Positions 1-39,722 of a stretch of DNA of 39,722 nt are shown piece by piece. The stretch comes from a virus (lineage: Duplodnaviria; Heunggongvirae; Uroviricota; Caudoviricetes). Position 1 is the stretch's first letter, and each line of letters begins with the position of its first letter. The notes beneath the pieces are model-generated. The model made no database searches. It saw only the letters and a list, made by a program, of their open reading frames with translations, and was not told where the DNA came from. The stretch is taken from the IMG/VR virus record IMGVR_UViG_2541047869_000003, positions 1-39,722 of that record; one strand, 5' to 3'. The position numbers and the translations under genes were made by a program.

Positions 1-1155
1 ATGCTCACCGTTAAGCAGATTGAAGCAGCTAAGCCGAAAGAAAAACCATACCGCCTACTCGATGGTAATGGCCTGTACCTTTATGTCCCTGTATCAGGGA
101 AAAAGGTATGGCAGCTTCGCTACAAGATTGACGGTAAGGAGAAAGTCCTGACCGTAGGAAAATATCCGCTAATGACTTTGCAGGAGGCAAGGGATAAGGC
201 ATGGACTGCGAGGAAAGACATCTCGGTTGGCATCGATCCGGTAAAGGCGAAAAAGGCTTCGTCTAACAACAATTCCTTTAGTGCGATTTACAAAGAATGG
301 TACGAGCACAAGAAGCAAGTATGGTCAGTAGGGTATGCGACTGAACTTGCCAAAATGTTTGATGACGACATTTTACCCATCATCGGCGGTCTTGAGATTC
401 AGGATATTGAGCCGATGCAACTGCTGGAAGTAATCCGCAGGTTTGAAGATCGCGGTGCAATGGAGCGAGCCAACAAAGCCCGCAGAAGATGCGGCGAAGT
501 TTTCCGTTACGCTATTGTCACCGGAAGGGCTAAATACAACCCGGCACCTGACCTTGCAGACGCCATGAAGAGATACCGCAAGAAGAACTTCCCGTTTCTT
601 CCTGCCGACCAGATCCCGGCATTCAACAAAGCACTGGCAACATTTTCAGGAAGTATCGTATCGCTCATTGCGACCAAAGTTTTACGCTACACAGCCCTCA
701 GAACAAAAGAGCTTCGTTCCATGCTATGGAAGAACGTCGATTTTGAAAACAGGATTATCACCATCGACGCCAATGTGATGAAGGGACGCAAGATTCATGT
801 GGTTCCGATGTCGGACCAGGTTATTGAACTTCTCACTACGCTAAGCTCAATCACTAAACCGGTATCAGAGTTTGTTTTTGCCGGACGCAACGATAAGAAG
901 AAGCCAATCTGCGAGAACGCGGTGCTACTTGTGATCAAACAAATCGGCTATGAGGGTCTGGAAAGCGGTCACGGATTCAGGCATGAATTCAGCACGATTA
1001 TGAACGAGCACGAATGGCCTGCCGACGCCATTGAAGTGCAACTGGCACATGCCAACGGCGGATCTGTGCGTGGGATTTACAACCATGCTCAGTATCTCGA
1101 TAAGCGCAGAGAAATGATGCAGTGGTGGTTGGACTGGATTGATGAAAAGGTGTAG
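1..1155 (+). CDS. int: Tyrosine integrase, P4-type (site-specific recombinase)
   Basis: 384 aa. N-terminal MLTVKQIEAAKPKEKPYRLLDGNGLYLYV arm-binding motif; C-terminal catalytic signature GHGFRHEF...RGIYNHAQY (H-x-x-R and Tyr). Confidence 0.9.
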   Translation: MLTVKQIEAAKPKEKPYRLLDGNGLYLYVPVSGKKVWQLRYKIDGKEKVLTVGKYPLMTLQEARDKAWTARKDISVGIDPVKAKKASSNNNSFSAIYKEWYEHKKQVWSVGYATELAKMFDDDILPIIGGLEIQDIEPMQLLEVIRRFEDRGAMERANKARRRCGEVFRYAIVTGRAKYNPAPDLADAMKRYRKKNFPFLPADQIPAFNKALATFSGSIVSLIATKVLRYTALRTKELRSMLWKNVDFENRIITIDANVMKGRKIHVVPMSDQVIELLTTLSSITKPVSEFVFAGRNDKKKPICENAVLLVIKQIGYEGLESGHGFRHEFSTIMNEHEWPADAIEVQLAHANGGSVRGIYNHAQYLDKRREMMQWWLDWIDEKV

Positions 1156-1314
1156 CAACCAACATTGCTATATCTCAGATAGCACAAAGCCTTGCAATCC
1201 AGTGCAAAGCTTTGTGTGTCTCAGTTTTGCCTCATAGGTAATGAGGCTTTAACTGCGATGCAGTAATCAATACTAAAATTTACTTAAAATTCATAAATAC
1301 ACTAGATAAAAACA
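1156..1314. other. Putative attP and int-downstream regulatory region
   Basis: Non-coding stretch immediately 3' of int, the position of attP in lambda and P22. Contains imperfect palindrome TGCTATATCTCAGATAGCA, direct GCAAAGC repeats and a 7-bp stem hairpin GCCTCAT-aggta-ATGAGGC. Core site not identifiable without the host junction. Confidence 0.3.
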
Positions 1315-1337
1315 ATCCCGCATTTTTTATGCGGGAT
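1315..1337 (-). terminator. Intrinsic terminator downstream of tailspike (end of late operon)
   Basis: 9-bp perfect stem ATCCCGCAT / ATGCGGGAT with T5 loop, followed on the minus strand by TGTTTTTAT. Confidence 0.6.
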
Positions 1338-1355
1338 ATACTGCATTTATTGCAA

Positions 1356-4064
1356 CTACATTGCCATTAATATAAACATAGCCAATTCGTCATAACGAAT
1401 TCCGTAGCATCCTCCTGCTTTTTTTACAAGAATCATATCTCCTGTTTTATATTGAGAATAAATTTTCTCACCTGTATCAGGATCTGTGCTCTCTTCAGTT
1501 ATCACCTCTTCATCCCATACGTCAGGCCATTCATCGTAACACCAAAAAGCATATTGCTCCGGGTTTAAACCATGCTTTCTAAGAATATCCCCTACGGTTT
1601 GAGCGCCAACGCCAAAATGATACCTGGACGACTCAATTCCTTTGTGATTAATTGAGTCATTAAATTTAAATTTATAGATGACTGACTTTATTTCAATAGC
1701 GGCATTACGCTCTGCATTAAGAATATCATATCTTGTTTTAAGAGTTTCATCTGACGTATTGATTGACCCGGTTCCTGCATAGATAACAGAGCATCTGTTT
1801 GATGGCTGTCCAATAGCTTTAACGTTATCATCAACAGGAGCTATTTTATTAGCATCTGCCAACCACCAGTCTGTTCCATCAGCGTGACCGATTCTTACTC
1901 TTATCCCACTTCTAATATTTAAACTTCCAGTATTGCTCTGTAAATTACAATCTCCTGACGTTGGTCCAAGCAGTACAGTTTTACCAACACCACATACTAC
2001 TCTGGCATTTCCTTTTTGTGATACGAGTCTTGACTCACCTCCTGACTGCTCAGGAAGAGATTTATGGTCTATAAATGCATCGCGGGGGTTAAATACACCG
2101 TCTCCAGAATTATATCTTCCTCCTGTATAGTTGTTAAATACAGGACCCCAGTCAACGCCATTGCCTTCAGAGCACCCGACCATTCTAAGCACTCGAGTAT
2201 TCCCTGCTGCATATGGTAATGAGCTTGTTGATTGCCGGGAAGCTATCATACGTGCTCCATAACCAATAGCATTACCACCATTTATAGTTACATATGCTGG
2301 CTGGCTTTCGAAATATGTACTGTAAAAGTTCATATTTCCACAGTCATGTAGATGAATAAGAACATCATCCCATCCCTGAATGGTTCCTGCATGTACCTGT
2401 ACACCGCGAACTGGTTCCCCTGAAACCTCCATACACTCTGATGGCCGGCTGAATGGCTGAGACAGGTATTGCGATGTGGCAAGCAGATGTGTGTGGTGAT
2501 ACAGGCTGGTAATGTAGCAATCGAAAAATTGCGTTCCCGCCATACCAAAGTTATCTATGTCATTTCGCCGTATAGTAGAACCTACTGTTGCCTCAGAAGC
2601 GTTAGACACTCCAGTAAATACTAACTTATCACCGGATACGGATAATCCTGAATAAGTGAAATTCCTGCCTACAGATCTTAAAACCCCGGACGTTTCGAAG
2701 GTGTGGCTTGCTGACCATGGAATTTCGATAGTGCTGGACGTTACCGCTGTAATTCGGAATACATCATGGGCGCGGATCGAAACACCCTTGAATCCCTGGA
2801 ATCTACAGTGATAATAGTTTTCATCCTCGCCCTGAGCGGCCAGCGTGCCAGATACAGGAATGTTCGTTTTTAAAAGTGCCGTCTTGCGCCAGTATCCAAC
2901 CACCTGCAAATTGCGGTATTCATTGCCAAAAGACGCACGTGACCAAATACCTACATCCCACTCATCGCCAAGACCGGTATTTGCAATGTCTTTATAACCA
3001 TCCAGCCCATTGAAATATGGAACAATACGAAAGTTCTCAAGGCGAACACATCCTGTCTCTGGCATCAATATTGCGGCAGAGAATGGTTTAAGCGTGGCTC
3101 TTGTAGCCCCATTAGCATCACCGTTAGTAAAATCCAATAAATCATATGATGACGCAGGTGCCGTTGTTGTATACGGGTCTTCGGAAGATGGATTAGAAAC
3201 CACACCACCACTAACATCCATATTAGAAACACAATCTACAGTATATTTTTTATTTCCTACACCGTACATCAGGAATGTGGTCCCTGTGGTAATATCAGGA
3301 GCAAATGTTGCAGTATATCCTGAGACCCATTTGCCCACACCAAGACAAATTATCCCACCACCAGAAACAGGTGTTAACGTATCCGTTATTACATACGCAT
3401 TATCAGTACCATAAATAACCTTTCCTGTGTTAAGGGCAGCTTGCCACGCGGCCCAGTCTATTGACTGAGATAATGAGTCAACAAAAGGATATAAGGATTT
3501 TGCTTCAGAAATTGAAGAAAACCACTCAGATAATGGATGATATTTCCCATCCCCAATTGCTCCAAATTGTTTTACATTTAAGAAAAGAGCATTGTTTTCA
3601 TGCTGAGTTATAGTTACAGCCCCGGTAAATGGCTGCCTTACCCCAATTAATGCATCACCTTTTGAATCATCATTAATGTATGCTCCTGATTGAGATAACT
3701 GCTCTTTGAAGTCTGGGCCAAACTGATCTGGGTCATACTTCAGCACATTCGGAAAATAGAACTGCTTAGCACCATATGCATCATAAACAGCCATAGAATG
3801 GCCTTGCACGGTAACGAATTTGGAAATCTGTCCGTTATATACCGGATAACCAGCAGCGTTAATGATGATTGGTTGCGATACAGGAACGTGAGAGCCGTCT
3901 TCGTTCTCCACATAAACCTGAATCTGGTTTTCAGGATTTACCGGGTCAGTGCCAATTTTACCGATATAAATTTTACCATTGGCTACGGCTTTAAAAGAAC
4001 GAGCCATAGTGAAGAGTTGCGAAGGCATGCTTACTACAACATTGGCATTTATTGAATCTGTCAT
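1356..4064 (-). CDS. Tailspike: P22 gp9-like N-terminal head-binding domain, divergent receptor-binding body, C-terminal intramolecular chaperone-like domain
   Basis: 902 aa. First ~110 aa ([60 protein letters not shown]...VLKYDPDQ) match the P22 tailspike N-terminus from memory. C-terminus has an SDETLK...[13 protein letters not shown] motif resembling the autoproteolytic chaperone domain of endosialidases and tail fibres. Confidence 0.85.
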
Positions 4065-4122
4065 TTAATTTGCTCCAGATACAAGGAATCGCCGCAGCAT
4101 GGCTACGGTGAATTTTGGGCAT

Positions 4123-4147
4123 AAAAAAAACCAGCCGAAGCTGGGTC
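4123..4147 (-). terminator. Intrinsic terminator downstream of ant
   Basis: On the minus strand: stem CCAGC, loop TTCG, stem GCTGG, followed by T8. Confidence 0.6.
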
Positions 4148-4191
4148 ATTGCGTTGGTTATCTGTCAGTAGTTATGTACTGAAGGAGGTAA

Positions 4192-5133
4192 TTATTTATT
4201 CTTAAGTCTCACCCATGCGGAAAGATTCGTTGGTCCGTCTGGCTCATTAATATCAACATCTCGTGTGTGATTGATTAAAACGTCTCTCGCCATTCCGATA
4301 ACATACGAGAACTCATGACCGTAGTCGTAGCATCTGCCTGAATAGTTCGATTGAATTTGTTTTAGCGCCGGATACAGTTCGCGGAATAATGCCTGTGAGC
4401 GGTTGGCATAATCCCATAACCATACAAGGCTGTTTGCTTCTTTTGCAGAAAGCTCGTTTGCTTTCTTCTCTTGTTTGCCGATGAACTCACCTTCAAGCAC
4501 TACCCTGTGGATGTACTCTACTGCTTGCGGTATCTGAGATGCATCAAGCTCTTCAATACTTTCCACATTGAAACGCTGATGAATCATTGCATAAGCTTCT
4601 GGGTACATTAGATGCTTTTTGCTGACTAGCATATTTACAGCATCACGAAGCGGAGTCCTGTCATCAACAGATGTTTTCTTACGTGCATTTTCTGCCTTTC
4701 CCTTCGTCCAGTAGTCATGCAGCACAGTAAAGCATTCTTCCTGGTACTGAATCAGTTTATCGCGGATGTCAGCACGAACTTTCTCAGGGTTGATGCTGAA
4801 CAGCCATCCATTTAACTTCTTCAAAGGAAGGCAGAGTAGCTTACGAAGCTTCCCATCAGCGGCAATCATGTTCATATGAACACAGTTGAATTTGCTAATC
4901 TGCTTCATGAGTTTTGTTTGCTGCGTTGACCAGCTCATTCCAAGGTTTTCAACAATTGGCTTCATCGCAACATATGCAACTCCGGCAGCCATGGCGGTGA
5001 TAATTTGCTGACCGTTGAATGGTACGTAAGAGGTGTTCACTGCTTCTAAAATTGCTATACTATTCATGTTGGTTTTTCTCCACGGATTTACTGACAACCG
5101 AAGCCCTGACTGTTCCCGCAGTTGGGGCTTCAA
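4192..5133 (-). CDS. ant: Antirepressor Ant
   Basis: 313 aa directly downstream of arc in the P22 immI arrangement; N-terminus [68 protein letters not shown]. Confidence 0.85.
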
Positions 5134-5135
5134 CT

Positions 5136-5297
5136 TTACGCGCCAATGCGCCCTTCCTTCTTAAAGCTGTCCATTACTCTCTGATAAATCTCAGAGTTAA
5201 CAGACCGACCATTCTCTTCCGCCACCTTGCGTACCAAATCCAATACTTCTTTAGGCCACCGCAAATTGAACTGCGGCATCTTGCTCATTCCTTTCAT
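5136..5297 (-). CDS. arc: Arc repressor (ribbon-helix-helix)
   Basis: The last 53 aa of the 123-aa [56 protein letters not shown], are near-identical to P22 Arc as I recall it; the upstream extension of the ORF is not part of the gene. Confidence 0.9.
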
Positions 5298-5312
5298 ATT
5301 CACCTCACAATA

Positions 5313-5331
5313 TAGGTCCACGGTGGACCTA
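5313..5331. promoter_or_regulatory. Mnt operator (Omnt) within the divergent Pant/Pmnt region
   Basis: TAGGTCCACGGTGGACCTA: 9-bp perfectly inverted arms around a central base, matching the P22 mnt operator from memory; lies between arc and mnt. Confidence 0.7.
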
Positions 5332-5337
5332 TTGAGA

Positions 5338-5360
5338 ATATAGTAGACTGCTTCTATCAT
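5338..5360. promoter_or_regulatory. Arc operator (Oarc)
   Basis: Minus-strand reading ATGATAGAAGCAGTCTACTAT differs at about one position from the P22 arc operator as I recall it. Confidence 0.55.
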
Positions 5361-5387
5361 GTCAATACACTGACTTGGAGTAATGGC

Positions 5388-5645
5388 ATGGCTAGAGATG
5401 ATCCGCACTTTAACTTCCGCATGCCTTTGGAAGTGAGAGAAAAATTGAAATTCAGAGCAGAGGCGAATGGGAGATCCATGAACTCCGAGCTGTTGCAAAT
5501 CGTCCAAGATGCTCTATCAAAACCATCTCCTGTAGTTGGTTATCGCAACGAAGCTGAGAAAATTGCTGATGAGCAGTCTGAAATTGTAAAAAAAATGGTA
5601 TTCGATACACTGAAAAGAATTTATGGCAAGAACAATGAAGGTTAG
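5388..5645 (+). CDS. mnt: Mnt repressor (maintenance of lysogeny; represses Pant)
   Basis: 85 aa, MARDDPHFNFRMPLEVREKLKFRAEANGRSMNSELLQIVQDALSKPSP..., near-identical to P22 Mnt from memory; divergent from arc. Confidence 0.9.
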   Translation: MARDDPHFNFRMPLEVREKLKFRAEANGRSMNSELLQIVQDALSKPSPVVGYRNEAEKIADEQSEIVKKMVFDTLKRIYGKNNEG

Positions 5646-6012
5646 CGCCCTAAGGTTAATTCTTATTAGTATGCTTTTGATAATATCTAATGCATCTTTT
5701 GCATCTAGTGCAGAATGCTCTGCAAAGGCAGCAGATGTTTATTATCGCAAGTTACTTACAGGTGATAGAGACCTTATCCTCTCTGGATTGCGCAGTGGAA
5801 CCGATGGGAAAATTAGCCCGGTTGAAATATCAACAATAAACGGATTGATATTTACTTGTGAAAAAGGAATTGAAAATCAGTCATATGATACAAATTTATT
5901 ATGGGAATATAACTATAAAGCTGCAAAGAAAGCTTTAATTGATGATCATTCAGCGAGAGCGTATGCCAGCGCTCATGTTGAGATGTATAATTATGGTAAA
6001 TCAATAAGATAG
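5635..6012 (+). CDS. Hypothetical secreted protein (Sec signal peptide), immediately downstream of mnt
   Basis: Start taken at the internal Met: MKVSALRLILISMLLIISNASFA|SSAE has a positive N-region, hydrophobic core and AxA cleavage site. AT-rich by eye. Overlaps the mnt stop by a few bases. Confidence 0.55.
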   Translation: MKVSALRLILISMLLIISNASFASSAECSAKAADVYYRKLLTGDRDLILSGLRSGTDGKISPVEISTINGLIFTCEKGIENQSYDTNLLWEYNYKAAKKALIDDHSARAYASAHVEMYNYGKSIR

Positions 6013-6029
6013 CCATCCATGGCGCTAGT

Positions 6030-6320
6030 TCACTTTTTACAAGCGATGAGTAAATTCCTTGAGATGGTATTGCCTGCAAACGCCATTTCGGGGTTTGCTG
6101 ATGCTATAAATCCTTTATCTCCAGCTGATGTCAGTACATCATATCCTTTGCTTCCACACAAATCGCCAGCCTTAGTTAGGCACATCCCCCATGATCCCCC
6201 CAGACCTGAGCAATCAATAGTGTATGCTTCTCTACCATCAGGGGCGTATGTTTTAGAAGATGTTGCACAACCAGATAAAAGAAAGACATTAAAACAAGCA
6301 ACCGCAATGAGCCTCTTCAT
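6030..6320 (-). CDS. Hypothetical small lipoprotein
   Basis: MKRLIAVACFNVFLLSGC has a classic lipobox (LSGC); the mature ~78-aa protein is Gly- and Cys-rich. Convergent with the secreted-protein gene. Confidence 0.55.
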   Translation of the reverse strand: MKRLIAVACFNVFLLSGCATSSKTYAPDGREAYTIDCSGLGGSWGMCLTKAGDLCGSKGYDVLTSAGDKGFIASANPEMAFAGNTISRNLLIACKK

Positions 6321-6415
6321 ATCAATTTCCATATTTAAAAAACCGGAAACATCCTAATGACAAAACAACCAAATGTGAAGCACGAGATAAGATCAATCCA
6401 TCCGTGGACGACTAA

Positions 6416-8530
6416 TTACTCCTGTGCCATTCCGCTTAGCGATGCCACAATCCCAGCTCTCGCTAATCGCTGAAACTCTTCGTTTCCGACTGTATCACGT
6501 ATCGCTTTTACAGCGGCCTTATTTGCCATAAATCTGCGTTCCGCCGCCGCTAATGCTTCTTTACTTCCGCCAGCTCTTACTGCTTTCGTGGCTTCCTGAA
6601 CTGCTTTCTCTATCGCATATCGGCCGCTACGCGTGGTGGCAATTTTAGATACAGCACCTTTTAACCCGGCGCCAACTAAAGCACCTGCGGCAGCGCCTGC
6701 AATGCCCCCTCCTGCTCCACCAACAATGGCACCTGATGTTGAGTTGGCAATTGCATTTAACACTGTTGATGTGACGTTGGATAAACCGGCATCCAGATCG
6801 CGTAGTACATTGGCAGTTCTCCCTGTTCTTTCAATATACTGCTGAGGTTTCACTGCTGCTCTTGCAAGAGTGCCATATGCATCAGCAATTCTTCCGAGTT
6901 CTGAGGAATATCTGCTAATGGCTTTTACATTTTGTGGGGTAAGTATCCCTGCGATATGGTTAATTCCTGCTGCATCAGCTTTGCCACCACGTACACCATG
7001 CGAGATAGCATCTTGCAACATTGATGATATAGCAGGAACACGCTCTGATTCTGGCAGCGCGCGGATCATAGAATGGAACCCAGCAGGACCATTAAGACCT
7101 TTAGCTGACGATGATTGAAGGGATTTTACTCCATTCGTAATCAGTGCATCTGTTGCCAAATCACGCCCGAAAACAGACTCTGCACTCTCTTGTGCTGATA
7201 ACCTCGCTTTAGACAGATCATTAGCTTTCTGCCAGTCATCAAGAAATCCGCCGTTTTCCGCCATTGTGCGCATATCATCAGTAATTGCCCGGCGTATTTC
7301 CCCTGCTCTCCTTGCCGCATTTGCCTCTCCGCTACGCTTATATTTTTGCTCCGCATCAGCAAATTTGGCTCTCCATGCTTTCATGCCATCAAATGTTACT
7401 CCACCTTGATTGTTTGCCTGAACAAACTGTTTCATTTCAGGAGTAAGCGGTATGCCAGCAGATCGCTCTGCCTGAATAACGGCATTACCATTTAGCATTC
7501 TTGCTTTTTGATTTGGCATTGTTGACCGCACGTCATCCCATGCCGCGCGCTCGGCATCCTTCATCTGATCAAGATTTTGAAGAATCTTTTGTTTTATAGC
7601 CGCACTTTTTTCTGATGCCGTTCCAGATGCGGCCCCAAATTCATCAAGGTTTCGACTTAACTTTGATGATATTTCGTTAAATGCTGCCTGATGGGCGTCC
7701 TGAACAATTCCTGGTGTTGATGCCAATGCGCCTTCGGCTTGTGCAATTCCACGACTTCCAGATCGCATTCCTGGTGTTAATGCGTTTATATCAATTCCAG
7801 CAGACTCAGCCGCTTTTGCTAAATCTTCGGACACATTAGCGGCCTGACTGGCAATTGACTGACGCCCAGCACCTGACTTTGCCATCCTGGAAACATCATT
7901 AGCAGAATTCAGTGCTGCACCACCAAGAGCCTGTGAAACCCTTGGCGCAATAACGCGCCCGACACCTGAAAGAACGCCTTGAGCACCAATATTGATACCA
8001 CCGTTAATGGCAGCATTTTGTGCAAAGTCGCCCTCCTGATTTGCAGCATCAGCAAGAGAACCTGCAATCATGTTTCCTGCGGAACCGATATCTCCAGCGA
8101 GCTTTGCTGGCGATCCAGCAGCTTTTGCCGCTGTGCCAATTGGCAGGAGATACCCACCAATTGTTTCACCGGCTTGCGCATAAGGGTCTGTCGGTCGATC
8201 GACTGGACGATAGACATCATCCAAAACCTTTGGGCCACCAAGCCCCTGGCTGATTGCATTAATCAGACTTGCGCCACCCTGCAATACGTCAAATGGTATG
8301 TTTACCAGACCACGACCAGCCTGTTCTGCAATTTGCCCTGCGCTTTGACCACCAGTGAGCCAGTCAGTGGATTTTCCTACCAGAGATTGTTCTTCTGTCT
8401 GCGATTGGTTTTGAGTGGATTGATCACCAGAAGACAGCATCTGAGCAATGCGACGTGCTCCTTCTGTATCGCCTGCCGCATCAGCGTTCCTTAATGCTGT
8501 CATCAACTGTTCACGACTATAGGCCATCAC
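6416..8530 (-). CDS. Ejection (DNA injection) protein, P22 gp16-like
   Basis: 704 aa, Ala/Gly-rich, in the gp16 position after the gp7 and gp20 homologues; overlaps the upstream gene by 4 nt. Confidence 0.7.
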
Positions 8531-9798
8531 TGCCCTCCGAGATATTTATTAATCAGGTCATCATCAGAAAGCTGCTGTTGAGACGGTTGTATGTCCTTCC
8601 CGTATTTCTGTTGCATACGTTTCTGAGCCATCTCAGTGGTTTTTATGATTGTTTTGATAGCTGCTCTGGCTGATTTTTCAGACTGATTTGGGGACAAACT
8701 ACCAATAGCATCCATTACCTTTTGCCCCTCGGCATTACTTAAAGCCCCCATCCCTTTCATCTGCTGAATGCCAGATAAGAATCCCTGAGATTTCAGTGTG
8801 TCAACCAGAGTTTCTGTATCAGCAGCCTCTGTTCCTGGAATGAATCTACTCGATAGTGGGTTTAGGTTTGTTCCGAAATATCCCGTGAATCCTGGGCTAT
8901 TAAGAACTTTTGTAGCCGTCTCTATCGTTCTGGAGAGATTATCCATTCCAGAGTTGTACGCATCGGCCTTATCTCGCTTTGCCTGCTCCATAGCTTGCTG
9001 ATTCTGCAATCTCTTGTCCTGCAATTCAGCAAGTTTTAAGGCATTAGTTTCATTTGCGATGAGTCTGTCGTATTTCTTGTCCTCTAATTCCATCCGACGA
9101 AGATTGACATTTTGTTGCGCAATATTGTTGCTTGCCCACCCTCTGGCATTTGTCATGTCATTATTACGGATTGTTTCGTTAATTCTTTGCTGATCCTGCT
9201 GGCGACCAACCATCTTGTCCTGAACATTGAAATAATCATTAGGACCAAGCGCTGACATTCCAAGGTGATCAACAAACTCACCAAATCCTGAAGGATTCTG
9301 CTGATACATCTGAGCAACGTTATTAGGGTCAACACCGACGCGAGTCAGTTCCTTGGCGTTGTTTTGCAGCCATGATTGCATTGCTTCTGGAGACGAGGCA
9401 GCAAGGCGTGCGCCAGCCGCTAAGGTGCCGATAGAGTTGCGCTGGTCTTCGTCAGCCCATTTCATACCAGACTGAATCTTCTCTAATTGACCAGGATATT
9501 TGGTCATCAGATCTCGAACCTGCTGTCGATCACCTGATTGAATAGCAGAAGCATAATCCTTTCTGAATGCTGCCTCTTGCTTCTGCTGATCATATTGCTG
9601 CAATCCTTGCATTGTGCTTGTTATTCCCTGCAGAGCCTGCAGACCGATATTGTTGCGACCAAGCCTGGCATCCTCATTATTCTGACGAATGTAAGCCAGT
9701 GTCTCATTTACATCACTCGCCTTTGGCGCATTCTCATTTTGCGCACCAATTCCAGCCAGAAAACCACCGGAGTTGATGCTCTGTTGCCAAGTTGCCAC
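8527..9798 (-). CDS. Ejection protein, P22 gp20-like
   Basis: 423 aa, Gln-rich, positioned between the gp7-like and gp16-like genes. Confidence 0.7.
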
Positions 9799-9810
9799 TG
9801 TTCACCTCCA

Positions 9811-10467
9811 TCAGTAAAGAAGAGAGCCGAGAGCACCTACACCTGCACCAATTGCTGCTCCCCATGGACCACCGACACTGCCACCAATAGCAGCACCAGA
9901 ACCTATTCCACCAATCAATTTCTGACCTGTAGATGGTCGGTTGGCATTTGCTGCGACTGCTGCTGCCTGCTGTTGATACAACTGACTGGCATTGTTTGCA
10001 TAGGTCTGCCCGGCGTTTGCCTGACCTGTAAGAGCGCCAAGGCCGATATTTGCCAGATTGTTGTAGTTGTTCATCTGACCTGACAGCCAGTTTTGACCGA
10101 GTGTAGGTGCGATTGCTGCCAACTGGTTTCCTGTTGCTGTAGAGCCTAATCCACCAGTTGCCTCTGCTGCTGCCAGACTCTGGTAACGCGCCTGCCCTGC
10201 AAGGTCTTTGTACTGCTGGGAGTTGTAATACTGGTTAAGCGACTGACCTTGCCCCTGAAGAGAGGAAAGATTTTGCAACTCTGATACGTACTGCTGAGCG
10301 AGTGGCGTAAACGGTGCAAGGTTTTGCATATTCGTCTGCCACATTTCGCGCTGCAATTCGATGCCCTTTTCAGTTGCGCGTGCCTGGGCCTTTGAACCGC
10401 CATCACTGCCACCTTTGCAGTAAACAGTTTTGCTGAGGTGCTTATTGGCAATCTGGAAAATTAACAT
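9811..10467 (-). CDS. Ejection protein, P22 gp7-like
   Basis: 218 aa with a Gly/Ala-rich C-terminal hydrophobic segment; position after the gp14-like gene. Confidence 0.65.
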   Translation of the reverse strand: MLIFQIANKHLSKTVYCKGGSDGGSKAQARATEKGIELQREMWQTNMQNLAPFTPLAQQYVSELQNLSSLQGQGQSLNQYYNSQQYKDLAGQARYQSLAAAEATGGLGSTATGNQLAAIAPTLGQNWLSGQMNNYNNLANIGLGALTGQANAGQTYANNASQLYQQQAAAVAANANRPSTGQKLIGGIGSGAAIGGSVGGPWGAAIGAGVGALGSLLY

Positions 10468-10924
10468 TCGTTAACTCCTCGTATTTTGAGCGCGGTAACT
10501 GATAAATCGTGATGCCTACAGGCTTTCCACTGCTGGTATAAGCATCATCAAGGTGACCAACACGGGTAGCGCCAAGCAAACGGATAATTGCCCGTCCGTA
10601 TTTCGTGGTGTCAGGAACCATGGTGATGCTGTTAAGGAATGGTGAGTTTTCGAGAAGCCATTTGCAGAATAATCGATGCCCTTGCAGTGCATATTCACCA
10701 CGGAATCCGGGGTCGTACACCGCATGGCATTCAACAACGCTATGCCAGAAGTTACGCACTTCATGAACGCCAGCCAGCATTAATCCTTCGTAGATGCCGA
10801 GGTATACCGCATCAGGCTTGATGTAGTATTTATCTCCACTGTCTACGATATTTCCCGTGTTTTCTGGATTGTTGAGGAATTCTGCAAGCTTCACCGGATT
10901 ATCGATGAGCTTTATTTCCATCAC
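10442..10924 (-). CDS. gp14-like virion/ejection-associated protein
   Basis: 160 aa in the P22 gene 14 position between the needle and gp7; overlaps flanking genes. Confidence 0.55.
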
Positions 10925-11769
10925 TGCTCCGCAATGATTTTGATGGTTGTGGCAGTAAACGCTGCACCATTAGACTGAATGGTTAACGTACTGCCATTTG
11001 TGGCAAGAAAGCCGTCTTTATCCACGCTGAAGAACGTAGCTAACAAGATGTTATCGGTTGTTGTCGCCGAGTTGCGACTGCTTACCAGTGTGTCAGGAAC
11101 AGAACCGGAAAATGTTAGTTGCATTGACCTGTTTGCGGTTCCACTGGGCCACGTCCCGACAATCGACAACTTGAAGAACAAGGTTTTGTTCTCGTTGAAC
11201 ACAACCATCTTGTTGTTAACGGTGTCGAAGAATGGTGCCAACGAACCGGATGACGGCGTGAGCGTTTTCAGCAGGCTAACAAGGTTGGTCGGCGCTATCG
11301 GGATGGTTACAGATACGCCAGAGTAAACAACCTCTGACTTCTTGCGAGTAGTGGCATACTCCAGAGCATCGATGCGCGTTTCATGGTCTGAAAGCGTGTT
11401 TTGAATGGCGACAACTTCATCCGTCAGGTAATCGATATCGTTTTCTGCTGTCGTTAATCGTGAATCAAGGCCGACTATCGCCGCTTCTGCGTTAGTGATC
11501 CTTGTTTCGTGGTCCTGAATCTTCGCTTCAGCTGATGCCAGTCGAATTTCGTGATCGACAAGAATCACATCCTGCTCATCGTTCCTGACTTGTGCGTCAT
11601 AAGCGCCCTGTCCGGCCTCGTTGGCCTTGTTAGCCACATTACCAACATCAGTACCCTGTGCAATAACGTACAGCAGATACGACTGTGAGAAGATATTACG
11701 CGGAAGGACTGATGTGTCGAGTTGTGTAGCCTGAATGATTACCGGCTCATTGAGATTCGAATCAGCCAT
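10921..11769 (-). CDS. Tail needle (P22 gp26-like trimeric coiled coil) with C-terminal extension
   Basis: N-terminus [43 protein letters not shown]...[19 protein letters not shown] matches gp26 from memory; heptad-repeat region ([30 protein letters not shown]). 282 aa versus ~233 in P22 implies an added distal domain. Confidence 0.85.
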
Positions 11770-13187
11770 TACTCAATCCTTATCTGGCAGCCAGACAGAG
11801 TGACAGGTGACTTCGTGATAACGCGCAATTTGAAGCCAACATTTTTCCTGATGCGCCCTACTCGCTTCCACAAAACGCGTTTGTCGTAAACGAACGGTTC
11901 ATTCTGCTCAATCATCTGCTCACGTCCGTAATTGATTCCGTCAGTGGTTGCAGAGAGGAACAGGCGGTCAGCGTACTGAGCAACACCCGTCGATGATTCC
12001 ACCTCCAGATCAAAGCATCTGGCGTTATCTGCTTTGAAGAGTGGAGTAAACAGCAGGTGTTCTTGCTGTAGCCCATACTGGCTGCTGATATCGAACTGCA
12101 ATTTCCCGGTCACGGACTCCAGCTTATCGCCGCACGTTATCTGATTGCCTTCGTAAATGAAATCAATAGCGCGGTACACATCGTCATACAGGCCTGTTTT
12201 CAGTACACACCATTGCGGACCATTGGCGCTTGAAGATGCGTCGTACACGAGGACGTGACGCGGAAGGTGGATAATCAGCAGCTCATGCGCATCAAATCGC
12301 AGAGACTCCATCACGCCATCAGCCAGTTCATTAGCGGTGTAGGAACGGAGTATTTTCTCGATGCTCGCACTGGCGATTGGTGATACCTGACCAGAGCCGA
12401 TGATGTACACAGACGGCGCACCCGTTGCCGGATTGCTGATGAACGCATACGAATCAGCAAATGGCGTTTTGCAGTAAGTTCCGGCAATGCCTTTCTGCAC
12501 CATCAGTGATGGCTGTGCGACATACAAAGCAGCACCAACGGTAGTTGCACCAGTCAGGGAAAAATATTCAATCGTCGATGAACCAAAGCAGACGATGAAG
12601 TCTCGCCATGTTCCGATGCCGATGATGCCGTCAGGCTGCGATTCTGCGCGATATTGTGCGCTGTAGCGGTCAGGATGCGATTCGTCTTCAGGGTCAGTGA
12701 TAAACCATGAATCAGTGCCGTCTTTTGACCACGCATAACGCCCACGCAAGCGCGTAATGTCGCGGACAGAACCTAACTCATACTGAGTGAATCCGCTATC
12801 TGAAGGCCAGTTTGAGACTGTTTTAACTGTGCCATCATAGCGATACTCGACCAGTTGACCATTAACGCCTACAGCCTGAGAGGTCCGACCATGAGCCATT
12901 GATACGCGACCACTTCCGGCAACGTCACCGACTTCGCTTTCGCCTTTGTAGAGCTTGCCACCACACACGCGATAAACAGCATTCTGCGCCATGTTGTACT
13001 CGACGCCTCGCGATACGCCGTTCACATCAGAACGTTTGGCAATGCCCGGGAATGAGCGAAGATATCCGCTGCTGTTCAGGATTTCTTTGGGTGTAGCCAG
13101 CATATTCACTGGCAGATAGTCGATATAGTCGGCGTTTCGGAAGTCTTTGCCGATACCTTTCATAAGCGGAAGTTGCTGAATCGGCAT
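11769..13187 (-). CDS. Tail hub protein (P22 gp10-like)
   Basis: 472 aa, the same length as P22 gp10, in the syntenic position between gp4 and the needle. Confidence 0.8.
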
Positions 13188-13196
13188 TTATTCACC

Positions 13197-13658
13197 TCAC
13201 ATACTCGGATCTTCTTTCTCGATGTAAAACCGATTCCACGTAAACGCGCTTTTGTTACCACTACCGCGAGGCATGTCATTTCGCCGCTCAAGTGGTGGTA
13301 TTTTGGTTAAAGCGATGCAGATTGTCTGATATGCGCTGTCAGCAGCGGTAAGGAGAGCATCCGACGGCTGAATGACGTTATCCATGCACACTTGCACAGC
13401 GAGTTTCAAAGCGACGCCATCATTTGCCCATGCAGGGATACCTGAATCATCGTCAGGTAACGGCATGATGCCGTTTTCTGTATCAGCAAACTGATACCCA
13501 AGCTCGATACCTTTCGCCTGCCATGCTGCCATCATGTCTTCGAGGTCATTAATGGCATCTTCAATTGCCTGAGGGTCAGCATCTGTCAACGTGGCATTGG
13601 AATACAGCCCGGCTTTTCGTAAAGCCTTAAGAACGAGATCACCCTTCGTTTTCGCCAT
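13197..13658 (-). CDS. Head-to-tail adaptor (P22 gp4-like)
   Basis: 153 aa, immediately downstream of the coat region in P22 order. Confidence 0.7.
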   Translation of the reverse strand: MAKTKGDLVLKALRKAGLYSNATLTDADPQAIEDAINDLEDMMAAWQAKGIELGYQFADTENGIMPLPDDDSGIPAWANDGVALKLAVQVCMDNVIQPSDALLTAADSAYQTICIALTKIPPLERRNDMPRGSGNKSAFTWNRFYIEKEDPSM

Positions 13659-13827
13659 CTTCTTCCGCCTTAGCCACTTTTTGCTTCGTTGCGGTTTCTT
13701 CAGGAGTTTTTACCCAGCCTTTTTTCATGTGAGATTTAACTTCTTCGTCATCAACAATGATGTAATCGACAGCAAACTGACCACAGGTGATCATGTTGCC
13801 CGGCTTATAGAGCATTGTTCGTGCCAT
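13639..13827 (-). CDS. Small hypothetical late protein
   Basis: 62 aa from the internal Met (MARTMLYKPGNMITCGQFAVDYIIVDDEEVKSH...), between the coat and gp4 genes, acidic C-terminus. Confidence 0.35.
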   Translation of the reverse strand: MARTMLYKPGNMITCGQFAVDYIIVDDEEVKSHMKKGWVKTPEETATKQKVAKAEEDGENEG

Positions 13828-13868
13828 TGTCTTCTCCCAATAAAAATGGGGCCGAAGCCCCACCAAAA

Positions 13869-15122
13869 TTACTGCCCGGCAATAACGATGCCCGTATATT
13901 CAGGAACCAGTACAGAGCAACCGTACAGAGTGGTGAAACGCGCAGTGGTTACGCCTTTGATGTGGTCGAAGGCGTAAGACATGATCAGCGTAGCGCCCTG
14001 CTCGGTGGTTGCTGTCATTACCTGTGGACCCTGACCAGTCGGGAACGCCAGTTTGCCGTACATCAGTTCAACAGAACCATCAGCCCAGAACAGGTTAGCC
14101 GGTGCGGCATTTTTGTTGAGAATGGTAATTGCTGCACCATTTGCCGCGTTAGCATCAACGTTTGCATATGGACGGCTGGCGACATCTGCGTTGTCAGGCG
14201 GCAGAATTTTCGGGGAGATAGTTGCTGTCGTTCCGCTTACAGCCAGAACGCGGAATACCTGCGGCTGCCCGGTGGTGTCTTTGGTGATCTGGTGTACAGA
14301 ATTCACGCCAGCAATGGTGAACGCATCGCCAACCTGCAACCCAGATGCAGATACCGTAATAGTCCCCTGTCGGTTATCCACTGGCATATCGTTGGCATCT
14401 TTCGCTTCAACCTTGTGCGCAGGTTTAGCCGCCAGCGTCAGGGAAGTTGCTGTACCCTTCGGAACACGACCAGAAATATCTGTCTTGTAGCTATCAAAGG
14501 ACGCAACAGGAGGGATCTGCGCTTTTTCGTATGCTGTCAGGGTTGCGCCCTGAGCATAGGCACGGTGACCAAGCTCGCCAGCAAGGTCTTTGTAGTTGAA
14601 GGGGTTCCAGAAAGAGCGGCGGTTGATACCCTGTGGTACACCAATCGCCGTCATGGTGGCATCAATACCTGCCGCACAGTTCCACAAATCACGGCCCTGT
14701 GAACCAGTGGTTGAGTCAGCCATTGTGATCACGTTAGTAGCACGCTGCGTGACCATGGAAATCAGGTCAGAGTCAATCTGTGCAGCAAGGCGCATACCTG
14801 CGGCGCGACCAGCTTCAGTTTTATGTTCCGGGTCACGCATTTCACGCGCATCCAGAGTGTACAGAATGTTTTTCGGCTCCTTGAACACAGAAGGAACAAG
14901 GCGCTGAACCAGTGCTGTTGGCGTTTTGCTGCTGAGGTCGAGGCCTTCCTCAATGTTCATGTGGTAATGCTGCGGACGATACAGAACATCACCTGCTCGC
15001 TGCATTGCTGTATCACCGGGACGGAATTTTTTAGCGTTACGGGAAACTACGCAGGCGGCCTCAAAGCCTTCAACGTAGTTTTCGAACATGATTTCAAGGT
15101 CTTTTGCTAATTGGTTAGCCAT
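13869..15122 (-). CDS. Major coat protein (P22 gp5 family)
   Basis: 417 aa; local motifs (FWADGS, RPYANVDANA) resemble P22 coat from memory; follows the scaffold gene. Confidence 0.85.
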   Translation of the reverse strand: MANQLAKDLEIMFENYVEGFEAACVVSRNAKKFRPGDTAMQRAGDVLYRPQHYHMNIEEGLDLSSKTPTALVQRLVPSVFKEPKNILYTLDAREMRDPEHKTEAGRAAGMRLAAQIDSDLISMVTQRATNVITMADSTTGSQGRDLWNCAAGIDATMTAIGVPQGINRRSFWNPFNYKDLAGELGHRAYAQGATLTAYEKAQIPPVASFDSYKTDISGRVPKGTATSLTLAAKPAHKVEAKDANDMPVDNRQGTITVSASGLQVGDAFTIAGVNSVHQITKDTTGQPQVFRVLAVSGTTATISPKILPPDNADVASRPYANVDANAANGAAITILNKNAAPANLFWADGSVELMYGKLAFPTGQGPQVMTATTEQGATLIMSYAFDHIKGVTTARFTTLYGCSVLVPEYTGIVIAGQ

Positions 15123-15140
15123 GCTTAATGCTCCGATAGG

Positions 15141-16034
15141 TTATTTTTTTGCCTTTTTAGCGGCGAAATACGGCGTCCAGTCACCAGTTTCCAGCGCCTT
15201 GGCTTTCAGTTTGTCGAGGTTATTGATTACTGCGCCGTTGCTCCCCTTAACTGTCGGGGTTGTGGCTGCCGTGGTTTTTGCTTTTGGCATGATTCTGGCC
15301 TTAGATTCGATACGTTCCAGCAGACGACCAATTGCTACGGGGTTGGTAGCTTCTGCCAGTTGCTTGCGCAGTTCAGCGTTGCGACCGAGTGCCAGAACAA
15401 CGATTTCCGGCTTCTCTGACTCAAGAAGGATCATGTCCTGAATATGAACAGGAACATCTTCGCGCACAGCCTGCTCTGCATCCTGGTAGCCAGCCACTTT
15501 CAGTGCTTTTACTCTCTGCATGTAATTGGCTGCTTTCTGCTGAAGCGTTGCGGTACGCGCCTCTTCCTCTCGTTTCTGCTCTCGTACTTGCTCCTGGTAT
15601 TTGCCGTTTTCCTCTGCCCACTTAGCCATACGTTGCTGATAGATTTCTTCATCGAAACCGATGTCCTCATCATCCAGTTTTGGCATTCGCGGTGGTTGAG
15701 TGATTACCGGCTGCTGCTCGACGGGTTTCTGAGACTGACGCATCAGCTCTTTCAGCTCGCGGTCTTTCTCTTTAATCGTCTTGCGCAGGTGTTTTACCAG
15801 TCCATGCTCTGCGCTATCTTCGCTGGTTGGCGAATCCAGCTTTTCGTCACCAAAGTAGAATTCCTGTTCTGATTCGTCGTCATCAGTTTCAGTAGCTTCC
15901 TCTGCATCATTGCCAGAGGACTCACTGCCATCTTCTGTTTCGACTTCTTCAGCCAGTTCGACATCATCAGGAATCTGCTCTGACGCATCGGTTTCGATTT
16001 CAACTTCTGGTGTGTTTTCTGCCATCTGGTCCAT
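15141..16034 (-). CDS. Scaffolding protein (P22 gp8-like)
   Basis: 297 aa; highly acidic N-terminus, helical Lys/Glu-rich body, C-terminal KLKAKALE resembling the P22 scaffold coat-binding end. Confidence 0.8.
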   Translation of the reverse strand: MDQMAENTPEVEIETDASEQIPDDVELAEEVETEDGSESSGNDAEEATETDDDESEQEFYFGDEKLDSPTSEDSAEHGLVKHLRKTIKEKDRELKELMRQSQKPVEQQPVITQPPRMPKLDDEDIGFDEEIYQQRMAKWAEENGKYQEQVREQKREEEARTATLQQKAANYMQRVKALKVAGYQDAEQAVREDVPVHIQDMILLESEKPEIVVLALGRNAELRKQLAEATNPVAIGRLLERIESKARIMPKAKTTAATTPTVKGSNGAVINNLDKLKAKALETGDWTPYFAAKKAKK

Positions 16035-16124
16035 TTGTTACCCCTGTTTACTCGATGTTCAGCCCATCGGAAGGCAATAAGGTGCCAGGCCTCATAAAGA
16101 CAGCCATTGCACGTTATGGGTTAA

Positions 16125-18323
16125 TTACTGCTGTGGTTGTTGCTGAGTTGATTTTTGCAGGATGCTGCTGATGTCCATGAGCTGCGCATGGCCCTGCGCC
16201 TGACTTTTCAGGACAAGCTCTGCATCAGCACGGGCATTGTCTCCTTGCTGTTGCTGGAACTGTCCGAGCAGTTTCAGAGCCTCACGGATATCAGATTTCT
16301 GCTGGCTATCGGCAGATGCGAGGATTTTTACAACGTTTGCCGCTGCAACCTGAGCATCCGTCTGTGCCTGGAATGCTTTAACCTGAATGGCTGCCTGTTC
16401 GTTCTGCGCTTTCTGCAATTCAGCCTGACCAGCAAGGAGCTGACCTTGTGCTGCAACCATAGCCGGGTCTGGCTGACTGGCCTGTTGTTGTTTCGCCTGC
16501 TCAACCATCTGCTGTTCTTCTGGTGTTCTCGGCTTGATAACTCCAGAAAGAAGCAACTGATTGCGGTTGTATTCTTTAAGGTCGTCCATCCCTTCGCCGT
16601 CCATATTGTCGAGGATCATCGACGACACAAGGTCGTGCTTCGGCGTTCCTGGTGGGATAAGTGCCAGCATGGAAAGTAACGACTTAACCGTTGCATCGCG
16701 GCGAGTAGCGAACGACTGACCGACATCAACAGTTACTTCATAGTTGCCCTGCGAAAGGTCGTTAAGCGCGATAATCTGCCCTGTCTGATGGTCAACAACT
16801 TCACCAGTCATCAGCGCAACGTCATCACTGCCGTCCTCATTAACGATGCGCATTGGCGTATCGCTGCCATAGACTTCACGAGCCATAGAAAGCCACACAA
16901 CGCCAGCGCGGCGCATGGATTTAGCCATGTTGTCCATGTAGATATAGGACTGCGTGTCCATCCGGTTAAAGATGCTATCAACGGTATCGGTAGCGACGTT
17001 GCTCGGCATGTTCTCAAGCTGCGACGCCCCGGTAATTTGCTGAATAGCCGTTCCGGTGTACTGCAATAGCCCGGCAAGAGCAGGAGGCATTTGTGTCGGA
17101 GGTGTCCAGCCAGCAACCTGAGCCTCTGAAATGACCGTTCCGTTTTTGTCCTTCTTGCTGGTCATGGGAAGAACTGCAGGTCTTTTCTTATTCCTCTCTG
17201 CCCAGTGATTCATTAATGGACCGGGAATGAAATCAACATCCACGATAGGAATTCCATCACCGCCAGCCTGAGTAGCGTTATCTGCAATCATGGAAACCAT
17301 CAGGTTCTCAAGACGCTGTGCATCCATCGCTTTTGCTGCGTGGCCTTCGATTCGCTCCTGATTATCAACAAATGAGCGACGCCCATATACCGGGATGAGA
17401 GGAATATGTTCGCCCGGAATACGCTTCGGTTCTTCCAGCCATTCAGCGCCAGACAGAAGACCGCAATAAACTCTGCGTTTCTTCACTGTCCGCTCACCAA
17501 TCAGTTCGAATGCGCCATCGGTCAGCTCGTCGACAATATCTTTGATTTGCTCTTCATCATAGATTGCCGTTTCTCCGCTAACAGGGTTGCGCCATGCCGT
17601 GAGCTTCACCTTCTCTATGCGAACTTCGTAGTAGCGACCAACATAGATGGCATCTGGCGTTGACCAGTCATATTGAGTGCCAGTGTCATCACGAGAAAGG
17701 CTTGCCGCGATGGAATCAGGGTATTCAGCCTCGAACGCTTTAGGCGTCATGGAGAACATTTCCATAGCCCACATAGCATCAGAGCGGTCATATTGCTTGC
17801 TGTCCTGATCGAAGAAGACGCATGTCGCTGGGTCGTAAACAGGAAGAAGGCTGATGCGTCGCTGCTCGTTACTCGGATCCATTTCATCTTCGTAATCGGC
17901 ACACATGCGGAAACAACCGAATCCGCCCGTTACAGCATCATCAAATGCGTTATCACACGCTTCGCCACCGGATGTTTCCTGATAGTCAGCGCGGAATTTG
18001 CCGTTCATCTTTTCGGCTAACGCTTCCGATGCCTTATCGTCCTTCGGCCTGAATTTAACGCTTATGCGATTCTGTCGATACTCGCCAATGATGCGATCAC
18101 ATTCACGGGCAATCTTATTCAGTTCAAAGCGCGGATAATGCTCAAACCTGCCTTCATCAAATGAGTAACCAGCGTTTGTGCTGCCTTCCCACTGTGCGCC
18201 GGATACCCGGACGAAACGTTGAGCCTCAATAATCTGCTCACGCATATCCTGCGTTGCTGACCAGGCATTATCAAAGTTGCACAGCACCTTGCGATGCCAG
18301 TCAGTCATCTTTTTTTCTGCCAT
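16125..18323 (-). CDS. Portal protein (P22 gp1-like)
   Basis: 732 aa (P22 portal ~725) with a long Gln-rich helical C-terminal barrel segment; follows terminase. Confidence 0.85.
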   Translation of the reverse strand: MAEKKMTDWHRKVLCNFDNAWSATQDMREQIIEAQRFVRVSGAQWEGSTNAGYSFDEGRFEHYPRFELNKIARECDRIIGEYRQNRISVKFRPKDDKASEALAEKMNGKFRADYQETSGGEACDNAFDDAVTGGFGCFRMCADYEDEMDPSNEQRRISLLPVYDPATCVFFDQDSKQYDRSDAMWAMEMFSMTPKAFEAEYPDSIAASLSRDDTGTQYDWSTPDAIYVGRYYEVRIEKVKLTAWRNPVSGETAIYDEEQIKDIVDELTDGAFELIGERTVKKRRVYCGLLSGAEWLEEPKRIPGEHIPLIPVYGRRSFVDNQERIEGHAAKAMDAQRLENLMVSMIADNATQAGGDGIPIVDVDFIPGPLMNHWAERNKKRPAVLPMTSKKDKNGTVISEAQVAGWTPPTQMPPALAGLLQYTGTAIQQITGASQLENMPSNVATDTVDSIFNRMDTQSYIYMDNMAKSMRRAGVVWLSMAREVYGSDTPMRIVNEDGSDDVALMTGEVVDHQTGQIIALNDLSQGNYEVTVDVGQSFATRRDATVKSLLSMLALIPPGTPKHDLVSSMILDNMDGEGMDDLKEYNRNQLLLSGVIKPRTPEEQQMVEQAKQQQASQPDPAMVAAQGQLLAGQAELQKAQNEQAAIQVKAFQAQTDAQVAAANVVKILASADSQQKSDIREALKLLGQFQQQQGDNARADAELVLKSQAQGHAQLMDISSILQKSTQQQPQQ

Positions 18324-18324
18324 A

Positions 18325-19740
18325 TCAACCTACACCACAAGGAATTGAGTAACTGGAATAGTCGGGTTGCGCAGCCGACTCCGGGCAATGCATACACATC
18401 ATCAGCGCATCAGCCAGGTTAGGAGATGGAATACCGAGCTTCTGCTTCATTTCGACCTTAGTCATTAGCTCCAGCTTCCCGTTGTTATTGAATTTGCGCT
18501 GAATCTGCGTAAGTTCTGCAAACAGCTTCTCCAGCATCTTCTCGCCTATTGCTTCTTTGTCGAAACTCAGCATGTCGTCGGGGTCTGCATACTCACCGTG
18601 GACAACCGCCCGATATGTCAGATAAAGCCTGTCAGCCAGCGCGTAATAGAATTGCGCTCGCTTATTGCGGAACACATCACCAATAGTGCGAACGTTGTCG
18701 CCCCGTACGACTTCATCGGCCCATGCTCCGGCCTGATATGGTGCATCTTCATCGAATGGCGATTCGCTGCCCTTGAACATCGTGGCGGTGATTTTCTTGC
18801 CGGAGAACGCTTCCGTTGTCTGTCTGCGTAGCCCGGCACCGACACCATCGCCATCCCACAGGTAGTGGTCAGCGCCGTCTTCAATCGCCAGCGAAGTTGC
18901 CCAGTCAGCACCCTCGTTGATGTCCATCAGCAGGCCTTCGGCAATGCGCTTAACTACCGAACCGTGACGCGATGCGTAACCTTTAGCATCCGGTCCTGTA
19001 TCTGACGGGTCATGCGCAGAGACAACCGCGCCTTTCGCTTTCCATCCGAGTTTCTTGTGCGCATCGGTTGCGGCTTCAAGCCATTCACGTTTGATGATTG
19101 CCATATCACTTGCGCTTACTGGCTCACCAAGCCAGATGTGACGATACAGTGTCGGATTTCTGCGTTTACACTCTTCCATCTCCAGACGGAGAACTTCAGG
19201 AAAGTGCGGGTTGTCGGTGTAGTTCACCGTCAGCAGGCAAATATCATCGGGAGGATTTACAACGAATCGCTGATAGGTATCGTCGAGTATGTTCTTCGGG
19301 TTAAAGCTCACCCATATTTCAGAGAACGGCTTACGGATGGTTGGTATCAGGATATCCCATGATTCCTTCGTTACCGCTTCAGCTTCTTCCACCCAACAGA
19401 TATCAATGCCTTCGAGCGATTTAATCTTCGTCGGGTTGTTTTTGATGCCGTAGAACATGAATTCAGCATTCGTTCCGAGATGACGAATCATTGAACGCTG
19501 AATTTCAAACTCAGCCGAATACCCTTCACGCTCGATGGTATCTTCAAGCAACCGGATTACCGAATCGCTGATACTGTTTTGCAGTTCACGAGCGCAGAGA
19601 ATACGCACAGGCTGCCGACGCGCCGCTTCAACAAGCAGTCTCGCGATTGCCCATGACTTACCGCTACCTCGACCGCCTTTGGCGACTTTGTAGCGATGCG
19701 CCTCAATGAACGGTTCAAAGATAGGATTAATCGAGGTCAT
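18325..19740 (-). CDS. Terminase large subunit
   Basis: 471 aa with a Walker A-like motif (KVAKGGRGSGKSWAIARL) near the N-terminus and a nuclease-type C-terminal half; overlaps the small subunit by 4 nt. Confidence 0.9.
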   Translation of the reverse strand: MTSINPIFEPFIEAHRYKVAKGGRGSGKSWAIARLLVEAARRQPVRILCARELQNSISDSVIRLLEDTIEREGYSAEFEIQRSMIRHLGTNAEFMFYGIKNNPTKIKSLEGIDICWVEEAEAVTKESWDILIPTIRKPFSEIWVSFNPKNILDDTYQRFVVNPPDDICLLTVNYTDNPHFPEVLRLEMEECKRRNPTLYRHIWLGEPVSASDMAIIKREWLEAATDAHKKLGWKAKGAVVSAHDPSDTGPDAKGYASRHGSVVKRIAEGLLMDINEGADWATSLAIEDGADHYLWDGDGVGAGLRRQTTEAFSGKKITATMFKGSESPFDEDAPYQAGAWADEVVRGDNVRTIGDVFRNKRAQFYYALADRLYLTYRAVVHGEYADPDDMLSFDKEAIGEKMLEKLFAELTQIQRKFNNNGKLELMTKVEMKQKLGIPSPNLADALMMCMHCPESAAQPDYSSYSIPCGVG

Positions 19741-20165
19741 TTTCCGAACAGAGTGCTCATCGGTGATGTTTCAATCTGGATTGCGCCGCCGTCTTTGCCG
19801 ACAAGCTCGTTGGTTACCTTGTCGCCATACTTACGGGGATTCATTCGGGCCAGCGCCCATTTGCGGGTATCAACGCGAAGTCTTGCCTTTGCCACCTCAG
19901 CAGCATCTGGAATCGCATTGTCAGCAATTTCGAATATCTCTTCGAAAATAGAATCAGCTCGCGCCTCAGTTGCTTTCGCGTACTTGTCGCGAAAATCCTC
20001 ATGCTTTGCCAACCAGCGGAAAACAGTGGACTTATCCGGCATACCTGGGCGCTTGCATACTTTCAGCAAGCTCTCGCCAGAAGAAAGCAACGAGCAGATA
20101 TCGTCAGCCACCTCCGGCATATAATCAGAGGGGCGACCAGCTTTTGGTTCAGTCGCCATATTCAT
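19737..20165 (-). CDS. Terminase small subunit (Sf6 gp1-type)
   Basis: 142 aa immediately upstream of and overlapping the large subunit; sequence MNMATEPKAGRPSDYMPEVADDICSLLSSGESLLKVCKRPGM recalled as Sf6-like. Confidence 0.8.
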   Translation of the reverse strand: MNMATEPKAGRPSDYMPEVADDICSLLSSGESLLKVCKRPGMPDKSTVFRWLAKHEDFRDKYAKATEARADSIFEEIFEIADNAIPDAAEVAKARLRVDTRKWALARMNPRKYGDKVTNELVGKDGGAIQIETSPMSTLFGK

Positions 20166-20182
20166 CTCACTTAGTTGTTATT

Positions 20183-20362
20183 TCAGGCTGAGAATTCTTT
20201 CGCGCCTTCAATCAGTGACTGCTTCAGCAATTCGAGTGTGCCAATCGCCTCGCATAAACTGATTTCACCATCGTAATCATGGATGGCGCTTTCCAGCCGC
20301 TCGTATAGCTCTTGAGTAATTGGGAATTTCTTCTCCTTACCCAAATTGATTACGCGACTCAC
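20183..20362 (-). CDS. Small hypothetical protein (GTG start, 59 aa)
   Basis: Not in the supplied ORF track (below its size cut-off). Clean reading frame VSRVINLGKEKKFPITQELYERLESAIHDYDGEISLCEAIGTLELLKQSLIEGAKEFSA ending 17 nt upstream of the small terminase ATG. Confidence 0.3.
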   Translation of the reverse strand: MSRVINLGKEKKFPITQELYERLESAIHDYDGEISLCEAIGTLELLKQSLIEGAKEFSA

Positions 20363-20363
20363 A

Positions 20364-20606
20364 TCATGCTCCGGTAGTGAGCAGGTCTAACGCTTCCTTC
20401 GATTTACGCACCGCTTCGATAGTGCGGGTCGTGATATCTGAATTAGCGCCGCCTGACTGGAAGTGAATTTTGAATAGTTCAAGCTTCAGCTCGTCAGTGC
20501 CAATGAATTGAAATGCTTCTTCTGCGGCTGCGTTCTGGTTCATGACCAGCTTGTAAATCTCTAACTGGAATTTCTGTTCTTCAGTCATGGGAATAATCTC
20601 TGCCAT
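20364..20606 (-). CDS. Small hypothetical protein (80 aa)
   Basis: Good Shine-Dalgarno (GGAG) upstream of the ATG; between the KilA-N gene and terminase. Confidence 0.5.
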   Translation of the reverse strand: MAEIIPMTEEQKFQLEIYKLVMNQNAAAEEAFQFIGTDELKLELFKIHFQSGGANSDITTRTIEAVRKSKEALDLLTTGA

Positions 20607-20862
20607 TGTTGGCTCCGTTTATCCGTTAAAAGGGATATCAGTTAAGTTATCCCGTGTAGGGTATAAGCCATTGTCGAGACCACTCATTGAATGGCCTCTG
20701 CAATAACCGATGTCTTTCCATCAGTCCGCCACCACAAAGAATCTTTTTTGCCATAAGGCTGGAGGTTCATCTTTCAGTGGCTGCCAGTGTTATTTCCCCA
20801 CTTTCTGGCTTGGGTTGTTTCGTGGTACTGCCGTAATGCAAAAACTGGATTAACCTGCGAAA

Positions 20863-21393
20863 TCACACCATTCCGGGCAAATACATTTGCACTTCATTTG
20901 CCGCTCTCTCACGTGCAACATGAAGCAATCTTTTTCGCCCACCAACGCCCCACTTAGCCATTTGGCTTGCGCACTGGCTTATCGCTTTGGTTTCAGTATT
21001 GATGATGTGATCGATTCTATTCAGACGGGACATTGCGCCAACGCCGAGACGGACAACCGTTTTGAAAACTTCATAAACTTCGATTTCAAATTCCGGCTTA
21101 ATCCATGCTGCATATCTGATTGCCAGAAGTTCAACACCCCACACACCTGGTTCTGCACCACCTTTGATTATTTTAAGTGGCTGAATTTGTTCCAAAGTGC
21201 TTTTTTGCACTTTGGCCTCCAGTGCTTTTATGAAGCGTTTTATCTGCGCGCTACGCAAAAACTGGCTTGGGCGCTGTTGCTCTGTAGCCTCTCCATTTGC
21301 AACTGCTGCTGCATGGAGATCGTTTAAGTTGTAGCGTCCATCCTCATCAACACGAACGGACACACCATTGACAATAACTGTTGGGTACTTCAT
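20863..21393 (-). CDS. KilA-N domain protein
   Basis: 176 aa; N-terminal half (IVNGVSVRVDEDGRYNLNDLHAAAVANGE...PSQFLRSAQIKRFIKALE) resembles the KilA-N DNA-binding fold; sits between lysis genes and terminase. Confidence 0.65.
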   Translation of the reverse strand: MKYPTVIVNGVSVRVDEDGRYNLNDLHAAAVANGEATEQQRPSQFLRSAQIKRFIKALEAKVQKSTLEQIQPLKIIKGGAEPGVWGVELLAIRYAAWIKPEFEIEVYEVFKTVVRLGVGAMSRLNRIDHIINTETKAISQCASQMAKWGVGGRKRLLHVARERAANEVQMYLPGMV

Positions 21394-21540
21394 CAGTGAT
21401 TACCTTTTAGTGATGAACCTTGTCACACAGGATTCCGGCCCACAGAAAGGCACCGATCACCAAACCGGCATCCTCAAGGGTCATCCTGAAAGGTTCTGTG
21501 TTCATAAGTCGCGCGTGTGAAGCGCGTTTACTGCGGACAT

Positions 21541-21563
21541 AAAAAAGCCCCGCATCGCGAGGC
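21541..21563 (-). terminator. Intrinsic terminator downstream of Rz
   Basis: Minus strand: 7-bp stem GCCTCGC / GCGGGGC (one G-U pair), loop GAT, followed by T6. Confidence 0.5.
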
Positions 21564-21597
21564 TCATTAAATGGACTTTGTGATTTGCAAAAAAAAA

Positions 21598-22047
21598 TTA
21601 TTTCAGGCATTGCGTCCTGATGTACTCCTGCAGGTAGTTAACCTGCGCGGTTATCTTGTCGATTCCACTTCGGAGACGGTAATAATTGAGTTCAGCATCT
21701 GCTGTAAGTCTTGGGATTTCTCCATCGCCCATGCTGCTGGCTCCGGTCGTTGACTTTGCACAGGTGGCGGCGACTTGCAGGCGCTTACGCCCAGCAGAAA
21801 CATCAGCACGGAGGCTTTCGATAGTCGCGTTAGCATCAGCAAGCTCCTTTGTGTATCTGGCGTCGAGTTCTGCTACATCACGTTGACGCTTCTGCATATC
21901 AGCGATGATGGATGTGGCTTTATTGCGCTGCTCTTTGTAGGTCATGGCGTTATCACGGTAATGATTAACAGCCCATGACAGACAGACGATGATGCAGATA
22001 ACCAGAGCGGAGATAATCGCGGTTACTCTACTCATTGTTGCCCCCAC
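21598..22047 (-). CDS. Rz: i-spanin Rz
   Basis: 149 aa; N-terminal transmembrane segment ([20 protein letters not shown]) then coiled-coil periplasmic domain; Rz1 embedded in the +1 frame. Confidence 0.85.
21651..21842 (-). CDS. Rz1: o-spanin Rz1 (embedded lipoprotein)
   Basis: Entirely within Rz in another frame; lipobox LGVSAC followed by a Pro-rich stretch ([16 protein letters not shown]), typical of Rz1. Confidence 0.75.
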
Positions 22048-22529
22048 AAACAGACTTCACGCTCAATCTCACGGCGAGTCATCAGCCCTTTCCATTGCTT
22101 ACCGCCAGCGTATGTCCAGCGCCGTAGCTGATCACATGCGCCTTTGATATCGCCCTGGTTTATTTTGCGAAGAAGCGTCGATGTTCTGAAATTTCCAGCA
22201 CCAACGTTGTAAACGAACGAGTAAAGAGCGCCGCGCGTTGTTTCCGGTATATCGACTTTGATGTACGGGTTAATTTGTCTGGCGACAGTGGCAAGGTCTT
22301 TATTCAGGAGGGCTTTGCATTCTGCTTCGGTATACGTTTTACCGAGCATAATGTCTTTTCCGGTATGCCCGTAACATACAGTCCATACACCAACGATATC
22401 TTTATATGGTATGTAGCTGACGCCTTCCAGACCATCGTTACCACTTGGGCCAGTGATTAACACAGATGCTATAGCAATAGCCCCGCCACCAATAGCCGCA
22501 GCAACGGCTTTTCGTAATGATGGAGGCAT
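22032..22529 (-). CDS. SAR endolysin (T4-lysozyme-like, glycoside hydrolase family 24)
   Basis: 165 aa; Gly/Ala-rich signal-anchor-release segment ([20 protein letters not shown]); E-x8-D-x5-T catalytic spacing; C-terminal [11 protein letters not shown] resembles P1 Lyz and phage 21 R. Confidence 0.85.
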
Positions 22530-22744
22530 TATTCACCTCTCGCAGCCTTTCTTCTGTCTTCTCTGATTTTGAAGTACAGATTTGTCAGATAGGTGAGAAA
22601 GCCCAACACAAGGCTTCCAAGCACCCCAATCGCAGCCCACTGTGATGGACTGACCTGATCCAACCACTGTAAAAACCAGTATCCCGCACTACCAGCGGAT
22701 GTTCCGTAGGCAATGCCAGTTGAGATTTTGTCCATTGATTTCAT
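22529..22744 (-). CDS. Pinholin (phage 21 S21-type class II holin), dual-start
   Basis: 71 aa [71 protein letters not shown]; two TMDs; Met1/Met4 dual start; ATGA overlap with the endolysin. Confidence 0.85.
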
Positions 22745-22861
22745 AGCAACGCCTCCGCCAGTAACGGATTGCGTAGTTCTTATATTGGGAATGGGAAAAA
22801 GAAGGCCGCAGCATAACTATCACTGATTAGTTCAGGATAGCCAGTGACTACGGCTAAGTTA

Positions 22862-22937
22862 TGGTGCTGGTTAACGGACTTGAACCGCCACCCATTCGCT
22901 TACAAGGCGACTGCTCTACCATTGGAGCTAAACCAGC
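22862..22937 (-). tRNA. tRNA, anticodon UGU (Thr) by manual folding
   Basis: 76 nt: 7/7 acceptor stem (GCTGGTT / AACCAGC), 4-bp D stem (GCTC / GAGC), anticodon loop CTTGTAA, T arm GGCGG-TTCAAGT-CCGTT, encoded 3' CCA. Confidence 0.6.
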
Positions 22938-22942
22938 ATGTT

Positions 22943-23017
22943 TGGCGGGACAGCGTGGACTCGAACCACGATAAGAAGGTTAACAGCCTTCCGTAATGAC
23001 CTTTATACGACTGACCC
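22943..23017 (-). tRNA. tRNA, anticodon GUU (Asn) by manual folding; may be degenerate
   Basis: 75 nt: acceptor stem 6/7, 5-bp anticodon stem GAAGG / CCTTC with loop CTGTTAA, T arm CGTGG-TTCGAGT-CCACG, encoded CCA; one mismatch in the D stem. Confidence 0.5.
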
Positions 23018-23020
23018 AAA

Positions 23021-23065
23021 TAAAAAAAAAGCCACCGTTGCAACTTAAGAGTCACTAACGGCAGC
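23021..23065 (-). terminator. tR'-like intrinsic terminator just downstream of Q
   Basis: Minus strand: ~9-bp stem (GCTGCCGTT ... AACGGTGGC, two G-U pairs) followed by T9. This is the lambda tR' position between Q and the late genes. Confidence 0.5.
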
Positions 23066-23076
23066 TTACCTTCTAA

Positions 23077-23601
23077 TTATGGCCAAATGGATAATTGCAT
23101 GTCAAGACTTTTAACAGCAACATGTTTAACTTTCTCAACACGTTTACGAATTTTGAAAGCATTTTGCATTGGTTGGTACAAAACAAATAATGATGCTTTC
23201 AGGATGTCGTCAATTTCATTTCTACAGGTTGCCAGTGAAGGTTTTCTCCATCCCTCGCCACCACGTCCACACATCTTGCGTGGCTTTGCAGTCGCGTGAT
23301 AGTAGGATGCAATTGCTCGCTTAGATGAACCATGAGCGTAGTAGCTGAGGAGGATGCCAAAGGCTTTCTTGTCAATGCACATGACGGAATCGACGACCTG
23401 AGAAATCAACATTCCATCATCATCATTGCACATTGGCCTTGTCATAATTCTTCCCGGCTCTACGCTCTCCATGAACTTCGCTATTACGCTGCTCATGCGC
23501 TTTTCCAAACGACCTGAATAAACCCATGCGCCCCACAGTTCAAGCCAGCCATTCAGCCACTCATGCTGTTCTTTGGTGAGGTTTAGTTCTCTTATGCCCA
23601 C
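23077..23601 (-). CDS. Q: Late-gene antiterminator Q (phage 21/82-type)
   Basis: 174 aa immediately upstream of tR', the tRNAs and the lysis cassette; Cys/His-containing C-terminal region; overlaps the upstream phosphatase gene. Confidence 0.8.
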
Positions 23602-24263
23602 GCGCCTTCTCCCTGTACCTGAATCAATGTGAGATTTCCGCAGAACACTGCCCCAGTATCGATATACATCTGGTTGGCAAATTTGAGTGGTTTCACTGCT
23701 GGCGTATGACCAAAGATAAACGTGTCCGCGCCTTTAATTTCTTTAACGATCCCGTCTTGTGAGTTGCTGATTCGTTCGCGGTTCCAGATTACCTGCTGAT
23801 GATCAACTGGCTTTCCAAATTCGTATTCGTCACAAGGATAATCGGCGTGGCAGATGACATATTTTTTACCTTTGCTCACCAGTTCGATGATTAACGGAAG
23901 TTCTTCTGCTTTATGGGCAAGAGCTTTAGCCAGAATTTCTTTGTCGTAATCGAGATTAAAGAACCAGCCACCGCCATCAAGCAGCCAATGATTAACGTTT
24001 CCACGCTCTGATAAGCCATCAATCATCATTTGCTCATGGTTTCCACGTACAGCTCTGAACCAGGGGAATGTGATTAATTCCAGGCATTCAACGTTCTCTG
24101 CACCACGATCAACCAAATCGCCCACCGAGATAAGCAGGTCTTTTTTGTTGTCGAATCCAATCGTATCCAGTTTGTTCATCAGGTTCGTGTAGCATCCGTG
24201 CAGATCGCCAACTACCCAAATATTTCGGTATTTGCTGCCATCAATTCTTTCGTAGATATTCAT
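23592..24263 (-). CDS. ninI: Ser/Thr protein phosphatase (lambda NinI/ORF221-like, calcineurin-like metallophosphatase)
   Basis: 223 aa with metallophosphatase motifs GDLHG, GDLVDRG, GNHE and a later GH. Confidence 0.9.
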
Positions 24264-24871
24264 GCAGCCTCACTTCTGCTGTTTCGCAGTTTTTTAAGTT
24301 TCTGTTGATACTCCGCCTTGATGGTCCTGCACTCTTCGACAGTCCAGCGATGGCGGTTATGGTTTGATTCGATTTCGTCTACTGCTTCCTGCCCGATGCG
24401 GTTAATCAGTTCGACGCGATACGGAACGAGATTTCCGCTTTTGTGCTGGTTGCACACCACGCATTGCTTGTGAATATTGCGTTCATCAAATCGGAGTTGA
24501 GGCGCCGCAGCAGTTGTCCGGTAATGCCCGGCATCCCACTGAGCAGACGTGAGCGTTCCGCACGAGATACATGGTAAGTCGCGGTCTCTTTCTCTGATGA
24601 AGGCGTTTACGGCTTGTTGGGCTTGTTTAATCCAGTAACTGCGGGGCTTTAAGGCGAGTTTTCGAATCTTAAGTTTATCTTTCTGTTTCTGCTCCTCTCG
24701 TCGTCGTTTCTTCTCTGCTGCCTTTTCCGCTTTTTCGCGTTCTTTGCTTCGTCGTTCGAGTGCTATCTTGGTTCCACACTCTGGAGAGCACCACCACTGA
24801 TTGGCGAATGCAGGGTGAAACCATTCCCGACATTCATCGTTTTTACATCGTCTTCGCGCTGGTTTAGCCAT
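24260..24871 (-). CDS. ninG: NinG (Rap) recombination protein
   Basis: 203 aa; N-terminal Cys cluster ([12 protein letters not shown]...WWCSPEC) and basic Lys/Arg/Glu-rich segment as in lambda NinG. Confidence 0.85.
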
Positions 24872-25046
24872 CGTCTTCTTCCTCGTGCATCGAGCTATTC
24901 GGATCGCTCATCAGTTCTGCGCAGCAGTGCTCACACACGTGAACTTCCAGCACATGCAGCTTCTGACCGCAGTTAGCGCACGTTAAAGCTCGCTCGACGC
25001 TTTCTTTCTGGTATTGAATGGATTGGGATGGGCTAAGCATTAACAA
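24864..25046 (-). CDS. ninF: NinF
   Basis: 60 aa, ...[58 protein letters not shown], near-identical to lambda NinF from memory. Confidence 0.85.
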
Positions 25047-25983
25047 CCTCCATACAAACTTTCACGAATGCCGTTGCTACTTCTGCATTGATTGCGTTTC
25101 CATATCCAATAATTCGCTGATCTTGATTGCGCTTTGCCATTCTTCCCAGTGTGGACTTGCCTCGTCCCAAGCTTTTGGCAATGCCATTAACCATCGGGAA
25201 TGAGCCGGGTCTAACTGGACGATATTTTTCATCTCTACAGTAAAGCCAGTCTGCATCTCTCCAGAAGCCGTTAACCGGTAATGGGTACATAGCTTCACCG
25301 TCCCGGGAAGTTTCAAGCAGATTCTTGGGGTTCCGCTCTTGTCTTTTCCGCTGTAGCAATGCGTTGAACCTGTTGCATCGTTCGCTAAAGGAGTTTGCCA
25401 TCCCGCTAGTCTCACGCATCCAGATAGGTTCTGAATTCCCCTGCGCGTCTCTGGCTGAAAGTTGATATTTGTCGTTGGAGTAGGCCACCCAATACAATCG
25501 CTGCCTGATGTGCGGAGAACCGAAGCCCGCAGCGCAAATATCGGTACCTGCAGAGGTGTAGTTCGCACCTTCCAAGTCAGTTTGTACAAGGTCGAGCCAA
25601 GCGAGGCCGTCTGCGCTTGCAACCTGTTCGCCAATAACGATGCCAGGATTGCATTTTTCAATAAGCCAGAAGAATGCCGGCCATAAGTGCCGCTCGTCAT
25701 CAACCCCTTTTCCTTTGCCTGCCGAGCTGAAAGGTTGGCATGGGCAACTTCCTGTCCAGATACTCTTGTTGTCTGGCCATCCTGCTTTTCTAAGTGCATA
25801 GCTCCAAACTCCGATTCCTGCAAAAAAGTGGTGCTGGGTAAATCCTCGCAAATCACCTGGTGTGACATCTTCAATACTCCTTTCATCTACATAACCGGGG
25901 GCAATTTCTCCAGCGTCAATTAAGTTACGCAGCCATTGCGCTGCATACGGATCTATTTCGTTGTAATACGCAGTCATCGTCAT
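25033..25983 (-). CDS. Orphan DNA (cytosine-5) methyltransferase
   Basis: Start taken at MTMTAYYNE (ATGA overlap with the ninE stop). Motif I variant FFAGIGVWS, motif [18 protein letters not shown] (catalytic PCQ), EQV variant of ENV. No adjacent restriction endonuclease candidate. Confidence 0.8.
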
Positions 25984-26156
25984 TTCCTCGCACGATGTCT
26001 TAGCCACCGGATATCCCACAGGTGAGCCGTGTAGTTGAAGGTTTTTACGTCAGATTCTTTTGGGATTGGCTTGCGTTTATTTCTGGAGCGTTTCGTTGGA
26101 AGGTATTTGCAGTTTTCGCAGATGATGTCGGTGATACTTCGTCGCTGTCGCCTCAT
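25980..26156 (-). CDS. ninE: NinD/NinE-family small protein
   Basis: 58 aa from the internal Met, [58 protein letters not shown], matching a lambda nin-region small protein from memory; starts adjacent to the ninB stop. Confidence 0.6.
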
Positions 26157-26593
26157 GCCGCCCTGTCTCCCCATCTCGCTTTCCACTCCAGAGCCAGTCG
26201 CGCTTCGTCTGACCACTTAACGCCACGCTCTGTACCGAATGCCTGTATAAGCTCTAATAACTCCGCAAATTCGCTTACACGCATCCTGCTGGTTGACTGG
26301 CCTATTACCACAAAGCCATTCCCGGTAAGGTTAGGAACAACGTCCTGCTGCTTTAATGCTGCTGTAAAAACGCACTTCCAGCTTTCTGCATCCAGCCAGC
26401 GACCATGCCATTCAACCTGACGAGAGACGTCACCAAGGCAAGCCCAAAGCTTTCGATTCTGGTCTAAGCTGCGGTTGCGTTCCTGAATGGTTACTACGAT
26501 TGGTTTGGTTGGGTCTGGAAGGATTTGCTGTACTGCGTGAATAGCGTTTTGCTGATGTGCTGGAGATCGAATTTCAAAGGTTAGTTTTTTCAT
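26153..26593 (-). CDS. ninB: NinB (Orf-family recombination mediator)
   Basis: 146 aa, the same length as lambda NinB; first nin gene after the replication genes. Confidence 0.85.
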
Positions 26594-26786
26594 GACTTCC
26601 CTCTCTAACAGATTTCAGGTTATTCCACTCCGTTACCGCACTGCGATAATTCGCGGCCGCCACAGTAGAGTGGTTAGCGCAGTAGATTTGGCACCCGTTC
26701 TCCATGTCGAATATTGTCGGTGATTTTCCGCATTTACATTTTTTGGCACGCGGTGCGTCTGAACACATTCCGTTAACGGTGTCCAT
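26574..26786 (-). CDS. Hypothetical Cys-rich small protein
   Basis: 70 aa with CKCGKSP...GCQIYCANH cysteine spacing; between the helicase and ninB (the lambda ren position). Confidence 0.4.
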   Translation of the reverse strand: MDTVNGMCSDAPRAKKCKCGKSPTIFDMENGCQIYCANHSTVAAANYRSAVTEWNNLKSVREGSHEKTNL

Positions 26787-26867
26787 CAGGATCCCCCTAG
26801 TTCTTAATCCAATAAAAAAGGGCTACTGTGTAAATAGCCCCTGTTATTAGCTCAGTGATGTAGATGG

Positions 26868-28244
26868 TCATACGTCAGCCCCTTGTGCATATCGTCTGCC
26901 ACGCGCAGCAGGTGCATTTGATACTGTGCAAATCTGTCTGGCTTCGTCCTGGTCACATGCAACAAAGTGTCCGTTGCAGAACCGCTGGTAAACCGTACCA
27001 AGCGAGCCAAAACGGTTTTTCGTCACAATGATTTCAGCAAATGGCGCGGCGCTACTGTTCTCGTCATATACCGCTTCCCGATAGAGCATGATGATTGAGT
27101 CTGCGTCCTGTTCAATGCTTCCAGAATCACGCAAATCTGCGTTTGTCGGGCGTTTGTTTGGTCGCTTCTCAACATCGCGCGAAAGCTGACTTAGGGAGAT
27201 AACAGGCGTTTTCAGGTCTTTCGCCATCGCTTTTAGACTTCCGGAGATGTGAGCAATTGCGAGGTCGTTGCGATCTGCTTTCGGCTTCTCAATCAGGCCA
27301 AGATAATCCGCCATGATGAGTGACAGGTTTGGATTTTCCTGTTTGTGCCGTTCTGCGATTGAGCGAATTTCTTCGACCGATAACCGCGAGGCATCGACTA
27401 CCCATACATCCAAATCTGCAAGCTGACTCATGCCGTTAGCAACACGCGCCCAGCCTTCGTCATCCATCGATGCAGGATTTCGCAGTACGCTAACCGACAT
27501 CCTCCCGGCGTTGGCAATGCTTCGCTCTGCAATCTGCAATGCGCTCATTTCCATTGAGAAAATCAATACCCCGCGCCGGACGTCAGAACCAGGAATAACT
27601 CGGCTTGCAACGCCTTCGGCAATCTTCAGCGCCAGTTCTGTTTTCCCCATACCAGGACGAGCAGCGATTATCACCAGGTCTTCCGCGTTCATCCCTCCGG
27701 TGATGGCGTCAAGTTCTTCGATTCCGGTCTTCAGGGTATCTGACTCTTCTCCGTTCCTCAGACGCCTGTCAAGCGTGTCAGTGTAGTCAGTGATGATTTC
27801 CCCTAACCGTACCGGTTTAACCTCGTCACGGGGCTTTCTGATGGCTGAGAGACGCTTTACAAGTTCATCCATCGCCTGACTCGATGCGTCGATGGTTCCG
27901 CTCTGAATTGGTTCACGCATTTCATCCATGATTTCCAGCACCAGACGGCGGTGATAGTTATCCGCGACCATTCCGGCATATCCCTTCAGGTTTGCGGCAC
28001 TCGGGCAGTTTTTGCTGGTCATCAGGATTGACGTGAAATGCTCCTCTCCGCACGCCTCGGCAACCATCAGCGCGTCGATTAGGTTTCTGTTTCTCGCCTG
28101 CTTACGGATAACCTCGAAGGCTTTCCGGTAGAGCGGAATTGAAAACGCTTCCGGCTCCAGCGTTGCCAGAACGTCGCTGGCGGTTGGTGTTAATCCACCA
28201 ATCAGCAGGCCACCGATAACGCTCGCTTCGATATCCTGTTTCAT
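26868..28244 (-). CDS. Replicative DNA helicase (DnaB-like, P22 gene 12 position)
   Basis: 458 aa; Walker [16 protein letters not shown], Walker B-like [10 protein letters not shown], RecA-fold C-terminal domain; overlaps the O-like gene by 4 nt. Confidence 0.9.
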
Positions 28245-29062
28245 GCAATCCCCCTGTCTGCAAACTTCCCTTCCCGAACTCCCGTTAACGAATCTTCCCT
28301 CAGCAGGTAATCAAAATCAGCTGTCCAGCCCGTGTCGTTGTCTCCGAAGTAAAACGGCTTGGCCTGATGCACAAACGCCCTGACATACGCTCTGAAACCG
28401 TCCACGTTTGGCGTTTTCAGTTGCGGGATGATTTTCTTCAGGCGGCGTTTGCGTTTCTCGTTGACCGCAACAGCGTGTGGCAGTCTGTCACCGACTTCGG
28501 TGTTGTAAGCGTTCAGGAAGGATTCGTAGTCGATTCGTTCTGCCTTGCGACGTTCAGGTTTAACCTGCCCATCGCCGCCCCCGTTAGGGGGTAAGGGGGT
28601 ATTTGTATTTATTGTCTTTTGTATATTGTCTTTTGTGTTTAGCTGACTTGGCTTATACCCATTAGCCGACTTGGCTAATGTTTTATTAGCTGTTTTAGCT
28701 AATGTTAAGCTGTCATGGCTAATCCACTGAGAAACCACCTTGTTCACTCCGATTTTCACGCCATCAGCAATGAGGAATTTACGCTCAATAAGCTGGCGCT
28801 TGGCAGCGCAAACATGAGTGTGATGAATACCTGTCATGGCTGCTATCTGCGTGTTTGTGAGTCGATCCATCGGCTTATTGAATCCGTATGTCTTGCGCAT
28901 GATAGCGAGCATCACCTTCAACTGCCGGACGGTTAAATCAGCCATCAGCAGACTGTCGGTAATCTCGTTAGCAACGCGCATGAAACCATCTTCGGTATCT
29001 GCCACGCGATGCTCCACGACCTCCAGTTGAGGCCTGTAATCAGCTAACTTAACGACGCCCAT
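28241..29062 (-). CDS. Replication initiator, lambda O-like (P22 gene 18 position)
   Basis: 273 aa; N-terminal [36 protein letters not shown] matches the lambda O iteron-binding domain motif (RQFKVLLAILRKTYGWNKPMD) from memory; origin iterons lie inside the gene. Confidence 0.85.
28600..28722. repeat. Replication origin: four ~17-bp iterons plus adjacent AT-rich region, inside the O-like gene
   Basis: Iterons at ~28639, 28662, 28686 and 28705: TTAGCTGACTTGGCTTA, TTAGCCGACTTGGCTAA, TTAGCTGTTTTAGCTAA, TTAAGCTGTCATGGCTAA. AT-rich block with tandem ATTGTCTTTTGT x2 at ~28604-28640. Order (iterons then AT-rich in the direction of O transcription) matches lambda ori. Confidence 0.6.
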
Positions 29063-29210
29063 GTTTCACTCCTGCTTTGGCTAGTCTGTAAACACCAACA
29101 AGGCGCTCTGCGAACGCCCTGTTATTTGCTGCGGCTACCACTAATCCCTCAGGTGAATCAGGGTGTCGAATCTCTTCTTTTTCCTGGTATTTCTTACGAC
29201 GTTTTGTCAT
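29049..29210 (-). CDS. Small basic hypothetical protein between cII and the O-like gene
   Basis: 53 aa ([53 protein letters not shown]), not in the supplied ORF track; strong Shine-Dalgarno (AGGAG, 5 nt spacing); stop overlaps the O-like start region. Confidence 0.4.
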   Translation of the reverse strand: MTKRRKKYQEKEEIRHPDSPEGLVVAAANNRAFAERLVGVYRLAKAGVKHGRR

Positions 29211-29242
29211 AATGACTCCTGTGGATTGATCCAGTAATTCCC

Positions 29243-29542
29243 TCAGAATTCCATCTGGATTTGTTCAGAACGCTCGGTCTTGCACACCGGGCGTTTTTTA
29301 TTGGTGAGTCCATCAAGCGCATACTTAAAAGCCCTGCTAATCGGACTGATGTCTGATGCCATTCCGAAAGCACACAAGACCGAAGCAATAAATCTCCAGT
29401 CCGTTCTGCTTATCTTCGATTCATGACAGCCAATCATCTTTGCCAGACCGCGCTGTGTAAGCGTTGACAGGTTGATGAGTAAATCTGTTTCTGCACGATC
29501 AACGTCGCGCTGTGATAGTTTGCTGTAACTTGTTTGTTCCAT
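29243..29542 (-). CDS. cII: CII-family transcriptional activator (P22 c1 equivalent)
   Basis: 99 aa; HTH region and C-terminus ...LTNKKRPVCKTERSEQIQMEF matching the lambda CII tail (TNKKRPAATERSEQIQMEF) from memory. Confidence 0.9.
   Translation of the reverse strand: MEQTSYSKLSQRDVDRAETDLLINLSTLTQRGLAKMIGCHESKISRTDWRFIASVLCAFGMASDISPISRAFKYALDGLTNKKRPVCKTERSEQIQMEF
29271..29299 (+). terminator. oop-like antisense RNA terminator inside the 3' end of cII
   Basis: Plus strand (antisense to cII): stem CGCTCGG / CCGGGCG (one G-U), 9-nt loop, then T6. Same placement as the lambda oop terminator. Confidence 0.4.
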
Positions 29543-29606
29543 TTCTTAAGATTTCCATAGGTAAATAATCACTAACACTCATCTTTCGATGAGTGCTTAA
29601 TTAGTT

Positions 29607-29641
29607 ACCGCGTTGTCGGCGGTGCAGATTGATAAAGAGCG
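29607..29641 (-). promoter_or_regulatory. nutR (boxA + boxB) downstream of cro
   Basis: Minus strand: boxA CGCTCTTTATC followed by hairpin ACCGC-CGACAAC-GCGGT with a GACAA loop like the nutL boxB; starts ~8 nt after the cro stop. Confidence 0.5.
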
Positions 29642-29648
29642 GTGTTAC

Positions 29649-29876
29649 TTATGCAGCCAGAAGGTTCTTTTTGCTTATTTCAAGCATTTCGCTTGCTTGA
29701 TATTTGCCACCAGAAATCTCTTCGATTTTTGATGCGTATTTAGTTTTCCCAAAAAACTCAGTCTTAGGGAGGAAGCCGTTTTTGAGCCACTTATAGACAG
29801 CCCTTTCGCTAACTCCACAAGCCTTCGCAACTTCAGGGATGCCGACACCTTTAATCGGCTCATCAAGATTTTGCAT
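29649..29876 (-). CDS. cro: Cro-like repressor (HTH)
   Basis: 75 aa, divergent from the repressor gene; HTH segment GIPEVAKACGVSERAVYKWLKNG. Confidence 0.75.
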   Translation of the reverse strand: MQNLDEPIKGVGIPEVAKACGVSERAVYKWLKNGFLPKTEFFGKTKYASKIEEISGGKYQASEMLEISKKNLLAA

Positions 29877-29954
29877 AGGAATATCCTTTTTCGTACTTTC
29901 AGTACGTATTATGGTTGAACTGAAAGTTTTTGCAAGTGCTTTAGTATCGTACTC
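29877..29954. promoter_or_regulatory. OR operator cluster with divergent PR and PRM
   Basis: 78-bp cro-cI intergenic region with related inverted repeats CGTACtttcaGTACG (29892-29906), TGAACtgaaaGTTTT (29916-29930) and CGTACtcatgGTTCA (29948-29962, overlapping the cI ATG); half-site about CGTAC/GTTCG. Confidence 0.55.
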
Positions 29955-30662
29955 ATGGTTCAGAATGAAAAAGTGCGCAAAGAATTCGCCCAGCGGCTAG
30001 CGCAAGCCTGTAAAGAAGCTGGTCTTGATGAACATGGTAGGGGGATGGCCATAGCCCGTGCCCTTTCTCTTTCGTCCAAAGGCGTTAGCAAATGGTTTAA
30101 TGCTGAGTCTTTACCGCGTCAGGAAAAAATGAATGCGCTTGCGAAATTTCTAAACGTTGATGTTGTTTGGCTTCAGCACGGCACTTCGTTAAATGGAGCG
30201 AATGATGAAGATACTCTTTCATTTGTTGGCAAATTAAAAAAAGGGTTAGTGCGCGTGGTTGGTGAGGCAATTCTTGGTGTTGATGGTGCCATCGAGATGA
30301 CCGAAGAGCGCGATGGGTGGCTCAAAATTTATAGCGATGATCCAGATGCCTTTGGTCTTCGTGTGAAAGGAGACAGCATGTGGCCCAGAATAAAATCAGG
30401 AGAATATGTACTCATTGAGCCTAACACCAAAGTATTCCCGGGTGATGAGGTGTTTGTCAGAACCATCGAAGGACACAACATGATCAAGATTCTTGGCTAT
30501 GACAGAGATGGAGAATACCAGTTTACAAGCATCAACCAAGACCACAGACCAATAACGTTGCCTTATCATCAAGTAGCAAAGGTGGAGTATGTGGCTGGTA
30601 TTCTGAAGCAGTCCCGCCATCTGGATGACATCGAGGCAAGGGAGTGGCTGAAAAGTTCGTGA
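29955..30662 (+). CDS. cI: Prophage repressor, CI/C2-type (HTH plus LexA-like S24 autopeptidase domain)
   Basis: 235 aa; N-terminal HTH; C-terminal domain with Ala-Gly cleavage region and GDSMWP catalytic Ser motif plus downstream Lys. Confidence 0.9.
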   Translation: MVQNEKVRKEFAQRLAQACKEAGLDEHGRGMAIARALSLSSKGVSKWFNAESLPRQEKMNALAKFLNVDVVWLQHGTSLNGANDEDTLSFVGKLKKGLVRVVGEAILGVDGAIEMTEERDGWLKIYSDDPDAFGLRVKGDSMWPRIKSGEYVLIEPNTKVFPGDEVFVRTIEGHNMIKILGYDRDGEYQFTSINQDHRPITLPYHQVAKVEYVAGILKQSRHLDDIEAREWLKSS

Positions 30663-30719
30663 CTTCATCGTCACATAGCTGGTAACCAATGGCCTGAAGA
30701 GACGTTTGGATGATGAAAG

Positions 30720-30745
30720 GTCGCACAGAAGTGCGGCCTTTTTTA
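30720..30745 (+). terminator. Intrinsic terminator after the repressor gene
   Basis: 8-bp stem GGTCGCAC / GTGCGGCC (one G-U), AGAA loop, T6 tail. Confidence 0.7.
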
Positions 30746-30773
30746 TTGGTAGTGATCCACACATTGTGCTAAC

Positions 30774-30958
30774 GCATTAATTAGCATTAATATTTAGCTT
30801 AATCACAGAATAGCTAAAAATATTTTAGCGATAAATATATACATATCAATGAGATAAATAAAAATGATGCATTTTGTAGCTAATTGATGATTTAGCTACC
30901 ATTGCCCTGCTTATTTGAAATAAGCTATCATCACCATAACCAAGCATATGGGGGATTT
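30774..30958 (+). promoter_or_regulatory. AT-rich putative promoter/regulatory region of the cI-N cassette gene
   Basis: Perfect 8-bp inverted repeat GTAGCTAA-N8-TTAGCTAC (30876-30899), tandem GCATTAAT-like repeats (30774-30810), imperfect palindrome ATAGCTAAAAATATTTTAGCGAT; candidate sigma-70 elements TTGCCC-18-TATCAT (about 30902-30931); Shine-Dalgarno GGGGGA before the ATG. Confidence 0.4.
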
Positions 30959-31894
30959 ATGGATACTAAAAAACGAGCTCAAAAAGCAGCAGCAATGTCA
31001 GCAATCGTTAGATCAGCTCCAAAGCCAACTCACACAGGATTAATGGCGACAGGTGTTTCTTGTGCTGTTTTGCCTGATGGTCGCAGAGTGGTTTCAATGC
31101 AAGGTGCAAATGGATTGGCAGAAACATTCGGTGTATCTGTTGGCTCAAAAATGCCAAGATGGGTACCAAATGGGAAGCCAGGTCAATTACCATATGTTCT
31201 CCAAGCAAATGAGCTTCAGCCATATATTTCTGATGAACTAAGAGAAGCGCTAGCAGAACCAATTGTATATAAAAATACATCAGGTGCAGGTGTCGCTTAT
31301 GGCATTGACGTTACTATGCTACCAGCGCTTTGCGAGGCATGGACAGATGCTGAGAGGGATGGAGCCCTACGACAAAAGCATCACTTGAATACAGCTGCAA
31401 AAGCCAAAGCGCTCTATAAAGCTCTAGCTAGAGTTGGCGCCGTTGCGCTCGTTGATGAAGCGACTGGATACCAAAAAGAACGAGAGCGCGATGAACTGGC
31501 AAAACTCCTTGAGCAATTCATCGCTAAAGAAATGCGACCATGGGTAAGCACATATCCGCCAGAATTCTTTGAGGAGTTATGTAGACTCAGAGGAGTCCCA
31601 TTCAAAGCAAACATGCGGAGACCGCAATACTTTGGTCATCTTGTGAATAACATAACTTATGACCGCATGGCACCAGAGCTAAGAAATGCGCTAAAGGAAG
31701 AAAGAGCAAAAGCAAAAAAGGCAGGTGCAAAAATGCATCAGTTTCTATCAGAGGGAACTGGATATGGTCTTCTTCAAAAGAGACTTACAGGGGTAACAAC
31801 ACTCATGCAAGCAAGCGATACTTATGAAGATTTCATCCAATTGCTTGATAAGGTACACCCTCTACTAACCGTAGAAGATATTGACGCAGAATAA
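30959..31894 (+). CDS. Uncharacterized 311-aa protein in the cI-N accessory slot (lambda rexAB position)
   Basis: Start taken at MDTKKRAQ (good Shine-Dalgarno), not at the upstream in-frame Met of the ORF track. Lower GC by eye and AGA/TTA codons; flanked by intrinsic terminators. No confident family assignment from memory (possibly P63C-like, unverified). Confidence 0.6.
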   Translation: MDTKKRAQKAAAMSAIVRSAPKPTHTGLMATGVSCAVLPDGRRVVSMQGANGLAETFGVSVGSKMPRWVPNGKPGQLPYVLQANELQPYISDELREALAEPIVYKNTSGAGVAYGIDVTMLPALCEAWTDAERDGALRQKHHLNTAAKAKALYKALARVGAVALVDEATGYQKERERDELAKLLEQFIAKEMRPWVSTYPPEFFEELCRLRGVPFKANMRRPQYFGHLVNNITYDRMAPELRNALKEERAKAKKAGAKMHQFLSEGTGYGLLQKRLTGVTTLMQASDTYEDFIQLLDKVHPLLTVEDIDAE

Positions 31895-31903
31895 CTTTAT
31901 TGC

Positions 31904-31929
31904 CCCGGCCTCAGCGCCGGGTTTTCTTT
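31904..31929 (+). terminator. Intrinsic terminator after the cassette gene
   Basis: Stem CCCGGC / GCCGGG, 6-nt loop, followed by TTTTCTTT. Confidence 0.7.
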
Positions 31930-32096
31930 GCCTCACGATCGCCCTCCCATATTTAATAGCCGCAAATGTGGTAAACCGCGAACCAACTCACCAGCAATAA
32001 CCACTCCAACTACAGACCAATCTGCAGCATTTACAAAAATAAATTTCCTTATATATCAAAATCATATCTCGCAGCATTAATAAATCACAAAAATTT

Positions 32097-32135
32097 CGTA
32101 CCAATAGTTCTTGATAATGTCGAACTATTGGTTCA
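32097..32135. promoter_or_regulatory. OL operators overlapping putative PL
   Basis: CGTACcaataGTTCT (32097-32111) and CGAACtattgGTTCA (32121-32135) share half-sites with the OR sites; the two contain an 11-bp perfect inverted repeat ACCAATAGTTC / GAACTATTGGT. Candidate PL: TTGATA-17-CATTAT. Confidence 0.45.
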
Positions 32136-32185
32136 TTATTGTCACATCAGCAGGACGCTGGAAGCCAAACGGAAAAGATTGGCAG

Positions 32186-32219
32186 GCTCTTTAACTTCGA
32201 TGGGGCGCTGACAAAGCGC
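32186..32219 (+). promoter_or_regulatory. nutL (boxA + boxB)
   Basis: boxA GCTCTTTAA (32186-32194) then boxB hairpin GCGCT-GACAA-AGCGC (32205-32219), matching the P22-type boxB with GACAA loop as I recall it; ~120 nt upstream of N. Confidence 0.65.
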
Positions 32220-32338
32220 AAACAGATACCAAACGAGATGGGTTTGGCGGTGATGTGAATTGCAGCTGCAACGACAGCAACCAGAAGATCAGCATCTGGC
32301 GCATCACCACCAAAGCCATTTCACATGAGGGAAACATC

Positions 32339-32647
32339 ATGACGGTAATCGTGTACGGAAAATCAACATTCGCAGGAAATGCCAAAACTCGCCGTCATGA
32401 GCGGCGCAGAAAACTGGCTATCGAGCGTGATTCCATCTGCAACATCATCGATTCGATCTTCGGAACAGACAGCGAGGAACCAGTTCAGAAAGGCACGAGA
32501 AAGCGTTTAAGCCTTTCTGAAAAAGCAATATCACTCGGCAACATTCGTAACCAAAATACCGACGAATGCAGTGGAAGTATTTGCCTGCCAAACGTAGCCA
32601 TTTACGCGGCAGGCTACCGGAAATCCAAACAACTGACAGCGAGGTAA
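32339..32647 (+). CDS. N: Antiterminator N (P22 gene 24-type)
   Basis: 102 aa from the internal Met; arginine-rich RNA-binding motif GNAKTRRHERRRKLAIER near the N-terminus; Shine-Dalgarno GAGGGA. Confidence 0.85.
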   Translation: MTVIVYGKSTFAGNAKTRRHERRRKLAIERDSICNIIDSIFGTDSEEPVQKGTRKRLSLSEKAISLGNIRNQNTDECSGSICLPNVAIYAAGYRKSKQLTAR

Positions 32648-32668
32648 CGATCCCCCGCCGTCGAGGAA

Positions 32669-33208
32669 CTAAATTAGCTCATCAGCTTTACCAGCAAAGC
32701 GCATATAACACTCATGGAACCAGACGTCAGGTATAACAAATTTCTCTTTACCTGACGCGCTGTAAGTCACACCTGAGCGATGGAGAAGACCTTTTCTCAT
32801 AAGAGATAAAGCGACCGGATCGCCGTGCTTAAGTACGATTTTGTTATTTGCCATAACAGCAAATGCTAAAACCTCTTTTTCCTGAATACTCAGAGAATTG
32901 AACAGGCGCTCAGTCTCCACAATTACTTTAGCCTCATCTCTCTTACTGAGATATTTTTTATATCTGTCTGAAGATGCCAGAAATATAAACTCCATCACCC
33001 TGTTCAGAACATAACTGATACACAAAAGCATTGCGTAATACATCCAGTGATCTGGAAGTATTTCAGGATTCCTTATATCTACCCACTCTTTAATTGATGC
33101 TGGGGTGATTATTATCAAGGCAATTAAAATAATAAGCATATGAATTAACTGTTGTAGCGTAAGACCACGCAGGAAGAAACGTAATAGTTCCTGCCACCAG
33201 TTACTCAT
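32669..33208 (-). CDS. sieB: Superinfection exclusion protein B (SieB-like membrane protein)
   Basis: 179 aa; N-terminal transmembrane helices (LIHMLIILIALIIITP, YYAMLLCISYVL); next to N, opposite orientation to PL transcription, as for sieB in P22 and lambda. Confidence 0.7.
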   Translation of the reverse strand: MSNWWQELLRFFLRGLTLQQLIHMLIILIALIIITPASIKEWVDIRNPEILPDHWMYYAMLLCISYVLNRVMEFIFLASSDRYKKYLSKRDEAKVIVETERLFNSLSIQEKEVLAFAVMANNKIVLKHGDPVALSLMRKGLLHRSGVTYSASGKEKFVIPDVWFHECYMRFAGKADELI

Positions 33209-33417
33209 CGGTGAATCTCCATCATTCTCTCTGTAGGGGTGAATAGAGTTTATCCGATTTCTCGCTGTAGGGGTACACGAGAACCACCGAGCCTGATGTG
33301 GTTAAAAGACAGGCACAATCTTTACTACCGCAAGCCACGCAGTGAAATGGGTGTGACTTGTGTTGGTCGCCAGAAAATGAAATTAGGCAGCAAACCACTT
33401 ATTTGAGAGGAATTAAT

Positions 33418-34041
33418 ATGTCATCAATCCGCTTAACTACGAGAATGAAAGAGGAAATCGCTCGTAACGCTTTAATTAAGTCTGGGGTTTTCACTGAACT
33501 TGAAGAAGTAACAAAGTTAAAGAACCAGCTTGCACTTGACGCCAGAGTTATTGCGTTTGGCGGTAAAAAGAAAACTGAGGAAGTGGATCAGTTATCATCC
33601 AAGTTGGTAGCTATAAGTGAAGAACTTGAAAAGATGGGATGTTCATTTTACTCATACGATGTTCGTTCTACTTCAATTTATCTGACTGTATCTGGCAGAA
33701 GGGTTGGATGGCATTCATATGGGAAAGACGGCAACGGCGAAGATATATTGCTCCCTACTCCAACCAAATATAAATGCATGTTTGACGCAGAACACGAAAT
33801 AACAAAAAGGTTTGATGAAATCTGCGCATTGCAACAAAACCTTGAAGCCTTGAAAAAGGATATCGAATCAAATGTATGGGCTGCTTTGAACTCAGTCACA
33901 ACAGTTAAGCGACTTATTGAAGTTTGGCCTGAAAGCAAAGAATTGCTACCAAAAGAAGCAGATAAAGCAAGTACAGCACTTCCTGCTTTACGGGTAGAAG
34001 ATTTGAATAAGATGATTGGACTTCCTTCCGAGGCCGCATAG
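33418..34041 (+). CDS. Hypothetical protein (207 aa) between sieB and cIII
   Basis: Start taken at MSSIRLTTRMKEEIARNA; AT-rich; no family recognised. Confidence 0.5.
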   Translation: MSSIRLTTRMKEEIARNALIKSGVFTELEEVTKLKNQLALDARVIAFGGKKKTEEVDQLSSKLVAISEELEKMGCSFYSYDVRSTSIYLTVSGRRVGWHSYGKDGNGEDILLPTPTKYKCMFDAEHEITKRFDEICALQQNLEALKKDIESNVWAALNSVTTVKRLIEVWPESKELLPKEADKASTALPALRVEDLNKMIGLPSEAA

Positions 34042-34265
34042 TCGACCTTTATTTTTGGCACTAACAACAGAATAAACACTGCACTGTGTATTCATTCCAA
34101 CGAGTGAATACGCGGAGCAATGTCGCTCGTAACCAAACAGGAGCCGACTTGTTCTGATTATTGGAAATCTTCTTTGCCCTCCAGTGTGAGGGCCTTTTTA
34201 TATGCATACCAATAACGCTTCACTCGAGGCGTTTTCGTTATGCAATCAAACAGAAGGAGCATCCT

Positions 34266-34436
34266 ATGCAACAGTTCGCTATTGCAGGGGCGGCATCGGT
34301 TCGCCCTTTCAACCCGATTTTATCGGTACAGCATTCACGAAAAAATATTTTAACCGGAGCAGACTTTAAACAACCAAGAATGAAAAGCTTGCTCGAAAAG
34401 CTTTGGGATATTTTGAAACAACAAGGCCGTCCATGA
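34266..34436 (+). CDS. cIII: CIII-like protein (FtsH inhibitor)
   Basis: 56 aa MQQFAIAGAASVRPF...SLLEKLWDILKQQGRP resembles lambda CIII (MQYAIAG...SLLERI...ILNQPG) from memory; Shine-Dalgarno AGGAG. Confidence 0.6.
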   Translation: MQQFAIAGAASVRPFNPILSVQHSRKNILTGADFKQPRMKSLLEKLWDILKQQGRP

Positions 34437-34517
34437 GTTTTACAGATAACTGGTCAGACGAAGAATTCATTCGTCAGATGAACAAAATGCTCAATCAGAA
34501 CAAAGAACAGGAGAAAG

Positions 34518-34829
34518 ATGATGATTCTGACTCTGAATGATAAGCGTGAAATATCGCAAATAATCGCAAGTTTTACTGATGAAGATTACGAACGAATCAA
34601 CAGTGAAGTTGATCGCCTCTGCAAACGTTGCGACCCAATAAGCGAAATGCTTCGCTCATATAAACCAGATGAACACACTAAGGACGCTATCGACTGGCTG
34701 GAAGATGATGACTGTGACTATCAGGAAAAAGCCGCTGAATGGTTCTGGGATGCAATAACCAAAAGAGTTAAGGCTGAATATGCCTTCGCAATATTCAAAC
34801 GCAGACACATTTTTGGAGAAGCAGCATGA
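34518..34829 (+). CDS. Hypothetical acidic protein (103 aa) translationally coupled to recT
   Basis: ATGA overlap with the recT start; Asp/Glu-rich with a CKRCDP motif. Confidence 0.45.
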   Translation: MMILTLNDKREISQIIASFTDEDYERINSEVDRLCKRCDPISEMLRSYKPDEHTKDAIDWLEDDDCDYQEKAAEWFWDAITKRVKAEYAFAIFKRRHIFGEAA

Positions 34830-35728
34830 GCAATATCGTTGAATTCGTTAAACAGCAAGAGCAGTTATTCTGCGGAGCATTGACTGAACAGACGGTGACA
34901 TGGGCTAAGGAAAGCCAGTTTGCAATTCAGTATTTCCAGAAAAATGATTACCTGGCTAAAACGGCACTGGCAAATCCAACCAGCGCACAGAACGCCATCA
35001 TCAATGTTGCGGCGATCGGAATCACCTTAAACCCGGCCAGCAAACTTGCTTATCTAGTTCCGCGCGACGGCATGGTTTGCCTTGATATCAGCTATATGGG
35101 ATTACTTCACCTTGCACAGTCGACAGGATCAATTAAGTGGGGGCAATGTAAACTGGTGTACTCAAACGACACCTATGAATCAAACGGCCTTGATTCAGCG
35201 CCAACCCACAAATACAACGCATTTGGTGAGCGAGGCTCTATTGTTGGTGGTTATTGCACGGTTAAAACAGCAGATGGTGACTACCTGACTGAAGAAATGA
35301 GTCTGGCAGAAATTAAAGCTGTGGAAGCAACGAGCAAGGCAAAGAATGGACCGTGGAAGACATTCTGGGAAGAGATGGCGCGTAAAACAATAGTTAAACG
35401 CGCCAGCAAATACTGGCCTAAAGCACAGCGACTGGATAATGCCATTCACCTGCTTAACGAAGATGAGGGTATGCATCAGGAACCGGTTATGCCGCACAAA
35501 TCAGAGGAAGATATCCGCGAAGATGAACGGAAACGCCAGCAGGAAATAATGGAAAAAGCACAACTTCTTTGTGATGAAATGGCTCAGGCTGAAAACATGG
35601 ATGATTTGAAGAGATATTTTGCAGAAGCATATCGCCTGACATCTGGAATGAAATTGCAGCAGAACGTACAAGCCATTTACGCAGAATGCAAAGCGAAACT
35701 GGAGGTTACCAGTGAGCAAACTGTATGA
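34826..35728 (+). CDS. recT: RecT-family single-strand annealing protein
   Basis: 300 aa; GPWKTFWEEMARKTIVKRASKYWP matches the RecT motif (GPWVTHWEEMAKKTAIRRLFKYLP) from memory. Confidence 0.85.
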   Translation: MSNIVEFVKQQEQLFCGALTEQTVTWAKESQFAIQYFQKNDYLAKTALANPTSAQNAIINVAAIGITLNPASKLAYLVPRDGMVCLDISYMGLLHLAQSTGSIKWGQCKLVYSNDTYESNGLDSAPTHKYNAFGERGSIVGGYCTVKTADGDYLTEEMSLAEIKAVEATSKAKNGPWKTFWEEMARKTIVKRASKYWPKAQRLDNAIHLLNEDEGMHQEPVMPHKSEEDIREDERKRQQEIMEKAQLLCDEMAQAENMDDLKRYFAEAYRLTSGMKLQQNVQAIYAECKAKLEVTSEQTV

Positions 35729-36194
35729 AATTTCCAATGAATACGCAAAATTGATGGATTCAGATTTAGAACCAGAGATGATTGCTGACACAATAGAAGG
35801 CATGGAAGGAGAATTTACCGATAAAATAGAGCAACTTCTTTCCGTCATTAAAAATGAATCTGGTTATGCCGAACGCCTCAAGGAAGAGGCAAAGTCACTG
35901 AATGAGCGAGCCACAGTAATTCAAAATAAGATTGACAGCATTATGGCGTATATAGCGTCATCGCTTGAAATGGTTGGCAAGAAAAAGATTCGAGCAGGTA
36001 TTCACCAGGTAACAATCCGCAAACCGTCAGAAATTGTAGAAATCATCGACTCAAGCGCCCTTCCTCCTGAATACGTTGAGTTTGAAACGACAATTAAAGC
36101 CGACAAACTGGCAATCAAACACCAACTAAAAGCAGGAATAAATATCCCCGGTGCTCAACTCAAAGTTGGGAAACCTTCACTTCTTATCAAATAA
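35712..36194 (+). CDS. Siphovirus Gp157-like protein (recombinase-associated)
   Basis: 160 aa, overlaps the recT 3' end by 17 nt; N-terminal MSKLYEISNEYAKLMDSDLEPEMIADTIEGMEGEFTDKIEQLL resembles the Gp157 family as I recall it. Confidence 0.55.
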   Translation: MSKLYEISNEYAKLMDSDLEPEMIADTIEGMEGEFTDKIEQLLSVIKNESGYAERLKEEAKSLNERATVIQNKIDSIMAYIASSLEMVGKKKIRAGIHQVTIRKPSEIVEIIDSSALPPEYVEFETTIKADKLAIKHQLKAGINIPGAQLKVGKPSLLIK

Positions 36195-36205
36195 CGGTAT
36201 CGCCT

Positions 36206-36520
36206 ATGAAAAAGACTCCATGGGAGAAATGGGAAGTCGATTTCTTGCGCGAAGTGGCGGCGACAATGCCAGTTGAAGTTATCGCTGAAAAACTGGAAAG
36301 GACTGAAAAAGCAGTAATGGCGAAAGCAACAAGGATTGGAGCTGACATTGTTAGCCGACTTCGTGGAAGACGCTGGACAAGAGCCGAAGTATCACTTTTC
36401 GGTAAGTTCTCCGCAGAAGAAATAGCAATTGCAACCTGCCGCTCAATTTATTCAGTAAGAGCTATGCGATACAAGCTAAAAAAACTCGATGAAGAAAGAG
36501 CAGGCATACGAATAAATTAA
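36206..36520 (+). CDS. Hypothetical protein with internal duplication (two HTH-like half-repeats)
   Basis: 104 aa; residues ~5-45 and ~55-95 look like related repeats (W..W.......EVAA...[15 protein letters not shown] versus RWTRAEV...[17 protein letters not shown]). Confidence 0.45.
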
Positions 36521-36700
36521 CAAAGAGGAATTAACCATGAGAGGACTTGCATACAATCCCGGCATTCTTCCGGCAGAAATGATTATTCGCCAACGCGTAA
36601 AGCCAATGCCATCGAGAGAGGAATTGCTTAAAAGAAATTCTTTTCCATCAGTGAATCAAAACAAATATCTGAATGCGATGTGGCGCAAAGGAGGCAACCA

Positions 36701-37414
36701 GTGAGCAAGATTGACTATCAGACACTGCGTGAGGCGGCAGAGCGTGCAATTCCGGCAATGGAACGCCTGTTAATGTTGCCAGTTGATGATGATCTGATAA
36801 GCGAACAGGAACTTAAAGATTACGGCGTGGATATTGATGCGCTCAACGCCTTCAAATTTCTGACCGGACCAGAAACCGTGCTGGCGCCGCTGGATGAACG
36901 GGAAAGAAACCAGCAATACATCAAATCCCGCGACCAGGAGAACGAGGAAATTGCGCTAACGGTAGGGAAGCTGCGCGTTGAGCTTGAAGCAGCAAAATCA
37001 AAACTCAACGAGCAGCGTGAGTATTACGAGGGCGTTATCTCGGATGGAAGTAAGCACATAGCAGAACTGGAAAAACAATGCGCCGAATGGGAGCGAAAAG
37101 CATTAAGCAACTTTGAAGAGTGTGCTGCGATGGCTGAACGTATCGAGGAGTTGGAGCAGGCCAACACAGGACAGGACGCCAATATAAACAGCCAACAGGA
37201 ACGCGTGACTCAATCAGCTAATCGGCACGTATATCACTACAACGCAGTAGGCGATGTTGGCGGAATCGCCATGTCCGGGATTGCGCAGTTACCTTTCAGA
37301 ATCAAATCGCAATCCGACCTTGAAGAGTTTAAAAGCGCACTTAGCAAGGTTTGTGGTTTCCATGCAAACGCAATTACATCTCTTTCATATCTTGGGCGTG
37401 AGGAAGAAGAATAA
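36701..37414 (+). CDS. Hypothetical coiled-coil protein (possibly Ead/Ea22-like)
   Basis: Start placed at the second GTG, which has an AGGAGG Shine-Dalgarno; central heptad-rich region ([18 protein letters not shown]...[14 protein letters not shown]...RIEELEQAN). Confidence 0.45.
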
Positions 37415-37418
37415 AGCG

Positions 37419-37610
37419 ATGAAAAACCGTAAAGCAAAGATGCTTATTTCCCGTGTATACAGACGTTGCTATCCCAGCCAGTGGTTGAGAGTTAGCAATC
37501 GCCGTGTGGTGTTGTACTTATATTCTGGAATTGCCAGAGAGGGAGTCAAAGATAAGCGCAGCGCGGCGCAAAACCGCTGGAAAAACCACTTGCGTATCAA
37601 AGGAGAGTGA
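37419..37610 (+). CDS. Small basic hypothetical protein
   Basis: 63 aa MKNRKAKMLISRVYRRCYPSQWLRV...; stop adjacent to the next start. Confidence 0.3.
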   Translation: MKNRKAKMLISRVYRRCYPSQWLRVSNRRVVLYLYSGIAREGVKDKRSAAQNRWKNHLRIKGE

Positions 37611-37611
37611 T

Positions 37612-37809
37612 ATGGATAAAAACACCACTGCTTACTGGAATCTGTCACTTGATACCGAATGCCCAAAATGCGGTCACAATTTCGATCTGCTTTGTGATGC
37701 TGATTTCTGGGAGTTTTCTGGAGCTAAACAGGCATGTGAAGAAATAAAAGGTTACGAAACATGCTGTCCAGAATGTAACCATGAATTTAAAACAGATTTC
37801 GTGTATTGA
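37612..37809 (+). CDS. Small zinc-ribbon protein
   Basis: 65 aa with CPKCG...CCPECN cysteine pairs. Confidence 0.4.
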   Translation: MDKNTTAYWNLSLDTECPKCGHNFDLLCDADFWEFSGAKQACEEIKGYETCCPECNHEFKTDFVY

Positions 37810-37819
37810 GGCATAACAA

Positions 37820-38683
37820 ATGACCACTATTACCAGAGAACAGGCACAGAAAATTATTGAAGCAGCCGATGAGGTTATTAGTGCGCTGGCCGGAACTAAT
37901 GAGGATGTTAACCCTGATAGCAATGACATGCTACGTCTGTGGGATGACCTGAATGACCGTCACGCGCCCCCTGAAGTTGTGCGTGAGCTGGCACGAATTG
38001 CACTGGCATCACTGGGAGCAGAACCAGTTGCTTATATTTTCAAACATCCGGCCGGAAAATTATTCTGGGCTTTGACGGATGAAAGCAATAAAGATCAATC
38101 GGACGTTATTCCTGTTTATGCTGCCTCACCTGCACCGATAGCGTCGGAGGCCATTGAAAACGCTATTGAATACATCCGCAGTATCGCTTTTCACATCGAT
38201 GAAGACGATTACCACGGCAAACATATTGCGTATTTCATGCGACAAGCATTGGCCTGGCTGGAAGGGCATTCATGCAGCGACGAAAGACTGGGTAAAGCCG
38301 AGAATCAACCAGTACGCGGCAACCAGGCTGCCGAATCCAATCGCGGTAATGAGTGGACTGGCAATCCTGATATTGATAACGCCATCATCATGCTCGACCG
38401 CATAGATACGGCGGAAAGTTGCGATGATGACCGTATTGAGGCCGTTAAGGCTGTGTTGCGTAGACTGGCTGGCAACTCTCCGGTAATTCCGGATGGTTGG
38501 ATAAGCTGTAGTGAGCGAATGCCCCCTCAAGATGATTGGATTTTAATTTATTCAAAGCACGGCGAGTATATGGCAGGACAGGTGCAAGGGGAATACGTGG
38601 AGTTGAGCGACGGCACTTTATCGTGGTTAGGGAACGTCTTGTTCTGGATGACGTTGCCAGAACCTCCGAAGGGGGCGAAATGA
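37820..38683 (+). CDS. Hypothetical protein with DUF551-like C-terminal domain
   Basis: 287 aa; C-terminus WISCSERMPPQDDWILIYSKHGEYMAG...LSWLGNVLFWMTLPEPPK is typical of the prophage DUF551 family from memory. Confidence 0.5.
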   Translation: MTTITREQAQKIIEAADEVISALAGTNEDVNPDSNDMLRLWDDLNDRHAPPEVVRELARIALASLGAEPVAYIFKHPAGKLFWALTDESNKDQSDVIPVYAASPAPIASEAIENAIEYIRSIAFHIDEDDYHGKHIAYFMRQALAWLEGHSCSDERLGKAENQPVRGNQAAESNRGNEWTGNPDIDNAIIMLDRIDTAESCDDDRIEAVKAVLRRLAGNSPVIPDGWISCSERMPPQDDWILIYSKHGEYMAGQVQGEYVELSDGTLSWLGNVLFWMTLPEPPKGAK

Positions 38684-38940
38684 TGGATGTAAAAGAGAAG
38701 GTTTTGCAGGTGATGCGTTCCCGGGCTGCCCTGCAAGATAAAGCTCTCGGCGGGGAATATCCATTCACGATAGCAACCTGGAATCTGCGGTTGGCAATGG
38801 AGAAGGAATTTCCTGATGAAGAATGGCGTTCGGCAGATTTGCGCAAAATTCTTATGGAGCTGGCTAAAGACGGAGCAGTATCCAAAGATACCTATGCCAG
38901 CCGGATTGGTCAGGCGGTATGGAGACTGGAGGTGCGGTAA
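38680..38940 (+). CDS. Hypothetical protein (86 aa)
   Basis: ATGA overlap with the preceding stop; MMDVKEKVLQVMRSRAALQDKALGGEYPFTIATWNLRL.... Confidence 0.45.
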   Translation: MMDVKEKVLQVMRSRAALQDKALGGEYPFTIATWNLRLAMEKEFPDEEWRSADLRKILMELAKDGAVSKDTYASRIGQAVWRLEVR

Positions 38941-39224
38941 TGGCTAACCTGCAACTTGCCGTCAAAGGTGAATACTTCGATGCCATGATTCGTGGAGAGA
39001 AAACGGAAGAGTATCGCCTGTGTAATGACTACTGGAATAAGCGAATTATGTTCCGGGAGTATGACCGCCTGATTATCACAAAGGGATATCCGAAGCGCGA
39101 CGATTCCAGCCGAAGAATTGACGTCCCGTATGACGGATATGAAATCAAGACAATCACACATCCGCACTTCGGCGATAAACCGGTAAAGGTGTTCGCGATA
39201 AAGGTGAATATCGGCAATGGATAA
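38940..39224 (+). CDS. Hypothetical protein (94 aa)
   Basis: Start MANLQLAVKGEYFDAMIRGEKTEEYR overlaps the preceding stop (TAATG). Confidence 0.45.
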   Translation: MANLQLAVKGEYFDAMIRGEKTEEYRLCNDYWNKRIMFREYDRLIITKGYPKRDDSSRRIDVPYDGYEIKTITHPHFGDKPVKVFAIKVNIGNG

Positions 39225-39260
39225 CAATCCTCGCACTCGCGGGGATTTCTTTTATCTGAA

Positions 39261-39284
39261 CTCGCTACGGCGAGTTTTGTTTTA
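39261..39284 (+). terminator. Putative intrinsic terminator
   Basis: Stem CTCGC / GCGAG with TACG loop, followed by TTTTGTTTT. Confidence 0.45.
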
Positions 39285-39296
39285 TGGAGATGATAA

Positions 39297-39464
39297 ATGC
39301 ACTTCCGAGTCACAGGTGAATGGAATGGAGAGCCATTCAACAGAGTTATCGAAGCGGAGAACATCAATGACTGCTATGACCACTGGATGATATGGGCGCA
39401 GATAGCACATGCAGACGTAACCAATATTCGAATTGAAGAACTGAAAGAACACCAAGCCGCCTGA
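39297..39464 (+). CDS. Small hypothetical protein (55 aa)
   Basis: MHFRVTGEWNGEPFNRVIEAENINDCYDHWMIWAQIAHADVTNIRIEELKEHQAA; not in the supplied ORF track; flanked by terminator-like hairpins. Confidence 0.3.
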   Translation: MHFRVTGEWNGEPFNRVIEAENINDCYDHWMIWAQIAHADVTNIRIEELKEHQAA

Positions 39465-39476
39465 TGGCGGCTTTTT
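39456..39476 (+). terminator. Intrinsic terminator
   Basis: Stem GCCGCC / GGCGGC, TGAT loop, T5 tail; overlaps the stop of the small ORF. Confidence 0.6.
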
Positions 39477-39521
39477 ATTGCCTGATTTGCAGGTTCGATT
39501 CCCTATTCGGAGATAGCACTC

Positions 39522-39722
39522 ATGCAACACGAACTACAGCCTGATTCACTGGTTGATTTGAAATTCATCATGGCCGATACTGGCTTCGGTAAAACCTTCA
39601 TCTATGACCGGATTAAGTCCGGAGACCTGCCTAAAGCCAAAGTTATCCACGGGCGAGCAAGATGGTTATATCGTGACCATTGTGAATTCAAAAATAAACT
39701 CTTAAGCCGCGCCAATGGGTAA
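39522..39722 (+). CDS. xis: AlpA-family excisionase / DNA-binding regulator
   Basis: 66 aa with winged-helix motif ...DTGFGKTFIYDRIKSGDLPKAKVIHGRARWLYRDHCEF; directly precedes int across the window junction, the usual pairing with P4-type integrases. Confidence 0.7.
   Translation: MQHELQPDSLVDLKFIMADTGFGKTFIYDRIKSGDLPKAKVIHGRARWLYRDHCEFKNKLLSRANG

Follow-up and report, generated by a model that had tools for sequence, protein, structure and literature searches.

Background

The tailspikes of phages P22 (gp9), Sf6 (gp14) and HK620 (gp9) share a homologous head-binding domain, which is followed by a body of the beta-helix fold, and their targets are O-antigens. A different middle part is found in CUS-3, a phage of the same P22-like type, the tailspike of which (endosialidase SiaK1, ABQ88383.1) is specific for the K1 capsule. 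This protein combines a virion anchor, a capsule-degrading middle part and a C-terminal chaperone; its middle part is an endosialidase catalytic domain, and its substrate is polysialic acid. The K1-specific endosialidases of the CUS-3/K1F type belong to GH58.

For the capsules of serotypes K13, K20 and K23, phage-borne glycanases that cleave at Kdo were reportedly described by Altmann et al. in 1986 and by Nimmich in 1997, on the basis of biochemistry and without identification of the genes. In the literature that we searched, no sequenced phage depolymerase was found for this capsule. The polymerase KrkA, which makes the K13/K20/K23 Rib-Kdo capsule, has been characterised only in 2026 (PMC12887879).

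In this work we analysed a tailspike gene located in a stretch of 39,722 nucleotides of viral DNA (IMG/VR record IMGVR_UViG_2541047869_000003), hereafter called the window. Taken as a whole, the evidence makes it fairly probable, in our judgement, that the product is the trimeric tailspike of a CUS-3-like temperate podovirus of the P22 type, here an E. coli prophage, composed of a conserved anchor, an exchanged beta-helix body acting as a K13/K20/K23 depolymerase, and a self-cleaving chaperone.

Results and discussion

The tailspike gene is complete and occupies positions 1356..4064 on the complementary strand, with 902 codons and a stop codon at 1356-1358 in the ORF list. Its product is 100% identical to protein P0001 of E. 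coli UMEA 3014-1 and is matched along its full length by the PHROG family phrog_1171, 'tail spike protein' (E = 9e-254). Directly upstream lies a P22-type antirepressor gene, ant (4192..5133, complementary strand; Pfam P22_AR_N and P22_AR_C), followed by arc (5136-5339, complementary strand; Pfam Arc) and mnt (5388-5645, forward strand; Pfam Repressor_Mnt), and on the other side the prophage integrase gene int (1..1155, forward strand; Pfam Phage_integrase and Arm-DNA-bind_3) is convergent with the tailspike gene. The order int, spike, ant, arc, mnt places the spike gene at the position of P22 gene 9, downstream of ant and adjoining int, and is the same in CUS-3. This phage is also the best phage match of the backbone (64% of 24.9 kb at 94% nucleotide identity). 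In one carrier genome, CH10508, the homologous int adjoins the tRNA-Arg gene argW, and the prophage is integrated there, at the site that is also used by CUS-3.

In CUS-3, neuO, the gene of a phase-variable capsule O-acetyltransferase, lies between int and the spike gene. Here the two genes are only 200 bp apart (1156-1355), which leaves no room for a modification gene, in agreement with the first-pass annotation, which had reported no O-antigen modification gene between them. The gap contains only a terminator-like hairpin (1315..1337, complementary strand), which begins 19 nt after the stop codon of the tailspike gene; according to a consensus scan and direct reading, it has 9 pairs, 5 of them G-C, and is followed by the T-rich tail TGTTTTTATC.

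The N-terminal anchor, amino acids (aa) 1-114 (3723..4064, complementary strand), is a head-binding domain of the P22 type, which would fix the spike to the tail hub. Pfam Head_binding (PF09008) aligns from profile position 3 to 113 of 113 with aa 4-114 (E = 7.3e-64, 213.5 bits for a cut-off of 24), and the P22 gp9 structures 1lkt and 2vky match with E-values of 1e-43 to 1e-48. The identity of this domain to that of HK620 gp9 is 96.5%, and to that of the CUS-3 spike 87% over aa 1-115. The annotation had limited the resemblance to P22 gp9 to the first ~110 residues; the matches to gp9 in the PDB sequence search stop at aa ~122, similarity to Sf6 gp14 (77% identity over aa 1-173) extends to aa ~176, and the exchangeable body begins at aa ~134 instead of ~110. 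The Sf6-like linker of aa 115-133 (3666..3722, complementary strand) is the last backbone-specific stretch before this junction.

As judged by sequence comparison, the tailspike is a mosaic, as had been proposed, with an N-terminus 87-97% identical to those of the CUS-3 and HK620 spikes, an unrelated middle part and a C-terminal module (aa 735-894) that shares 34% identity with its counterpart in the CUS-3 endosialidase. The three-part architecture as such is already known, the CUS-3 K1 endosialidase spike sharing its plan; that precedent dates from 2006. Among E. coli prophages, the layout of head-binding domain, beta-helix and chaperone is very frequent. Part of the tailspike gene is matched in about 1,100 complete E. 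coli genomes out of 5,426, and in the one such genome that was checked, the two ends of the gene were matched around a different middle. Likewise, the W4 spike has both ends in common with this tailspike and a divergent middle.

The receptor-binding body (aa 134-735; 1860..3665, complementary strand) is made up of the junction motif KGDALIGV, an N-terminal cap and a right-handed parallel beta-helix. From the junction at aa ~134 on, it appears to be a horizontally exchanged cassette: at this point begins the similarity, in both DNA and protein, to two uncharacterised proteins of other origin. One is a 991-aa prophage protein annotated as 'tail fiber domain-containing protein' (e.g. WP_105955783.1 of YDC107), in which the same body, 98-99% identical, and the chaperone stand behind an unrelated, non-P22 N-terminus of ~220 aa; the prophage that encodes it is of another kind, with core proteins resembling T7 gp14. 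The other is the receptor-binding protein of Kayfunavirus YZ1 (AUX83623.1), with a T7 gp17-type anchor, followed by the same body (72% identical) and the chaperone. The body is found on three different anchors, and its occurrence in a T7-like Kayfunavirus parallels the CUS-3 and K1F endosialidases, which are likewise paired across phage types.

In the AlphaFold (AF2) monomer model of the tailspike (pLDDT 89; the stalk region at aa ~671-780 is poorly modelled in this monomer prediction), compared with solved structures by Foldseek, the body is a right-handed beta-helix, one of the two folds (beta-helix or propeller) that the first-pass annotation had expected of a central glycanase domain. The annotation had also considered the body to be unrelated to the P22 endorhamnosidase. 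This holds for the sequence, as P22 gp9 chains in the PDB gave no match beyond aa ~122 and the Sf6 and HK620 spikes show no detectable sequence similarity to the body either, but not for the fold class, which is the same right-handed beta-helix. The CUS-3 middle part differs in both respects: the CUS-3 endosialidase aligns only with the N-terminal anchor and, at the C-terminus, with the stalk and the chaperone, and the Pfam End_tail_spike profile is matched only partially, over aa 736-770, with an E-value of 1e-4 that does not reach the cut-off. The label 'putative endo-N-acetylneuraminidase' carried by P0022 appears to be based on the C-terminal module only, since the middle does not align.

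No curated glycanase family of Pfam (Pectate_lyase_3, Beta_helix or similar) matched the body at E <= 1, nor was there a relevant match in NCBIfam. Its sole match in PHROG is phrog_33794, a family without annotated function, with 294 representative clusters at E < 1e-30. Searches by PDB sequence, Pfam, NCBIfam and BFVD identified no characterised relative, and the 8 records with this body in the phage collection are all uncharacterised. The best Foldseek matches are gp49 of Pseudomonas phage LKA1 and gp61 of phi297 (4RU4 and 4RU5; E = 6.5e-10), at only 12-19% identity and with a short sequence match in the N-terminal cap (aa 162-232); none of the solved structures is close enough for the transfer of an active site. 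In 63 homologues, however, there is little or no variation at D370, E546 and E586, or at R393, R431, H523 and R553, although the family spans 26-76% identity. Such a set of near-invariant carboxylates with arginines and a histidine is typical of an active site, and the alignment designates D370, E546 and E586 as candidate catalytic carboxylates.

The body is followed by a stalk segment (aa 736-770; 1755..1859, complementary strand), which bears Asp746, Arg757 and, at its end, Thr770, and by an intramolecular chaperone of the Peptidase-S74 type (aa 771-902; 1359..1754, complementary strand). These C-terminal 132 residues would nucleate trimerisation of the stalk. The SDETLK signature noticed in the first annotation is located at aa 771-776 (1737-1754), at the very start of the chaperone domain, so that Ser771 is encoded at 1752-1754 and Lys776 at 1737-1739; a second motif, HFGVGAQ, begins at aa 816. 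Translation confirmed the coordinates of both the anchor and the chaperone. The Ser-x4-Lys arrangement at the start of the domain is that of the S74 chaperones of known structure (3GW6, 4UW8, 3GUD and 7Y5S). No S74 chaperone is seen in the matches to the P22, Sf6 and HK620 spikes.

That the C-terminus is a chaperone of this type is borne out by sequence, fold and catalytic residues. The Pfam Peptidase_S74 profile (PF13884) matches aa 771-833 with a borderline score of 22.0 bits, exactly the gathering cut-off of 22, and phmmer matches the solved chaperone chains of Klebsiella phage Kp7 gp51 (7y5s, E = 6e-22), K1F endosialidase (3gw6, 2e-13), T5 pb1 (4uw8, 2e-11) and phi29 gp12 (3gud, 3e-9). By Foldseek the domain, modelled with a pLDDT of ~90 over aa 781-902, matches 3gw6, 4uw8 and 3gud with a probability of 1.0 at only 24-29% identity in the alignments; the TM-score for 3gud, normalised to the target, is 0.68-0.73. 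The predicted cleavage-site serine is Ser771, which together with Lys776 aligns with Ser911(Ala)/Lys916 of endoNF (3gw6) and with Ser1264(Ala)/Lys1269 of T5 pb1 (4uw8). Upstream of it, Asp746, Arg757 and Thr770 align with the folding-sensor residues Asp1239, Arg1250 and Thr1263 of T5 pb1. Conservation in the family is 54/63 for S771, 49/63 for K776 and 49-52 of 63 for the three other residues. The roles of D1239, R1250, T1263, S1264 and K1269 in T5 pb1 have been described (PMC4690869). By analogy, the positioning of Arg757 from an adjacent chain would be followed by self-cleavage of the chaperone between Thr770 and Ser771, by means of the Ser771-Lys776 dyad. From a full-length chain of ~98 kDa, the predicted products are a mature spike subunit of 83.1 kDa, close to the ~80 kDa anticipated earlier, and a chaperone of 15.2 kDa.

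The borderline Pfam score, as well as the lack of a catalytic site transferable from a solved homologue, would fit a spike that binds without cutting, and/or one with a chaperone that stays attached in the mature virion. We consider this highly improbable, given the near-invariance of three carboxylates, arginine and histidine in the body on the one hand, and, on the other, the complete set of five residues that forms the autoproteolytic site in T5 pb1.

A spike that cuts, which is the reading that we prefer, leaves the question of its substrate, and here the genomes of the hosts are informative. Among the 15 complete genomes that carry the body, 11 have the krkA capsule locus, with 12 as the upper limit; in the whole set of 5,426 complete E. 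coli genomes, the locus is present in 65 (1.2%). The odds ratio of this association is ~273 with P ~ 4e-19, uncorrected for phylogeny, a P value that overstates the evidence, since prophages reflect infections of the past and the genomes lack phylogenetic independence. In CH10508, region 2 of the kps locus consists of KrkA and an acetyltransferase; the identity of KrkA was confirmed by a match to PDB 9yfx at E = 2e-236 and by the protein WP_001336789 of the carrier UPEC_U013.

The O-antigen is the target of the characterised P22-like spikes of P22, Sf6 and HK620, and LKA1 gp49, which ranks first in the Foldseek comparison, is a lyase of O-antigen, so that an O-antigen-specific endoglycosidase or lyase of their kind may be envisaged for this spike as well. 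O86 was considered as the receptor, as CH10508 has an O86 cluster, and was rejected: the ~75 O86 genomes listed, out of 80, include CH10508 and none of the other 14 carriers. Nor is the O-type common to the carriers. The prophage lies at differing chromosomal sites, which points to independent acquisitions, and the O-antigen locus is not at a fixed offset of 366 kb from it. Moreover, receptor-binding proteins of the YZ1 type have been found in prophages of several O-groups (O102, O6, O1 and O153), and a K-antigen has been suggested as their receptor (PMC10408124). The literature gave no serotype for the host of phage YZ1, KMB14 or LF31P3. CUS-3 also shows that P22-like phages can bear capsule-specific spikes. 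We regard an O-antigen target as improbable. The host genomes favour a capsule, and specifically that of the KrkA-made K13/K20/K23 type: with krkA in 11 of 15 carriers and no shared O-type, the spike is most likely a depolymerase of this capsule.

In 4 of the 15 carriers, the presence of krkA is not confirmed. Two of these, LS45 and XH992, share a different capsule locus, which contains glf, and carry a 98.7% sub-variant. The remaining pair, 23CRST013 and OZ547246, did not appear in the set of krkA-positive genomes, to which at most one of the two could belong. Furthermore, the five krkA-positive carriers of the 991-aa protein have very similar genome layouts and may be one clone. These observations, and the fact that prophages can outlast a capsule switch, are what would be expected if the enrichment of krkA were clonal hitch-hiking and the spike degraded another shared glycan, such as another K-antigen, colanic acid, ECA or a subset of O-antigens. 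The association, however, covers two variants of the krkA locus and three or more integration sites, in prophages of two unrelated backbones; some hosts hold two distinct prophages that share the body, and krkA has a background frequency of only 1.2%. Another glycan is in our view unlikely, although it keeps some weight.

Under the preferred reading, in which the K13/K20/K23 capsule is the substrate, the beta-helix would bind, and most likely hydrolyse, a surface polysaccharide, thereby allowing the phage to reach the outer membrane. This polysaccharide would most likely be the group 2 capsule built by KrkA, with the backbone ->3)-beta-D-Ribf-(1->7)-beta-D-Kdop-(2->, in place of the polysialic acid degraded by CUS-3. 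It is conceivable, but we would not yet bet on it, that the body is the first phage enzyme for the K13/K20/K23 capsule to be defined by sequence, a beta-helix glycanase that cuts within the Ribf-Kdo backbone, where the beta-ketosidic Kdo bond may be its target, and the founding member of a depolymerase family, phrog_33794.

Conclusions

The tailspike described here is another allele of a cassette system in which a conserved anchor and a conserved chaperone surround an exchangeable, sugar-specific middle part. What our results add is the association of this particular body with hosts of the K13/K20/K23 (krkA) type. [quoted passage not shown] If the body is an enzyme of the class of the Kdo glycanases described without genes, it would close that gap and provide a means to type or strip a capsule that has been associated with invasive disease (PMC13171606). 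An enzyme so defined could be used in capsule typing, in capsule stripping and in the engineering of phage host range, and would for the first time open a functional approach to a large family of beta-helix proteins that lacks annotation. The occurrence of one body on three different anchors, in some cases in two prophages of a single host, is a clean natural case of the exchange of a receptor-binding module that follows the capsule type and not the O-type.

Domain organization and fold of the tailspike

The tailspike gene lies on the minus strand (1356-4064) and encodes 902 aa; a 100% identical protein of E. coli UMEA 3014-1 (P0001, annotated 'phage tailspike protein') is already public. From the N-terminus, the minus-strand gene specifies a P22-type head-binding domain (aa 1-114; 3723-4064), a backbone-specific linker (aa 115-133; 3666-3722), an exchangeable beta-helix body (aa 134-735; 1860-3665), a C-terminal stalk segment (aa 736-770; 1755-1859) and a Peptidase-S74 chaperone (aa 771-902; 1359-1754). 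The Pfam Head_binding family matched aa 4-114 (E = 7e-64). In a PDB sequence search the matches to P22 gp9 structures stopped near aa 122, so that, as the first-pass annotation had stated, the resemblance to gp9 is confined to the N-terminus and the body is unlike the P22 endorhamnosidase in sequence; the Sf6 gp14 alignment reached aa 176.

No Pfam or NCBIfam family was found for the middle of the protein, and the sole PHROG match was phrog_33794, of unknown function. The structure was predicted with a mean pLDDT of 89.1 and a pTM of 0.76; confidence was low only at aa ~671-780, the stalk, whose folding depends on the trimer. The body is modelled as a pectin-lyase-like beta-helix without a close characterised relative. 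It has the beta-helix fold of depolymerases, one of the glycanase folds envisaged at first reading, but lies outside every curated glycanase family. Homologues of aa 131-902 were drawn from a library clustered at 50% (8,429 matches, 294 at E < 1e-30). In an alignment of the query with 62 diverse homologues (63 sequences), three carboxylates of the body, D370, E546 and E586, are invariant or almost so; they and the conserved R393, R431, H523 and R553 are the candidate catalytic residues.

Predicted self-cleavage

The Peptidase_S74 match (aa 771-833) scored 22.0 bits, exactly the Pfam cut-off, and solved chaperone-containing chains were also matched (7y5s, 6e-22; 3gw6, 2e-13; 4uw8, 2e-11; 3gud, 3e-9). 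By its domain matches, the spike belongs to both the P22 head-binding and the S74 families. HMMER aligned its C-terminal site with VYAVNGTINT-ADARLK of T5 pb1 and YLGSNPIVT-ANGERK of endoNF, both structures being Ser-to-Ala mutants. In T5 pb1, Ser1264 is scissile and catalytic and is activated by Lys1269, the Thr1263-Ser1264 bond is cut, and Arg1250 of the neighbouring chain, between Asp1239 and Thr1263, acts as folding sensor (PMC4690869). The aligned spike residues are Asp746, Arg757, Thr770, Ser771 and Lys776, which places the predicted cleavage-site serine at Ser771; each is kept in 49-54 of the 63 family members, most exceptions being without the whole domain. Self-cleavage is predicted to yield products of 770 aa (83.1 kDa) and 132 aa (15.2 kDa).

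Gene neighbourhood

The spike gene is convergent with the integrase gene (1-1155, plus strand; ORF list). The 200-bp gap between them contains only a terminator-like hairpin (1315-1337), its first base 19 nt past the spike stop codon, and hence no modification gene, as noted at first reading. Overall, the domain matches, the S74 site, the predicted beta-helix and this gap confirm the first-pass observation and support its interpretation. On the other side lies a P22-type antirepressor gene, ant (4192-5133, minus strand; ORF list and domain matches), and beyond it arc and then mnt, the classic P22 immI layout by gene order and domain matches. A terminator-like hairpin (4131-4144, minus strand; CCAGCTTCGGCTGG then T8) separates ant from the spike start, so transcription of the spike driven from upstream would need to pass through it, or else begin downstream of it.

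The region 5600-6400 is low in GC (0.355-0.41) and holds two small ORFs between mnt and a 704-aa ORF (6416-8530), neither with a Pfam match. The start of the first (5623-6012, plus strand, 129 aa) resembles a signal peptide, and the second (6030-6332, minus strand, 100 aa) contains LSGC, a motif resembling that of lipoproteins. Since sieA presumably occupies the equivalent position in P22, both are candidate moron or superinfection-exclusion genes.

A cassette gene with an exchangeable body

Among phage backbones, CUS-3 comes closest, matching 64% of 24.9 kb at 94% identity. The carrier prophage of E. coli CH10508 lies at argW (tRNA-Arg), which we take to be the attachment site of CUS-3, adjoining yfdC. 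The endosialidase spike of CUS-3 is 87% identical over aa 1-115 and 34% over aa 735-894, whereas its middle is unrelated, which rules out an endosialidase identity for the spike; in CUS-3, moreover, neuO separates int from the spike gene, and the phage of the window has no such gene there. One source labels the 991-aa version of the spike (P0022; YDC107 stretch L002, 9000-11975) 'putative endo-N-acetylneuraminidase'. Its catalytic middle does not resemble an endosialidase, so the protein apparently owes this label to the stalk and chaperone alone, which the two C-termini have in common.

From a junction motif at aa ~134 to the C-terminus, the body recurs behind other anchors. The 991-aa protein carries it at 98-99% identity in a separate prophage with T7 gp14-like core proteins, adjoining yfgI; the lytic Kayfunavirus YZ1 has it in the gp17 position at 72% identity (80% within the beta-helix), and the Vectrevirus-type phages KMB14 and LF31P3 have relatives at ~42%. 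The sharing between a P22-type prophage and YZ1 parallels the CUS-3/K1F pairing known for endosialidases (PMC5380687). Eight of 50,697 phage records contain the body, none of them characterised.

Partial matches to the gene occur in 1,120 of the 5,426 complete E. coli genomes, presumably representing its ends, as in strain W4. There, an argW prophage encodes an 825-aa spike (L016, 1501-3978) with near-identical N- and C-terminal modules and a divergent beta-helix of the same family that keeps the LGDxWDxG, VGYWR and EVxGxPVR motifs. Given these partial matches and the ends shared with W4, the architecture is widespread. The gene of the window represents a single allele of a cassette between conserved, recombination-prone ends, and the data suggest that such spikes form a large allelic series in the P22-like prophages of E. 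coli. GC content is 36-38% at the chaperone end and 45-47% in mid-helix, and the shifts across 1200-4064 fit modules of separate origin.

Association with the KrkA capsule locus

The body was found in 15 complete genomes, the best match being the P22-type gene in 8 and the 991-aa type in 7; some carriers have two matching places, probably both spike types. Strain 702/18 (NZ_CP074701.1) holds two unrelated prophages with the same body, one of the 902-aa P22 type, its spike gene split by an IS3 element, and one of the 991-aa type. SBF22 (NZ_CP067235.1), with two matching places, may likewise hold both.

CH10508 holds an O86 cluster; O86 was rejected as receptor, since listings covering ~75 of the 80 O86 genomes showed no carrier other than CH10508. 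The annotation of the CH10508 O86 wzy (L005, 5506-6904) records a frameshift and an internal stop, which could reflect either a rough strain or assembly errors. In a 2023 study (PMC10408124), prophages of O102, O6, O1 and O153 strains were noted to carry the YZ1-type receptor-binding protein, and a K-antigen was suggested as its receptor.

The serotype-specific region 2 of the CH10508 kps locus consists of one acetyltransferase and one 1,114-aa 'HAD family hydrolase', which is KrkA: it matches PDB 9yfx (E = 2e-236), and its counterpart in another carrier, UPEC_U013, is WP_001336789.1, the accession of KrkA from the K13 reference strain NCTC9022. KrkA alone makes the ->3)-beta-D-Ribf-(1->7)-beta-D-Kdop-(2-> backbone common to K13, K20 and K23, which differ solely in O-acetylation (PMC12887879). 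We found krkA in 65 of the 5,426 genomes: variant A in 49 (96% identical to K13 KrkA), variant B in 11 (identical to NCTC9022, K13_K23), the more divergent variant C in 4 and a fragment in 1. Variant A is probably K20, because its Kdo-transferase domain departs from that of K13 KrkA by three conservative substitutions, the kind of difference published for K20 (PMC12887879).

Eleven of the 15 carriers are krkA-positive, and at most one further could be, allowing for unlisted matches. Variant A is present in CH10508, 702/18, CS5L, SBF22, YDC107, HS4, E22, EC21Z-151 and EC21Z-144, and variant B in UPEC_U013 and DLL7555; the capsule-locus readings cover the carriers other than 23CRST013 and OZ547246. 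The association (odds ratio ~273, Fisher P = 4e-19, overstated because the genomes are related) covers two locus variants, two prophage types and several integration sites.

In strains LS45 and XH992 the spike gene is a common, somewhat diverged version (98.7% identity), and their region 2 (LS45, L015 4460-14631; XH992, NZ_CP019392.1 1711733-1721904) differs from the krkA type, comprising two hypothetical proteins, two GT2 glycosyltransferases, glf, an acyltransferase and a sugar dehydrogenase. This glf-type locus is present in 40 genomes. In KpsC, KpsU and KpsD, both strains match krkA-positive CH10508 exactly; the capsule may have switched once the prophage was established, or the spike specificity may have shifted.

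Proposed function

We propose that the head-binding anchor would dock the spike on the phage tail, that the beta-helix would bind and most likely hydrolyse KrkA-type capsule, and that the chaperone would fold the trimeric stalk and then remove itself. Hydrolysis is favoured over beta-elimination on chemical grounds. Phage glycanases cleaving Kdo were reportedly described biochemically in the 1980s-90s. Our literature searches found no phage enzyme against the K13/K20/K23 capsule, and none appears in either 2026 capsule paper (PMC12887879, PMC13171606). The spike design is already known (CUS-3, 2006) and common; the novelty lies in the specificity predicted for K13/K20/K23 and in a beta-helix family without characterised members.

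Follow-up and report, generated by a model that had tools for sequence, protein, structure and literature searches.

Two separate accessory genes for small exported proteins in the sieA position of a P22-like Escherichia coli prophage

The interval next to mnt and its known occupants

The interval between genes 16 and 9 of P22-like phages is already known as the hypervariable 'ant moron', which in P22 holds mnt, arc, ant and sieA and is dispensable for assembly, and whose varying content has been described as including unnamed 'unique' genes (PMC2629481). Among its products, SieA (about 164 aa) is polytopic in the inner membrane, lacks a signal peptide, carries the cytoplasmic motif FxRYPxEAxxFNK, and blocks the ejection-protein conduit (PMC10883804). 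The same interval specifies, in prophage BTP1, the exclusion-conferring antisense RNA STnc6030 (PMC7067206), and in phages ST104, ST64T and L a gene, orf62, whose function has been given as unknown (PMC8022706). Genes with no relation to the envelope are also found in the ant moron, including PIN-like and Panacea-domain genes and ant itself.

The present study focused on the corresponding interval of a P22-like E. coli prophage, contained in a stretch of 39,722 nucleotides that is referred to as the window. Gene 16 and the tailspike gene enclose the slot. On its left side is mnt (5388–5645, + strand, 85 aa; Pfam Arc 2.5e-28, Repressor_Mnt 1.6e-16), annotated in RefSeq as an Arc family DNA-binding protein and specifying the lysogen-expressed maintenance repressor of immI. 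Upstream of mnt, a consensus scan detected a Pmnt-like promoter site (5332–5360, + strand, 10/12 positions) and, overlapping and diverging from it, a Pant-like site (5365–5337, − strand, 11/12). Their geometry relative to mnt is that annotated in P22, the Pmnt-like site preceding the gene by 28 nt in both, and the region is 88% identical to its P22 counterpart. The immI region left of mnt is intact, being completed by the antisense RNA sar (5068–5135, + strand; Rfam sar, 95.6 bits, E 1.4e-20) and by arc (5136–5297, − strand; Pfam Arc 8e-31). The right border of the slot is formed by the gene 16 homologue (6416–8530, − strand; RefSeq DNA transfer protein, an ejection protein), after which comes the gene 20 homologue (Pfam Inj_translocase 1.6e-58).

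P22 annotation places sieA in this interval, as had been stated in an earlier note on this DNA. The window carries sieB and lacks sieA, the best tblastn match of P22 SieA to the whole window having an E-value of only 1.8. In its place are the two open reading frames that the note had described, 5623–6012 (+ strand, 129 aa) and 6030–6332 (− strand, 100 aa), referred to below as orfS and orfL. They had been called AT-rich, which holds for orfS (35.4% GC) but is marginal for orfL (43.3%) when set against gene 16 (48.7%) and the window (47%). A + strand reading frame at 6019–6357 (112 aa), antisense to orfL, was considered and is judged spurious, homology and conservation all being on the − strand.

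The orfS and orfL genes and their predicted products

Although an in-frame start at 5623 would give orfS 129 aa, the likely true start is at 5635 (MKVSALR...), the position from which the PHROG profile and all homologues align, and the gene then specifies a precursor of 125 aa (5635–6012, + strand; phrog_32609, 3.2e-84 over residues 1–125 of 125). Since mnt ends with the TAG at 5643–5645, both candidate starts lie inside mnt, that at 5635 being 11 nt ahead of its stop, just as the reported overlap required. A Sec/SPase I signal peptide of 26 aa is predicted at 5635–5712 (+ strand), with an n-region (MKVSALR), an h-region (LILISMLLII) and a c-region (SNASFASSA, then EC), and with small residues at −3 and −1. 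Cleavage is predicted after SSA (26 aa) or SFA (23 aa), leaving a mature protein of 99–102 aa, which agrees with the secreted protein of about 100 aa that had been proposed.

This n/h/c layout and two invariant cysteines are common to 15/15 members of the family, in which the signal sequence varies, yet satisfies the Sec/SPase I rules, and the mature part is conserved; for both orfS and orfL the signal predictions combine such rule-based checks with family-wide conservation. In the family alignment the invariant residues are C28 and C75, which probably form one disulfide. The AlphaFold2 model (pLDDT 87) is all-alpha with five helices, and dN/dS values of 0.12–0.26 indicate purifying selection. 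Together, these results strongly support orfS as a real, conserved gene, with a product modelled as a helical periplasmic domain of about 100 aa behind a predicted Sec-type signal peptide.

For orfL, a start at 6332 would give 100 aa, but the PHROG profile and the homologues align from 6320 (MKRLIAV...), the likely true start, which has a Shine-Dalgarno-like GGAA motif 7 nt upstream. The gene (6030–6320, − strand; phrog_5685, 1e-51 over residues 1–97 of 97) then encodes a prolipoprotein of 96 aa. A lipoprotein signal peptide with the lipobox LLSG|C was recognized at 6267–6320 (− strand) by a PROSITE-type pattern; in the window it reads ACFNVFLLSGC and agrees with [LVI][ASTVI][GAS]C (PS51257-type). 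At 79 aa, of which 11 are Gly and 5 are Cys, the mature protein is very close to the Gly- and Cys-rich lipoprotein of about 78 aa, with lipobox LSGC, that the earlier note had reported. The lipobox is found in 121 of the 132 family members, and the failures are mostly truncated sequences or LNGC/LPGC variants; among the 121, Ala is at position +2 in 114 and four further cysteines are present in 116. Under the Lol avoidance rule of E. coli, lipoproteins without Asp at +2 are sorted to the outer membrane, and the Ala of orfL, which is not an inner-membrane retention signal, predicts that destination. The AlphaFold2 model has a pLDDT of 79, and dN/dS is low (0.03–0.13), again indicating purifying selection.

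Full-length identity of 64% makes orfL a homologue of orf62 of ST104, ST64T and phage L, with which it shares the lipobox, the cysteine pattern, the slot and co-orientation with gene 16, although these phages, unlike the window prophage, lack ant, arc and orfS. The family, which has no counterpart in Pfam, comprises at least 753 proteobacterial clusters. It is strongly supported, as judged from sequence, that orfL specifies a lipoprotein with four extra conserved cysteines and belongs to a large family of Proteobacteria. Some distant homologues adjoin AbiU, a retron reverse transcriptase (RT_IX) or PDC-M66, or sit downstream of a prophage repressor. A description of orfL as a 'defence island' gene was dropped: its neighbours in 23 representative genomes are mostly unrelated housekeeping genes, with three integrases, two LmuB-type proteins, one AbiU and one retron among them, and the broad family is therefore not a dedicated defence gene.

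Neither gene had been assignable to a family in the earlier note. Both now have one, phrog_32609 for orfS and phrog_5685 for orfL, although each is annotated as of unknown function, the members are termed hypothetical everywhere, and a literature search found no paper on either. For both proteins, scans of Pfam, NCBIfam and PADLOC gave at most signal-peptide matches (e.g., to YgdI/YgdR and entericidin), and profile searches of PDB sequences likewise yielded nothing. Structure prediction, which the note had suggested together with Foldseek, gave the two confident models described above but no fold match: neither protein could be linked by sequence or fold to any solved structure, and for orfL there was no fold match in PDB and, by Foldseek, none below E 1e-3 in BFVD. 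Searches of Pfam, PHROG, NCBIfam, PADLOC and structures gave no homology or fold match of either protein to known exclusion proteins. The claim that both products are targeted to the envelope is upheld, the signal features holding across each whole family.

A helical protein with an N-terminal hydrophobic helix beside a small outer-membrane lipoprotein is superficially like Rz/Rz1, and orfL is co-oriented with the late operon and lies just after gene 16, so that a second spanin-like pair, or late proteins that shield progeny from debris, might be imagined. This is extremely improbable. The prophage already has a lysis cassette with lysozyme and Rz (Pfam Phage_lysis, 3e-36) at 21598–22529, and neither protein matches Phage_lysis or a spanin family; the h-region of orfS has 10 residues and is part of a cleavable signal, leaving no transmembrane anchor, and the gene is transcribed against the late operon. 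In Serratia, orfL has the opposite orientation, and the interval is dispensable for morphogenesis or lysis (PMC2629481).

Transcription and cassette exchange

In the window, orfS has no promoter of its own and directly follows mnt. As the overlap leaves no room for a terminator, the P22-type geometry of Pmnt and Pant is kept, and the sieA leader precedes orfS elsewhere (see below), the simplest reading is that orfS and mnt are co-transcribed in the lysogen, as the earlier note had thought probable, and that orfS of the window would be transcribed from Pmnt rather than PsieA. Upstream of orfL is a module (6333–6400, − strand) with a promoter-like site, TTCACA-17-TAGGAT (6379–6351, 9/12 consensus positions), and the GGAA motif. 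In about 97 complete E. coli genomes, a match at about 91% to the segment 6297–6400 stands ahead of another lipoprotein gene (phrog_6823). Because orfL occurs in either orientation, and because its upstream module is shared with that other gene, it probably has its own promoter; conservation of this promoter across lineages was not seen, as the upstream regions of distant lineages fail to align. Overall, the anatomy and expression logic of the two genes as set out here are very probably correct.

A search for intrinsic terminators, both between the convergent genes and downstream of gene 16, gave none, with folding z-scores of about 0, and transcription from Pmnt would read on antisense to orfL and to the 3' end of gene 16. 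It could be speculated that the RNA itself is the active product, excluding related phages or tuning late-gene and tailspike expression. There is a precedent in STnc6030 of BTP1 (PMC7067206), and read-through into the tailspike gene is known to be modulated by the P22 ant moron (PMC2629481). However, purifying selection acts at the protein level, and the cysteines, lipobox and signal peptides are invariant while synonymous sites are saturated. Some orfS homologues have nothing antisense to them, and an Rfam scan found sar as the only match here. An active RNA is thus very unlikely and would at most be an additional layer beside the coding function.

The orfS family is very rare, with 10 clusters among 5.8 billion and six representatives among 1.84 billion, and all the occurrences found lie in P22-like prophages, in the interval from gene 16 to mnt. 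Like P22 sieA (SieA, phrog_7745), orfS invariably runs in the direction of mnt and towards gene 16, and it resembles sieA also in being prophage-borne, in specifying an envelope-targeted product, and in using, in several prophages, the same promoter/leader and ribosome-binding site. It directly follows mnt in four lineages (the window, prophage loci L007 and L044, and phage MS2 LVA). In locus L008 the gene is preceded by the invariant TCATGGTA...AAACTAAGGAGG leader known from P22 sieA, in L045 this leader stands ahead of a lipoprotein-orfS operon, and in L010 the sieA-type leader upstream of orfS has diverged. The gene adjoins gene 16 in all examined contexts except the window and L007, where orfL lies in between. 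SLT-domain variants of gp16 occur in 4/7 orfS contexts, a count that has no control set beside it. The proteins themselves differ from SieA: with its 3–4 transmembrane helices, SieA contrasts with orfS and orfL, which have an N-terminal signal sequence only, and orfS is predicted to be soluble and helical, and to be secreted by means of a cleavable signal peptide. The orientation of orfL in the window is also opposite to that of sieA. No SieA homology was found, whether in the FxRYPxEAxxFNK motif or by match to phrog_7745, which neither protein gave.

A sister prophage in E. coli DLL7555 reveals the boundaries of an exchange. By blastn, its flanks are 95.7% identical over 3095–5614 and 95.8% identical over 6007–8365, and between them (5614–6007) there is no match; a Panacea-domain gene and a YobH-like gene replace orfS, and orfL is kept. 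Replacement within a background of about 96% identity makes orfS exchangeable cargo. Such presence or absence of a segment between close relatives is one mark of a moron, an independently expressed insert in a phage operon, and orfS and orfL are best explained as two separate accessory ('moron') genes, each for a small exported protein. That orfS is a cassette alternative to sieA, placed either after mnt or behind the P22 sieA promoter/leader, is strongly supported.

To place this in context, 78 slots were surveyed. They were ascertained by Mnt and comprise 28 architectures. An envelope-targeted protein occupies the sieA position in 69/78, with seven unrelated families represented, figures that describe related prophages chosen by similarity to the Mnt of the window and not independent samples. 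The remaining slots are two of the window type, six with a protein that has no export signal, and one with no gene in the position. Among the seven envelope-targeted families, SieA is the sole one of known function. Other cargo behind the sieA-type leader belongs to phrog_2651, phrog_5962, phrog_8100, phrog_21338 and phrog_6067. No report was found in the literature of envelope targeting of nearly all sieA-position cargo, or of one shared leader.

The juxtaposition of the two genes raises the question of whether they form a two-part envelope module, in which periplasmic orfS docks on the outer-membrane lipoprotein orfL. In L007, an otherwise diverged prophage, homologues of the two genes likewise stand side by side (73% DNA identity); an unrelated lipoprotein of 160 aa (phrog_6067) is found beside orfS in MS2 LVA and L045, in both gene orders; and a lipoprotein gene is adjacent in 4/8 orfS contexts. 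Nevertheless, L008, L009, L010 and L044 have orfS without any lipoprotein gene, while phage L, ST64T, ST104, Klebsiella, Serratia and DLL7555 have orfL without orfS, DLL7555 having lost orfS by the swap. Phages Gally, VSe13 and Brookers carry phrog_6067 without orfS. Lipoprotein genes are common in the slot (phrog_6823 is present in 29/78), so chance adjacency is likely. Since each gene is also found without the other, they do not form a fixed pair, and a docking module is improbable.

Possible roles in exclusion and in host conversion

The reading we prefer, at a probability of roughly 40%, is that orfS and orfL are prophage-expressed envelope proteins that function in anti-phage exclusion, as their position and targeting suggest. 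The lysogen would make both, with orfS expressed from Pmnt along with mnt and orfL transcribed from a promoter of its own, and the envelope altered in this way may cause superinfecting phages to fail at or after adsorption. In the periplasm, orfS could act on the incoming DNA-delivery apparatus, either the ejection-protein conduit or cell-wall penetration, and so be a soluble counterpart of the inner-membrane SieA, in principle like Spackle (gp61.3) of T4. Spackle is a helical, disulfide-containing protein of the periplasm, where it inhibits the lysozyme in the tail of a superinfecting phage, and like orfS it is small, phage-encoded and directed to the periplasm by a Sec signal peptide. The likeness serves as a working analogy; Spackle is from a lytic myovirus and is made during infection, whereas orfS belongs to a prophage. 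Homology between the two was considered and rejected, hhalign giving a probability of 3% with the signal peptides alone aligned.

On the outer membrane, orfL might mask or modify a surface component in the manner of Cor (phi80/N15/HK022), Llp of T5 and TraT of the F plasmid, which block phage or conjugative entry via an outer-membrane protein. This too is a working analogy, drawn from the small size, mobile-element origin and predicted outer-membrane sorting of orfL. The Cor PHROG matched orfL in the signal peptide alone (E 0.08, residues 5–27), and orfL gave no Pfam match to TraT, Bor or Llp and no fold match in PDB or BFVD. The exclusion reading is weakened by several considerations: the surveyed loci are related prophages, the ant moron also carries clearly non-envelope genes, the broad orfL family mostly has housekeeping neighbours, the promoter-like site of orfL agrees with the consensus at just 9/12 positions, and phages L and ST64T carry orf62 although, to our knowledge, classical genetics has reported no exclusion by L prophages.

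A bolder form of the exclusion reading would take the sieA locus to be a promoter-anchored cassette site, in which at least eight unrelated envelope-targeted exclusion or entry-blocking proteins alternate behind one leader. In that case superinfection exclusion by a soluble periplasmic protein would be seen for the first time in a temperate short-tailed phage, with orfS targeting the trans-periplasmic ejection-protein conduit or cell-wall penetration through a mechanism that has no relation to that of SieA. This is put forward tentatively and is rather doubtful.

Envelope proteins that are probably expressed in the lysogen could also be imagined to benefit the host through lysogenic conversion in the animal host, by serum or complement resistance (as with Bor of lambda, or TraT), by tolerance of lysozyme or antimicrobial peptides, or by adhesion. 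The strains at least 99% identical are human blood and UPEC isolates, a general role in the envelope is suggested by how widespread the orfL family is among free-living Proteobacteria, where its neighbours are ordinary chromosomal genes, and a YobH-like gene of the PhoP-regulon type fills the same slot in the sister prophage. Against this, there is no Pfam similarity to the Bor, TraT, Ivy, MliC or PliC families, and orfS is confined to the sieA cassette position of P22-like prophages, as would be expected of a protein with a phage-specific target more than of one that serves a host niche. The orfS–orfL pair is present in only 2/5426 complete E. coli genomes, so that no lineage-wide advantage is visible. 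Host conversion is accordingly considered unlikely.

Only recently was the gp16/gp20 ejection-protein conduit defined as the target of SieA. If orfS and orfL block superinfection, they would represent new, non-homologous ways of interrupting DNA delivery by short-tailed phages, from the periplasm and from the outer membrane, with relevance to phage–host range in E. coli and Salmonella and to phage therapy against lysogens. If they are host-fitness factors instead, they would be new prophage conversion genes in clinical E. coli. One sieA-type leader that serves many unrelated exported proteins, only one of them characterised, provides a short list of small, testable genes.

The prophage and the interval between mnt and gene 16

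The window (39.7 kb) is an entire P22-like prophage from Escherichia coli and includes genes for an integrase and a CI-type repressor. The gene order is tailspike (1356–4064, − strand), ant, the sar RNA (5068–5135; Rfam E 1.4e-20), arc (5136–5297, −), overlapping Pant/Pmnt-like sites (5332–5365), mnt (5388–5645, +), orfS (5635 or 5623 to 6012, +), orfL (6030 to 6320 or 6332, −), gene 16 (6416–8530, −) and gene 20. The earlier note had read two envelope-protein genes in the interval that holds sieA in P22; both ORFs were found where it placed them, and the P22 interval reads mnt-orf59a-tmnt-PsieA-sieA. Segment 5600–6400 matches a human blood isolate's chromosome at 99.9% identity and a UPEC strain at 99.1%, and just two of 5426 complete E. 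coli genomes contain all of it. Although no SieA homologue was found in the window, a SieB homologue is present (32669–33208, −; Pfam SieB, 3e-20), so of the two classical exclusion systems of P22 the prophage keeps one.

The tailspike has 902 aa, with the P22 head-binding domain confined to residues 4–114 and no Pfam match in the remainder. In the otherwise ~99.9% identical prophage of NZ_CM142696 it has 663 aa and differs beyond the head-binding domain, which suggests that the receptor-binding module was exchanged. The gene 16 product (704 aa) lacks the SLT lytic-transglycosylase domain found in several gene 16 variants of 834–910 aa (loci L007, L010, L012, L044 and L045); the SLT type occurs in four of seven orfS-bearing prophages, a figure without a control frequency for comparison.

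Two conserved genes for exported proteins

Judged by their sequences, both ORFs are real genes. The likeliest start of orfS (5635) gives 125 aa and the RefSeq start (5623) 129 aa; both lie within mnt, whose stop codon TAG occupies 5643–5645, leaving orfS fused to mnt much as first described. The N-terminus is MKVSALR-LILISMLLII-SNASFASSA, then EC, and predicted cleavage leaves a mature protein of 99–102 aa, in agreement with the ~100-aa secreted protein that had been claimed. A rule-based check gave the n/h/c signal layout in 15 of 15 relatives, with h-regions of 9–14 residues and small residues before a conserved Cys; a lipobox was ruled out, since E or K precedes this Cys in the 15 relatives. 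In the family alignment (mean column identity 72%) the signal sequence is variable and the mature part strongly conserved, and C28 and C75 are among 36 invariant positions.

The likeliest start of orfL (6320), with GGAA 7 nt upstream, gives 96 aa. A Gly- and Cys-rich lipoprotein with the lipobox LSGC had been proposed, and the lipobox (LLSG, then C) and predicted mature protein (79 aa, 11 Gly, 5 Cys) bear this out. Of 132 relatives, 121 have a PROSITE-type lipobox, and among these 121 there are 114 with Ala at +2 and 116 with four further Cys; one D, four mature-domain Cys and a GY motif are invariant in the family. Lipoprotein sorting follows the established +2 rule, by which the Ala predicts that orfL relatives are sorted to the outer membrane. 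Values of dN/dS were 0.12–0.26 for orfS and 0.03–0.13 for orfL, considering only comparisons with unsaturated synonymous divergence. The description of both genes as AT-rich holds for orfS (35.4% GC vs 47% for the window) and only slightly for orfL (43.3%).

Neither gene had been assigned to a family, but in PHROGs they belong to phrog_32609 (orfS, E 3e-84) and phrog_5685 (orfL, E 1e-51), both labelled function unknown. Pfam, NCBIfam and PADLOC gave signal-peptide noise only, and every public copy of either gene is named 'hypothetical protein'. orfS is extremely rare, with 10 clusters among 5.8 billion proteins, six representatives among 1.84 billion, and one copy, 40% identical, among 50,697 phage records. 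For orfL, a profile search found at least 753 clusters in Gamma-, Beta- and Alphaproteobacteria, none with a Pfam domain; its homologue in ST104, ST64T, phage L and SPN9CC (64% identity) is orf62, described in the phage L genome paper as 'an apparent short gene of unknown function' (PMC8022706). AlphaFold2 modelled orfS confidently as five helices (pLDDT 87); its model of orfL (pLDDT 79) is beta-beta-alpha-beta-beta. The obvious functional counterpart of the orfS product is T4 Spackle, which excludes phage from the periplasm, but the two are unrelated in sequence (hhalign probability 3%).

Some distant orfL relatives adjoin AbiU and an LmuB-like ATPase (Caballeronia, L013/L025), directly follow a type IX retron reverse transcriptase gene (Dyella, L017/L026), or lie between a prophage cI-like repressor and PDC-M66A/B (Cupriavidus, L016). 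Since 23 systematically sampled representative genomes have mainly unrelated housekeeping genes as neighbours of such relatives, the defence-island signal for this family is weak.

Cassettes at the sieA position

All placeable orfS homologues belong to P22-like prophages, where they lie between mnt and gene 16 and point the same way as mnt. In four lineages orfS is directly behind mnt, overlapping it by 11 nt in the window and 4 nt in L044, or following a gap of 14 nt in phage MS2 LVA and 42 nt in L007. In Salmonella (L008, L009), Pluralibacter (L010) and L045 it abuts gene 16, with opposite-strand genes between it and mnt and the P22 sieA promoter/leader upstream. The block TCATGGTATCCTGC-CAAAACTAAGGAGG followed by the start codon is common to P22 sieA, orfS of L008 and the lipoprotein-orfS operon of L045, and in L010 is diverged, still recognisable. 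Standing behind either mnt or the sieA leader, orfS is thus a cassette alternative to sieA, placed under PsieA or, in the window, under Pmnt. Both promoters are prophage-expressed in P22 and, by analogy, presumably here too.

In the prophage of E. coli DLL7555, ~96% identical to the window on both flanks (3095–5614 and 6007–8365), a Panacea-domain gene and a gene for a YobH-like secreted/membrane protein replace orfS (L005 2516–4001). As orfL is kept there, the two genes are separable cargo. orfL also stands alone beside gene 16 in phage L, ST64T, ST104 and a Klebsiella prophage, and is reversed, convergent with gene 16, in a Serratia prophage; orfS adjoins the unrelated phrog_6067 lipoprotein gene in two further contexts. 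The contiguous pair recurs in the second, diverged prophage L007, and functional pairing is possible, not favoured; that they form a two-part module is improbable. The left joint of the DLL7555 swap (window 5614) falls in the last mnt codons and alters the Mnt C-terminus (85 aa vs 83 aa). In Salmonella phage MS2 LVA (L002 2920–3775) the phrog_6067 lipoprotein (159 aa) starts 7 nt after the orfS homologue, the two having almost identical signal-peptide starts (MVKKLLIFSF... and MVKKLIIFSF...), and in L045 the two families are in reverse order.

The first codons of orfL and ~80 bp upstream (6297–6400, −) recur at ~91% identity in ~97 complete E. coli genomes, where they precede a different lipoprotein gene, phrog_6823 (annotated 'transthyretin-like domain'), which is much commoner than orfL and present in 29 of 78 surveyed slots. 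The shared 5′ codons (MEIDMKR...) look like the trace of a recombination joint inside the signal peptide. Because this common module contains a promoter-like site (6379–6351, 9/12 consensus match), orfL probably carries its own promoter. No intrinsic terminator was found where orfS and orfL converge or downstream of gene 16 (5985–6060, 6330–6420), so transcripts started at Pmnt in the lysogen could continue, in antisense, through orfL and into the 3′ end of gene 16. The situation recalls STnc6030 of prophage BTP1, an exclusion-conferring antisense RNA from the same interval (PMC7067206); the missing terminator would favour a similar RNA-level effect, which is nevertheless very unlikely.

Cargo was surveyed in 80 IMG/VR loci (L048–L127) taken by similarity to the window Mnt, 78 slots being resolved; these prophages are interrelated and all picked via one Mnt type, and the counts describe a lineage, not independent events. 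In 64 of 77 slots, the gene that adjoins gene 16 and converges with it has a sieA-type leader upstream. The sieA position holds a 129-aa secreted protein (phrog_2651, 22 slots), N-terminal transmembrane and coiled-coil proteins of 107 aa (phrog_5962, 16) and 109 aa (phrog_8100, 12), a 62-aa protein with two transmembrane helices (phrog_21338, 8), a 140-aa protein without an export signal (6), SieA (phrog_7745, 5), a 161-aa lipoprotein (phrog_6067, 5), a 116-aa protein with three transmembrane helices (1), the window's type (2) or no gene (1). Envelope-targeted cargo is predicted in 69 of 78 slots (71 with the window's type), nearly all of phrog_2651, 5962, 8100, 21338 and 6067 being of this kind, and SieA alone has an assigned function. 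The conserved promoter/leader (TCATGGTATCCTGC.CAAAACTAAGGAGGTTGGT plus start; P22 L006 3449–3543, L008 3921–4015, L045 3402–3496) stands ahead of at least eight unrelated small genes adjoining gene 16 in P22-like prophages, and the exchange joint behind it falls exactly at the ribosome-binding site and start codon. The interval is a known hypervariable 'ant moron' (PMC2629481); a literature search found no paper describing this cargo pattern.

Possible roles

SieA blocks the conduit built by the ejection proteins gp7, gp16 and gp20 (PMC10883804). Given this, and given that nearly all occupants of the sieA position are envelope proteins, the simplest hypothesis is that the orfS product acts from the periplasm to disrupt DNA delivery and that the orfL product masks an outer-membrane component, like Cor, Llp and TraT. 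In the lysogen, the orfS product would be synthesised alongside Mnt, leave the cytoplasm through Sec, form one disulfide by oxidation and act in the periplasm, and the orfL product would be lipidated, then sent to the outer membrane. Such an anti-phage role is proposed tentatively, with a probability of about 0.4. Host-fitness conversion is rather unlikely, and a lysis accessory function extremely so, the prophage encoding its own lysozyme and Rz.

The initial observation stands, and its interpretation as superinfection exclusion or lysogenic conversion has partial support. No new category is involved, the site being a known hypervariable moron site with uncharacterised exported proteins, but what had been a vague guess is now a short, directly testable list.

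Follow-up and report, generated by a model that had tools for sequence, protein, structure and literature searches.

Tandem tRNA genes with the anticodons GUU (Asn) and UGU (Thr) have been described downstream of the late antiterminator gene Q in SfI, and also in Sf6, ST64T, PS3 and phage 21 (PMC3636060). The lytic operon of BTP1 has been described as starting directly after two tRNA genes (PMC7067206). P22 lacks tRNAs, and some P22-like phages have them at this site (PMC8022706). The same pair is annotated at the same place in phage 21, Sf6 (as "similar to phage 21"), BTP1, SfI, SPN9CC, Kapi1 and many others. Different tRNAs occupy the slot in the Stx2 phage 933W, in which ileZ, argN and argO, decoding rare Ile and Arg codons, lie downstream of Q; these tRNAs are not homologous to the pair studied here, and the Q proteins differ.

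We analyzed a 39,722-nucleotide stretch of viral DNA (IMG/VR record IMGVR_UViG_2541047869_000003, positions 1 to 39,722), hereafter called the window. It comes from a P22-like E. coli phage most closely related to Kapi1 and CUS-3, and it includes a sar RNA. In the 39.7-kb window, ARAGORN called exactly two tRNA genes, which are adjacent and both on the minus strand. This confirms the observation made in a preliminary description of the sequence; the arrangement is already known, and the locus is a member of the described module. The preliminary description had stated that some lambdoid phages carry tRNAs in this arrangement, as is indeed annotated in phage 21, Sf6, SfI and BTP1, and that P22 itself is not known to have them here. 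ARAGORN found no tRNA in P22 (NC_002371) and none is annotated there, in agreement with the published account (PMC8022706).

The features of the region are listed below in the order of transcription.

23077..23601, minus strand: Q21-family late antiterminator gene, 174 aa (Pfam PF06530, Phage_antitermQ, E = 1.8e-25)
23076..23105, minus strand: late promoter pR', TTGACA-18 nt-CATAAT, with 11 of 12 consensus matches, overlapping the Q stop codon
23081..23096, minus strand: putative Q-binding element, ATTATCCA / TTTGGCCA, between -35 and -10, placed by alignment with the phage 21 element
23062..23069, minus strand: predicted late transcription start (~23069) and sigma-dependent pause element TAAGCTG (23068-23062), by homology to phage 21
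23022..23067, minus strand: intrinsic terminator tR', a 17-pair hairpin with one unpaired base, followed by T9 (23030-23022), by folding and homology
22943..23017, minus strand: tRNA-Asn, anticodon GUU, 75 nt, discriminator G73, encoded CCA (ARAGORN, Rfam, homology, covariation)
22938..22942, minus strand: spacer AACAT, 5 nt, between tRNA-Asn and tRNA-Thr
22862..22937, minus strand: tRNA-Thr, anticodon UGU, 76 nt, G1-C72, C2-G71, discriminator A73, encoded CCA (ARAGORN, Rfam, covariation)
22796..22854, minus strand: second conserved hairpin (22854-22805), then CUUCUUUUU (22804-22796), by folding and conservation
22529..22744, minus strand: S21-type pinholin/antiholin gene, 71 aa (Pfam PF04971, "Bacteriophage P21 holin S", E = 8.6e-36)
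22032..22529, minus strand: endolysin gene, 165 aa (Pfam PF00959, E = 7.3e-47)

Organization of the late-operon start

The ORFs that flank the noncoding region match PF06530 (Q) and PF04971 (pinholin), which fixes the tRNA pair between Q and the pinholin gene, as had been proposed. A NinI-like phosphatase gene precedes Q in transcription order. On the other side, the pinholin gene is the first protein-coding gene of the late operon. The endolysin is of the lysozyme family and was called as SAR type by analogy, its position matching that of the annotated R of phage 21, and Rz comes after it in the lysis gene set.

In alignments, the promoter coincides with pR' as annotated in phage 21, Sf6 and HK75, and the pause element TAAGCTG is identical in four of four aligned phages. 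The tR' hairpin (23067-23029) folds with a free energy of -20.2 kcal/mol (z = -4.4), none of 200 shuffled sequences folding as well, and it has the same sequence as the tR' annotated in phage 21, Sf6, L and HK75. The strong, tR'-like hairpin with a T9 tail reported in the preliminary description is thereby substantiated. A consensus terminator scan gave no match at tR' because the hairpin lies beyond the stem and loop limits of the scanner, and the assignment was settled by folding and homology.

Compared with phage 21 (OL657228, AJ237660), the window has the same order of pR', Q-binding element, sigma-dependent pause element, tR', tRNA-Asn, tRNA-Thr and S21/R21. The tR' hairpin, TAAGCTG, tRNA-Asn and the pinholin leader are identical in the two phages, the noncoding region upstream of the pinholin gene being almost identical; tRNA-Thr matches at 75 of 76 positions, and the second hairpin is near-identical, with three substitutions. 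The differences are a terminator tail of T7 in phage 21 versus T9 in the window, A49 in the phage 21 tRNA-Thr versus G49 in that of the window (the T-stem pair being kept as G49.U65 instead of A49-U65), and virion genes that are P22-like in the window. In addition, the Q-binding element of phage 21 reads ATTGAGCA / AATGAGCA, a sequence that the window does not have at the aligned position. The two Q proteins are 85% identical and differ in their C-terminal part. Since both the sequence between the promoter hexamers and the Q C terminus have diverged, Q specificity is probably distinct from that of phage 21. From these comparisons, the window carries a phage 21-type module, likely with a related but distinct Q specificity of its own; a distinct specificity has likewise been argued for phage L (PMC8022706).

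Identity and structure of the two tRNAs

We scored both genes with the Rfam tRNA model (RF00005, gathering score 29) and obtained 60.1 bits (E = 1e-10) for tRNA-Thr and 55.3 bits (E = 2e-9) for tRNA-Asn, about twice the threshold. Elongator tRNAs were defined by a cloverleaf with stems of 7, 4, 5 and 5 bp, a 7-nt anticodon loop with U33 and a purine at position 37, and a GTTCRA T-loop. The anticodon loops of the pair, CUUGUAA and CUGUUAA, both have A37, in keeping with membership in RF00005. Thus, the two minus-strand tRNAs that had been found by manual folding, with anticodons UGU (Thr) and GUU (Asn) and encoded CCA ends, are recovered by ARAGORN and Rfam alike.

The identity elements of E. 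coli AsnRS are G34, U35, U36 and G73, and those of ThrRS are G1-C72, C2-G71, G35 and U36. On inspection of the sequences, all of them were found in the respective tRNAs of the window. The window tRNA-Asn is 63% identical to host asnT and the tRNA-Thr is 71% identical to host thrU, indicating that neither was recently copied from the host.

For the G49 tRNA-Thr, a non-cloverleaf fold is calculated to be 4.1 kcal/mol more stable than the cloverleaf, versus 0.6 kcal/mol with the allele of phage 21. Bona fide host tRNAs likewise miss the cloverleaf as their minimum free energy structure, by 1.2-1.3 kcal/mol, and we therefore dropped this failure as an argument against function.

Conservation of the tRNA pair

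The pair is present at ≥80% coverage in 416 of 5,426 complete E. coli genomes (~8%), a search in which host tRNA genes gave no matches, and in at least 107 viral contigs. Phage 21, Sf6, L and Kapi1 share the tRNA-Asn sequence at 100% identity, 79 of the 107 viral contigs have it unchanged, and the anticodon arm of tRNA-Thr varies in a single contig. The spacer is AACAT in 54 contigs and AATAT in 50, and a double change of G5-C68 to U-A recurs in 5 of the 107. The G49 allele of tRNA-Thr is rare, with 3 IMG/VR contigs versus at least 120 that have A49; E. coli strain Q5 carries the G49 allele at 100% identity.

We assessed covariation in tRNA-Asn with six distinct sequences from five genera, including those of a Klebsiella phage, Mixta, Phytobacter, Morganella and a locus designated L097. 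A scan of species-representative genomes for the pattern of the Asn variable loop and T-arm yielded 92 loci, about 8 of which were true homologs, the rest being mostly unrelated tRNAs of distant phyla, so that the scan told little about taxonomic range. Five pairs of tRNA-Asn change on both sides yet stay paired, and 89.7% of the cells are paired. For tRNA-Thr, a five-sequence set that includes host thrU has eight pairs with double changes and 96.2% of cells paired. The covariation score of each tRNA was reached by none of 500 shuffles, and slid registers left only 18-50% of the cells paired.

The preliminary description had noted one mismatch each in the acceptor and D stems of tRNA-Asn, and had suggested that the gene may be partly degenerate. 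Both mismatches exist: the acceptor stem has U4.U69 and the D stem has U13.U22. The suspected degeneracy is not supported, as both are invariant in all six homologs while five other pairs change in a compensatory manner, and the whole gene is preserved without change in the phages and contigs mentioned above. Judged from this alignment, the mismatches are conserved features and not decay.

The same data bear on the idea that the genes are decaying relics, either as pseudo-tRNAs or as leftovers of an ancient integration or recombination event targeted to a tRNA, with at least tRNA-Asn being nonfunctional. The non-Watson-Crick combinations at 4:69 and 13:22 fit such an origin, and decay does occur among relatives: the second tRNA of phage L and ST64T has diverged to the point that ARAGORN makes no call, an E. 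albertii contig has a chimera of the phage Thr gene and host thrU, and some relatives are entirely without the pair. However, in the window both genes score at about twice the Rfam threshold, the Asn mismatches stay invariant over five genera while the flanking pairs covary, the Asn sequence is identical in phages with differing neighbor genes, and the Thr allele of phage 21 has biological activity (PMC12445682). We rejected an origin as an att site or integration remnant because both tRNAs are full-length with CCA, and so are not att half-sites, and lie ~20 kb from the integrase gene (at 1-1155). The relic reading is largely refuted, and we regard it as highly improbable.

The neighbors of the pair are more variable. 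Of the 107 viral contigs, 87 have a Q21-family Q upstream and 19 a lambda-family Q, and the downstream holin is of the lambda-S type in 58 and of the S21 type in 29. The P22-like Lederbergvirus phages Sf6, BTP1, SPN9CC and Kapi1 all have tRNA-Asn and tRNA-Thr after the Q gene. Sf6 and BTP1 share the Q type and promoter of the window at 96-98% DNA identity. In contrast to the window with its S21 pinholin, Sf6 and Kapi1 have a lambda-S-type holin downstream, and the Q of Kapi1 belongs to the lambda family (PF03589) and comes with a distinct promoter and terminator, the same tRNAs following directly after the Kapi1 T-run. The tRNA cassette is thus, on comparative grounds, a separable module. It is retained beside both Q families and both holin families, which argues that selection acts on the tRNAs themselves.

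Other phages show how the slot can be filled differently. HK75 has the same type of Q, tR' and second hairpin as the window, but an unrelated segment of ~200 nt replaces its tRNAs; when this segment was checked as a possible tRNA remnant, the sole match was a partial tmRNA at a subthreshold 12.7 bits (gathering score 47). Klebsiella lambdoid phages have an Asn-Phe-Thr-Arg cluster in the slot, with a tRNA set and Q proteins that differ from those of the window. Their Asn and Thr tRNAs are nevertheless true homologs, 91% and 93% identical, respectively.

The second hairpin is also conserved. The 117-nt stretch 22861-22745, which consists mostly of this hairpin, folds at -37.9 kcal/mol (z = -4.1), and the hairpin is kept in phage 21, Sf6, HK75, Kapi1 and lambda (44946-45004), with zero compensatory changes. 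It may be a weak second terminator, or an element for the 5' end or processing of the mRNA. This raises the alternative that the tRNAs serve mainly as punctuation for RNA processing, RNase P and RNase E cuts detaching the pR' leader with its terminator and setting the 5' end or stability of the late mRNA, with decoding being secondary. The new 5' end would perhaps be protected by the second hairpin. In line with such a role, the cassette is set between the terminator T-run (T5 or longer within 20 nt upstream of tRNA-Asn in 106 of 107 viral contigs) and the same hairpin (5' arm GCCGTAG 3' of tRNA-Thr in 105 of 107) regardless of Q or holin type, and the hairpin is maintained even in lambda and HK75. 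However, late operons of this kind function without tRNAs in lambda, HK75 and P22, and punctuation would need neither conserved anticodons, nor synthetase identity elements, nor a nuclease-resistant anticodon arm. We consider this alternative distinctly unlikely.

Transcription of the tRNA genes

We scanned positions 22400-23600 for promoter-like sites on the minus strand and found none downstream of pR'; the one further minus-strand site is inside Q and thus also upstream of tR'. The end of the T-run is separated from the start of tRNA-Asn by 4 nt, which leaves no room for a promoter. From this position, the tRNAs would be transcribed from pR' only when the polymerase passes tR', which argues that the polymerase reaching them is either Q-modified or the product of leak-through.

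Published transcriptomics of BTP1 set the two tRNAs aside from the prophage genes with TPM > 100, the numbers not being given (PMC7067206), which implies strong expression of both even in cultures of lysogens. Their control may thus be leaky and not strictly Q-dependent. Taken further, the tRNAs could be independent of Q, through an unrecognized promoter or constitutive read-through of tR', and act in the lysogen as a form of lysogenic conversion. Besides the BTP1 listing, one may cite the authors of the phage L study, who call the choice between excision from the late mRNA and an own promoter undecided (PMC8022706), and the stability of tRNAs, which would let the products of weak read-through accumulate. 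Yet the 4-nt gap and the location of both promoter-like sites upstream of tR' oppose this view, and the high spontaneous induction of BTP1 could by itself explain the signal (PMC7067206). We deem full Q independence unlikely, and retain transcription from pR' past tR' as the working model.

Predicted nuclease resistance of the Thr tRNA

The tRNA-Thr(UGU) of phage 21, described as tRNAThr21 (NAR 2025), rescues P2-OLD toxicity and resists anticodon-stem cleavage (PMC12445682). Resistance is conferred by C28U/G42A and a shortened stem, and the phage 21 allele decodes ACA in vivo (PMC12445682). The rescue was partial and was obtained with plasmid-expressed tRNA, outside phage infection; in the published screen, only Thr(UGU) tRNAs rescued OLD toxicity (PMC12445682).

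The tRNA-Thr of the window has UCG at positions 28-30, CGA at 40-42 and the G27.A43 mismatch, as in phage 21, whereas host thrU has CUG and CAG there and five pairs. Thus, the features associated with OLD resistance are found together in the window tRNA: the UGU anticodon, an altered CNG motif and, through G27.A43, a shortened stem. Its whole anticodon arm is identical to that of tRNAThr21 (UGU, A37, and C28U/G42A, which removes the paired CNG), and the one difference is in the T stem, G49.U65 in the window versus A49-U65. By analogy, the window tRNA-Thr is predicted to resist OLD, the demonstration itself belonging to the phage 21 allele. A search of the early-left operon for a RecBCD inhibitor, in connection with OLD activation, yielded no more than a Mu Gam-like protein for end protection and a RecT-like annealase, and we claim no link between the window phage and OLD activation through these proteins.

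More tentatively, and on balance improbably, tRNA-Asn might have escaped nucleases as well, and the pair would then be a two-tRNA counter-defense unit against OLD/Toprim-type anticodon-stem nucleases. Host asnT has a paired CNG motif (CGG/CCG) and A37, the marks of OLD substrates, and host tRNA-Asn(GUU) was monitored alongside tRNA-ThrU for cleavage by OLD (PMC12445682). The CNG motif is missing from the tRNA-Asn of E. coli, Salmonella and Shigella phages, which reads AAG/CUU. Among the Asn homologs the variable pair is 28:42, for which the window and Morganella have A-U, the Klebsiella phage and Phytobacter have C-G, and Mixta and L097 have U-A; this is the same position as that altered in tRNAThr21. 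Two observations speak against Asn escape, namely that some Asn homologs keep the CNG motif and that only Thr(UGU) tRNAs scored in the screen. If true, it would explain why tRNA-Asn is conserved more strictly than tRNA-Thr, and why it has been kept in L and ST64T after decay of the Thr copy.

Codon supply

The preliminary description had proposed comparing late-gene codon usage with host tRNA abundance; we compared it with codon usage in a 39-gene K-12 sample. ACA occurs at 18.5 per 1000 codons in the late genes versus 5.2 in K-12 (odds ratio 3.6, p = 6e-18; rank 2-3 of the 61 codons) and AAT at 24.5 versus 12.5 (p = 2e-9); Asn overall is at 49 versus 35 per 1000. Thus, over-use held for ACA (~3.5-fold) and AAU (~2-fold) and not for AAC, which is not enriched in the phage relative to the K-12 sample. 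AGA, AGG, TCA, GGA, ATA and GCA are over-used to at least the same degree without a matching phage tRNA. The same ACA bias was reported for SfI, whose authors saw no obvious Asn bias, though they wrote the codon as CAA (PMC3636060).

Codon supply as a benefit is compatible with these figures. It might even be the whole function, with the tRNAs only topping up ACA and AAU/AAC decoding and so speeding late protein synthesis, nuclease resistance being incidental. The enrichment of ACA, AAT and Asn, the parallel bias in SfI (PMC3636060), the phage L coat gene, in which AAC makes up 24 of 25 Asn codons (PMC8022706), and the status of host tRNA-ThrU as the sole UGU tRNA in K-12 (PMC12445682) all point in that direction. 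Several observations do not fit: AGA, AGG, TCA, ATA and GGA are enriched as much or more without any phage tRNA, and AAC is not enriched. Moreover, the Thr anticodon arm has exactly both OLD-resistance changes and is near-invariant in the ~107 contigs and a Klebsiella homolog. In a library screen, the tested nucleases were as a rule suppressed by phage tRNAs whose anticodon was the appropriate one (PMC12445682). Pure codon compensation is therefore a possible but not the favored account. With regard to tRNA-Asn, the host has several Asn tRNA genes, so that extra Asn supply may not be needed. We rank a nuclease-resistant ACA decoder that also aids codon supply first and pure codon compensation second; the two are compatible.

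Proposed mechanism

Gene identity, structure, conservation, genomic context and codon bias were observed directly in this work. We conclude that the window probably has two functional tRNA genes in the 5' leader of a phage late operon of the phage 21 type, with late decoding of ACA and AAY as the presumed main benefit. P22 and HK75 lack these tRNAs, and L and ST64T have let their Thr copy decay, which can be held against this conclusion.

For the window phage, we infer Q-dependent transcription, processing, charging and benefit along the following lines. RNA polymerase would initiate at pR' (~23069) and, without Q, halt ~40-48 nt further on, at tR'. Q would load at the promoter-proximal pause to form a terminator-resistant polymerase, whose transcript would extend over tRNA-Asn, tRNA-Thr and the second hairpin to the genes for the pinholin, the endolysin and the virion. 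The tRNAs would then be excised by RNase P and 3'-end nucleases of the host, with no CCA to be added as it is encoded, and charged by host AsnRS and ThrRS. Decoding of ACA, and of AAY, would thus be sustained late in infection. As its anticodon arm is that of the OLD-resistant phage 21 tRNA-Thr, the window tRNA-Thr could stand in for the single host tRNA-ThrU that OLD destroys, and over-use of ACA and AAU would make the added supply useful even without a nuclease.

Implications

For annotation, the start of the late operon is now fixed as pR', tR', the two tRNA genes, the second hairpin and the S21 lysis cassette, a phage 21-type block that sits in a P22-like genome. The tRNA cassette is common and portable among enterobacterial prophages, and its Thr member has a counter-defense activity against P2-OLD, demonstrated for the phage 21 allele. 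The ability of a lambdoid or P22-like phage to grow on P2-type lysogens may therefore be predictable from its carriage of the cassette.

Early regions of the window

Three features mark the immunity and early-left regions of the window:

5068 to 5135, plus strand: antisense RNA sar, known from the immI region of P22 (95.6 bits, Rfam RF00262)
34826 to 35728, plus strand: RecT-like annealase of the early-left operon
35712 to 36194, plus strand: Mu Gam-like end-protection protein of the early-left operon

The sar RNA match confirms that the window contains a P22-type ant/arc secondary immunity region. In contrast to P22, which has the Erf/Abc proteins, the early-left operon (34826 to 36194) encodes the RecT-like annealase and the Mu Gam-like protein instead.

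A second hairpin in the late leader

One further element lies directly 3′ of tRNA-Thr:

22796 to 22854, minus strand: second long hairpin

Its sequence is kept in phage 21, Sf6, HK75, Kapi1 and lambda, where the counterpart (44946 to 45004) carries no annotation. Comparison of the window with these five phages revealed no compensatory changes, and phage 21 is the only one of them in which, as in the window, a U-rich tail follows the hairpin. This element may be a second terminator, a 5′ stabilizer of the late mRNA or a processing site.

HK75 (NC_016160; positions 1377 to 1590 of locus L009) matches the window in Q type, tR′ and second hairpin. Where the window has the tRNAs, however, HK75 has approximately 200 nt of unrelated sequence. 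The 3′ end of this segment is a T-arm-like sequence, GCCGGTTCGATTCCGGC, and its only match in Rfam is a weak, partial one to tmRNA, with a score (12.7 bits; E-value 0.0045) that falls far short of the gathering threshold.

Variation of the tRNA pair

The tRNA-Thr gene of the window (22862 to 22937, minus strand) carries a rare allele, G49, present in 3 IMG/VR contigs versus at least 120 with A49. G49 gives rise to a competing non-cloverleaf fold whose stability exceeds that of the cloverleaf by 4.1 kcal/mol; with the common A49 this advantage is 0.6 kcal/mol.

In phage L (MW013502), the gene annotated as tRNA-Leu(TAA) (locus L003, 1701 to 1772) is a diverged homolog of this tRNA-Thr, and ST64T has the same homolog. 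Indels rearrange its D and anticodon arms, and ARAGORN did not call it, so this copy has probably decayed. Next to it, the tRNA-Asn of phage L is still 100% identical to that of the window.

Two other loci carry altered sets of tRNA genes:

L059, 5473 to 5706 of contig NZ_BBMY01000174 (Escherichia albertii NBRC 107761): Q21-type Q gene, identical tRNA-Asn, chimeric "tRNA-Thr" and glyT, in that order
L005, 1501 to 1820 (Klebsiella phage ST16-OXA48phi5.2): tRNA cassette Asn, Phe, Thr, Arg(tct)

The E. albertii chimera, not called by ARAGORN, has a phage-type 5′ half and is host thrU-like from the anticodon stem on, with a host-like glyT (tRNA-Gly UCC) directly 3′ of it. This arrangement looks as if a prophage tRNA had recombined with the host thrU-tyrU-glyT operon.

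The tRNA pair also occurs at 98 to 99% identity in short contigs of metagenome-assembled genomes labeled Segatella copri (Bacteroidota; L020) and Collinsella sp. (Actinomycetota; L074), most likely mis-binned enterobacterial phage DNA.

The four-tRNA Klebsiella cassette lies downstream of the gene for a different Q protein, of 269 residues. Two members of this expanded cassette, Asn (91% identity) and Thr (93%), are true homologs of the pair in the window, which indicates that the late-leader slot is a site where tRNAs build up.

Follow-up and report, generated by a model that had tools for sequence, protein, structure and literature searches.

Reviews regard C5 cytosine methyltransferases as monomeric enzymes with two exceptions, M.EcoHK31I and M.AquI. 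M.EcoHK31I is the YGGCCR enzyme of E. coli HK31 (Lee, Kam & Shaw 1995, as described in PMC2836561 and PMC3404938). Its beta polypeptide is encoded entirely in another frame of alpha, motifs I-VIII and X reside in alpha and motif IX in beta, and internal Met codons of the beta frame can act as starts (PMC2836561, PMC3404938). It was shown experimentally that activity needs both polypeptides (PMC2836561). The target-recognition domain (TRD) of M.EcoHK31I has been placed in alpha in the literature. A different departure from the standard scheme concerns motif order: in the natural permuted C5 methylases described so far, motifs IX-X are found ahead of motif I (PMC5944983).

Here, we have analyzed a C5 methyltransferase locus of a phage genome, referred to below as the window (the whole stretch of DNA analyzed, 39,722 nucleotides). 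When compared by description of architecture, the locus resembles M.EcoHK31I in that a beta frame, apparently with its own internal start, is nested in a different frame of an alpha gene.

Position of the methyltransferase gene in the nin region

The window is an E. coli prophage of the P22 type: it encodes the coat, portal and tailspike head-binding domains of P22, and its nucleotide sequence is 92-95% identical to those of the phages Kapi1, Sf101 and CUS-3. A first-pass annotation, made from the sequence alone, had described a 316-aa orphan C5 methyltransferase gene inserted between ninE and ninF and coupled to both. Such an ORF is indeed present on the minus strand, from the start ATG at 25983 to the stop TAG at 25033-25035 (951 bp, 316 aa), and it overlaps both of its neighbours. 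The genes of the locus are listed below, with frame 0 encoding alpha and the +1 frame encoding beta.

25980..26156, minus strand: ninE, whose stop overlaps the alpha ATG (ATGA, 25980-25983); PF05322, E=1.7e-43
25033..25983, minus strand: alpha gene, frame 0, 316 aa, putative catalytic (large-domain) subunit of a C5 methyltransferase; RefSeq WP_077635079.1
25077..25868, minus strand: beta gene, nested completely in alpha in the +1 frame, 263 aa; the frame is open as far as 25886 (269 aa)
24864..25040, minus strand: ninF, whose ATG at 25040 falls within alpha, 8 nt from its 3' end; PF05810, E=1.7e-12

On the minus strand, ninE lies upstream and is followed by alpha, ninF and then NinG (identified with Pfam). 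No restriction endonuclease gene was found beside alpha, the neighbours being NinB, NinE, NinF, NinG and a phosphatase, which agrees with the orphan status proposed earlier. Insertion into the ninE-ninF slot was also borne out by the distribution of the gene. The flanking nin DNA matched 2241 of 5426 complete E. coli genomes, and the alpha gene was present in 11 of the 5426 (0.2%), including ST131 and STEC strains, in all cases with at least 99% identity and between ninE and ninF. A literature search for ninE/ninF together with a methyltransferase returned nothing relevant.

In lambdoid phages, nin is a delayed-early lytic region that is transcribed from pR and repressed in lysogens. It had been suggested that the enzyme might alter the epigenetic state of the lysogen. 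Because the gene sits in a repressed lytic operon, such a change appears unlikely, and an effect on the lysogen epigenome was rejected as the main role on this indirect ground. The locus may be considered an accessory, putative anti-restriction gene of a P22-like prophage.

Assignment of alpha to the C5 methyltransferase family was supported by several searches. The Pfam model PF00145 matched with E=6.3e-14 and 52.6 bits (gathering cutoff 22), PHROG 363 matched over the full length (E=9e-92), and a phmmer search of PDB sequences aligned alpha residues 70-171 with motifs IV-VIII of M.HhaI, the PCQ motif being found at residues 81-83. The catalytic residues were invariant in a family alignment of 15 homologues. 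Judging from these matches, alpha is a genuine phage-borne member of the family with intact catalytic residues. It should be noted that the PF00145 match covered residues 75-202 only (model positions 64-196 of 324), and that TIGR00675 ('dcm') scored 42.2 bits, under its cutoff of 100.65. An AlphaFold2 (AF2) model of alpha built without an alignment had a mean pLDDT of 34, too low for the model to be of use. The alpha gene as such has already been annotated: WP_077635079.1, labelled 'DNA cytosine methyltransferase', lies in the identical prophage slot, and the PGAP start is two codons further in (314 aa). The beta gene is not among the RefSeq/PGAP calls.

Conserved motifs of alpha and displacement of motif I

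In the 15-member alignment, the motifs of alpha follow the order II-III-I-IV-VI-VIII-variable linker-conserved block-X. The invariant blocks are, in this order, AYYNEID (with the motif II glutamate), SIEDV (III), the motif I block, PCQPFS (IV), GEQV (VI), HIR.R (VIII) and GYGNAI (X). The stretch between HIR.R and the C-terminal conserved block (residues 238-267) is variable and indel-rich. The principal motifs were located as follows.

25810..25824, minus strand: motif I, F54-A-G-I-G58, predicted SAM-binding loop, displaced behind motifs II (E9) and III (D39)
25735..25743, minus strand: motif IV, P81-C82-Q83, with the predicted catalytic cysteine; invariant in 15 homologues and aligned to PCQ of M.HhaI
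25621..25629, minus strand: motif VI, E119-Q-V, an ENV variant; E119, Q120 and V121 invariant and aligned to ENV of M.HhaI
25498..25506, minus strand: motif VIII, R160-Q-R162, from alignments to M.HhaI and the family
25090..25107, minus strand: motif X, G-Y-G-N-A-I, residues 293-298; Y294, G295, N296, A297 and I298 invariant

The Asn of motif VI is replaced by Gln throughout the alpha family. None of the catalytic motifs appeared inactive, as PCQ, EQV and RxR are all intact and aligned or invariant. The earlier description of the motifs as canonical holds for the presence of PCQ and of F-A-G-I-G, but not for their arrangement: the FxGxG motif is not N-terminal and followed by motifs II and III, but is found behind them at residues 54-58. 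When the N-terminal 80 residues of alpha were compared with relatives of canonical order by hhalign, residues 51-69 were placed on motif I residues 4-22 (probability 94%, E=1.2e-7), and the TIGR00675 alignment begins with alpha residue 6 at model position 25. On the basis of this placement and this starting point, motif I appears to have been relocated. In these alignments, its place is between motifs III and IV. Such an order is no circular permutation, and a motif I located after II and III matches no natural permutation described for C5 methylases.

The C-terminal half of alpha is less complete. Motif X was called by inspection and invariance and lies outside the HMM alignments. No motif IX or in-frame TRD was detected between alpha motifs VIII and X, PF00145 and TIGR00675 covering nothing past VIII. 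These results bear on one alternative explanation of the locus, namely that alpha is a plain monomeric orphan C5 methyltransferase and the +1 ORF a by-product of composition or of frame-0 conservation. Such a monomer would be consistent with the RefSeq/PGAP annotation of frame 0 only, and with the presence of all catalytic motifs and motif X in frame 0. That neither a motif IX nor a TRD could be detected in alpha argues against it, as does the behaviour of the +1 frame described below.

Selection on the embedded reading frame

The ATG of beta is preceded by a putative ribosome-binding site.

25877..25882, minus strand: Shine-Dalgarno (SD) sequence AAGGAG of beta, 8 nt upstream of the ATG at 25868

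It is made of the alpha codons GAA-AGG-AGT (E34-R35-S36), of which AGG is seldom used for Arg in E. coli, and the sequence GAA AGG AGY ATT GAA GAT G is kept at the nucleotide level in most enterobacterial homologues. ATG 25868 is the likely start of beta.

In 86 of 88 homologous loci with 36-100% aa identity, an open +1 frame spanned 80-95% of the gene, whereas the longest open run of the +2 frame was only 34-90 codons. A by-product of the alpha frame would hardly be expected to stay open in such divergent homologues in one alternative frame and not in the other. For 15 loci, the length of the +1 ORF was then compared with synonymous-codon shuffles (n=1000) in which neither alpha nor the codon usage of the gene is altered. 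The observed ORF was longer at P<0.001 for 10 loci and at P<=0.003 for 12, and P was 0.035-0.09 for the three loci of highest GC content. This argues against an origin from composition.

The pattern of synonymous variation points in the same direction. In 31 sequences under 80% identity, the entropy of frame-0 third positions at conserved residues was 1.5-2.0 bits at codons 5-33 and 287-310, which lie outside beta or past its conserved part, and 0-0.7 bits at codons 82-99, 104-167 and 238-267, beneath the beta motifs. Several frame-0 codons were completely frozen, including L132 (CTT in 27/27), E138 (GAA in 31/31), V257 (GTT in 30/30), P259 (CCC in 28/28) and T261 (ACA in 24/24). A monomer would hardly explain why this freezing of synonymous positions in frame 0 is confined to the beta motifs. 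In the reciprocal test, beta third positions were frozen at the alpha catalytic motifs and free (1.2-1.9 bits) across the GWPTP modules of beta. At codons 168-237, the most variable position was the third position of beta, the G-W-P-T-P residues being kept despite free synonymous change, and the entropy tests revealed no frame-0 selection on alpha over the same codons. The resulting per-position map assigns constraint to alpha only at codons 5-33 and 287-312, to both frames at 81-167 and 238-267, and a periodicity of the beta frame to 168-237. By this map, the variable region of alpha is beta's shadow: the G[ML]AN that recurs in it results from reading GW[PQ]T from one base before.

Both ORFs are under purifying selection, and these patterns make it very probable that beta is a real, selected gene. 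The monomer explanation, in which codons 168-237 should not follow the beta frame, is highly improbable. Accordingly, the view of the gene as a canonical, self-sufficient 316-aa enzyme had to be given up: HMM coverage ends after motif VIII, frame 0 lacks a detectable motif IX and shows no selection at codons 168-237, and a second gene is embedded in it.

Features of the beta protein

Three elements of beta deserve mention.

25476..25490, minus strand: module 1, G127-W-P-T-P131, where beta third positions vary freely
25389..25403, minus strand: module 2, G156-W-Q-T-P160
25167..25214, minus strand: C-terminal block, residues 219-234, candidate motif IX, kept from Gram-positive to Gram-negative phages

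The blocks common to beta proteins are LA.RL, LRAS..RTS....GWPTP, (A)GW.TP.A.D modules and RLTASGE plus a C-terminal stretch. The number of GWxTP modules ranged from 0 to 7 among 146 representatives, and some N-termini carry QLTLF or QLTLW, which resembles a sliding-clamp-binding motif. Beta matched PHROG 1008 and PHROG 31772. No Pfam family was matched, and a beta profile gave no match to PDB sequences at E<=10. The AF2 model of beta (121-sequence alignment) had a mean pLDDT of 47 and was for the most part of low confidence; moderate confidence was limited to a helix at 69-90, a hairpin at 96-116 and the C-terminal helices, with a helix predicted at 221-228. According to this model, beta by itself is probably largely unfolded. 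Several of these features would also suit another explanation, in which beta is a genuine overlapping gene with a methylation-independent function (for example, anti-defence or regulatory) and alpha acts alone or with host factors. Beta has no sequence match in Pfam or the PDB, is predicted to be largely disordered like many overprinted proteins, varies in its number of short repeats and carries the clamp-binding-like peptide in some cases. The evidence from other phages, given in the next section, bears on this explanation.

Whether the C-terminal block represents motif IX was examined in several ways. Its spacing equals that of Dcm LTPRECARLMGF. In hhalign, beta aligned with the C-terminus of Dcm in the register of motif IX (PRECARLMGFE in Dcm), although without statistical support (E=0.39), and with full-length Dcm the flank of motif IV was chosen instead (E=0.6). 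C-terminal peptides of beta gave no PF00145 match in Pfam searches at E<=10. In addition, chimeras composed of the alpha N-terminus, beta and alpha motif X showed no gain in score or coverage against PF00145 and TIGR00675.

The last result also concerns the possibility that one chain is made by programmed ribosomal frameshifting, with frame 0 providing motifs I-VIII, the +1 frame the TRD and motif IX, and a -1 shift back leading to motif X. Splicing the frames in this way would recreate the canonical order VIII-TRD-IX-X, and the spacing from 'LP..W' of beta to 'GNA' of alpha fits short C5 methylases. However, the spliced chimeras score no better with Pfam or TIGR00675, the beta frame is kept open and conserved well ahead of where such a shift could occur, overlapping motifs IV-VIII, and it has its own conserved SD-ATG. 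The sole characterised precedent consists of two separate polypeptides (PMC2836561). Frameshifting is therefore very unlikely to account for the locus.

Occurrence of the embedded frame in other phages

The beta protein matched 243 phage records. Among the 60 annotated matches listed, all lay under a methylase, a 'putative metabolic enzyme', or a hypothetical or unnamed CDS, and none of the listed matches lay under a gene of another known function. Beta-frame gene calls in the database numbered 2784 at 90% clustering, and a beta profile matched 14,591 protein clusters at 50% identity. Annotation of the two frames is not uniform. The annotated CDS of Burkholderia phage vB_E192b and Xanthomonas phage FoX4 is in a frame other than that of the methylase match, and the annotation of phage K1G carries both frames. 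The embedded ORF of K1ind2 is labelled 'Mte8-like'; in the literature, 'Mte8' was found only as a passing annotation term.

A +1 embedded ORF with ANLS, LTWK, PTP and ..MGFP.(G/K)W blocks was also identified in short C5 methylases of Gram-positive phages, including gp62 of Paenibacillus phage Lily (254 aa; gp63 bears the annotation 'g62 internal gene'), ORF40 of Lactobacillus phage Lc-Nu and gp29 of Microbacterium phage R1. These methylases share the +1 embedded ORF and its blocks with the present locus, but differ from it in the canonical motif order of alpha (I first), an alpha of 246-261 aa, a shorter beta and a single PTP module. Alpha showed 45% identity to the Gram-positive phage alphas across motifs IV-VIII, and beta matched a Gram-positive phage beta with E=5e-6. 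Similarity of beta within the IV-VIII overlap can partly be a shadow of alpha, as the monomer explanation would have it. Against a shadow null, the similarity reached z=3.6 for Lily and 2.6 for Lc-Nu and only 1.5 for Microbacterium; by this measure it is above the projection of alpha for Lily and Lc-Nu, and not clearly so for Microbacterium. The C-terminal block of beta, on the other hand, is shared by Gram-positive and Gram-negative phages at a place where no alignment of the alphas is possible, which counts against a monomer. Furthermore, only about 55 aa separate motif VIII from motif X in the Gram-positive phage alphas, and a TRD together with motif IX would not fit into this distance.

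These observations weigh against a beta with a function of its own: the annotated matches listed lie only under methylase or unnamed CDS, the association with methylases extends across bacterial phyla, and the short alphas are too small to contain a recognition domain themselves. Functional dependence is also what the M.EcoHK31I precedent shows (PMC2836561). We consider a methylation-independent beta rather unlikely.

Neither overlapping-frame alpha/beta C5 methylases in phages nor the Paenibacillus 'internal gene' were the subject of any report found in the literature searched, and a paper on the out-of-frame pangenome does not mention methylases. On the basis of the sequence matches, our data suggest that the overlapping-frame architecture is widespread in phages and has been overlooked by annotation.

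A two-subunit methyltransferase as the preferred explanation

Taking the above results into account, alpha and beta are likely to be made separately from one delayed-early transcript and to join as the subunits of an orphan C5 methylase, by which phage DNA is modified in lytic replication. By analogy, the enzyme is probably a two-subunit methylase, either a member or a variant of the M.EcoHK31I type. Beta is regarded as a methylase subunit because it lay inside a methylase gene in all the cases that were looked at, because the short alphas lack a recognition domain, and because M.EcoHK31I provides a precedent. In the proposed scheme, frame 0 would be translated into alpha, the large domain for SAM binding and catalysis (motifs II, III, I, IV, VI, VIII and X), whose linker appears unconstrained in frame 0. 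The +1 frame would be translated independently, from its own SD-ATG, into a beta whose two GWxTP modules lie between an N-terminal domain and a helix at the C-terminus that resembles motif IX. Beta may supply the part that forms the small, DNA-recognition domain in one-chain enzymes, and alpha and beta would assemble into the active enzyme in the manner of M.EcoHK31I, with alpha presumably depending on beta. The nin position would provide for early expression during lytic growth. The enzyme would then methylate replicating phage DNA, with 5mC as the expected product, and this methylation could protect the progeny phage from host restriction. If the constraint map has been read correctly, target specificity should be sought in beta and not in alpha between motifs VIII and X.

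A wider reading may be proposed tentatively, and we rate it slightly short of probable. The locus may belong to a clade of phage C5 methyltransferases that is both very large and ancient (at least 14,591 beta clusters at 50% identity; actinobacterial, firmicute and proteobacterial phages), all of them alpha/beta heterodimers from overlapping frames. Recognition would reside in beta (GWxTP modules and motif IX), the TRD of alpha would be an unconstrained shadow, and the proteobacterial branch would have undergone a non-circular transposition of motif I. If this were true, M.EcoHK31I would be no curiosity, and, among families of long overlapping genes on one strand, the clade would be one of the largest known, missed by annotation and absent from Pfam. 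PGAP and Pfam register alpha only, and the beta family (more than 14,000 clusters) is unannotated or 'hypothetical'. Predictions of specificity that rely on the alpha 'TRD' would accordingly be reading the wrong frame. Moreover, if alpha needs beta, cloning of alpha alone, which is the usual route for phage orphan methylases, would give false negatives.

The locus is also of interest as a case of about 790 nt of same-strand dual coding that is kept across bacterial phyla, with a clear map of frame constraint; it could therefore serve as an unusually clean model for two proteins sharing one sequence. In particular, it may show how repeat modules expand in one frame and are tolerated by the other as a linker. 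As far as motif order can be judged from the alignments, the displacement of motif I is in itself an undescribed arrangement in a C5 methylase.

Comparison with known methyltransferases

The closest described system is M.EcoHK31I. In addition to the nested beta, the two have in common an alpha that has motifs I-VIII plus X and lacks motif IX. Several differences should be noted. M.EcoHK31I is part of a restriction-modification system, whereas the present gene is an orphan in the nin region of a prophage. The beta protein has 263 aa with GWxTP repeat modules here and about 176 aa in M.EcoHK31I. The TRD of M.EcoHK31I has been assigned to alpha, whereas the variable region of alpha appears unconstrained in its own frame here. 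Finally, motif I is displaced in the present alpha, unlike that of M.EcoHK31I.

M.AquI is similar in that an active C5 methylase is formed from two polypeptides and split in the variable region. It differs in being encoded by consecutive genes, with motifs IX and X both in its beta (PMC3404938), whereas here motif X is in alpha and beta is nested. M.BssHII, M.Alw26I, M2.Eco31I and other enzymes of type H share with alpha a non-canonical linear motif order. In the type H enzymes, motifs IX-X precede I-VIII, which is a true circular permutation (PMC5944983), whereas only motif I has moved here; motif X is C-terminal in alpha and does not precede motif I. With the one-chain enzymes M.HhaI and Dcm, motifs IV, VI and VIII can be aligned, and the residues for SAM binding are present in alpha as well. 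These enzymes differ in carrying the TRD and motif IX in frame within a single chain, the very parts that beta may supply at this locus.

Embedded reading frame in phage annotations and its sequence features

The reading frame that lies in the +1 frame wholly inside the C5-methyltransferase ORF (beta and alpha, respectively) has already been recorded by a few phage annotators, who gave it differing names:

Escherichia phage K1ind2 (locus L091), 553-1350: annotated as 'putative Mte8-like protein'
K1G (L003), 2583-3275: annotated as a second 'DNA methyltransferase'
Lily (L088), 1951-2442: annotated as 'g62 internal gene'

Beta was the sole frame annotated in the records of Burkholderia and Xanthomonas phages (as 'putative metabolic enzyme' or 'DNA methyltransferase'), and alpha was the sole frame annotated in RefSeq E. 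coli records.

Comparison of beta N-termini revealed that the proteins of several phages start with QLTLF or QLTLW:

Lc-Nu (L089), about 1987-2030: MQGSALTQLTLFPED
Lily (L088), 1951-2000: EIEQLTLFPQD
EBPR podovirus (L006), about 2613-2650: MSFQLTLWDTP

This peptide is similar in sequence to QL[SD]LF, the pentapeptide motif for binding the bacterial sliding clamp. At the position where these betas have QLTLF or QLTLW, the beta of the window carries only a degenerate HQVICE.

Some beta homologs are 480-570 aa long because they carry at least six copies of an (A/S)GW.TP.A.D module in tandem, at intervals of about 30-45 residues (representatives include P0383, P0331 and P0345). Another beta homolog, P0275, has an additional C-terminal domain of about 150 aa beyond the LNP..WLMGLP block.

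Distant relatives in E. coli and gene content of the nin region

Farther homologs of the gene at 25033-25983, with about 70-73% nucleotide identity, were identified in 57 additional complete E. coli genomes, where they occupy other prophage contexts adjoining genes for VRR-NUC/PDDEXK nuclease, DUF4406 or DUF5405. In strain STEC1588, the nin region that holds the methylase-family gene additionally encodes an N6-adenine methyltransferase, together with an HNH endonuclease.

Other genes in the window include:

26574-26786, minus strand: 70-aa Cys-rich ORF (CKCGK...CANH, zinc-ribbon-like)
22862-22937 and 22943-23017, minus strand: tRNA-Thr(TGT) and tRNA-Asn(GTT), between the Q antiterminator and holin genes

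The Cys-rich ORF, which overlaps the start of ninB and has a DnaB-like helicase gene on its other side, had no match in Pfam. The same tRNA pair occupies the matching position in the ST131 prophage. Directly after ninG, the window carries a Ser/Thr phosphatase gene (24260-24263 / 23592-24263). The ST131 prophage is otherwise near-identical to the window, but there ninH separates ninG from the phosphatase gene (L001, 4894-5100), whereas the window lacks ninH at this position.

Follow-up and report, generated by a model that had tools for sequence, protein, structure and literature searches.

In phage lambda, the oop RNA pairs in antisense with cII mRNA, and RNase III-dependent cleavage of the message follows (PMC3985674, PMC5869508). 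The 5' end of lambda oop has been placed at position 38675 and the -10 element of its promoter, pO, at positions 38683-38688 (Hayes et al., PMC5869508), and pO is reported to need sequence lying 45-94 nt upstream (Hayes 2018, PMC5869508). When 23 phages were aligned on the conserved 33-bp oop/pO junction (Hayes et al. 2012, PMC3349717), position 1 of the junction was set as the ATG of lambda O, of a P22 orf48 homologue or of an HK97 gp53 homologue, and the homologues of P22 orf48 and HK97 gp53 were named as an optional orf (PMC3349717). Lambda is naturally without orf48, which P22 has between oop and gene 18 (Hayes et al., PMC3349717). The architecture set out in that paper is the same as the one described here; the paper gives the orf no function and contains no analysis of selection, of gene overlap or of helicase association (PMC3349717). 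The combination of oop with a small gene is, as such, a rediscovery of an arrangement already described for lambdoid phages, and what is new beyond PMC3349717 is the selection acting on gp53, its overlap with the initiator gene, and the association of both small-orf families with helicases.

Organization of the immunity and replication region

We analysed a stretch of 39,722 nt, hereafter the window, which comprises positions 1 to 39,722 of IMG/VR record IMGVR_UViG_2541047869_000003 and belongs to a mosaic lambdoid, P22-like phage. The genes of the replication region (cro, cII, a gp53-like gene, an O-like gene and a gene for a DnaB-family helicase) all lie on the minus strand, with cI on the plus strand. 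The features of the region are as follows.

29955-30662, plus strand: cI
29649-29876, minus strand: cro
29243-29542, minus strand: cII, 99 aa, the predicted target of oop (Pfam Phage_CII, E = 6.3e-35)
29220..29216, minus strand: Shine-Dalgarno sequence AGGAG of the gp53-like gene, 5 nt before the ATG at 29210..29208 (direct reading)
29049..29210, minus strand: gp53-like gene for a 53-aa small basic protein of the HK97 gp53 family, phrog_1331 (ORF listing and phrog_1331 profile)
29073..29069, minus strand: Shine-Dalgarno sequence AGGAG of the O-like initiator gene, embedded in gp53 codons (conserved in 19 distinct junctions)
28241..29062, minus strand: O-like replication initiator, 273 aa, with its ATG at 29062..29060 (Pfam Phage_rep_O, E = 5.9e-33)
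26868..28244, minus strand: DnaB-family replicative helicase, third gene of the module (NCBIfam TIGR00665 DnaB, E = 2.8e-100)
29205..29213, plus strand: predicted pO core, with TGn at 29205-29207 followed by the -10 element CATAAT at 29208-29213 (lambda alignment)
29221..29299, plus strand: predicted oop antisense RNA of about 79 nt (lambda oop homology and fold)
29267..29299, plus strand: tO-type intrinsic terminator, with its stem at 29267-29297 and a T6 run at 29294-29299 (terminator scan)

The initial annotation of this DNA had observed that the interval between cII and the O-like gene is larger than that of lambda, that it holds a 53-aa basic ORF preceded by a Shine-Dalgarno sequence, and that a hairpin followed by a T6 tail occurs on the opposite strand, within the 3' end of cII, where lambda makes oop. 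These observations are confirmed. The cII stop at 29243 is separated from the O-like ATG at 29062 by 180 nt, compared with 32 nt in lambda (38653 to 38686), whereas exactly 32 nt lie between the cII stop and the ATG of the small ORF; given that this is lambda's cII-O gap, the small ORF begins at the position at which lambda O starts. What appears as a 180-nt gap is a known small gene. In our best explanation, the interval would combine two features already known from lambdoid phages, an antisense oop element on the plus strand and a gp53-family gene on the minus strand, which share a single conserved junction. We are highly confident of the two identifications, namely an oop homologue and a real gp53-family gene linked to the initiator, and the explanation as a whole, in which an accessory role for the gp53 peptide is added to them, seems to us reasonably probable.

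The antisense element at the 3' end of cII

The predicted oop RNA on the plus strand overlaps the last 57 nt of cII, and the hairpin lies within this segment. When the element is aligned with lambda oop, 67 of the 79 columns are identical, and seven of the twelve differences fall in the terminator loop, which is 3 nt longer in the window (TCTTGCACA, compared with TTGCCG in lambda) and so adds one codon to cII; the five others are point differences in the 5' half of the element. In both phages the RNA is antisense to the 3' end of cII, its 5' end adjoins the Shine-Dalgarno sequence of the next gene, the -10 element CATAAT with its upstream TG sits on the ATG of that gene, and the terminator is a hairpin followed by T6. 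The alignment with lambda runs from the 3' end of cII through ...CAGGAGTCATTATGACAAA, at which point all similarity ends, and the SD-ATGACAAA junction of the gp53-like gene is the one that lambda uses for gene O.

The plus-strand stem at 29267-29297 has 11-12 bp (12 pairs, of which 6 are G-C, in the scan) and a 7-nt loop, with the T-run at 29294-29299 after it, and is the strongest terminator-like site in a scanned region that contains five such sites, compared with 1.1 +/- 1.0 in shuffled sequences. The RNA from 29222 to 29300 has a predicted folding energy of -29.1 kcal/mol (z = -4.72), a stability equalled by none of 200 shuffles. From IMG/VR we gathered another 120 loci that carry the oop core; their oop sequences come in 32 distinct forms, with four variants of the terminator. 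Pairing in the terminator helix reaches 97.6% across 19 variants, and its stem carries two compensatory pair changes, CG<->UA and GC<->CG, a compensation that persists although the opposite strand encodes the C-terminus of CII. Conservation is weaker in the 5' stem-loop of oop, whose two helices have 74.7-80.7% of cells paired. An Rfam 15 scan of positions 28800-30000 at E <= 10 gave chance-level matches, the best scoring 17 bits where the gathering score is 40, and no oop family was among them. The HK629 record lists the homologous element under the name oop, and the P22 record annotates its homologous oop with both promoter and terminator. Taken by its alignment with lambda, the plus-strand element is a sequence homologue of oop, and more than an analogue of it.

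The predicted promoter core TGtCATAAT at 29205-29213 is identical to that of lambda and to those of more than 100 related loci. Read on the other strand, CATAAT is ATTATG and so includes the start codon of the gene that follows to the right, gp53 here and O in lambda. Both the start at G29221 and the position of the -10 element are transferred from lambda coordinates, the 5' end from lambda 38675. At the corresponding -35 position the window reads TGGTAT, with two of six matches by direct reading, and this hexamer is neither lambda-like nor conserved; moreover, the sequence upstream of the -10 element, including the -35 region, is gp53 coding sequence in the window and O coding sequence in lambda. 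The strength of the predicted pO is therefore uncertain, since its -35 region is not lambda-like and the segment 45-94 nt upstream has been replaced by gp53 codons. In the P22-like prophage BTP1, where the sequence upstream of pO is likewise non-lambda, an OOP transcript has been detected by RNA-seq (PMC7067206).

The oop sequence, its position, its promoter core and its terminator are present in the window, and we infer transcription and an effect on cII from lambda and BTP1. Transcription from a lambda-type pO, whose -10 element CATAAT includes the start codon of gp53, would begin near position 29221 and run for about 79 nt, to the strong intrinsic terminator (29267-29299) within the 3' end of cII. 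As a homologue of lambda oop, the RNA would pair with cII mRNA and direct RNase III-dependent cleavage, which would lower CII and favour lytic growth. Control of cII at this level is classical and already known, and the mosaic phage is confirmed to carry the standard lambdoid cII/oop control unit.

Coding status and distribution of the gp53-like ORF

The small ORF had also been described as unannotated. It is indeed absent from the ORF track on which the initial annotation was based, probably owing to a length cut-off (the default of the listing is 60 aa), but its homologues are already annotated in public phage records, as HK97 Gp53, Sf6 gene 42 and ES18 gp58. The ORF (29049..29210, minus strand) has an ATG start and encodes 53 aa that are 100% identical to HK97 Gp53 and Sf6 gene 42, and it is a member of the same family as ES18 gp58; the phrog_1331 profile matches residues 1-53 of 53 with E = 1.4e-37. 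Searches by megablast and tblastn place the ORF in 97 phage records, most copies being 98-100% identical, and these records include, in addition to HK97, Sf6 and ES18, epsilon34 (gene 49), several Stx phages and the mEp/HK series. Scanning genomes contributed 17 more loci, from Edwardsiella, Trabulsiella, Yokenella, Enterobacter, Citrobacter, Chimaeribacter, Serratia, Rahnella, Brenneria and others.

We examined 26 loci that span the Enterobacterales (Escherichia, Salmonella, Cronobacter, Erwinia, Enterobacter, Edwardsiella, Serratia, Rahnella, Brenneria and others). An intact ORF of 52-55 aa with an ATG start is present in all 26, a purine-rich, SD-like run precedes the ATG in most of them, and the length differences and indels among them are in frame. 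The median dN/dS of gp53 is 0.16 (184 pairs with dS > 0.1), and mean pairwise diversity at the first, second and third codon positions is 0.24, 0.16 and 0.49, respectively. Eleven residues are invariant, including E12, E13, P20, A27, F33, A34, E35, R36, G39 and A44, while the third positions of their codons show diversities of 0.4-0.76; the amino acids do not vary even where synonymous change is saturated, with pS up to 0.78. Synonymous diversity is low in codons 8-11, where the -35 element of pO would sit, and around the Shine-Dalgarno sequence of O. That the ORF is a gene is plain from its conservation, and the substitution pattern marks the gp53-family ORF as a real protein-coding gene under purifying selection, in agreement with the initial annotation.

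The conserved core of the protein, PxGLVVAAxNNxxFAERxxG, is predicted to be helical. An AlphaFold2 model built from 31 sequences, of moderate confidence (pLDDT 68), has a disordered basic N-terminus (residues 1-19) followed by helices at residues 20-29 and 31-46. There is no match to gp53 in Pfam (E <= 1), NCBIfam or PADLOC, and none in the PDB by sequence profile or, with the AlphaFold2 model as query in Foldseek, by fold. A HMMER profile search of 1.84 billion representatives returned 24 clusters, all of them small stand-alone proteins, with no larger or known family among them. Literature searches on HK97 gp53, orf48, DUF2740 and hkaW found no functional study, and to our knowledge no function has been assigned to gp53 or to P22 orf48/DUF2740 in 25 years. 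The family is restricted to prophages of the Enterobacterales, and its sequence subtypes, for example the forms with a 2-aa insertion, follow the host genus (Enterobacter, Citrobacter) and not the type of initiator.

Two other assignments of the ORF were considered and rejected. It is not a detached N-terminus of lambda O, given that similarity to lambda ends after ATGACAAA and that the downstream O-like protein is full length, covering Phage_rep_O positions 1-95 of 95. Nor is it a member of the DUF2740/P22 orf48 family, to which it has no Pfam match at E <= 1 and for which hhalign gives a probability of 0.7%.

Linkage of gp53 to the replication initiator

In every one of the 26 loci, the stop codon of gp53 overlaps the ATG of the initiator gene. 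The overlap amounts to 14 nt (ATGGGCGTCGTTAA) in the window and in 24 of the 26 loci, and to 17 nt in two loci from Rahnella. HK97 gp53, Sf6 gene 42 and ES18 gp58 have the same position and the same 14-nt overlap. The gene downstream of gp53 encodes a Phage_rep_O protein in 13 of 20 loci and otherwise HK022/Sf6 or DnaD-like initiators. Upstream, a Phage_CII protein is found in 13 of 20 loci, and the Pfam matches among the others are to YdaT, P22_Cro and ANT. Since the upstream neighbour varies, gp53 is not tied to cII; since all 26 loci share the initiator overlap, gp53 belongs with the replication module. Gene order and overlap thus identify gp53 as the first cistron of this module and no satellite of cII.

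With its last 14 nt lying within the initiator gene, gp53 would share a transcript with it, and translation of the two is probably coupled, the latter being our reading of the overlap. The initiator keeps its own Shine-Dalgarno sequence inside the gp53 codons A-G-V, and this sequence is strong in the O-like gene of the window, so that coupling to gp53 may be dispensable. In the mechanism that we propose, gp53 would take over the SD-ATG that lambda uses for O, in a module with the order gp53, O-like initiator, DnaB-family helicase, and would be co-transcribed and probably co-translated with the initiator. In replication modules that encode a helicase of their own, the peptide would then serve as a small accessory factor whose target is either the initiator or the helicase. 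This accessory role is our best guess and a tentative one, which we put forward on the strength of the gene linkage and of the helicase association described below.

Junction classes and phage-encoded helicases

The loci at the shared SD-ATGACAAA junction fall into three classes, in which the junction is followed by lambda O directly, by gp53 and an initiator, or by an unrelated 48-aa ORF and an initiator. The third class is typified by P22 orf48, which corresponds to hkaW of HK620 and to an orf of HK022 and belongs to Pfam DUF2740 (match at 8.9e-29) and phrog_1913. Like gp53, it occupies the slot between oop and the initiator, begins at the same SD-ATGACAAA junction and has a stop codon that overlaps the initiator ATG. 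It differs in its length of 48 aa and in its overlap of 8 nt with the initiator, as ATGAGTAA, and it has no homology to gp53 detectable by hhalign (probability 0.7%) beyond the first 12 residues, MTK..YQ(E/D)K. In loci with enough downstream sequence for the comparison, the third gene of the module is distributed over the three classes as follows.

Lambda O directly at the junction: lambda P 41, DnaB-family helicase 0, T7 gp4-like primase-helicase 0, none of the three 1
gp53 at the junction: lambda P 0, DnaB-family helicase 38, T7 gp4-like primase-helicase 1, none of the three 1
orf48 at the junction: lambda P 0, DnaB-family helicase 13, T7 gp4-like primase-helicase 6, none of the three 0

Two unrelated small genes, gp53 and P22 orf48/DUF2740, are thus locked onto the initiator start, and in this sample both occur only with phage-helicase modules and never with lambda P. 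The ES18 initiator combines a gp53-type sequence over its first 16 codons with a lambda-O N-domain (94% identity) and is paired with a non-P primase-helicase, a combination which implies that gp53 tracks the non-P helicase side and not the origin-binding domain. The tallied loci are related, and so phylogenetically non-independent, and were partly selected with the oop-core pattern; the link of gp53 and orf48 with a phage-encoded helicase is accordingly to be read as a lead, short of proof, and may reflect only the co-inheritance of a module family. A more specific and speculative extension, which we consider unlikely in this form, is that gp53 and DUF2740 proteins are analogous small factors, co-translated with the initiator and needed when the phage's own DnaB-family helicase or primase-helicase replaces the lambda P loader; they might assist in bringing the phage helicase to the origin or in loading it there, or might exclude the host DnaB/DnaC system. 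If this were true, the gp53/DUF2740 pair would be an unrecognised component of a classic replication system.

Other roles for the small gene

The constancy of the junction can also be read as a reason to regard gp53 as a leader cistron acting mainly in cis, which would deliver ribosomes to the initiator start, set the level of O and buffer O from oop or RNase III events near its Shine-Dalgarno sequence, the peptide itself having little or no function. The overlap of the gp53 stop with the initiator ATG is invariant, as such a role would lead one to expect, and elsewhere the same slot is filled by the unrelated orf48, which also ends inside the initiator start and has only the 12 junction-proximal residues in common with gp53. 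Purifying selection over the whole peptide, as seen in the dN/dS of 0.16 and in the 11 invariant residues with free third positions, would nevertheless be unexpected if translation alone mattered, and the O-like gene retains a Shine-Dalgarno sequence of its own. We consider it unlikely that a cis-acting leader accounts for gp53.

To the same degree unlikely, in our view, is a host-directed accessory that rides in the early right operon, for example an anti-defence protein or an inhibitor of a host replication or repair factor. The small size of gp53, its unassigned function, its confinement to Enterobacterales prophages and the way in which its subtypes follow host genus rather than initiator type would all suit such a protein. 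Genes of the moron type, however, usually vary in position and carry their own signals, whereas gp53 is fixed at the initiator start in every locus, and it has no match in PADLOC.

The initial annotation had gone further than its observations and proposed that the small basic protein and the oop-like hairpin together form an extra layer of cII regulation, an interpretation that is partly supported here. The oop half of it stands as the classical layer of control, annotated also in HK629 and P22, and nothing in our analysis supports additional cII regulation beyond oop. gp53 does lie directly downstream of cII, with the -10 element of the oop promoter on its start codon, and as a basic protein it could bind nucleic acid, so that one might imagine a regulator of cII or of the lysis-lysogeny decision that works together with oop. 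Against this, the overlap with the initiator is constant while the upstream neighbour may be a lambda-type cII, a P22 c1-type gene, YdaT, a Cro-like gene or ANT; moreover, lambda regulates cII without gp53, and gp53 has no similarity to any regulator family in Pfam or NCBIfam. We regard a role of this kind as very improbable. Finally, the notion that the ORF is a chance open frame, its conservation reflecting only DNA or RNA signals such as the region upstream of pO and the Shine-Dalgarno sequence of O, draws on the low synonymous diversity in codons 8-11 and around the latter sequence but is effectively refuted by the codon-position statistics and by ORF conservation, namely a third-position diversity of 0.49 (vs 0.24 and 0.16), residues that stay invariant under synonymous saturation, in-frame indels, an ATG kept in 26 of 26 loci and an SD-like run in most.

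Annotation and mosaic context

An annotation of this DNA should include the ORF at 29049..29210, as an HK97 gp53 family gene, and oop, as an ncRNA. No identical record exists in the phage collection that was searched with a 20-kb query (window positions 20000-39722), of which the best matches, Kapi1 and HF4s, cover 38%. Although its small protein is identical to that of HK97, the window differs from HK97 in pairing gp53 with another cII/oop variant, its cII being 82% identical to that of HK97.

Putative oop-type units at the gp53 junction

An antisense hairpin followed by a T-run lies at an oop-like distance in 18 of the 26 distinct loci that carry gp53, the 53-aa ORF between cII and the O-like gene (loci L005-L026 of our comparison set; the hairpin is on the antisense strand, 59-87 nt before the ATG of gp53). 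Some of these 18 loci have a P22 c1-like upstream gene and a hairpin whose sequence is unrelated to that of lambda, and an oop-type unit therefore seems, as judged from sequence, to be a widespread companion of the junction. Synonymous diversity, computed for window 29178-29189 and the equivalent positions of 21 homologues, is 0.10-0.27 in gp53 codons 8-11 (Y-Q-E-K), whereas values of 0.5-0.76 are seen in codons 12-29. These four codons coincide with the place that the -35 element of pO, the predicted oop promoter, would take, and the low diversity possibly reflects nucleotide-level constraint imposed by an antisense promoter. The string TACCAGGA is common to gp53 and P22 orf48, at equal distance in both.

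The gp53 slot in other lambdoid phages

In other lambdoid phages, the gp53 slot is filled by an unrelated 48-aa ORF (P22 orf48, HK620 hkaW, Pfam DUF2740), which is seen in L037, L042, L059 and approximately 25 further IMG/VR loci, and the stop of which, like that of gp53, overlaps the initiator ATG:

L149 1201-1347, P22 orf48

In the collected loci this ORF, like gp53, accompanied DnaB-family or primase-helicase modules exclusively, and the lambda P helicase loader was never found beside either ORF. Homologues in RefSeq phage records (e.g. NC_002730 HK620, NC_019723 HK630, NC_014900 ST160) are labeled "tail protein", a label that stems from the phrog_1913 category "tail" and is almost certainly a propagated mis-annotation because the ORF is a 48-aa early gene located between oop and the replication initiator.

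Neighboring elements and atypical loci

Four iteron-like direct repeats of ~16-22 nt (AGCYGWYWTRGCTAAT), spaced by 20-24 nt, are present within the O-like gene at window 28638-28723. These repeats occupy the place in which a replication origin would be expected by analogy with lambda, ES18 and P22. A nutR-like site is also present between cro and cII (window 29574-29641, minus strand):

29641..29633, minus strand, boxA CGCTCTTTA
29597..29574, minus strand, 10-bp hairpin with GAAA loop, after boxA

Two gp53 copies are found on contigs assigned to non-enterobacterial organisms, L010 (MAG "Bacillota bacterium", 100% identity) and L013 ("Chryseobacterium sp. 18061", 83%). On both contigs gp53 is accompanied by P22 c1-type, O-like and DnaB-family genes, and both contigs are likely to represent enterobacterial prophage DNA introduced by contamination or mis-binning. 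Damaged prophage copies, in which gp53 is frameshifted or truncated (22 aa) or a lambda-type O gene is truncated (91-194 aa), occur among L093 (4777-4845), L076, L089, L036, L038 and L132; these loci are probably decaying prophages.

Follow-up and report, generated by a model that had tools for sequence, protein, structure and literature searches.

What occupies the interval between the repressor gene and the leftward operator of this prophage, and what might its product do there? In lambda, the slot between cI and N holds rexAB, two genes that are co-transcribed with cI from PRM. In the window, by which we mean the whole 39,722-nt stretch of viral DNA that was analyzed, the same slot of a P22/lambda-like prophage holds a single 311-aa open reading frame. 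A sequence-only reading had assigned this frame to 30959–31894 on the plus strand, between cI and N in the position equivalent to rexAB, and both points hold: the frame is present with an ATG start, and its neighbors carry the domains expected of cI and N (Table 1). The start codon is preceded by GGGGGA three bases upstream. An alternative TTG start at 30902, which would give a 330-aa frame, was rejected because it falls within the promoter and lacks a conserved equivalent. Like rexAB, the gene is cargo of the cI-to-OL/PL slot, runs in the direction of cI and takes an accessory position of the kind expressed in lysogeny. Unlike the two-gene rexAB, it is one unrelated gene with a strong terminator after cI and a predicted promoter of its own. 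Neither RexA nor RexB domains were found in the protein, in which Pfam detects only the P63C domain, and known RNA families gave nothing near the gathering score between 30500 and 32500. We regard the gene as a candidate exclusion, abortive-infection or conversion gene.

Table 1. Features of the cI-to-N interval and its surroundings, in window coordinates.
Feature	Position	Strand	Remarks
cI	29955–30662		HTH_3 and Peptidase_S24 domains
Left junction block with terminator 1	30686–30747	+	hairpin 30715–30742 followed by a T run
Cargo-specific regulatory region, dyad repeats and promoter	30748–30958	+	GC 0.303
Distal dyad, GCTAACGCATTAATTAGC	30768–30785		GCTAA-N8-TTAGC; also in the ST131 copy
Middle dyad, GCTAAAAATATTTTAGC	30813–30829		N7 spacing; one half-site mutated in the ST131 copy
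Proximal dyad, GTAGCTAA-N8-TTAGCTAC	30876–30899		putative main operator; ends 2 bases 5' of the −35 hexamer
Sigma-70-type promoter (predicted)	30902–30931	+	−35 TTGCCC, 18-nt spacer, −10 TATCAT
Fourth dyad, GCTTATTTGAAATAAGC	30909–30925		in the −35/−10 spacer
CDS, P63C-family protein, 311 aa	30959–31894	+	Pfam PF10546, PHROG 2384
N-terminal alpha/beta domain (residues about 22–135)	31022–31363	+	variable; putative DNA-recognition domain; AF2 secondary structure
C-terminal all-helical domain (residues about 140–300)	31376–31858	+	conserved; putative effector
ALVDEATG motif codons (residues 163–170)	31445–31468	+	invariant columns in alignments
Pfam P63C match (residues 183–269)	31505–31765	+
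Right junction block with terminator 2	31904–31944	+	hairpin 31904–31921 followed by TTTTCTTT
N	32339–32647		N_peptide match, E 1e-39
SieB	32669–33208	−

The cI-to-N slot is a defined exchange site, and its edges are two conserved terminator "linkers." The cargo-specific DNA extends from 30748 to 31903, and the terminator blocks that flank it are junction sequences common to other prophages. The left block is 100% identical in prophages with other cargo (L016) and in the copy of the cassette from an ST131 prophage (L003), the right block is 95–99% identical in the other-cargo prophages TL20, A41, H-19B and SPN9CC, and each of the two matches hundreds of E. coli records. In blastn comparisons, the TL20 prophage matches the window over cro–cI (98.7%) and OL/PL (99%) and carries a different cargo of 628 bp between 30714 and 31904; both the 311-aa gene and the upstream region 30748–30958 are absent there. 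The ST131 prophage has only 30686–31940 in common with the window, and the A41 prophage only the two terminator blocks, which in its case flank a ParA-like gene. The alternative cargo found between both blocks is a ParA-like ATPase, a 126-aa protein or, in H-19B, HigB with an HTH antitoxin, and a PADLOC search of these genes gave no match. The hairpin sequence of terminator 1 is found with the P63C cassettes of Cedecea and Enterobacter as well, and in Salmonella phage SPN9CC it stands ahead of the cassette.

Transcription of cI is ended by the predicted terminator 1, whose hairpin has a folding energy of −20.8 kcal/mol (z = −5.65) that was equalled by none of 200 shuffled sequences. Terminator 2 forms a canonical but moderate hairpin (−12.4 kcal/mol, z = −1.56; equalled by 15 of 200 shuffles), so that the earlier description of two strong terminators was only half right. 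The description of an insulated single-gene cassette stands, with terminator hairpins on both sides and a conserved sigma-70-type promoter of its own. The foreign look ascribed to the gene is likewise apparent in its GC content (0.44, against 0.47 for the whole window), in its arginine codons (AGA/AGG, 12 of 20) and above all in its GC3 of 0.293, the lowest among the genes sampled, against 0.52–0.55 in the coat, portal and terminase genes. The enrichment in TTA was not borne out, with an unremarkable 3 of 32 leucine codons; CTG accounts for one.

The gene is rare. Among 5,426 complete E. coli genomes, a junction block occurs in 814 and the gene in only two. A copy of the cassette DNA, 99.7% identical, lies in two ST131 genomes, and one recorded protein, P0001, is identical. 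No fewer than six cI alleles, in six genera, precede this same cassette; in prophages of E. coli, Cedecea and Enterobacter type the alleles measure 235, 237, 217, 215, 237 and 212 aa. The order cI, P63C, N is found in the window, in loci L003, L005–L007 and L009–L011, and in SPN9CC. Several marks of a moron, namely a predicted promoter and terminator of its own, presence or absence between near-identical phages, and foreign composition, are found here at the level of sequence. From its sequence and distribution, the cassette is very probably a self-contained, horizontally exchanged autonomous moron unit that fills the slot from the cI terminator to OL/PL.

The sequence-only reading could not place the protein. 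It falls in no characterized family, but it does belong to a named one: residues 183–269 match Pfam P63C (PF10546) at 81.6 bits (cut-off 26.1; E 6.6e-23), and residues 4–306 align collinearly and over full length with positions 22–328 of the 338 in PHROG 2384 (E 6e-106). Almost every one of the top 150 library representatives aligns with it from end to end, all 42 aligned relatives match Pfam P63C, and the family comprises ~5,200 clusters at 50% identity. The AF2 model is of moderate quality overall (pLDDT 77, pTM 0.54), with values of 82–93 over most of the N-terminal domain and of 50–64 in residues 170–200, beside the invariant motif. The residues invariant in the family (alignments A5 and A1) are all present and comprise V37, L38 and R43, which lie in an invariant CAVLxDGxR hairpin of the N-terminal domain, ALVDEATG at 163–170, R209, P222, G226 and Y234. 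ALVDEATG is retained from Proteobacteria to Firmicutes and Actinobacteria, with invariant columns at A163, L164, D166, E167, A168, T169 and G170 in A5 and at D166–G170 in A1. The C-terminal domain as a whole is 52% identical across subfamilies and conserved across phyla. 933W L0095, SPN9CC gp19, Mx8 p63 and Gordonia Barco gp34, which are 30–40% identical to the 311-aa protein, have the same two-domain full-length architecture, the same invariant ALVDEATG, R, P..G and Y motifs, and an upstream dyad each, of other classes.

Comparison with known systems gave little beyond the family name. The protein has no match among solved folds, none in PADLOC at E up to 1 and none in NCBIfam; toxin similarity was not found with Pfam, PADLOC or NCBIfam; and the N-terminal domain, searched in 42 members against known DNA-binding families of Pfam at E up to 10, gave nothing consistent. 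Similarity to DrmE_C of DISARM showed up in 3 of the 42 members, but its 19.8 bits fall short of the cut-off of 27, and it was set aside as too weak. A functional study of any P63C protein was not found in the literature.

More informative is the DNA in front of the gene. The AT-rich upstream region with palindromes described earlier is confirmed by its base composition and by three GCTAA-N7/8-TTAGC sites within 30768–30896, where 0.07 would be expected in the whole window. All close cassettes retain the region 30748–30958 together with its motifs. At the position of the distal dyad, AGCTA-type half-sites are kept in other genera, and among the three dyads conservation is weakest in the middle one, with its mutated half-site in the ST131 copy. 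In the proximal dyad, GCTAA and TTAGCTA form invariant columns, against 77% identity in the rest of the upstream alignment (A2). The perfect proximal GCTAA-N8-TTAGC is present in the window, in L003, L005 and L008–L012, and in most class A loci from viral contigs (L021–L023, L028 and L029); the exact pattern is absent from L024–L026. This dyad does not vary even in cassettes whose proteins are only 62% identical. The −35 and −10 sequences, too, are kept from genus to genus: in Cedecea they align with TTGACA/TATATT and in Enterobacter with TTGCTG/TAAATT. In the Providencia locus L012 a perfect GCTAA-N8-TTAGC sits between TTGACG and TAGAAT.

Nearly every P63C gene carries a dyad repeat over its own promoter region. 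The best inverted-repeat score has a median of 8 upstream of 65 distinct P63C genes and of 6 in 212 control regions, and scores of at least 8 are reached by 51% of the P63C upstream regions and 13% of the controls (Mann–Whitney p = 1.7e-14). In the more distant subfamilies the dyads read TGCACGT..ACGTGCA, TGCAAGCA..TGCTTGCA and TAGCATTATGCTA. The dyad class, here class A with TAGCTAA-N6-TTAGCTA, tracks the protein subfamily and neither the cI allele nor the host; 933W L0095 belongs to class B. Identity of the N-terminal domain is 0.54 within and 0.34 between dyad classes, a ratio of 1.58 compared with 1.23 for the C-terminal domain, and the nearest neighbor predicts the dyad class correctly in 32 of 39 cases from the N-terminal domain and in 28 of 39 from the C-terminal domain, an association that is confounded by phylogeny. 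Control of the dyads by LexA, cI or a host factor was rejected because the dyad accompanies the cassette unchanged behind six cI alleles and the classes differ within one host genus.

Because the promoter dyad is specific to the subfamily and its class goes with the N-terminal domain, the protein is predicted to bind DNA sequence-specifically, to regulate its own gene and to carry a conserved effector; we consider autoregulatory DNA binding by the P63C protein likely. DNA binding is read here from the co-varying dyads only, and these could instead be the sites of another factor. The protein would bind the dyads through its variable N-terminal domain, probably as a dimer. Since one dyad abuts the −35 hexamer and another occupies the −35/−10 spacer, binding there would be expected to repress the gene's own promoter, giving low, self-limited expression in the lysogen that is independent of PRM. 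The effector may then be the strongly conserved helical domain at the C-terminus (P63C), in which ALVDEATG and Arg and Tyr residues are invariant.

Such an arrangement might also describe a selfish addiction-like module, in which a toxic effector held under autorepression stabilizes the prophage. The HigB/antitoxin pair that H-19B carries in the same slot would be a precedent, and a single autoregulated gene that has spread horizontally across genera would fit; yet a second, antitoxin gene is absent, the protein resembles no known toxin, and autorepression alone does not give post-segregational killing, so that this explanation is highly improbable. A role as a transcription factor of lysogenic conversion, binding the dyad motif at host promoters and altering host physiology or virulence, is very unlikely. 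Conversion morons typically sit in such a slot with a promoter of their own, the gene is found in clinical ST131 blood isolates, and sequence-specific DNA binding is what the dyads suggest. However, across 917 kb of loci essentially no dyad clusters lie outside the promoter of the gene itself, those of class B and C half-sites being almost confined to the cognate P63C start, and host-specific regulons are difficult to square with a family whose C-terminal domain is conserved in hosts ranging from Streptococcus to Gordonia.

Across three phyla, P63C genes lie in lysogeny modules on the same strand as the repressor: between cI and N in Salmonella phage SPN9CC, between repressor and integrase in Streptococcus Javan515, next to the integrase in the satellite Javan441, and likewise in the lysogeny-module region of Gordonia Barco and Burkholderia DC1. 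Among the two ORFs upstream of the gene in 74 viral loci (136 ORFs scanned), the commonest families are HTH_3 (19) and Peptidase_S24 (17). Unlike the post-cI gene of the window, some P63C genes lie in nin or recombination regions, after Dam/NinB in the nin region of Stx phages or beside RecT, where lytic-phase expression would be expected.

Neighbors in the viral loci also include Bro-N (six cases), KilA-N (two), Rha (two), P22_AR_C (two) and AntA (one), and in L008 and L012 the gene adjoins Arc and P22_AR_N immI-like genes. These neighbors fit a regulatory role as well as a defense role. P63C could accordingly be a shuffled-domain phage regulator of the KilA, Bro, Rha and Ant class that tunes prophage induction or cross-talk between co-resident prophages and is autorepressed until a signal arrives. 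P63C was reportedly first described by Iyer, Koonin and Aravind in 2002 among the domain-shuffled "transcription regulators of DNA viruses," and tight operator control would suit a dangerous regulator. The two groups share an N-terminal beta-rich and a C-terminal helical domain in addition to their frequent adjacency, and by eye the xVLxDGxR..S..G....LG pattern of P63C resembles the N-terminal motif of these regulators. That the N-terminal domain is itself a Bro-N or KilA-N domain nevertheless found no support: hhalign against a Bro-N alignment (A6) gave a probability of 1.9% and Pfam found no Bro-N, AntA, P22_AR_N, Rha or KilA-N domain in 42 P63C members at E up to 10. We judge the regulator explanation fairly unlikely: the conserved part of P63C is the C-terminal domain, whereas the repressors that antirepressors target are hypervariable; one P63C allele stands behind six different cI alleles; and there is neither a LexA or cI operator in its control region nor Bro-N/Ant similarity in the protein.

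A parallel of another kind is offered by bstA of Salmonella phage BTP1, a gene placed downstream of its cI, with strong expression in the lysogen and a terminator of its own (Owen et al. 2021; PMC8585504). BstA, for which defense has been demonstrated, has two domains, a DNA-binding one at the N-terminus, and each homolog has its own DNA element where the gene starts; this element, aba, is 63 bp long, has terminal direct CCCGCC repeats and spans the start codon (PMC8585504). The P63C gene takes the same slot, directly after a cI-type repressor and ahead of N, and P22-like phages alternate the two as cargo, SPN9CC carrying P63C and BTP1 BstA. Each is a single gene encoding about 310 aa with its own terminator; each product has two domains, the N-terminal one implicated in DNA binding (through the dyads, in P63C); and each gene has a homolog-specific DNA element at its 5' end, with direct repeats across the start codon in BstA and, as a candidate counterpart of different form, subfamily-specific dyad repeats over the promoter in P63C. 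The C-terminal domains are unrelated, Trp/Pro/His-rich in BstA and helical in P63C. The 311-aa protein is not itself a BstA, as judged by BLASTP, the PADLOC BstA model and hhalign. BLASTP detected no relationship between the two proteins; a stretch of the form GVxxxVLxDGxxxxxxxGLAExxGV is common to the P63C protein and the N-terminal region of BstA. The PADLOC model (PDLC02356) scored 412.5 bits with BTP1 BstA as a positive control, and PF26567 is annotated in all BstA homologs, whereas all P63C homologs carry PF10546 only. The one remote match of the P63C N-terminal domain, by hhalign of residues 32–187 to residues 27–166 of BstA with its KilA-N-like N-terminal domain, is weak (E 0.0024, probability 12%) and does not reach the C-terminal domains.

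The best overall explanation, which we hold tentatively and with less than even confidence, is an autoregulated DNA-binding moron that follows a BstA-like logic and is possibly directed against phages. Of the roles considered, an anti-phage function of the P63C protein is the most probable, although in itself it is possible but doubtful. Under it, the lysogen would be protected from other phages by a DNA-binding protein acting on incoming or replicating phage DNA, and the cassette's own dyads would provide self-regulation or self-recognition as in the BstA/aba system. One cargo of the slot is now placed in P63C, a family of thousands of phage proteins, and the rule of one dyad per subfamily gives an anonymous domain a concrete hypothesis. 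If P63C proteins are defense factors, they would constitute a widespread single-gene system new to current defense catalogs and a second, independent case of self-recognition through a DNA element in prophage defense. With ST131 bloodstream isolates and Stx phages among its carriers, the family is relevant to phage therapy and to competition between prophages.

A bolder extension, distinctly unlikely as a whole, would make P63C a very large, unrecognized anti-phage class of prophages and satellites, represented by the ~5,200 clusters in Proteobacteria, Firmicutes and Actinobacteria. The N-terminal domain would read the dyad, the ALVDEATG-containing domain would act on the bound DNA or the replisome, and the promoter dyads would confer both autoregulation and aba-like self-immunity. 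In the subfamily found here, the half-site recognized, of TAGCTA type, would be the one from which the ori iterons of a common lambdoid O-type replicon are built, and the protein would for that reason block replication origins, a mechanism only hypothesized for BstA. The gene might instead be an accessory of DNA metabolism in lytic growth, such as a site-recognizing helper of replication or recombination, its adjacency to cI being incidental. This, too, is quite unlikely. The gene is dispensable and rare, as TL20 and the E. coli genomes illustrate, terminators insulate it from both early operons, it runs in the direction of cI, and the Streptococcus gene lies between repressor and integrase. 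Homology to the O initiator, considered as an explanation of the common GCTAA motif, was not found. Finally, the O-gene iteron cluster, whose GCTAA-iteron O/ori module lies at 28641–28723 in the window, occurs also in SPN9CC, whose P63C gene has a different dyad class, and is missing from several class A hosts.

The window is a P22/lambda-type mosaic prophage, oriented with its early-left operon towards the right, and between cI and N it carries an ATG-started frame for a 311-aa protein (30959-31894) with GGGGGA 3 bases before the start codon. The sequence-only reading had described this frame as a terminator-bracketed cassette; the frame is borne out, the feature is real, and its anatomy was essentially correct. 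Of the two terminators that it called strong, the upstream one stands, as the hairpin at 30715-30742 with its T run (-20.8 kcal/mol, z = -5.65 on folding) is a strong intrinsic-terminator candidate, whereas the downstream hairpin at 31904-31921, followed by TTTTCTTT, is a terminator of canonical form and modest strength (-12.4 kcal/mol, z = -1.56). The foreign-looking composition is seen in the GC3 of 0.293 vs 0.52-0.55 for the coat, portal and terminase genes, in the arginine and leucine codons (12 of 20 AGA/AGG and 1 of 32 CTG, respectively), and in the 30% GC of the 211 bp upstream, but the TTA usage also cited is unremarkable.

We took the boundaries of the unit from blastn breakpoints. 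The TL20 prophage shares the cro-cI region with the window up to 30714 (98.7%) and the OL/PL region from 31904 (99%), with a different, 628-bp insert between them. In an ST131 prophage, 30686-31940 alone is common to both, and cI and N differ. Strains A41 and 2013C-3342 share only 30687-30747 and 31904-31944, which flank a ParA-like ATPase gene, and H-19B has the same slot ends around a toxin–antitoxin cargo. Because of these breakpoints, we regard the terminator blocks as conserved junctions that bound a slot of variable cargo. In the window, 30748-31903 is the DNA specific to the cargo; the P63C cassette, named for the domain of its protein, is autonomous and exchangeable, and the slot is a well-defined accessory hotspot. 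At the DNA level, the gene has no match in the phage collection and is present in 2 of 5,426 complete E. coli genomes, both ST131 O25b:H4 (99.7% identity), while in 814 E. coli genomes at least one of the ~45-nt query ends is found. PADLOC gave no convincing match for the alternative cargo genes of H-19B, A41, 2013C-3342 and TL20.

Genes around the P63C slot and alternative cargoes of the same slot
Feature	Source	Coordinates	Strand	Remarks
O-type replication gene	window	28241-29062	-	
cro-like gene	window	29649-29876	-	
cI	window	29955-30662	+	HTH_3 and Peptidase_S24
N	window	32339-32647	+	N_peptide, E 1e-39
SieB superinfection-exclusion homolog	window	32669-33208	-	Pfam SieB, E 3e-20
Nmad5 gene	window	33418-34038	+	207 aa; Pfam match, E 4e-71
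HigB toxin and HTH antitoxin	H-19B (L004)	3198-3901		alternative cargo
347-aa ParA/AAA_31 ATPase	A41 and 2013C-3342 (L016/L017)	3768-4814		alternative cargo
126-aa protein without family	TL20 (L018)	2938-3318		alternative cargo

The protein, which the sequence-only reading could not place in a characterized family, falls in Pfam P63C (PF10546; 81.6 bits against a cut-off of 26.1, residues 183-269) and is matched along its entire length by PHROG 2384 ('unknown function'; E 6e-106). The gene belongs to an already known but functionally blank family: PADLOC and NCBIfam scans of the protein gave no match, and the papers searched assign no function to the P63C domain. All 1,568 relatives from a word-indexed search have PF10546 as their sole domain. 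An exhaustive profile search yielded 5,244 clusters at 50% identity (E up to 1e-3; 3,230 at E up to 1e-10), the best 150 of which are almost all 300-370 aa long and align end to end. AlphaFold2 modeling with 42 sequences (pLDDT 77, pTM 0.54) predicts that residues about 22-135 form an alpha/beta domain at the N-terminus and that residues about 140-300 form a C-terminal domain made up of helices alone. Of these two domains, the N-terminal one is variable and the C-terminal one highly conserved. Across P63C proteins of Proteobacteria and of Streptococcus and Gordonia phages, the invariant residues are V37, L38 and R43 in an N-terminal hairpin, the block A163-L164-x-D166-E167-A168-T169-G170, and R209, P222, G226 and Y234. 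Separately, 3 of the 42 family members match the Pfam family DrmE_C (C-terminal domain of DrmE, a DISARM protein) below its threshold, the best at residues 248-318 of member P0065 (E 6.8e-4, 19.8 bits vs a cut-off of 27), corresponding to residues about 222-292 of the window protein.

Relatives at 80-89% protein identity occur in Cedecea, Enterobacter, Morganella, Yersinia, Pantoea, Klebsiella and Serratia. The order cI, P63C, N recurs at every close-relative locus whose context was read, with cI alleles of 212, 215, 217 and 237 aa and unrelated replication modules alongside, except in an Enterobacter prophage (L008, 5555-9433). There the cassette, with its terminator and dyad, lies outside the immunity region; it occupies a tail-proximal island of accessory genes, with Bro-N, RexB, RexA and DinI genes as neighbors. 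Salmonella phage SPN9CC carries a P63C gene of 30% identity in the cI-to-N slot, where its relative BTP1 has bstA. Farther afield, the gene is flanked by repressor and integrase in Streptococcus phage Javan515, adjoins the integrase in satellite Javan441, sits past the integrase on the repressor/integrase strand in Gordonia phage Barco, and follows repressor, nuclease and RecT in Burkholderia DC1. A Pfam scan of the two ORFs upstream of P63C at 74 IMG/VR loci (136 ORFs) was led by HTH_3 (19) and Peptidase_S24 (17), followed by Dam (6), Bro-N (6) and NinB (5, from the Stx-phage nin region), then KilA-N, Rha and P22_AR_C. The family is biased towards lysogeny modules, an association that is strong but, given this mix of neighbours, not exclusive.

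The DNA upstream of the gene has three copies of GCTAA-N7/8-TTAGC, at 30768, 30813 and 30879, where 0.07 would be expected for the entire window. When the upstream regions of four genera are aligned (77% mean identity), the invariant features are the terminator, the proximal dyad (A)GCTAA-N8-TTAGCT(A) and a promoter right behind it. The -35 and -10 elements are TTGCCC and TATCAT in the window, TTGACA and TATATT in Cedecea, and TTGCTG and TAAATT in Enterobacter. The window spacer holds an additional dyad, GCTTA-N7-TAAGC, and that of a Providencia locus (L012) a perfect GCTAA-N8-TTAGC, with TTGACG before and TAGAAT after. The top promoter-like score of the region belongs to TTGATA-16-TAAAAT (30822-30849, minus strand, 10/12 matches), which faces cI from within AT-rich DNA and may be a chance match.

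Distant P63C genes have other dyads in the same place: TGCACGT..ACGTGCA in the 933W type (class B), Serratia and Chromobacterium, TGCAAGCA..TGCTTGCA in the SPN9CC type (class C), and TAGCATTATGCTA in still others. The median best inverted-repeat score is 8 upstream of 65 distinct P63C genes vs 6 in 212 control upstream regions from the same loci, with scores of at least 8 in 51% vs 13% (Mann-Whitney p 1.7e-14), terminator hairpins adding to both sets. Class B and C half-site clusters are almost confined to the cognate P63C start in 917 kb of fetched loci. A conserved promoter is overlapped by subfamily-specific dyads. Because the dyad travels with the cassette whichever cI allele precedes it, and cassettes within one host genus differ in it, it is not a cI operator and not a host-factor site either. 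These sequence patterns are read most simply as binding of the dyad by the P63C protein. Identity within and between dyad classes is 0.54 and 0.34 for the N-terminal domain and 0.65 and 0.52 for the C-terminal domain, and nearest neighbours predict the class in 32/39 and 28/39 cases, respectively; the better tracking by the variable N-terminal domain is supportive, not conclusive, because the test is confounded by shared descent.

We propose that a P63C dimer would bind the dyads through its N-terminal domain and repress its own promoter, giving low constitutive expression in the lysogen that the upstream terminator would uncouple from PRM, with the P63C domain as the putative effector. The likeliest role, which we put forward as a tentative hypothesis short of an even chance, is protection against other phages. 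We favor it because the slot also holds rexAB, bstA and a HigBA pair, and because the architecture parallels that of BstA, the anti-phage protein of BTP1, which has a DNA-binding N-terminal part and a separate C-terminal domain, and whose gene bears at its 5' end a DNA element specific to each homolog (PMC8585504). This likeness is one of analogy and not of family membership: the BstA model fails to match, the two C-terminal domains bear no relation to each other, and the hhalign probability, over the N-terminal regions only, is 12%. Less probably, the protein may be an Ant/Bro-like regulator, a lytic-phase DNA-metabolism helper or a host-directed transcription factor, or the cassette an addiction module. 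The new elements here are the precise structure of the cassette and its junctions and the rule, seen across the family, of a cognate dyad; together they make autoregulated DNA binding and BstA-like defense directly testable.

Clusters of at least four GCTAA/TTAGC half-sites within 120 nt occur at only two places in the window, the P63C promoter region and the O gene. The latter cluster (half-sites at 28639-28718, iteron region 28638-28723) comprises four iterons of 16-22 nt spaced by 23, 24 and 20 nt, each a dyad TTAGCY-N5-RGCTAA, beside an AT-rich repeat (28608-28637), and by its sequence is a lambda-style ori inside O. It recurs in hosts of the window's own dyad class, A (L009, L022 and L020), is absent from other class A hosts, and is found in SPN9CC, a class C carrier; no homology was found between P63C and O. 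The shared half-site may be a chance re-use of the self-complementary hexamer TAGCTA, or may hint that the class A subfamily recognizes a particular origin type.

Beyond the cassette, a perfect 11-nt inverted repeat, ACCAATAGTTC / GAACTATTGGT, lies at 32100-32139 on either side of a promoter-like TTGATA-17-CATTAT and presumably represents OL/PL of the window's immunity type; the TL20 prophage, with the same cI allele, matches this region at 99% identity. A 21-nt inverted repeat (32235-32322; 86% complementary, arms 46 nt apart), which falls in the leader and the beginning of the N transcript, may form a processing structure or one related to nut. The SieB homolog lies immediately past N, antisense to the PL operon, as in SPN9CC, and directly beyond it the early-left operon carries the Nmad5 gene ('nucleotide modification associated domain 5'), a candidate accessory gene for modification of DNA or nucleotides.

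Follow-up and report, generated by a model that had tools for sequence, protein, structure and literature searches.

Does a perfect 11-bp inverted repeat in the lambdoid immunity region of a P22-like phage constitute a regulatory element in its own right, or is it a consequence of the operators within which it lies? The repeat consists of the arms ACCAATAGTTC (32100-32110) and GAACTATTGGT (32122-32132), which are exact reverse complements separated by the 11-bp spacer TTGATAATGTC, as the initial annotation had described, and it cannot be extended past 11 bp, the T at 32099 standing opposite the T at 32133. The window, i.e., the whole stretch of viral DNA analysed (39,722 nucleotides, or 39.7 kb), contains two perfect inverted repeats with arms of 11 bp or longer and a spacer no longer than 30 bp; the other one, with the 11-bp arms TTCAGAAAGGC (32484-32494) and GCCTTTCTGAA (32511-32521) and a 16-bp spacer, is located within the N coding sequence. 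First-order Markov simulations gave a mean of 0.42 such repeats per window and at least one in 32% of the simulations, and on these figures we rejected the notion that the repeat is striking by bare statistics. It is non-random through its placement and content, not its bare length.

The arms fall within two 15-bp operators, OL2 (CGTACCAATAGTTCT, 32097-32111) and OL1 (CGAACTATTGGTTCA, 32121-32135), which follow one another in the window in the order TTT CGTACCAATAGTTCT TGATAATGT CGAACTATTGGTTCA TTATTGTCACATCAGCAGGACGC, with a centre-to-centre distance of 24 bp. The left arm corresponds to positions 4-14 of OL2 and the right arm to positions 2-12 of OL1. Each arm had been described at first as half of a site; it actually covers most of a whole operator (11 of 15 bp), namely one complete half-site, the operator centre of five bases and two further bases from the opposite half-site. 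The OL sites share with the OR sites the common form C-G-W-A-C-N5-G-T-W-C-R, three copies of which are present between cro and cI: OR1 (CGTACTTTCAGTACG, 29892-29906), OR2 (TGAACTGAAAGTTTT, 29916-29930), which is situated between the -35 and -10 elements of PR, and OR3 (CGTACTCATGGTTCA, 29948-29962), which overlaps the cI ATG at 29955. OR1 and OR2 also form a perfect inverted repeat, of 9 bp (ACTTTCAGT, 29895-29903; ACTGAAAGT, 29919-29927), which runs through their central bases, and like OL2 and OL1 their centres are 24 bp apart. Only five 15-mers in the 39.7-kb window match the GWAC-N5-GTWC core at 8 of 8 positions, and four of these are OR or OL sites, including both OL2 and OL1. The sole such match outside OR and OL, GGAACGTCTTGTTCT (38631-38645), is probably fortuitous, the chance expectation being about 2.4 per window. 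Within 31930-32260, no third OL site scoring at least 7 of 8 core positions was found besides OL2 and OL1; phage 933W is likewise described as being without OL3 (Chakraborty et al. 2018, PMC5977221).

Both operators are superimposed on a sigma-70-like PL promoter on the plus strand (32111-32139), which has a -35 element TTGATA (32111-32116), a 17-bp spacer and a -10 element CATTAT (32134-32139) and scored 9 of 12 in a consensus scan. Transcription is predicted to start on the plus strand at about 32146 (ATCAGCAGGACGC) by homology to the 5' nucleotide of the annotated P22 PL RNA, and the sequence from 32145 on can be aligned with the PL leaders of P22, lambda and phage 21. OL2 covers -49 to -35 and abuts the -35 hexamer; OL1 covers -25 to -11, occupies the spacer between the -35 and -10 elements and touches the latter; and the centre of the dyad, 32116, lies inside the -35 hexamer. 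Downstream on the plus strand are nutL (32186-32219), which is composed of boxA GCTCTTTAA (32186-32194) and a P22-type boxB GCGCTGACAAAGCGC (32205-32219) and aligns with the annotated P22 nutL, and the first gene of the PL operon, which codes for an N antiterminator of the P22 gp24 type (32339-32647; Pfam N_peptide PF25694, E 1e-39).

The immunity region as a whole is lambdoid and is written opposite to the lambda convention, the order being cII (minus strand, PF05269), cro (minus), cI (plus), a P63C-domain ORF (plus), a hairpin (31904-31921), the repeat, the nutL leader, N (plus) and, beyond N, sieB (minus). The cro product (29649-29876, minus strand) is an HTH protein encoded on the predicted PR transcript, and its relatives are annotated as 'Cro of bacteriophage BP-933W'. 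The cI repressor (29955-30662, plus strand) has HTH_3 and Peptidase_S24 domains. The P63C-domain ORF (311 aa; 30959-31894, plus strand; PF10546, E 7e-23) has terminator-like hairpins on either side, at 30715-30742 and 31904-31921, the second of which is followed by a T-run on the plus strand and ends the cI/P63C-ORF unit upstream of OL. Among loci of the 933W immunity type (imm933W), cI and OL are about 1.6 to 3.1 kb apart, which marks this slot as a swap site for cargo genes.

The position of the repeat bears on the idea that it acts as a nucleic-acid structure, either as a cruciform in supercoiled DNA or as an RNA hairpin in read-through from the cI operon, and thereby modulates PL or terminates transcription. 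A single strand of the repeat does fold into an 11-bp stem with a free energy of -8.6 kcal/mol (z = -3.97 against shuffles). However, the repeat is upstream of the PL start and hence absent from the PL transcript, the stem has no T-run after it, the upstream unit is already closed by the strong terminator-like hairpin at 31904-31921, and a scan of 29500-33500 against Rfam gave no match. With its A/T-rich stem of 11 bp and its loop of 11 nt, the repeat would also be a poor candidate for a cruciform. Good folding notwithstanding, we set this explanation aside as having a next to negligible probability, given that many relatives carry uncompensated changes at stem positions, as described below.

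The identity of the operators became clear from comparison with the Shiga toxin (Stx) phage 933W. The cI protein is identical to the 933W repressor (EDL933-Stx record) at 233 of 235 residues, both differences being Ile/Val exchanges in the C-terminal domain. Residues 30-50 are identical, including the recognition-helix segment GMAIARALSLSSKGVSKWFNA and S41, K42 and K46, the roles of which have been described (PMC3317979). A 45-bp OL segment that spans OL2, the -35 element, OL1 and the -10 element (TTCGTACCAATAGTTCTTGATAATGTCGAACTATTGGTTCATTAT; from TTCGTAC to TTCATTAT) is base-for-base the same as that of 933W. In addition, GenBank entry GQ499363.1 ('immunity region; similar to bacteriophage 933W') labels OR1, OR2, OR3, OL2 and OL1 as 'repressor binding site', and their sequences are those of the five sites in the window, the OL features being drawn there as 16-mers with a one-base offset.

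The published description of 933W fits the window site by site. Five natural 15-bp, rotationally symmetric sites have been reported, of which OR contains three and OL two (Bullwinkle et al. 2012, PMC3317979). In their half-sites, positions 2-5 are conserved, with G at position 2 save in one half of OR2, A or T at position 3 and invariant A and C at positions 4 and 5, while position 6 is T in seven of the ten half-sites and C in three (PMC3317979). The ten half-sites of the window agree with this description in every point. Among the natural 933W sites, OL2 ranks second in strength, and OL1 is of similar strength (PMC3317979). That the locus is an OL region with two operators of the cro-cI type lying symmetrically over PL had been recognized from the beginning. 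The symmetry is about the -35 element, and all this matches the annotated and published OL2 and OL1 of 933W (PMC3317979). The locus has the cognate cI, 15-bp sites, identity of OL1 and OL2, overlap with PL upstream of nutL and N, and two sites only, as in an imm933W OL pair. Judged by its sequence, the repeat is thus the OL2/OL1 pair already known for 933W-type immunity and annotated in GenBank. The imm933W OL element is a common one: of 5,426 complete E. coli genomes, 187 gave a match.

Given that the sites in the window are identical to the characterised ones, cI would be expected to bind OL1 and OL2. In a lysogen, one cI dimer on each site would occlude the -35 and -10 elements of PL and exclude RNA polymerase, so that nutL, N and the early-left operon would remain silent; occlusion of the promoter is the likely mode of PL repression. 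The two dimers would bind independently, each by its own intrinsic affinity, and RecA-stimulated self-cleavage of cI through its Peptidase_S24 domain would allow PL to fire through nutL into N.

The initial annotation had proposed that the symmetric arrangement could support cooperative or looping repression. Cooperativity conflicts with published 933W biochemistry, according to which the repressor is non-cooperative at adjacent sites and occupancy is set by intrinsic affinities (PMC3317979, PMC5977221). Lambda-style cooperative binding of neighbouring dimers by way of their C-terminal domains is thus reported to be lacking in the 933W repressor, and the summary statements to this effect name OR1-OR2 explicitly and otherwise speak of 'adjacent sites' in general (PMC3317979, PMC5977221, PMC3202840). 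Binding, affinities and non-cooperativity are thus taken here from the literature, to which the present analysis adds the 933W identity of the locus, the architecture of the sites, their overlap with the promoter and the non-conservation of the long repeat. As for looping, a repressor-mediated OR-OL loop has reportedly been observed, but the title of the study concerned (Bullwinkle & Koudelka 2011) denies the loop a role in PRM regulation. The OL and PL of phage 933W are reportedly also treated in Tyler, Mills & Friedman 2004 and in Koudelka et al. 2004.

Whether the symmetry is maintained among relatives was addressed by scanning IMG/VR with GTTCTTGATAATNTCGAAC, a pattern in which the inner half-sites and the -35 element are fixed and any base is allowed in the operator centres and outer half-sites. 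Of the 80 loci retrieved, 75 were true OL regions; five (L048, L053, L058, L060 and L070) were excluded as chance matches, without operators or cI. The 75 OL loci comprise 12 distinct 39-bp haplotypes, and wherever the repressor gene was included in the locus, its product was at least 98.3% identical to cI with an identical recognition region. The outer half-sites, although free in the scan pattern, are invariant across the 75 loci, in which variation is confined to operator positions 6-8, to position 1' and to the base between the two sites. Although 51 of the 75 loci carry the perfect 11-bp repeat, these represent only two of the 12 haplotypes, which are the commonest ones. In the remaining 24 loci (ten haplotypes), it is broken by one to three uncompensated central mismatches, as with the OL2 variant CGTACTTATAGTTCT, which was seen in phage Lambda_ev087 as well as in 11 loci, and with OL2 CGTACTTGCAGTTCT paired with OL1 CGAACTATTAGTTCA. 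The initial annotation had looked to conservation of the repeats in phages with the same repressor; what is conserved is the half-sites and the two-site architecture, while the long repeat itself is not. Complementarity of the arms, which a functional long palindrome would keep in relatives having the same binding protein, is therefore not kept, and the 11-bp symmetry adds nothing beyond the presence of two operators. The natural variation falls on positions 6-8 and not on positions 2-5, which agrees with the published specificity map and supplies natural variants for the tuning of affinity.

More distant relatives were collected by scanning GTDB with cI, which yielded prophages of Pectobacterium, Photorhabdus, Cedecea, Dryocola and others with a cI that is 46-76% identical overall and similar in the N-terminal domain. 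In five prophages from other genera of Enterobacterales, the layout is kept, with OL2, 9 bp that include the rest of the -35 element, OL1 and the -10 element in this order and a 24-bp spacing of the operator centres. The number of central bases (out of five) that match in the inverted register is one in Pectobacterium, one in Cedecea, two in Dryocola and four in Photorhabdus.

These comparisons also bear on the view that the 33-bp dyad is one unit, in which the symmetry, including that of the non-contacted centres, has been selected for a symmetric complex over the -35 element, be it two dimers, a tetramer (perhaps within an OR-OL loop) or Cro. The perfect 11-bp symmetry is centred on the -35 element, OR1 and OR2 show the analogous 9-bp inverted match through their centres at the same 24-bp distance, and the Photorhabdus relatives retain an inverted identity of 12 of 15 with different bases. 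In a formal pair count over 17 OL haplotypes, inverted complementarity exceeded that of column shuffles (2 of 500). Related sequences are known, however, to exceed such shuffles without any structure or constraint, and we rejected this excess as proof of a selected palindrome, since relatedness and the palindromic preference of the operator centre, Y-A-W-T-R, explain it. The symmetry is moreover lost in ten of the 12 same-repressor haplotypes, only one or two of the five central bases match in Pectobacterium, Cedecea and Dryocola, and in published work binding to adjacent sites is non-cooperative and occupancy follows from intrinsic affinities alone (PMC3317979, PMC5977221). At OR, the centre of OR2 (TGAAA) is fixed among the relatives, probably owing to its location in the PR spacer, whereas that of OR1 drifts (TTTCA, TTTCG, TTTTA, TATTA), so that the mirror symmetry of OR1 and OR2 is not maintained either. 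We consider it very unlikely that the dyad is a selected unit.

The locus is very probably the OL control region of a 933W-type module, in which PL is silenced by independently bound cI dimers and the 11-bp repeat is a by-product. Both OL sites lie near one palindromic high-affinity consensus, C-G-W-A-C-Y-A-W-T-R-G-T-W-C-G, and any two sites near the same palindromic consensus are largely reverse complements of each other. The operator centres observed (CAATA, TATTG, TAATA and TATTA) conform to the palindromic preference Y-A-W-T-R, so that any two strong sites match by default as complements at positions 7 and 7'. Position 6 tolerates T as well as C, and affinity rises when the consensus C at position 7' is changed to A (PMC3317979). 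A perfect match would need no more than about three coincidences (positions 6, 8 and 6'), the chance of which for two strong sites we estimate from half-site frequencies at about 1 in 8 to 1 in 16.

The same resemblance between the two sites could, in principle, be a relic of the inverted duplication of one operator, which would have given rise to OL2 and OL1. Inverted identity between the two sites of the 933W type (12 of 15) is indeed greater than direct identity (10 of 15), and the perfect haplotypes are the commonest. Such a history is, however, indistinguishable from convergence on a palindromic optimum, function would be unchanged either way, and the more divergent loci L086, L104 and L106 have a greater direct than inverted identity, opposite to what duplication predicts. 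We regard duplication as extremely unlikely to be the source of the central symmetry. It is likewise very doubtful that neighbouring 933W-type operators are preferentially mirror images, weakly contacted centres included, by reason of a genuine constraint that in vitro work with linear DNA has failed to reveal. The mirror-image neighbours are OL2/OL1, OR1/OR2 with its 9-bp inverted match, and the OL pair of Photorhabdus; a constraint of this kind could consist in a symmetric DNA shape around the -35 element, a looped OR-OL tetramer or octamer, or a Cro complex.

With independently bound dimers on two palindrome-like sites as the preferred reading, the locus can be set beside better-known operator regions. 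The operator pairs of lambda have a 24-bp centre-to-centre spacing. As at OL1-OL2 and OR1-OR2 of lambda, adjacent pseudo-palindromic sites 24 bp apart overlap the -35 and -10 elements of an early promoter, the promoter drives nutL and N, and the repressor is a self-cleaving protein with HTH and S24 domains. Unlike lambda, which has three 17-bp sites per operator region with pairwise and long-range cooperativity, the 933W type is reported to be non-cooperative, has 15-bp sites and is without OL3 (PMC3317979, PMC5977221). Among homologues of the N-terminal domain of the 933W repressor, the 434 repressor is the closest whose structure has been characterised (PMC3317979), and in its operators, too, the central bases tune affinity without being strongly specified; 434 differs in that its sites are 14 bp long with an ACAA half-site, each region has three of them, and binding is cooperative. 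The closest counterpart is the OL of 933W with its PL, which shares with the window the nearly identical repressor (233 of 235 residues) and its identical DNA-binding region, the 45-bp OL segment, OR1-OR3 and two rather than three OL sites. The two differ in the cargo between cI and OL (the stk region and other genes in 933W, the P63C-domain ORF here) and in the leader, nutL and N downstream of the promoter, which are of the 933W type there and of the P22 type here. In addition, 933W is an Stx phage, whereas the virion module of the window phage is P22-like (CUS-3/Kapi1/Sf101-like), CUS-3, Kapi1 and Sf101 giving the best matches to the virion half.

The window thus represents a P22-like phage with 933W immunity specificity, having the same repressor, OR sites and OL sites, and on this ground it should be homoimmune with Stx phages of the 933W type. 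It should also share the reported non-cooperative, low-repressor 'hair-trigger' switch of that type (PMC5977221). The repeat itself matters little beyond correct annotation, the feature being already known. No obvious Shine-Dalgarno sequence precedes the cI ATG (29955), which is overlapped by OR3; the 933W repressor mRNA carries a Shine-Dalgarno sequence (PMC5977221). A mosaic joint was found at or just past the PL -10 element: the upstream part (29600-32144; cI, OR and OL) is of the 933W type, and the sequence from about 32145 to 32647 (leader, nutL with its boxB, and N) is of the P22 type, the N of 933W being different. Within this leader, between nutL and the start codon of N, a 21-nt inverted repeat with 86% complementarity is present (32235-32255 and 32302-32322), the position of which we take to be reminiscent of the RNase III-processed hairpin in the N leader of lambda.
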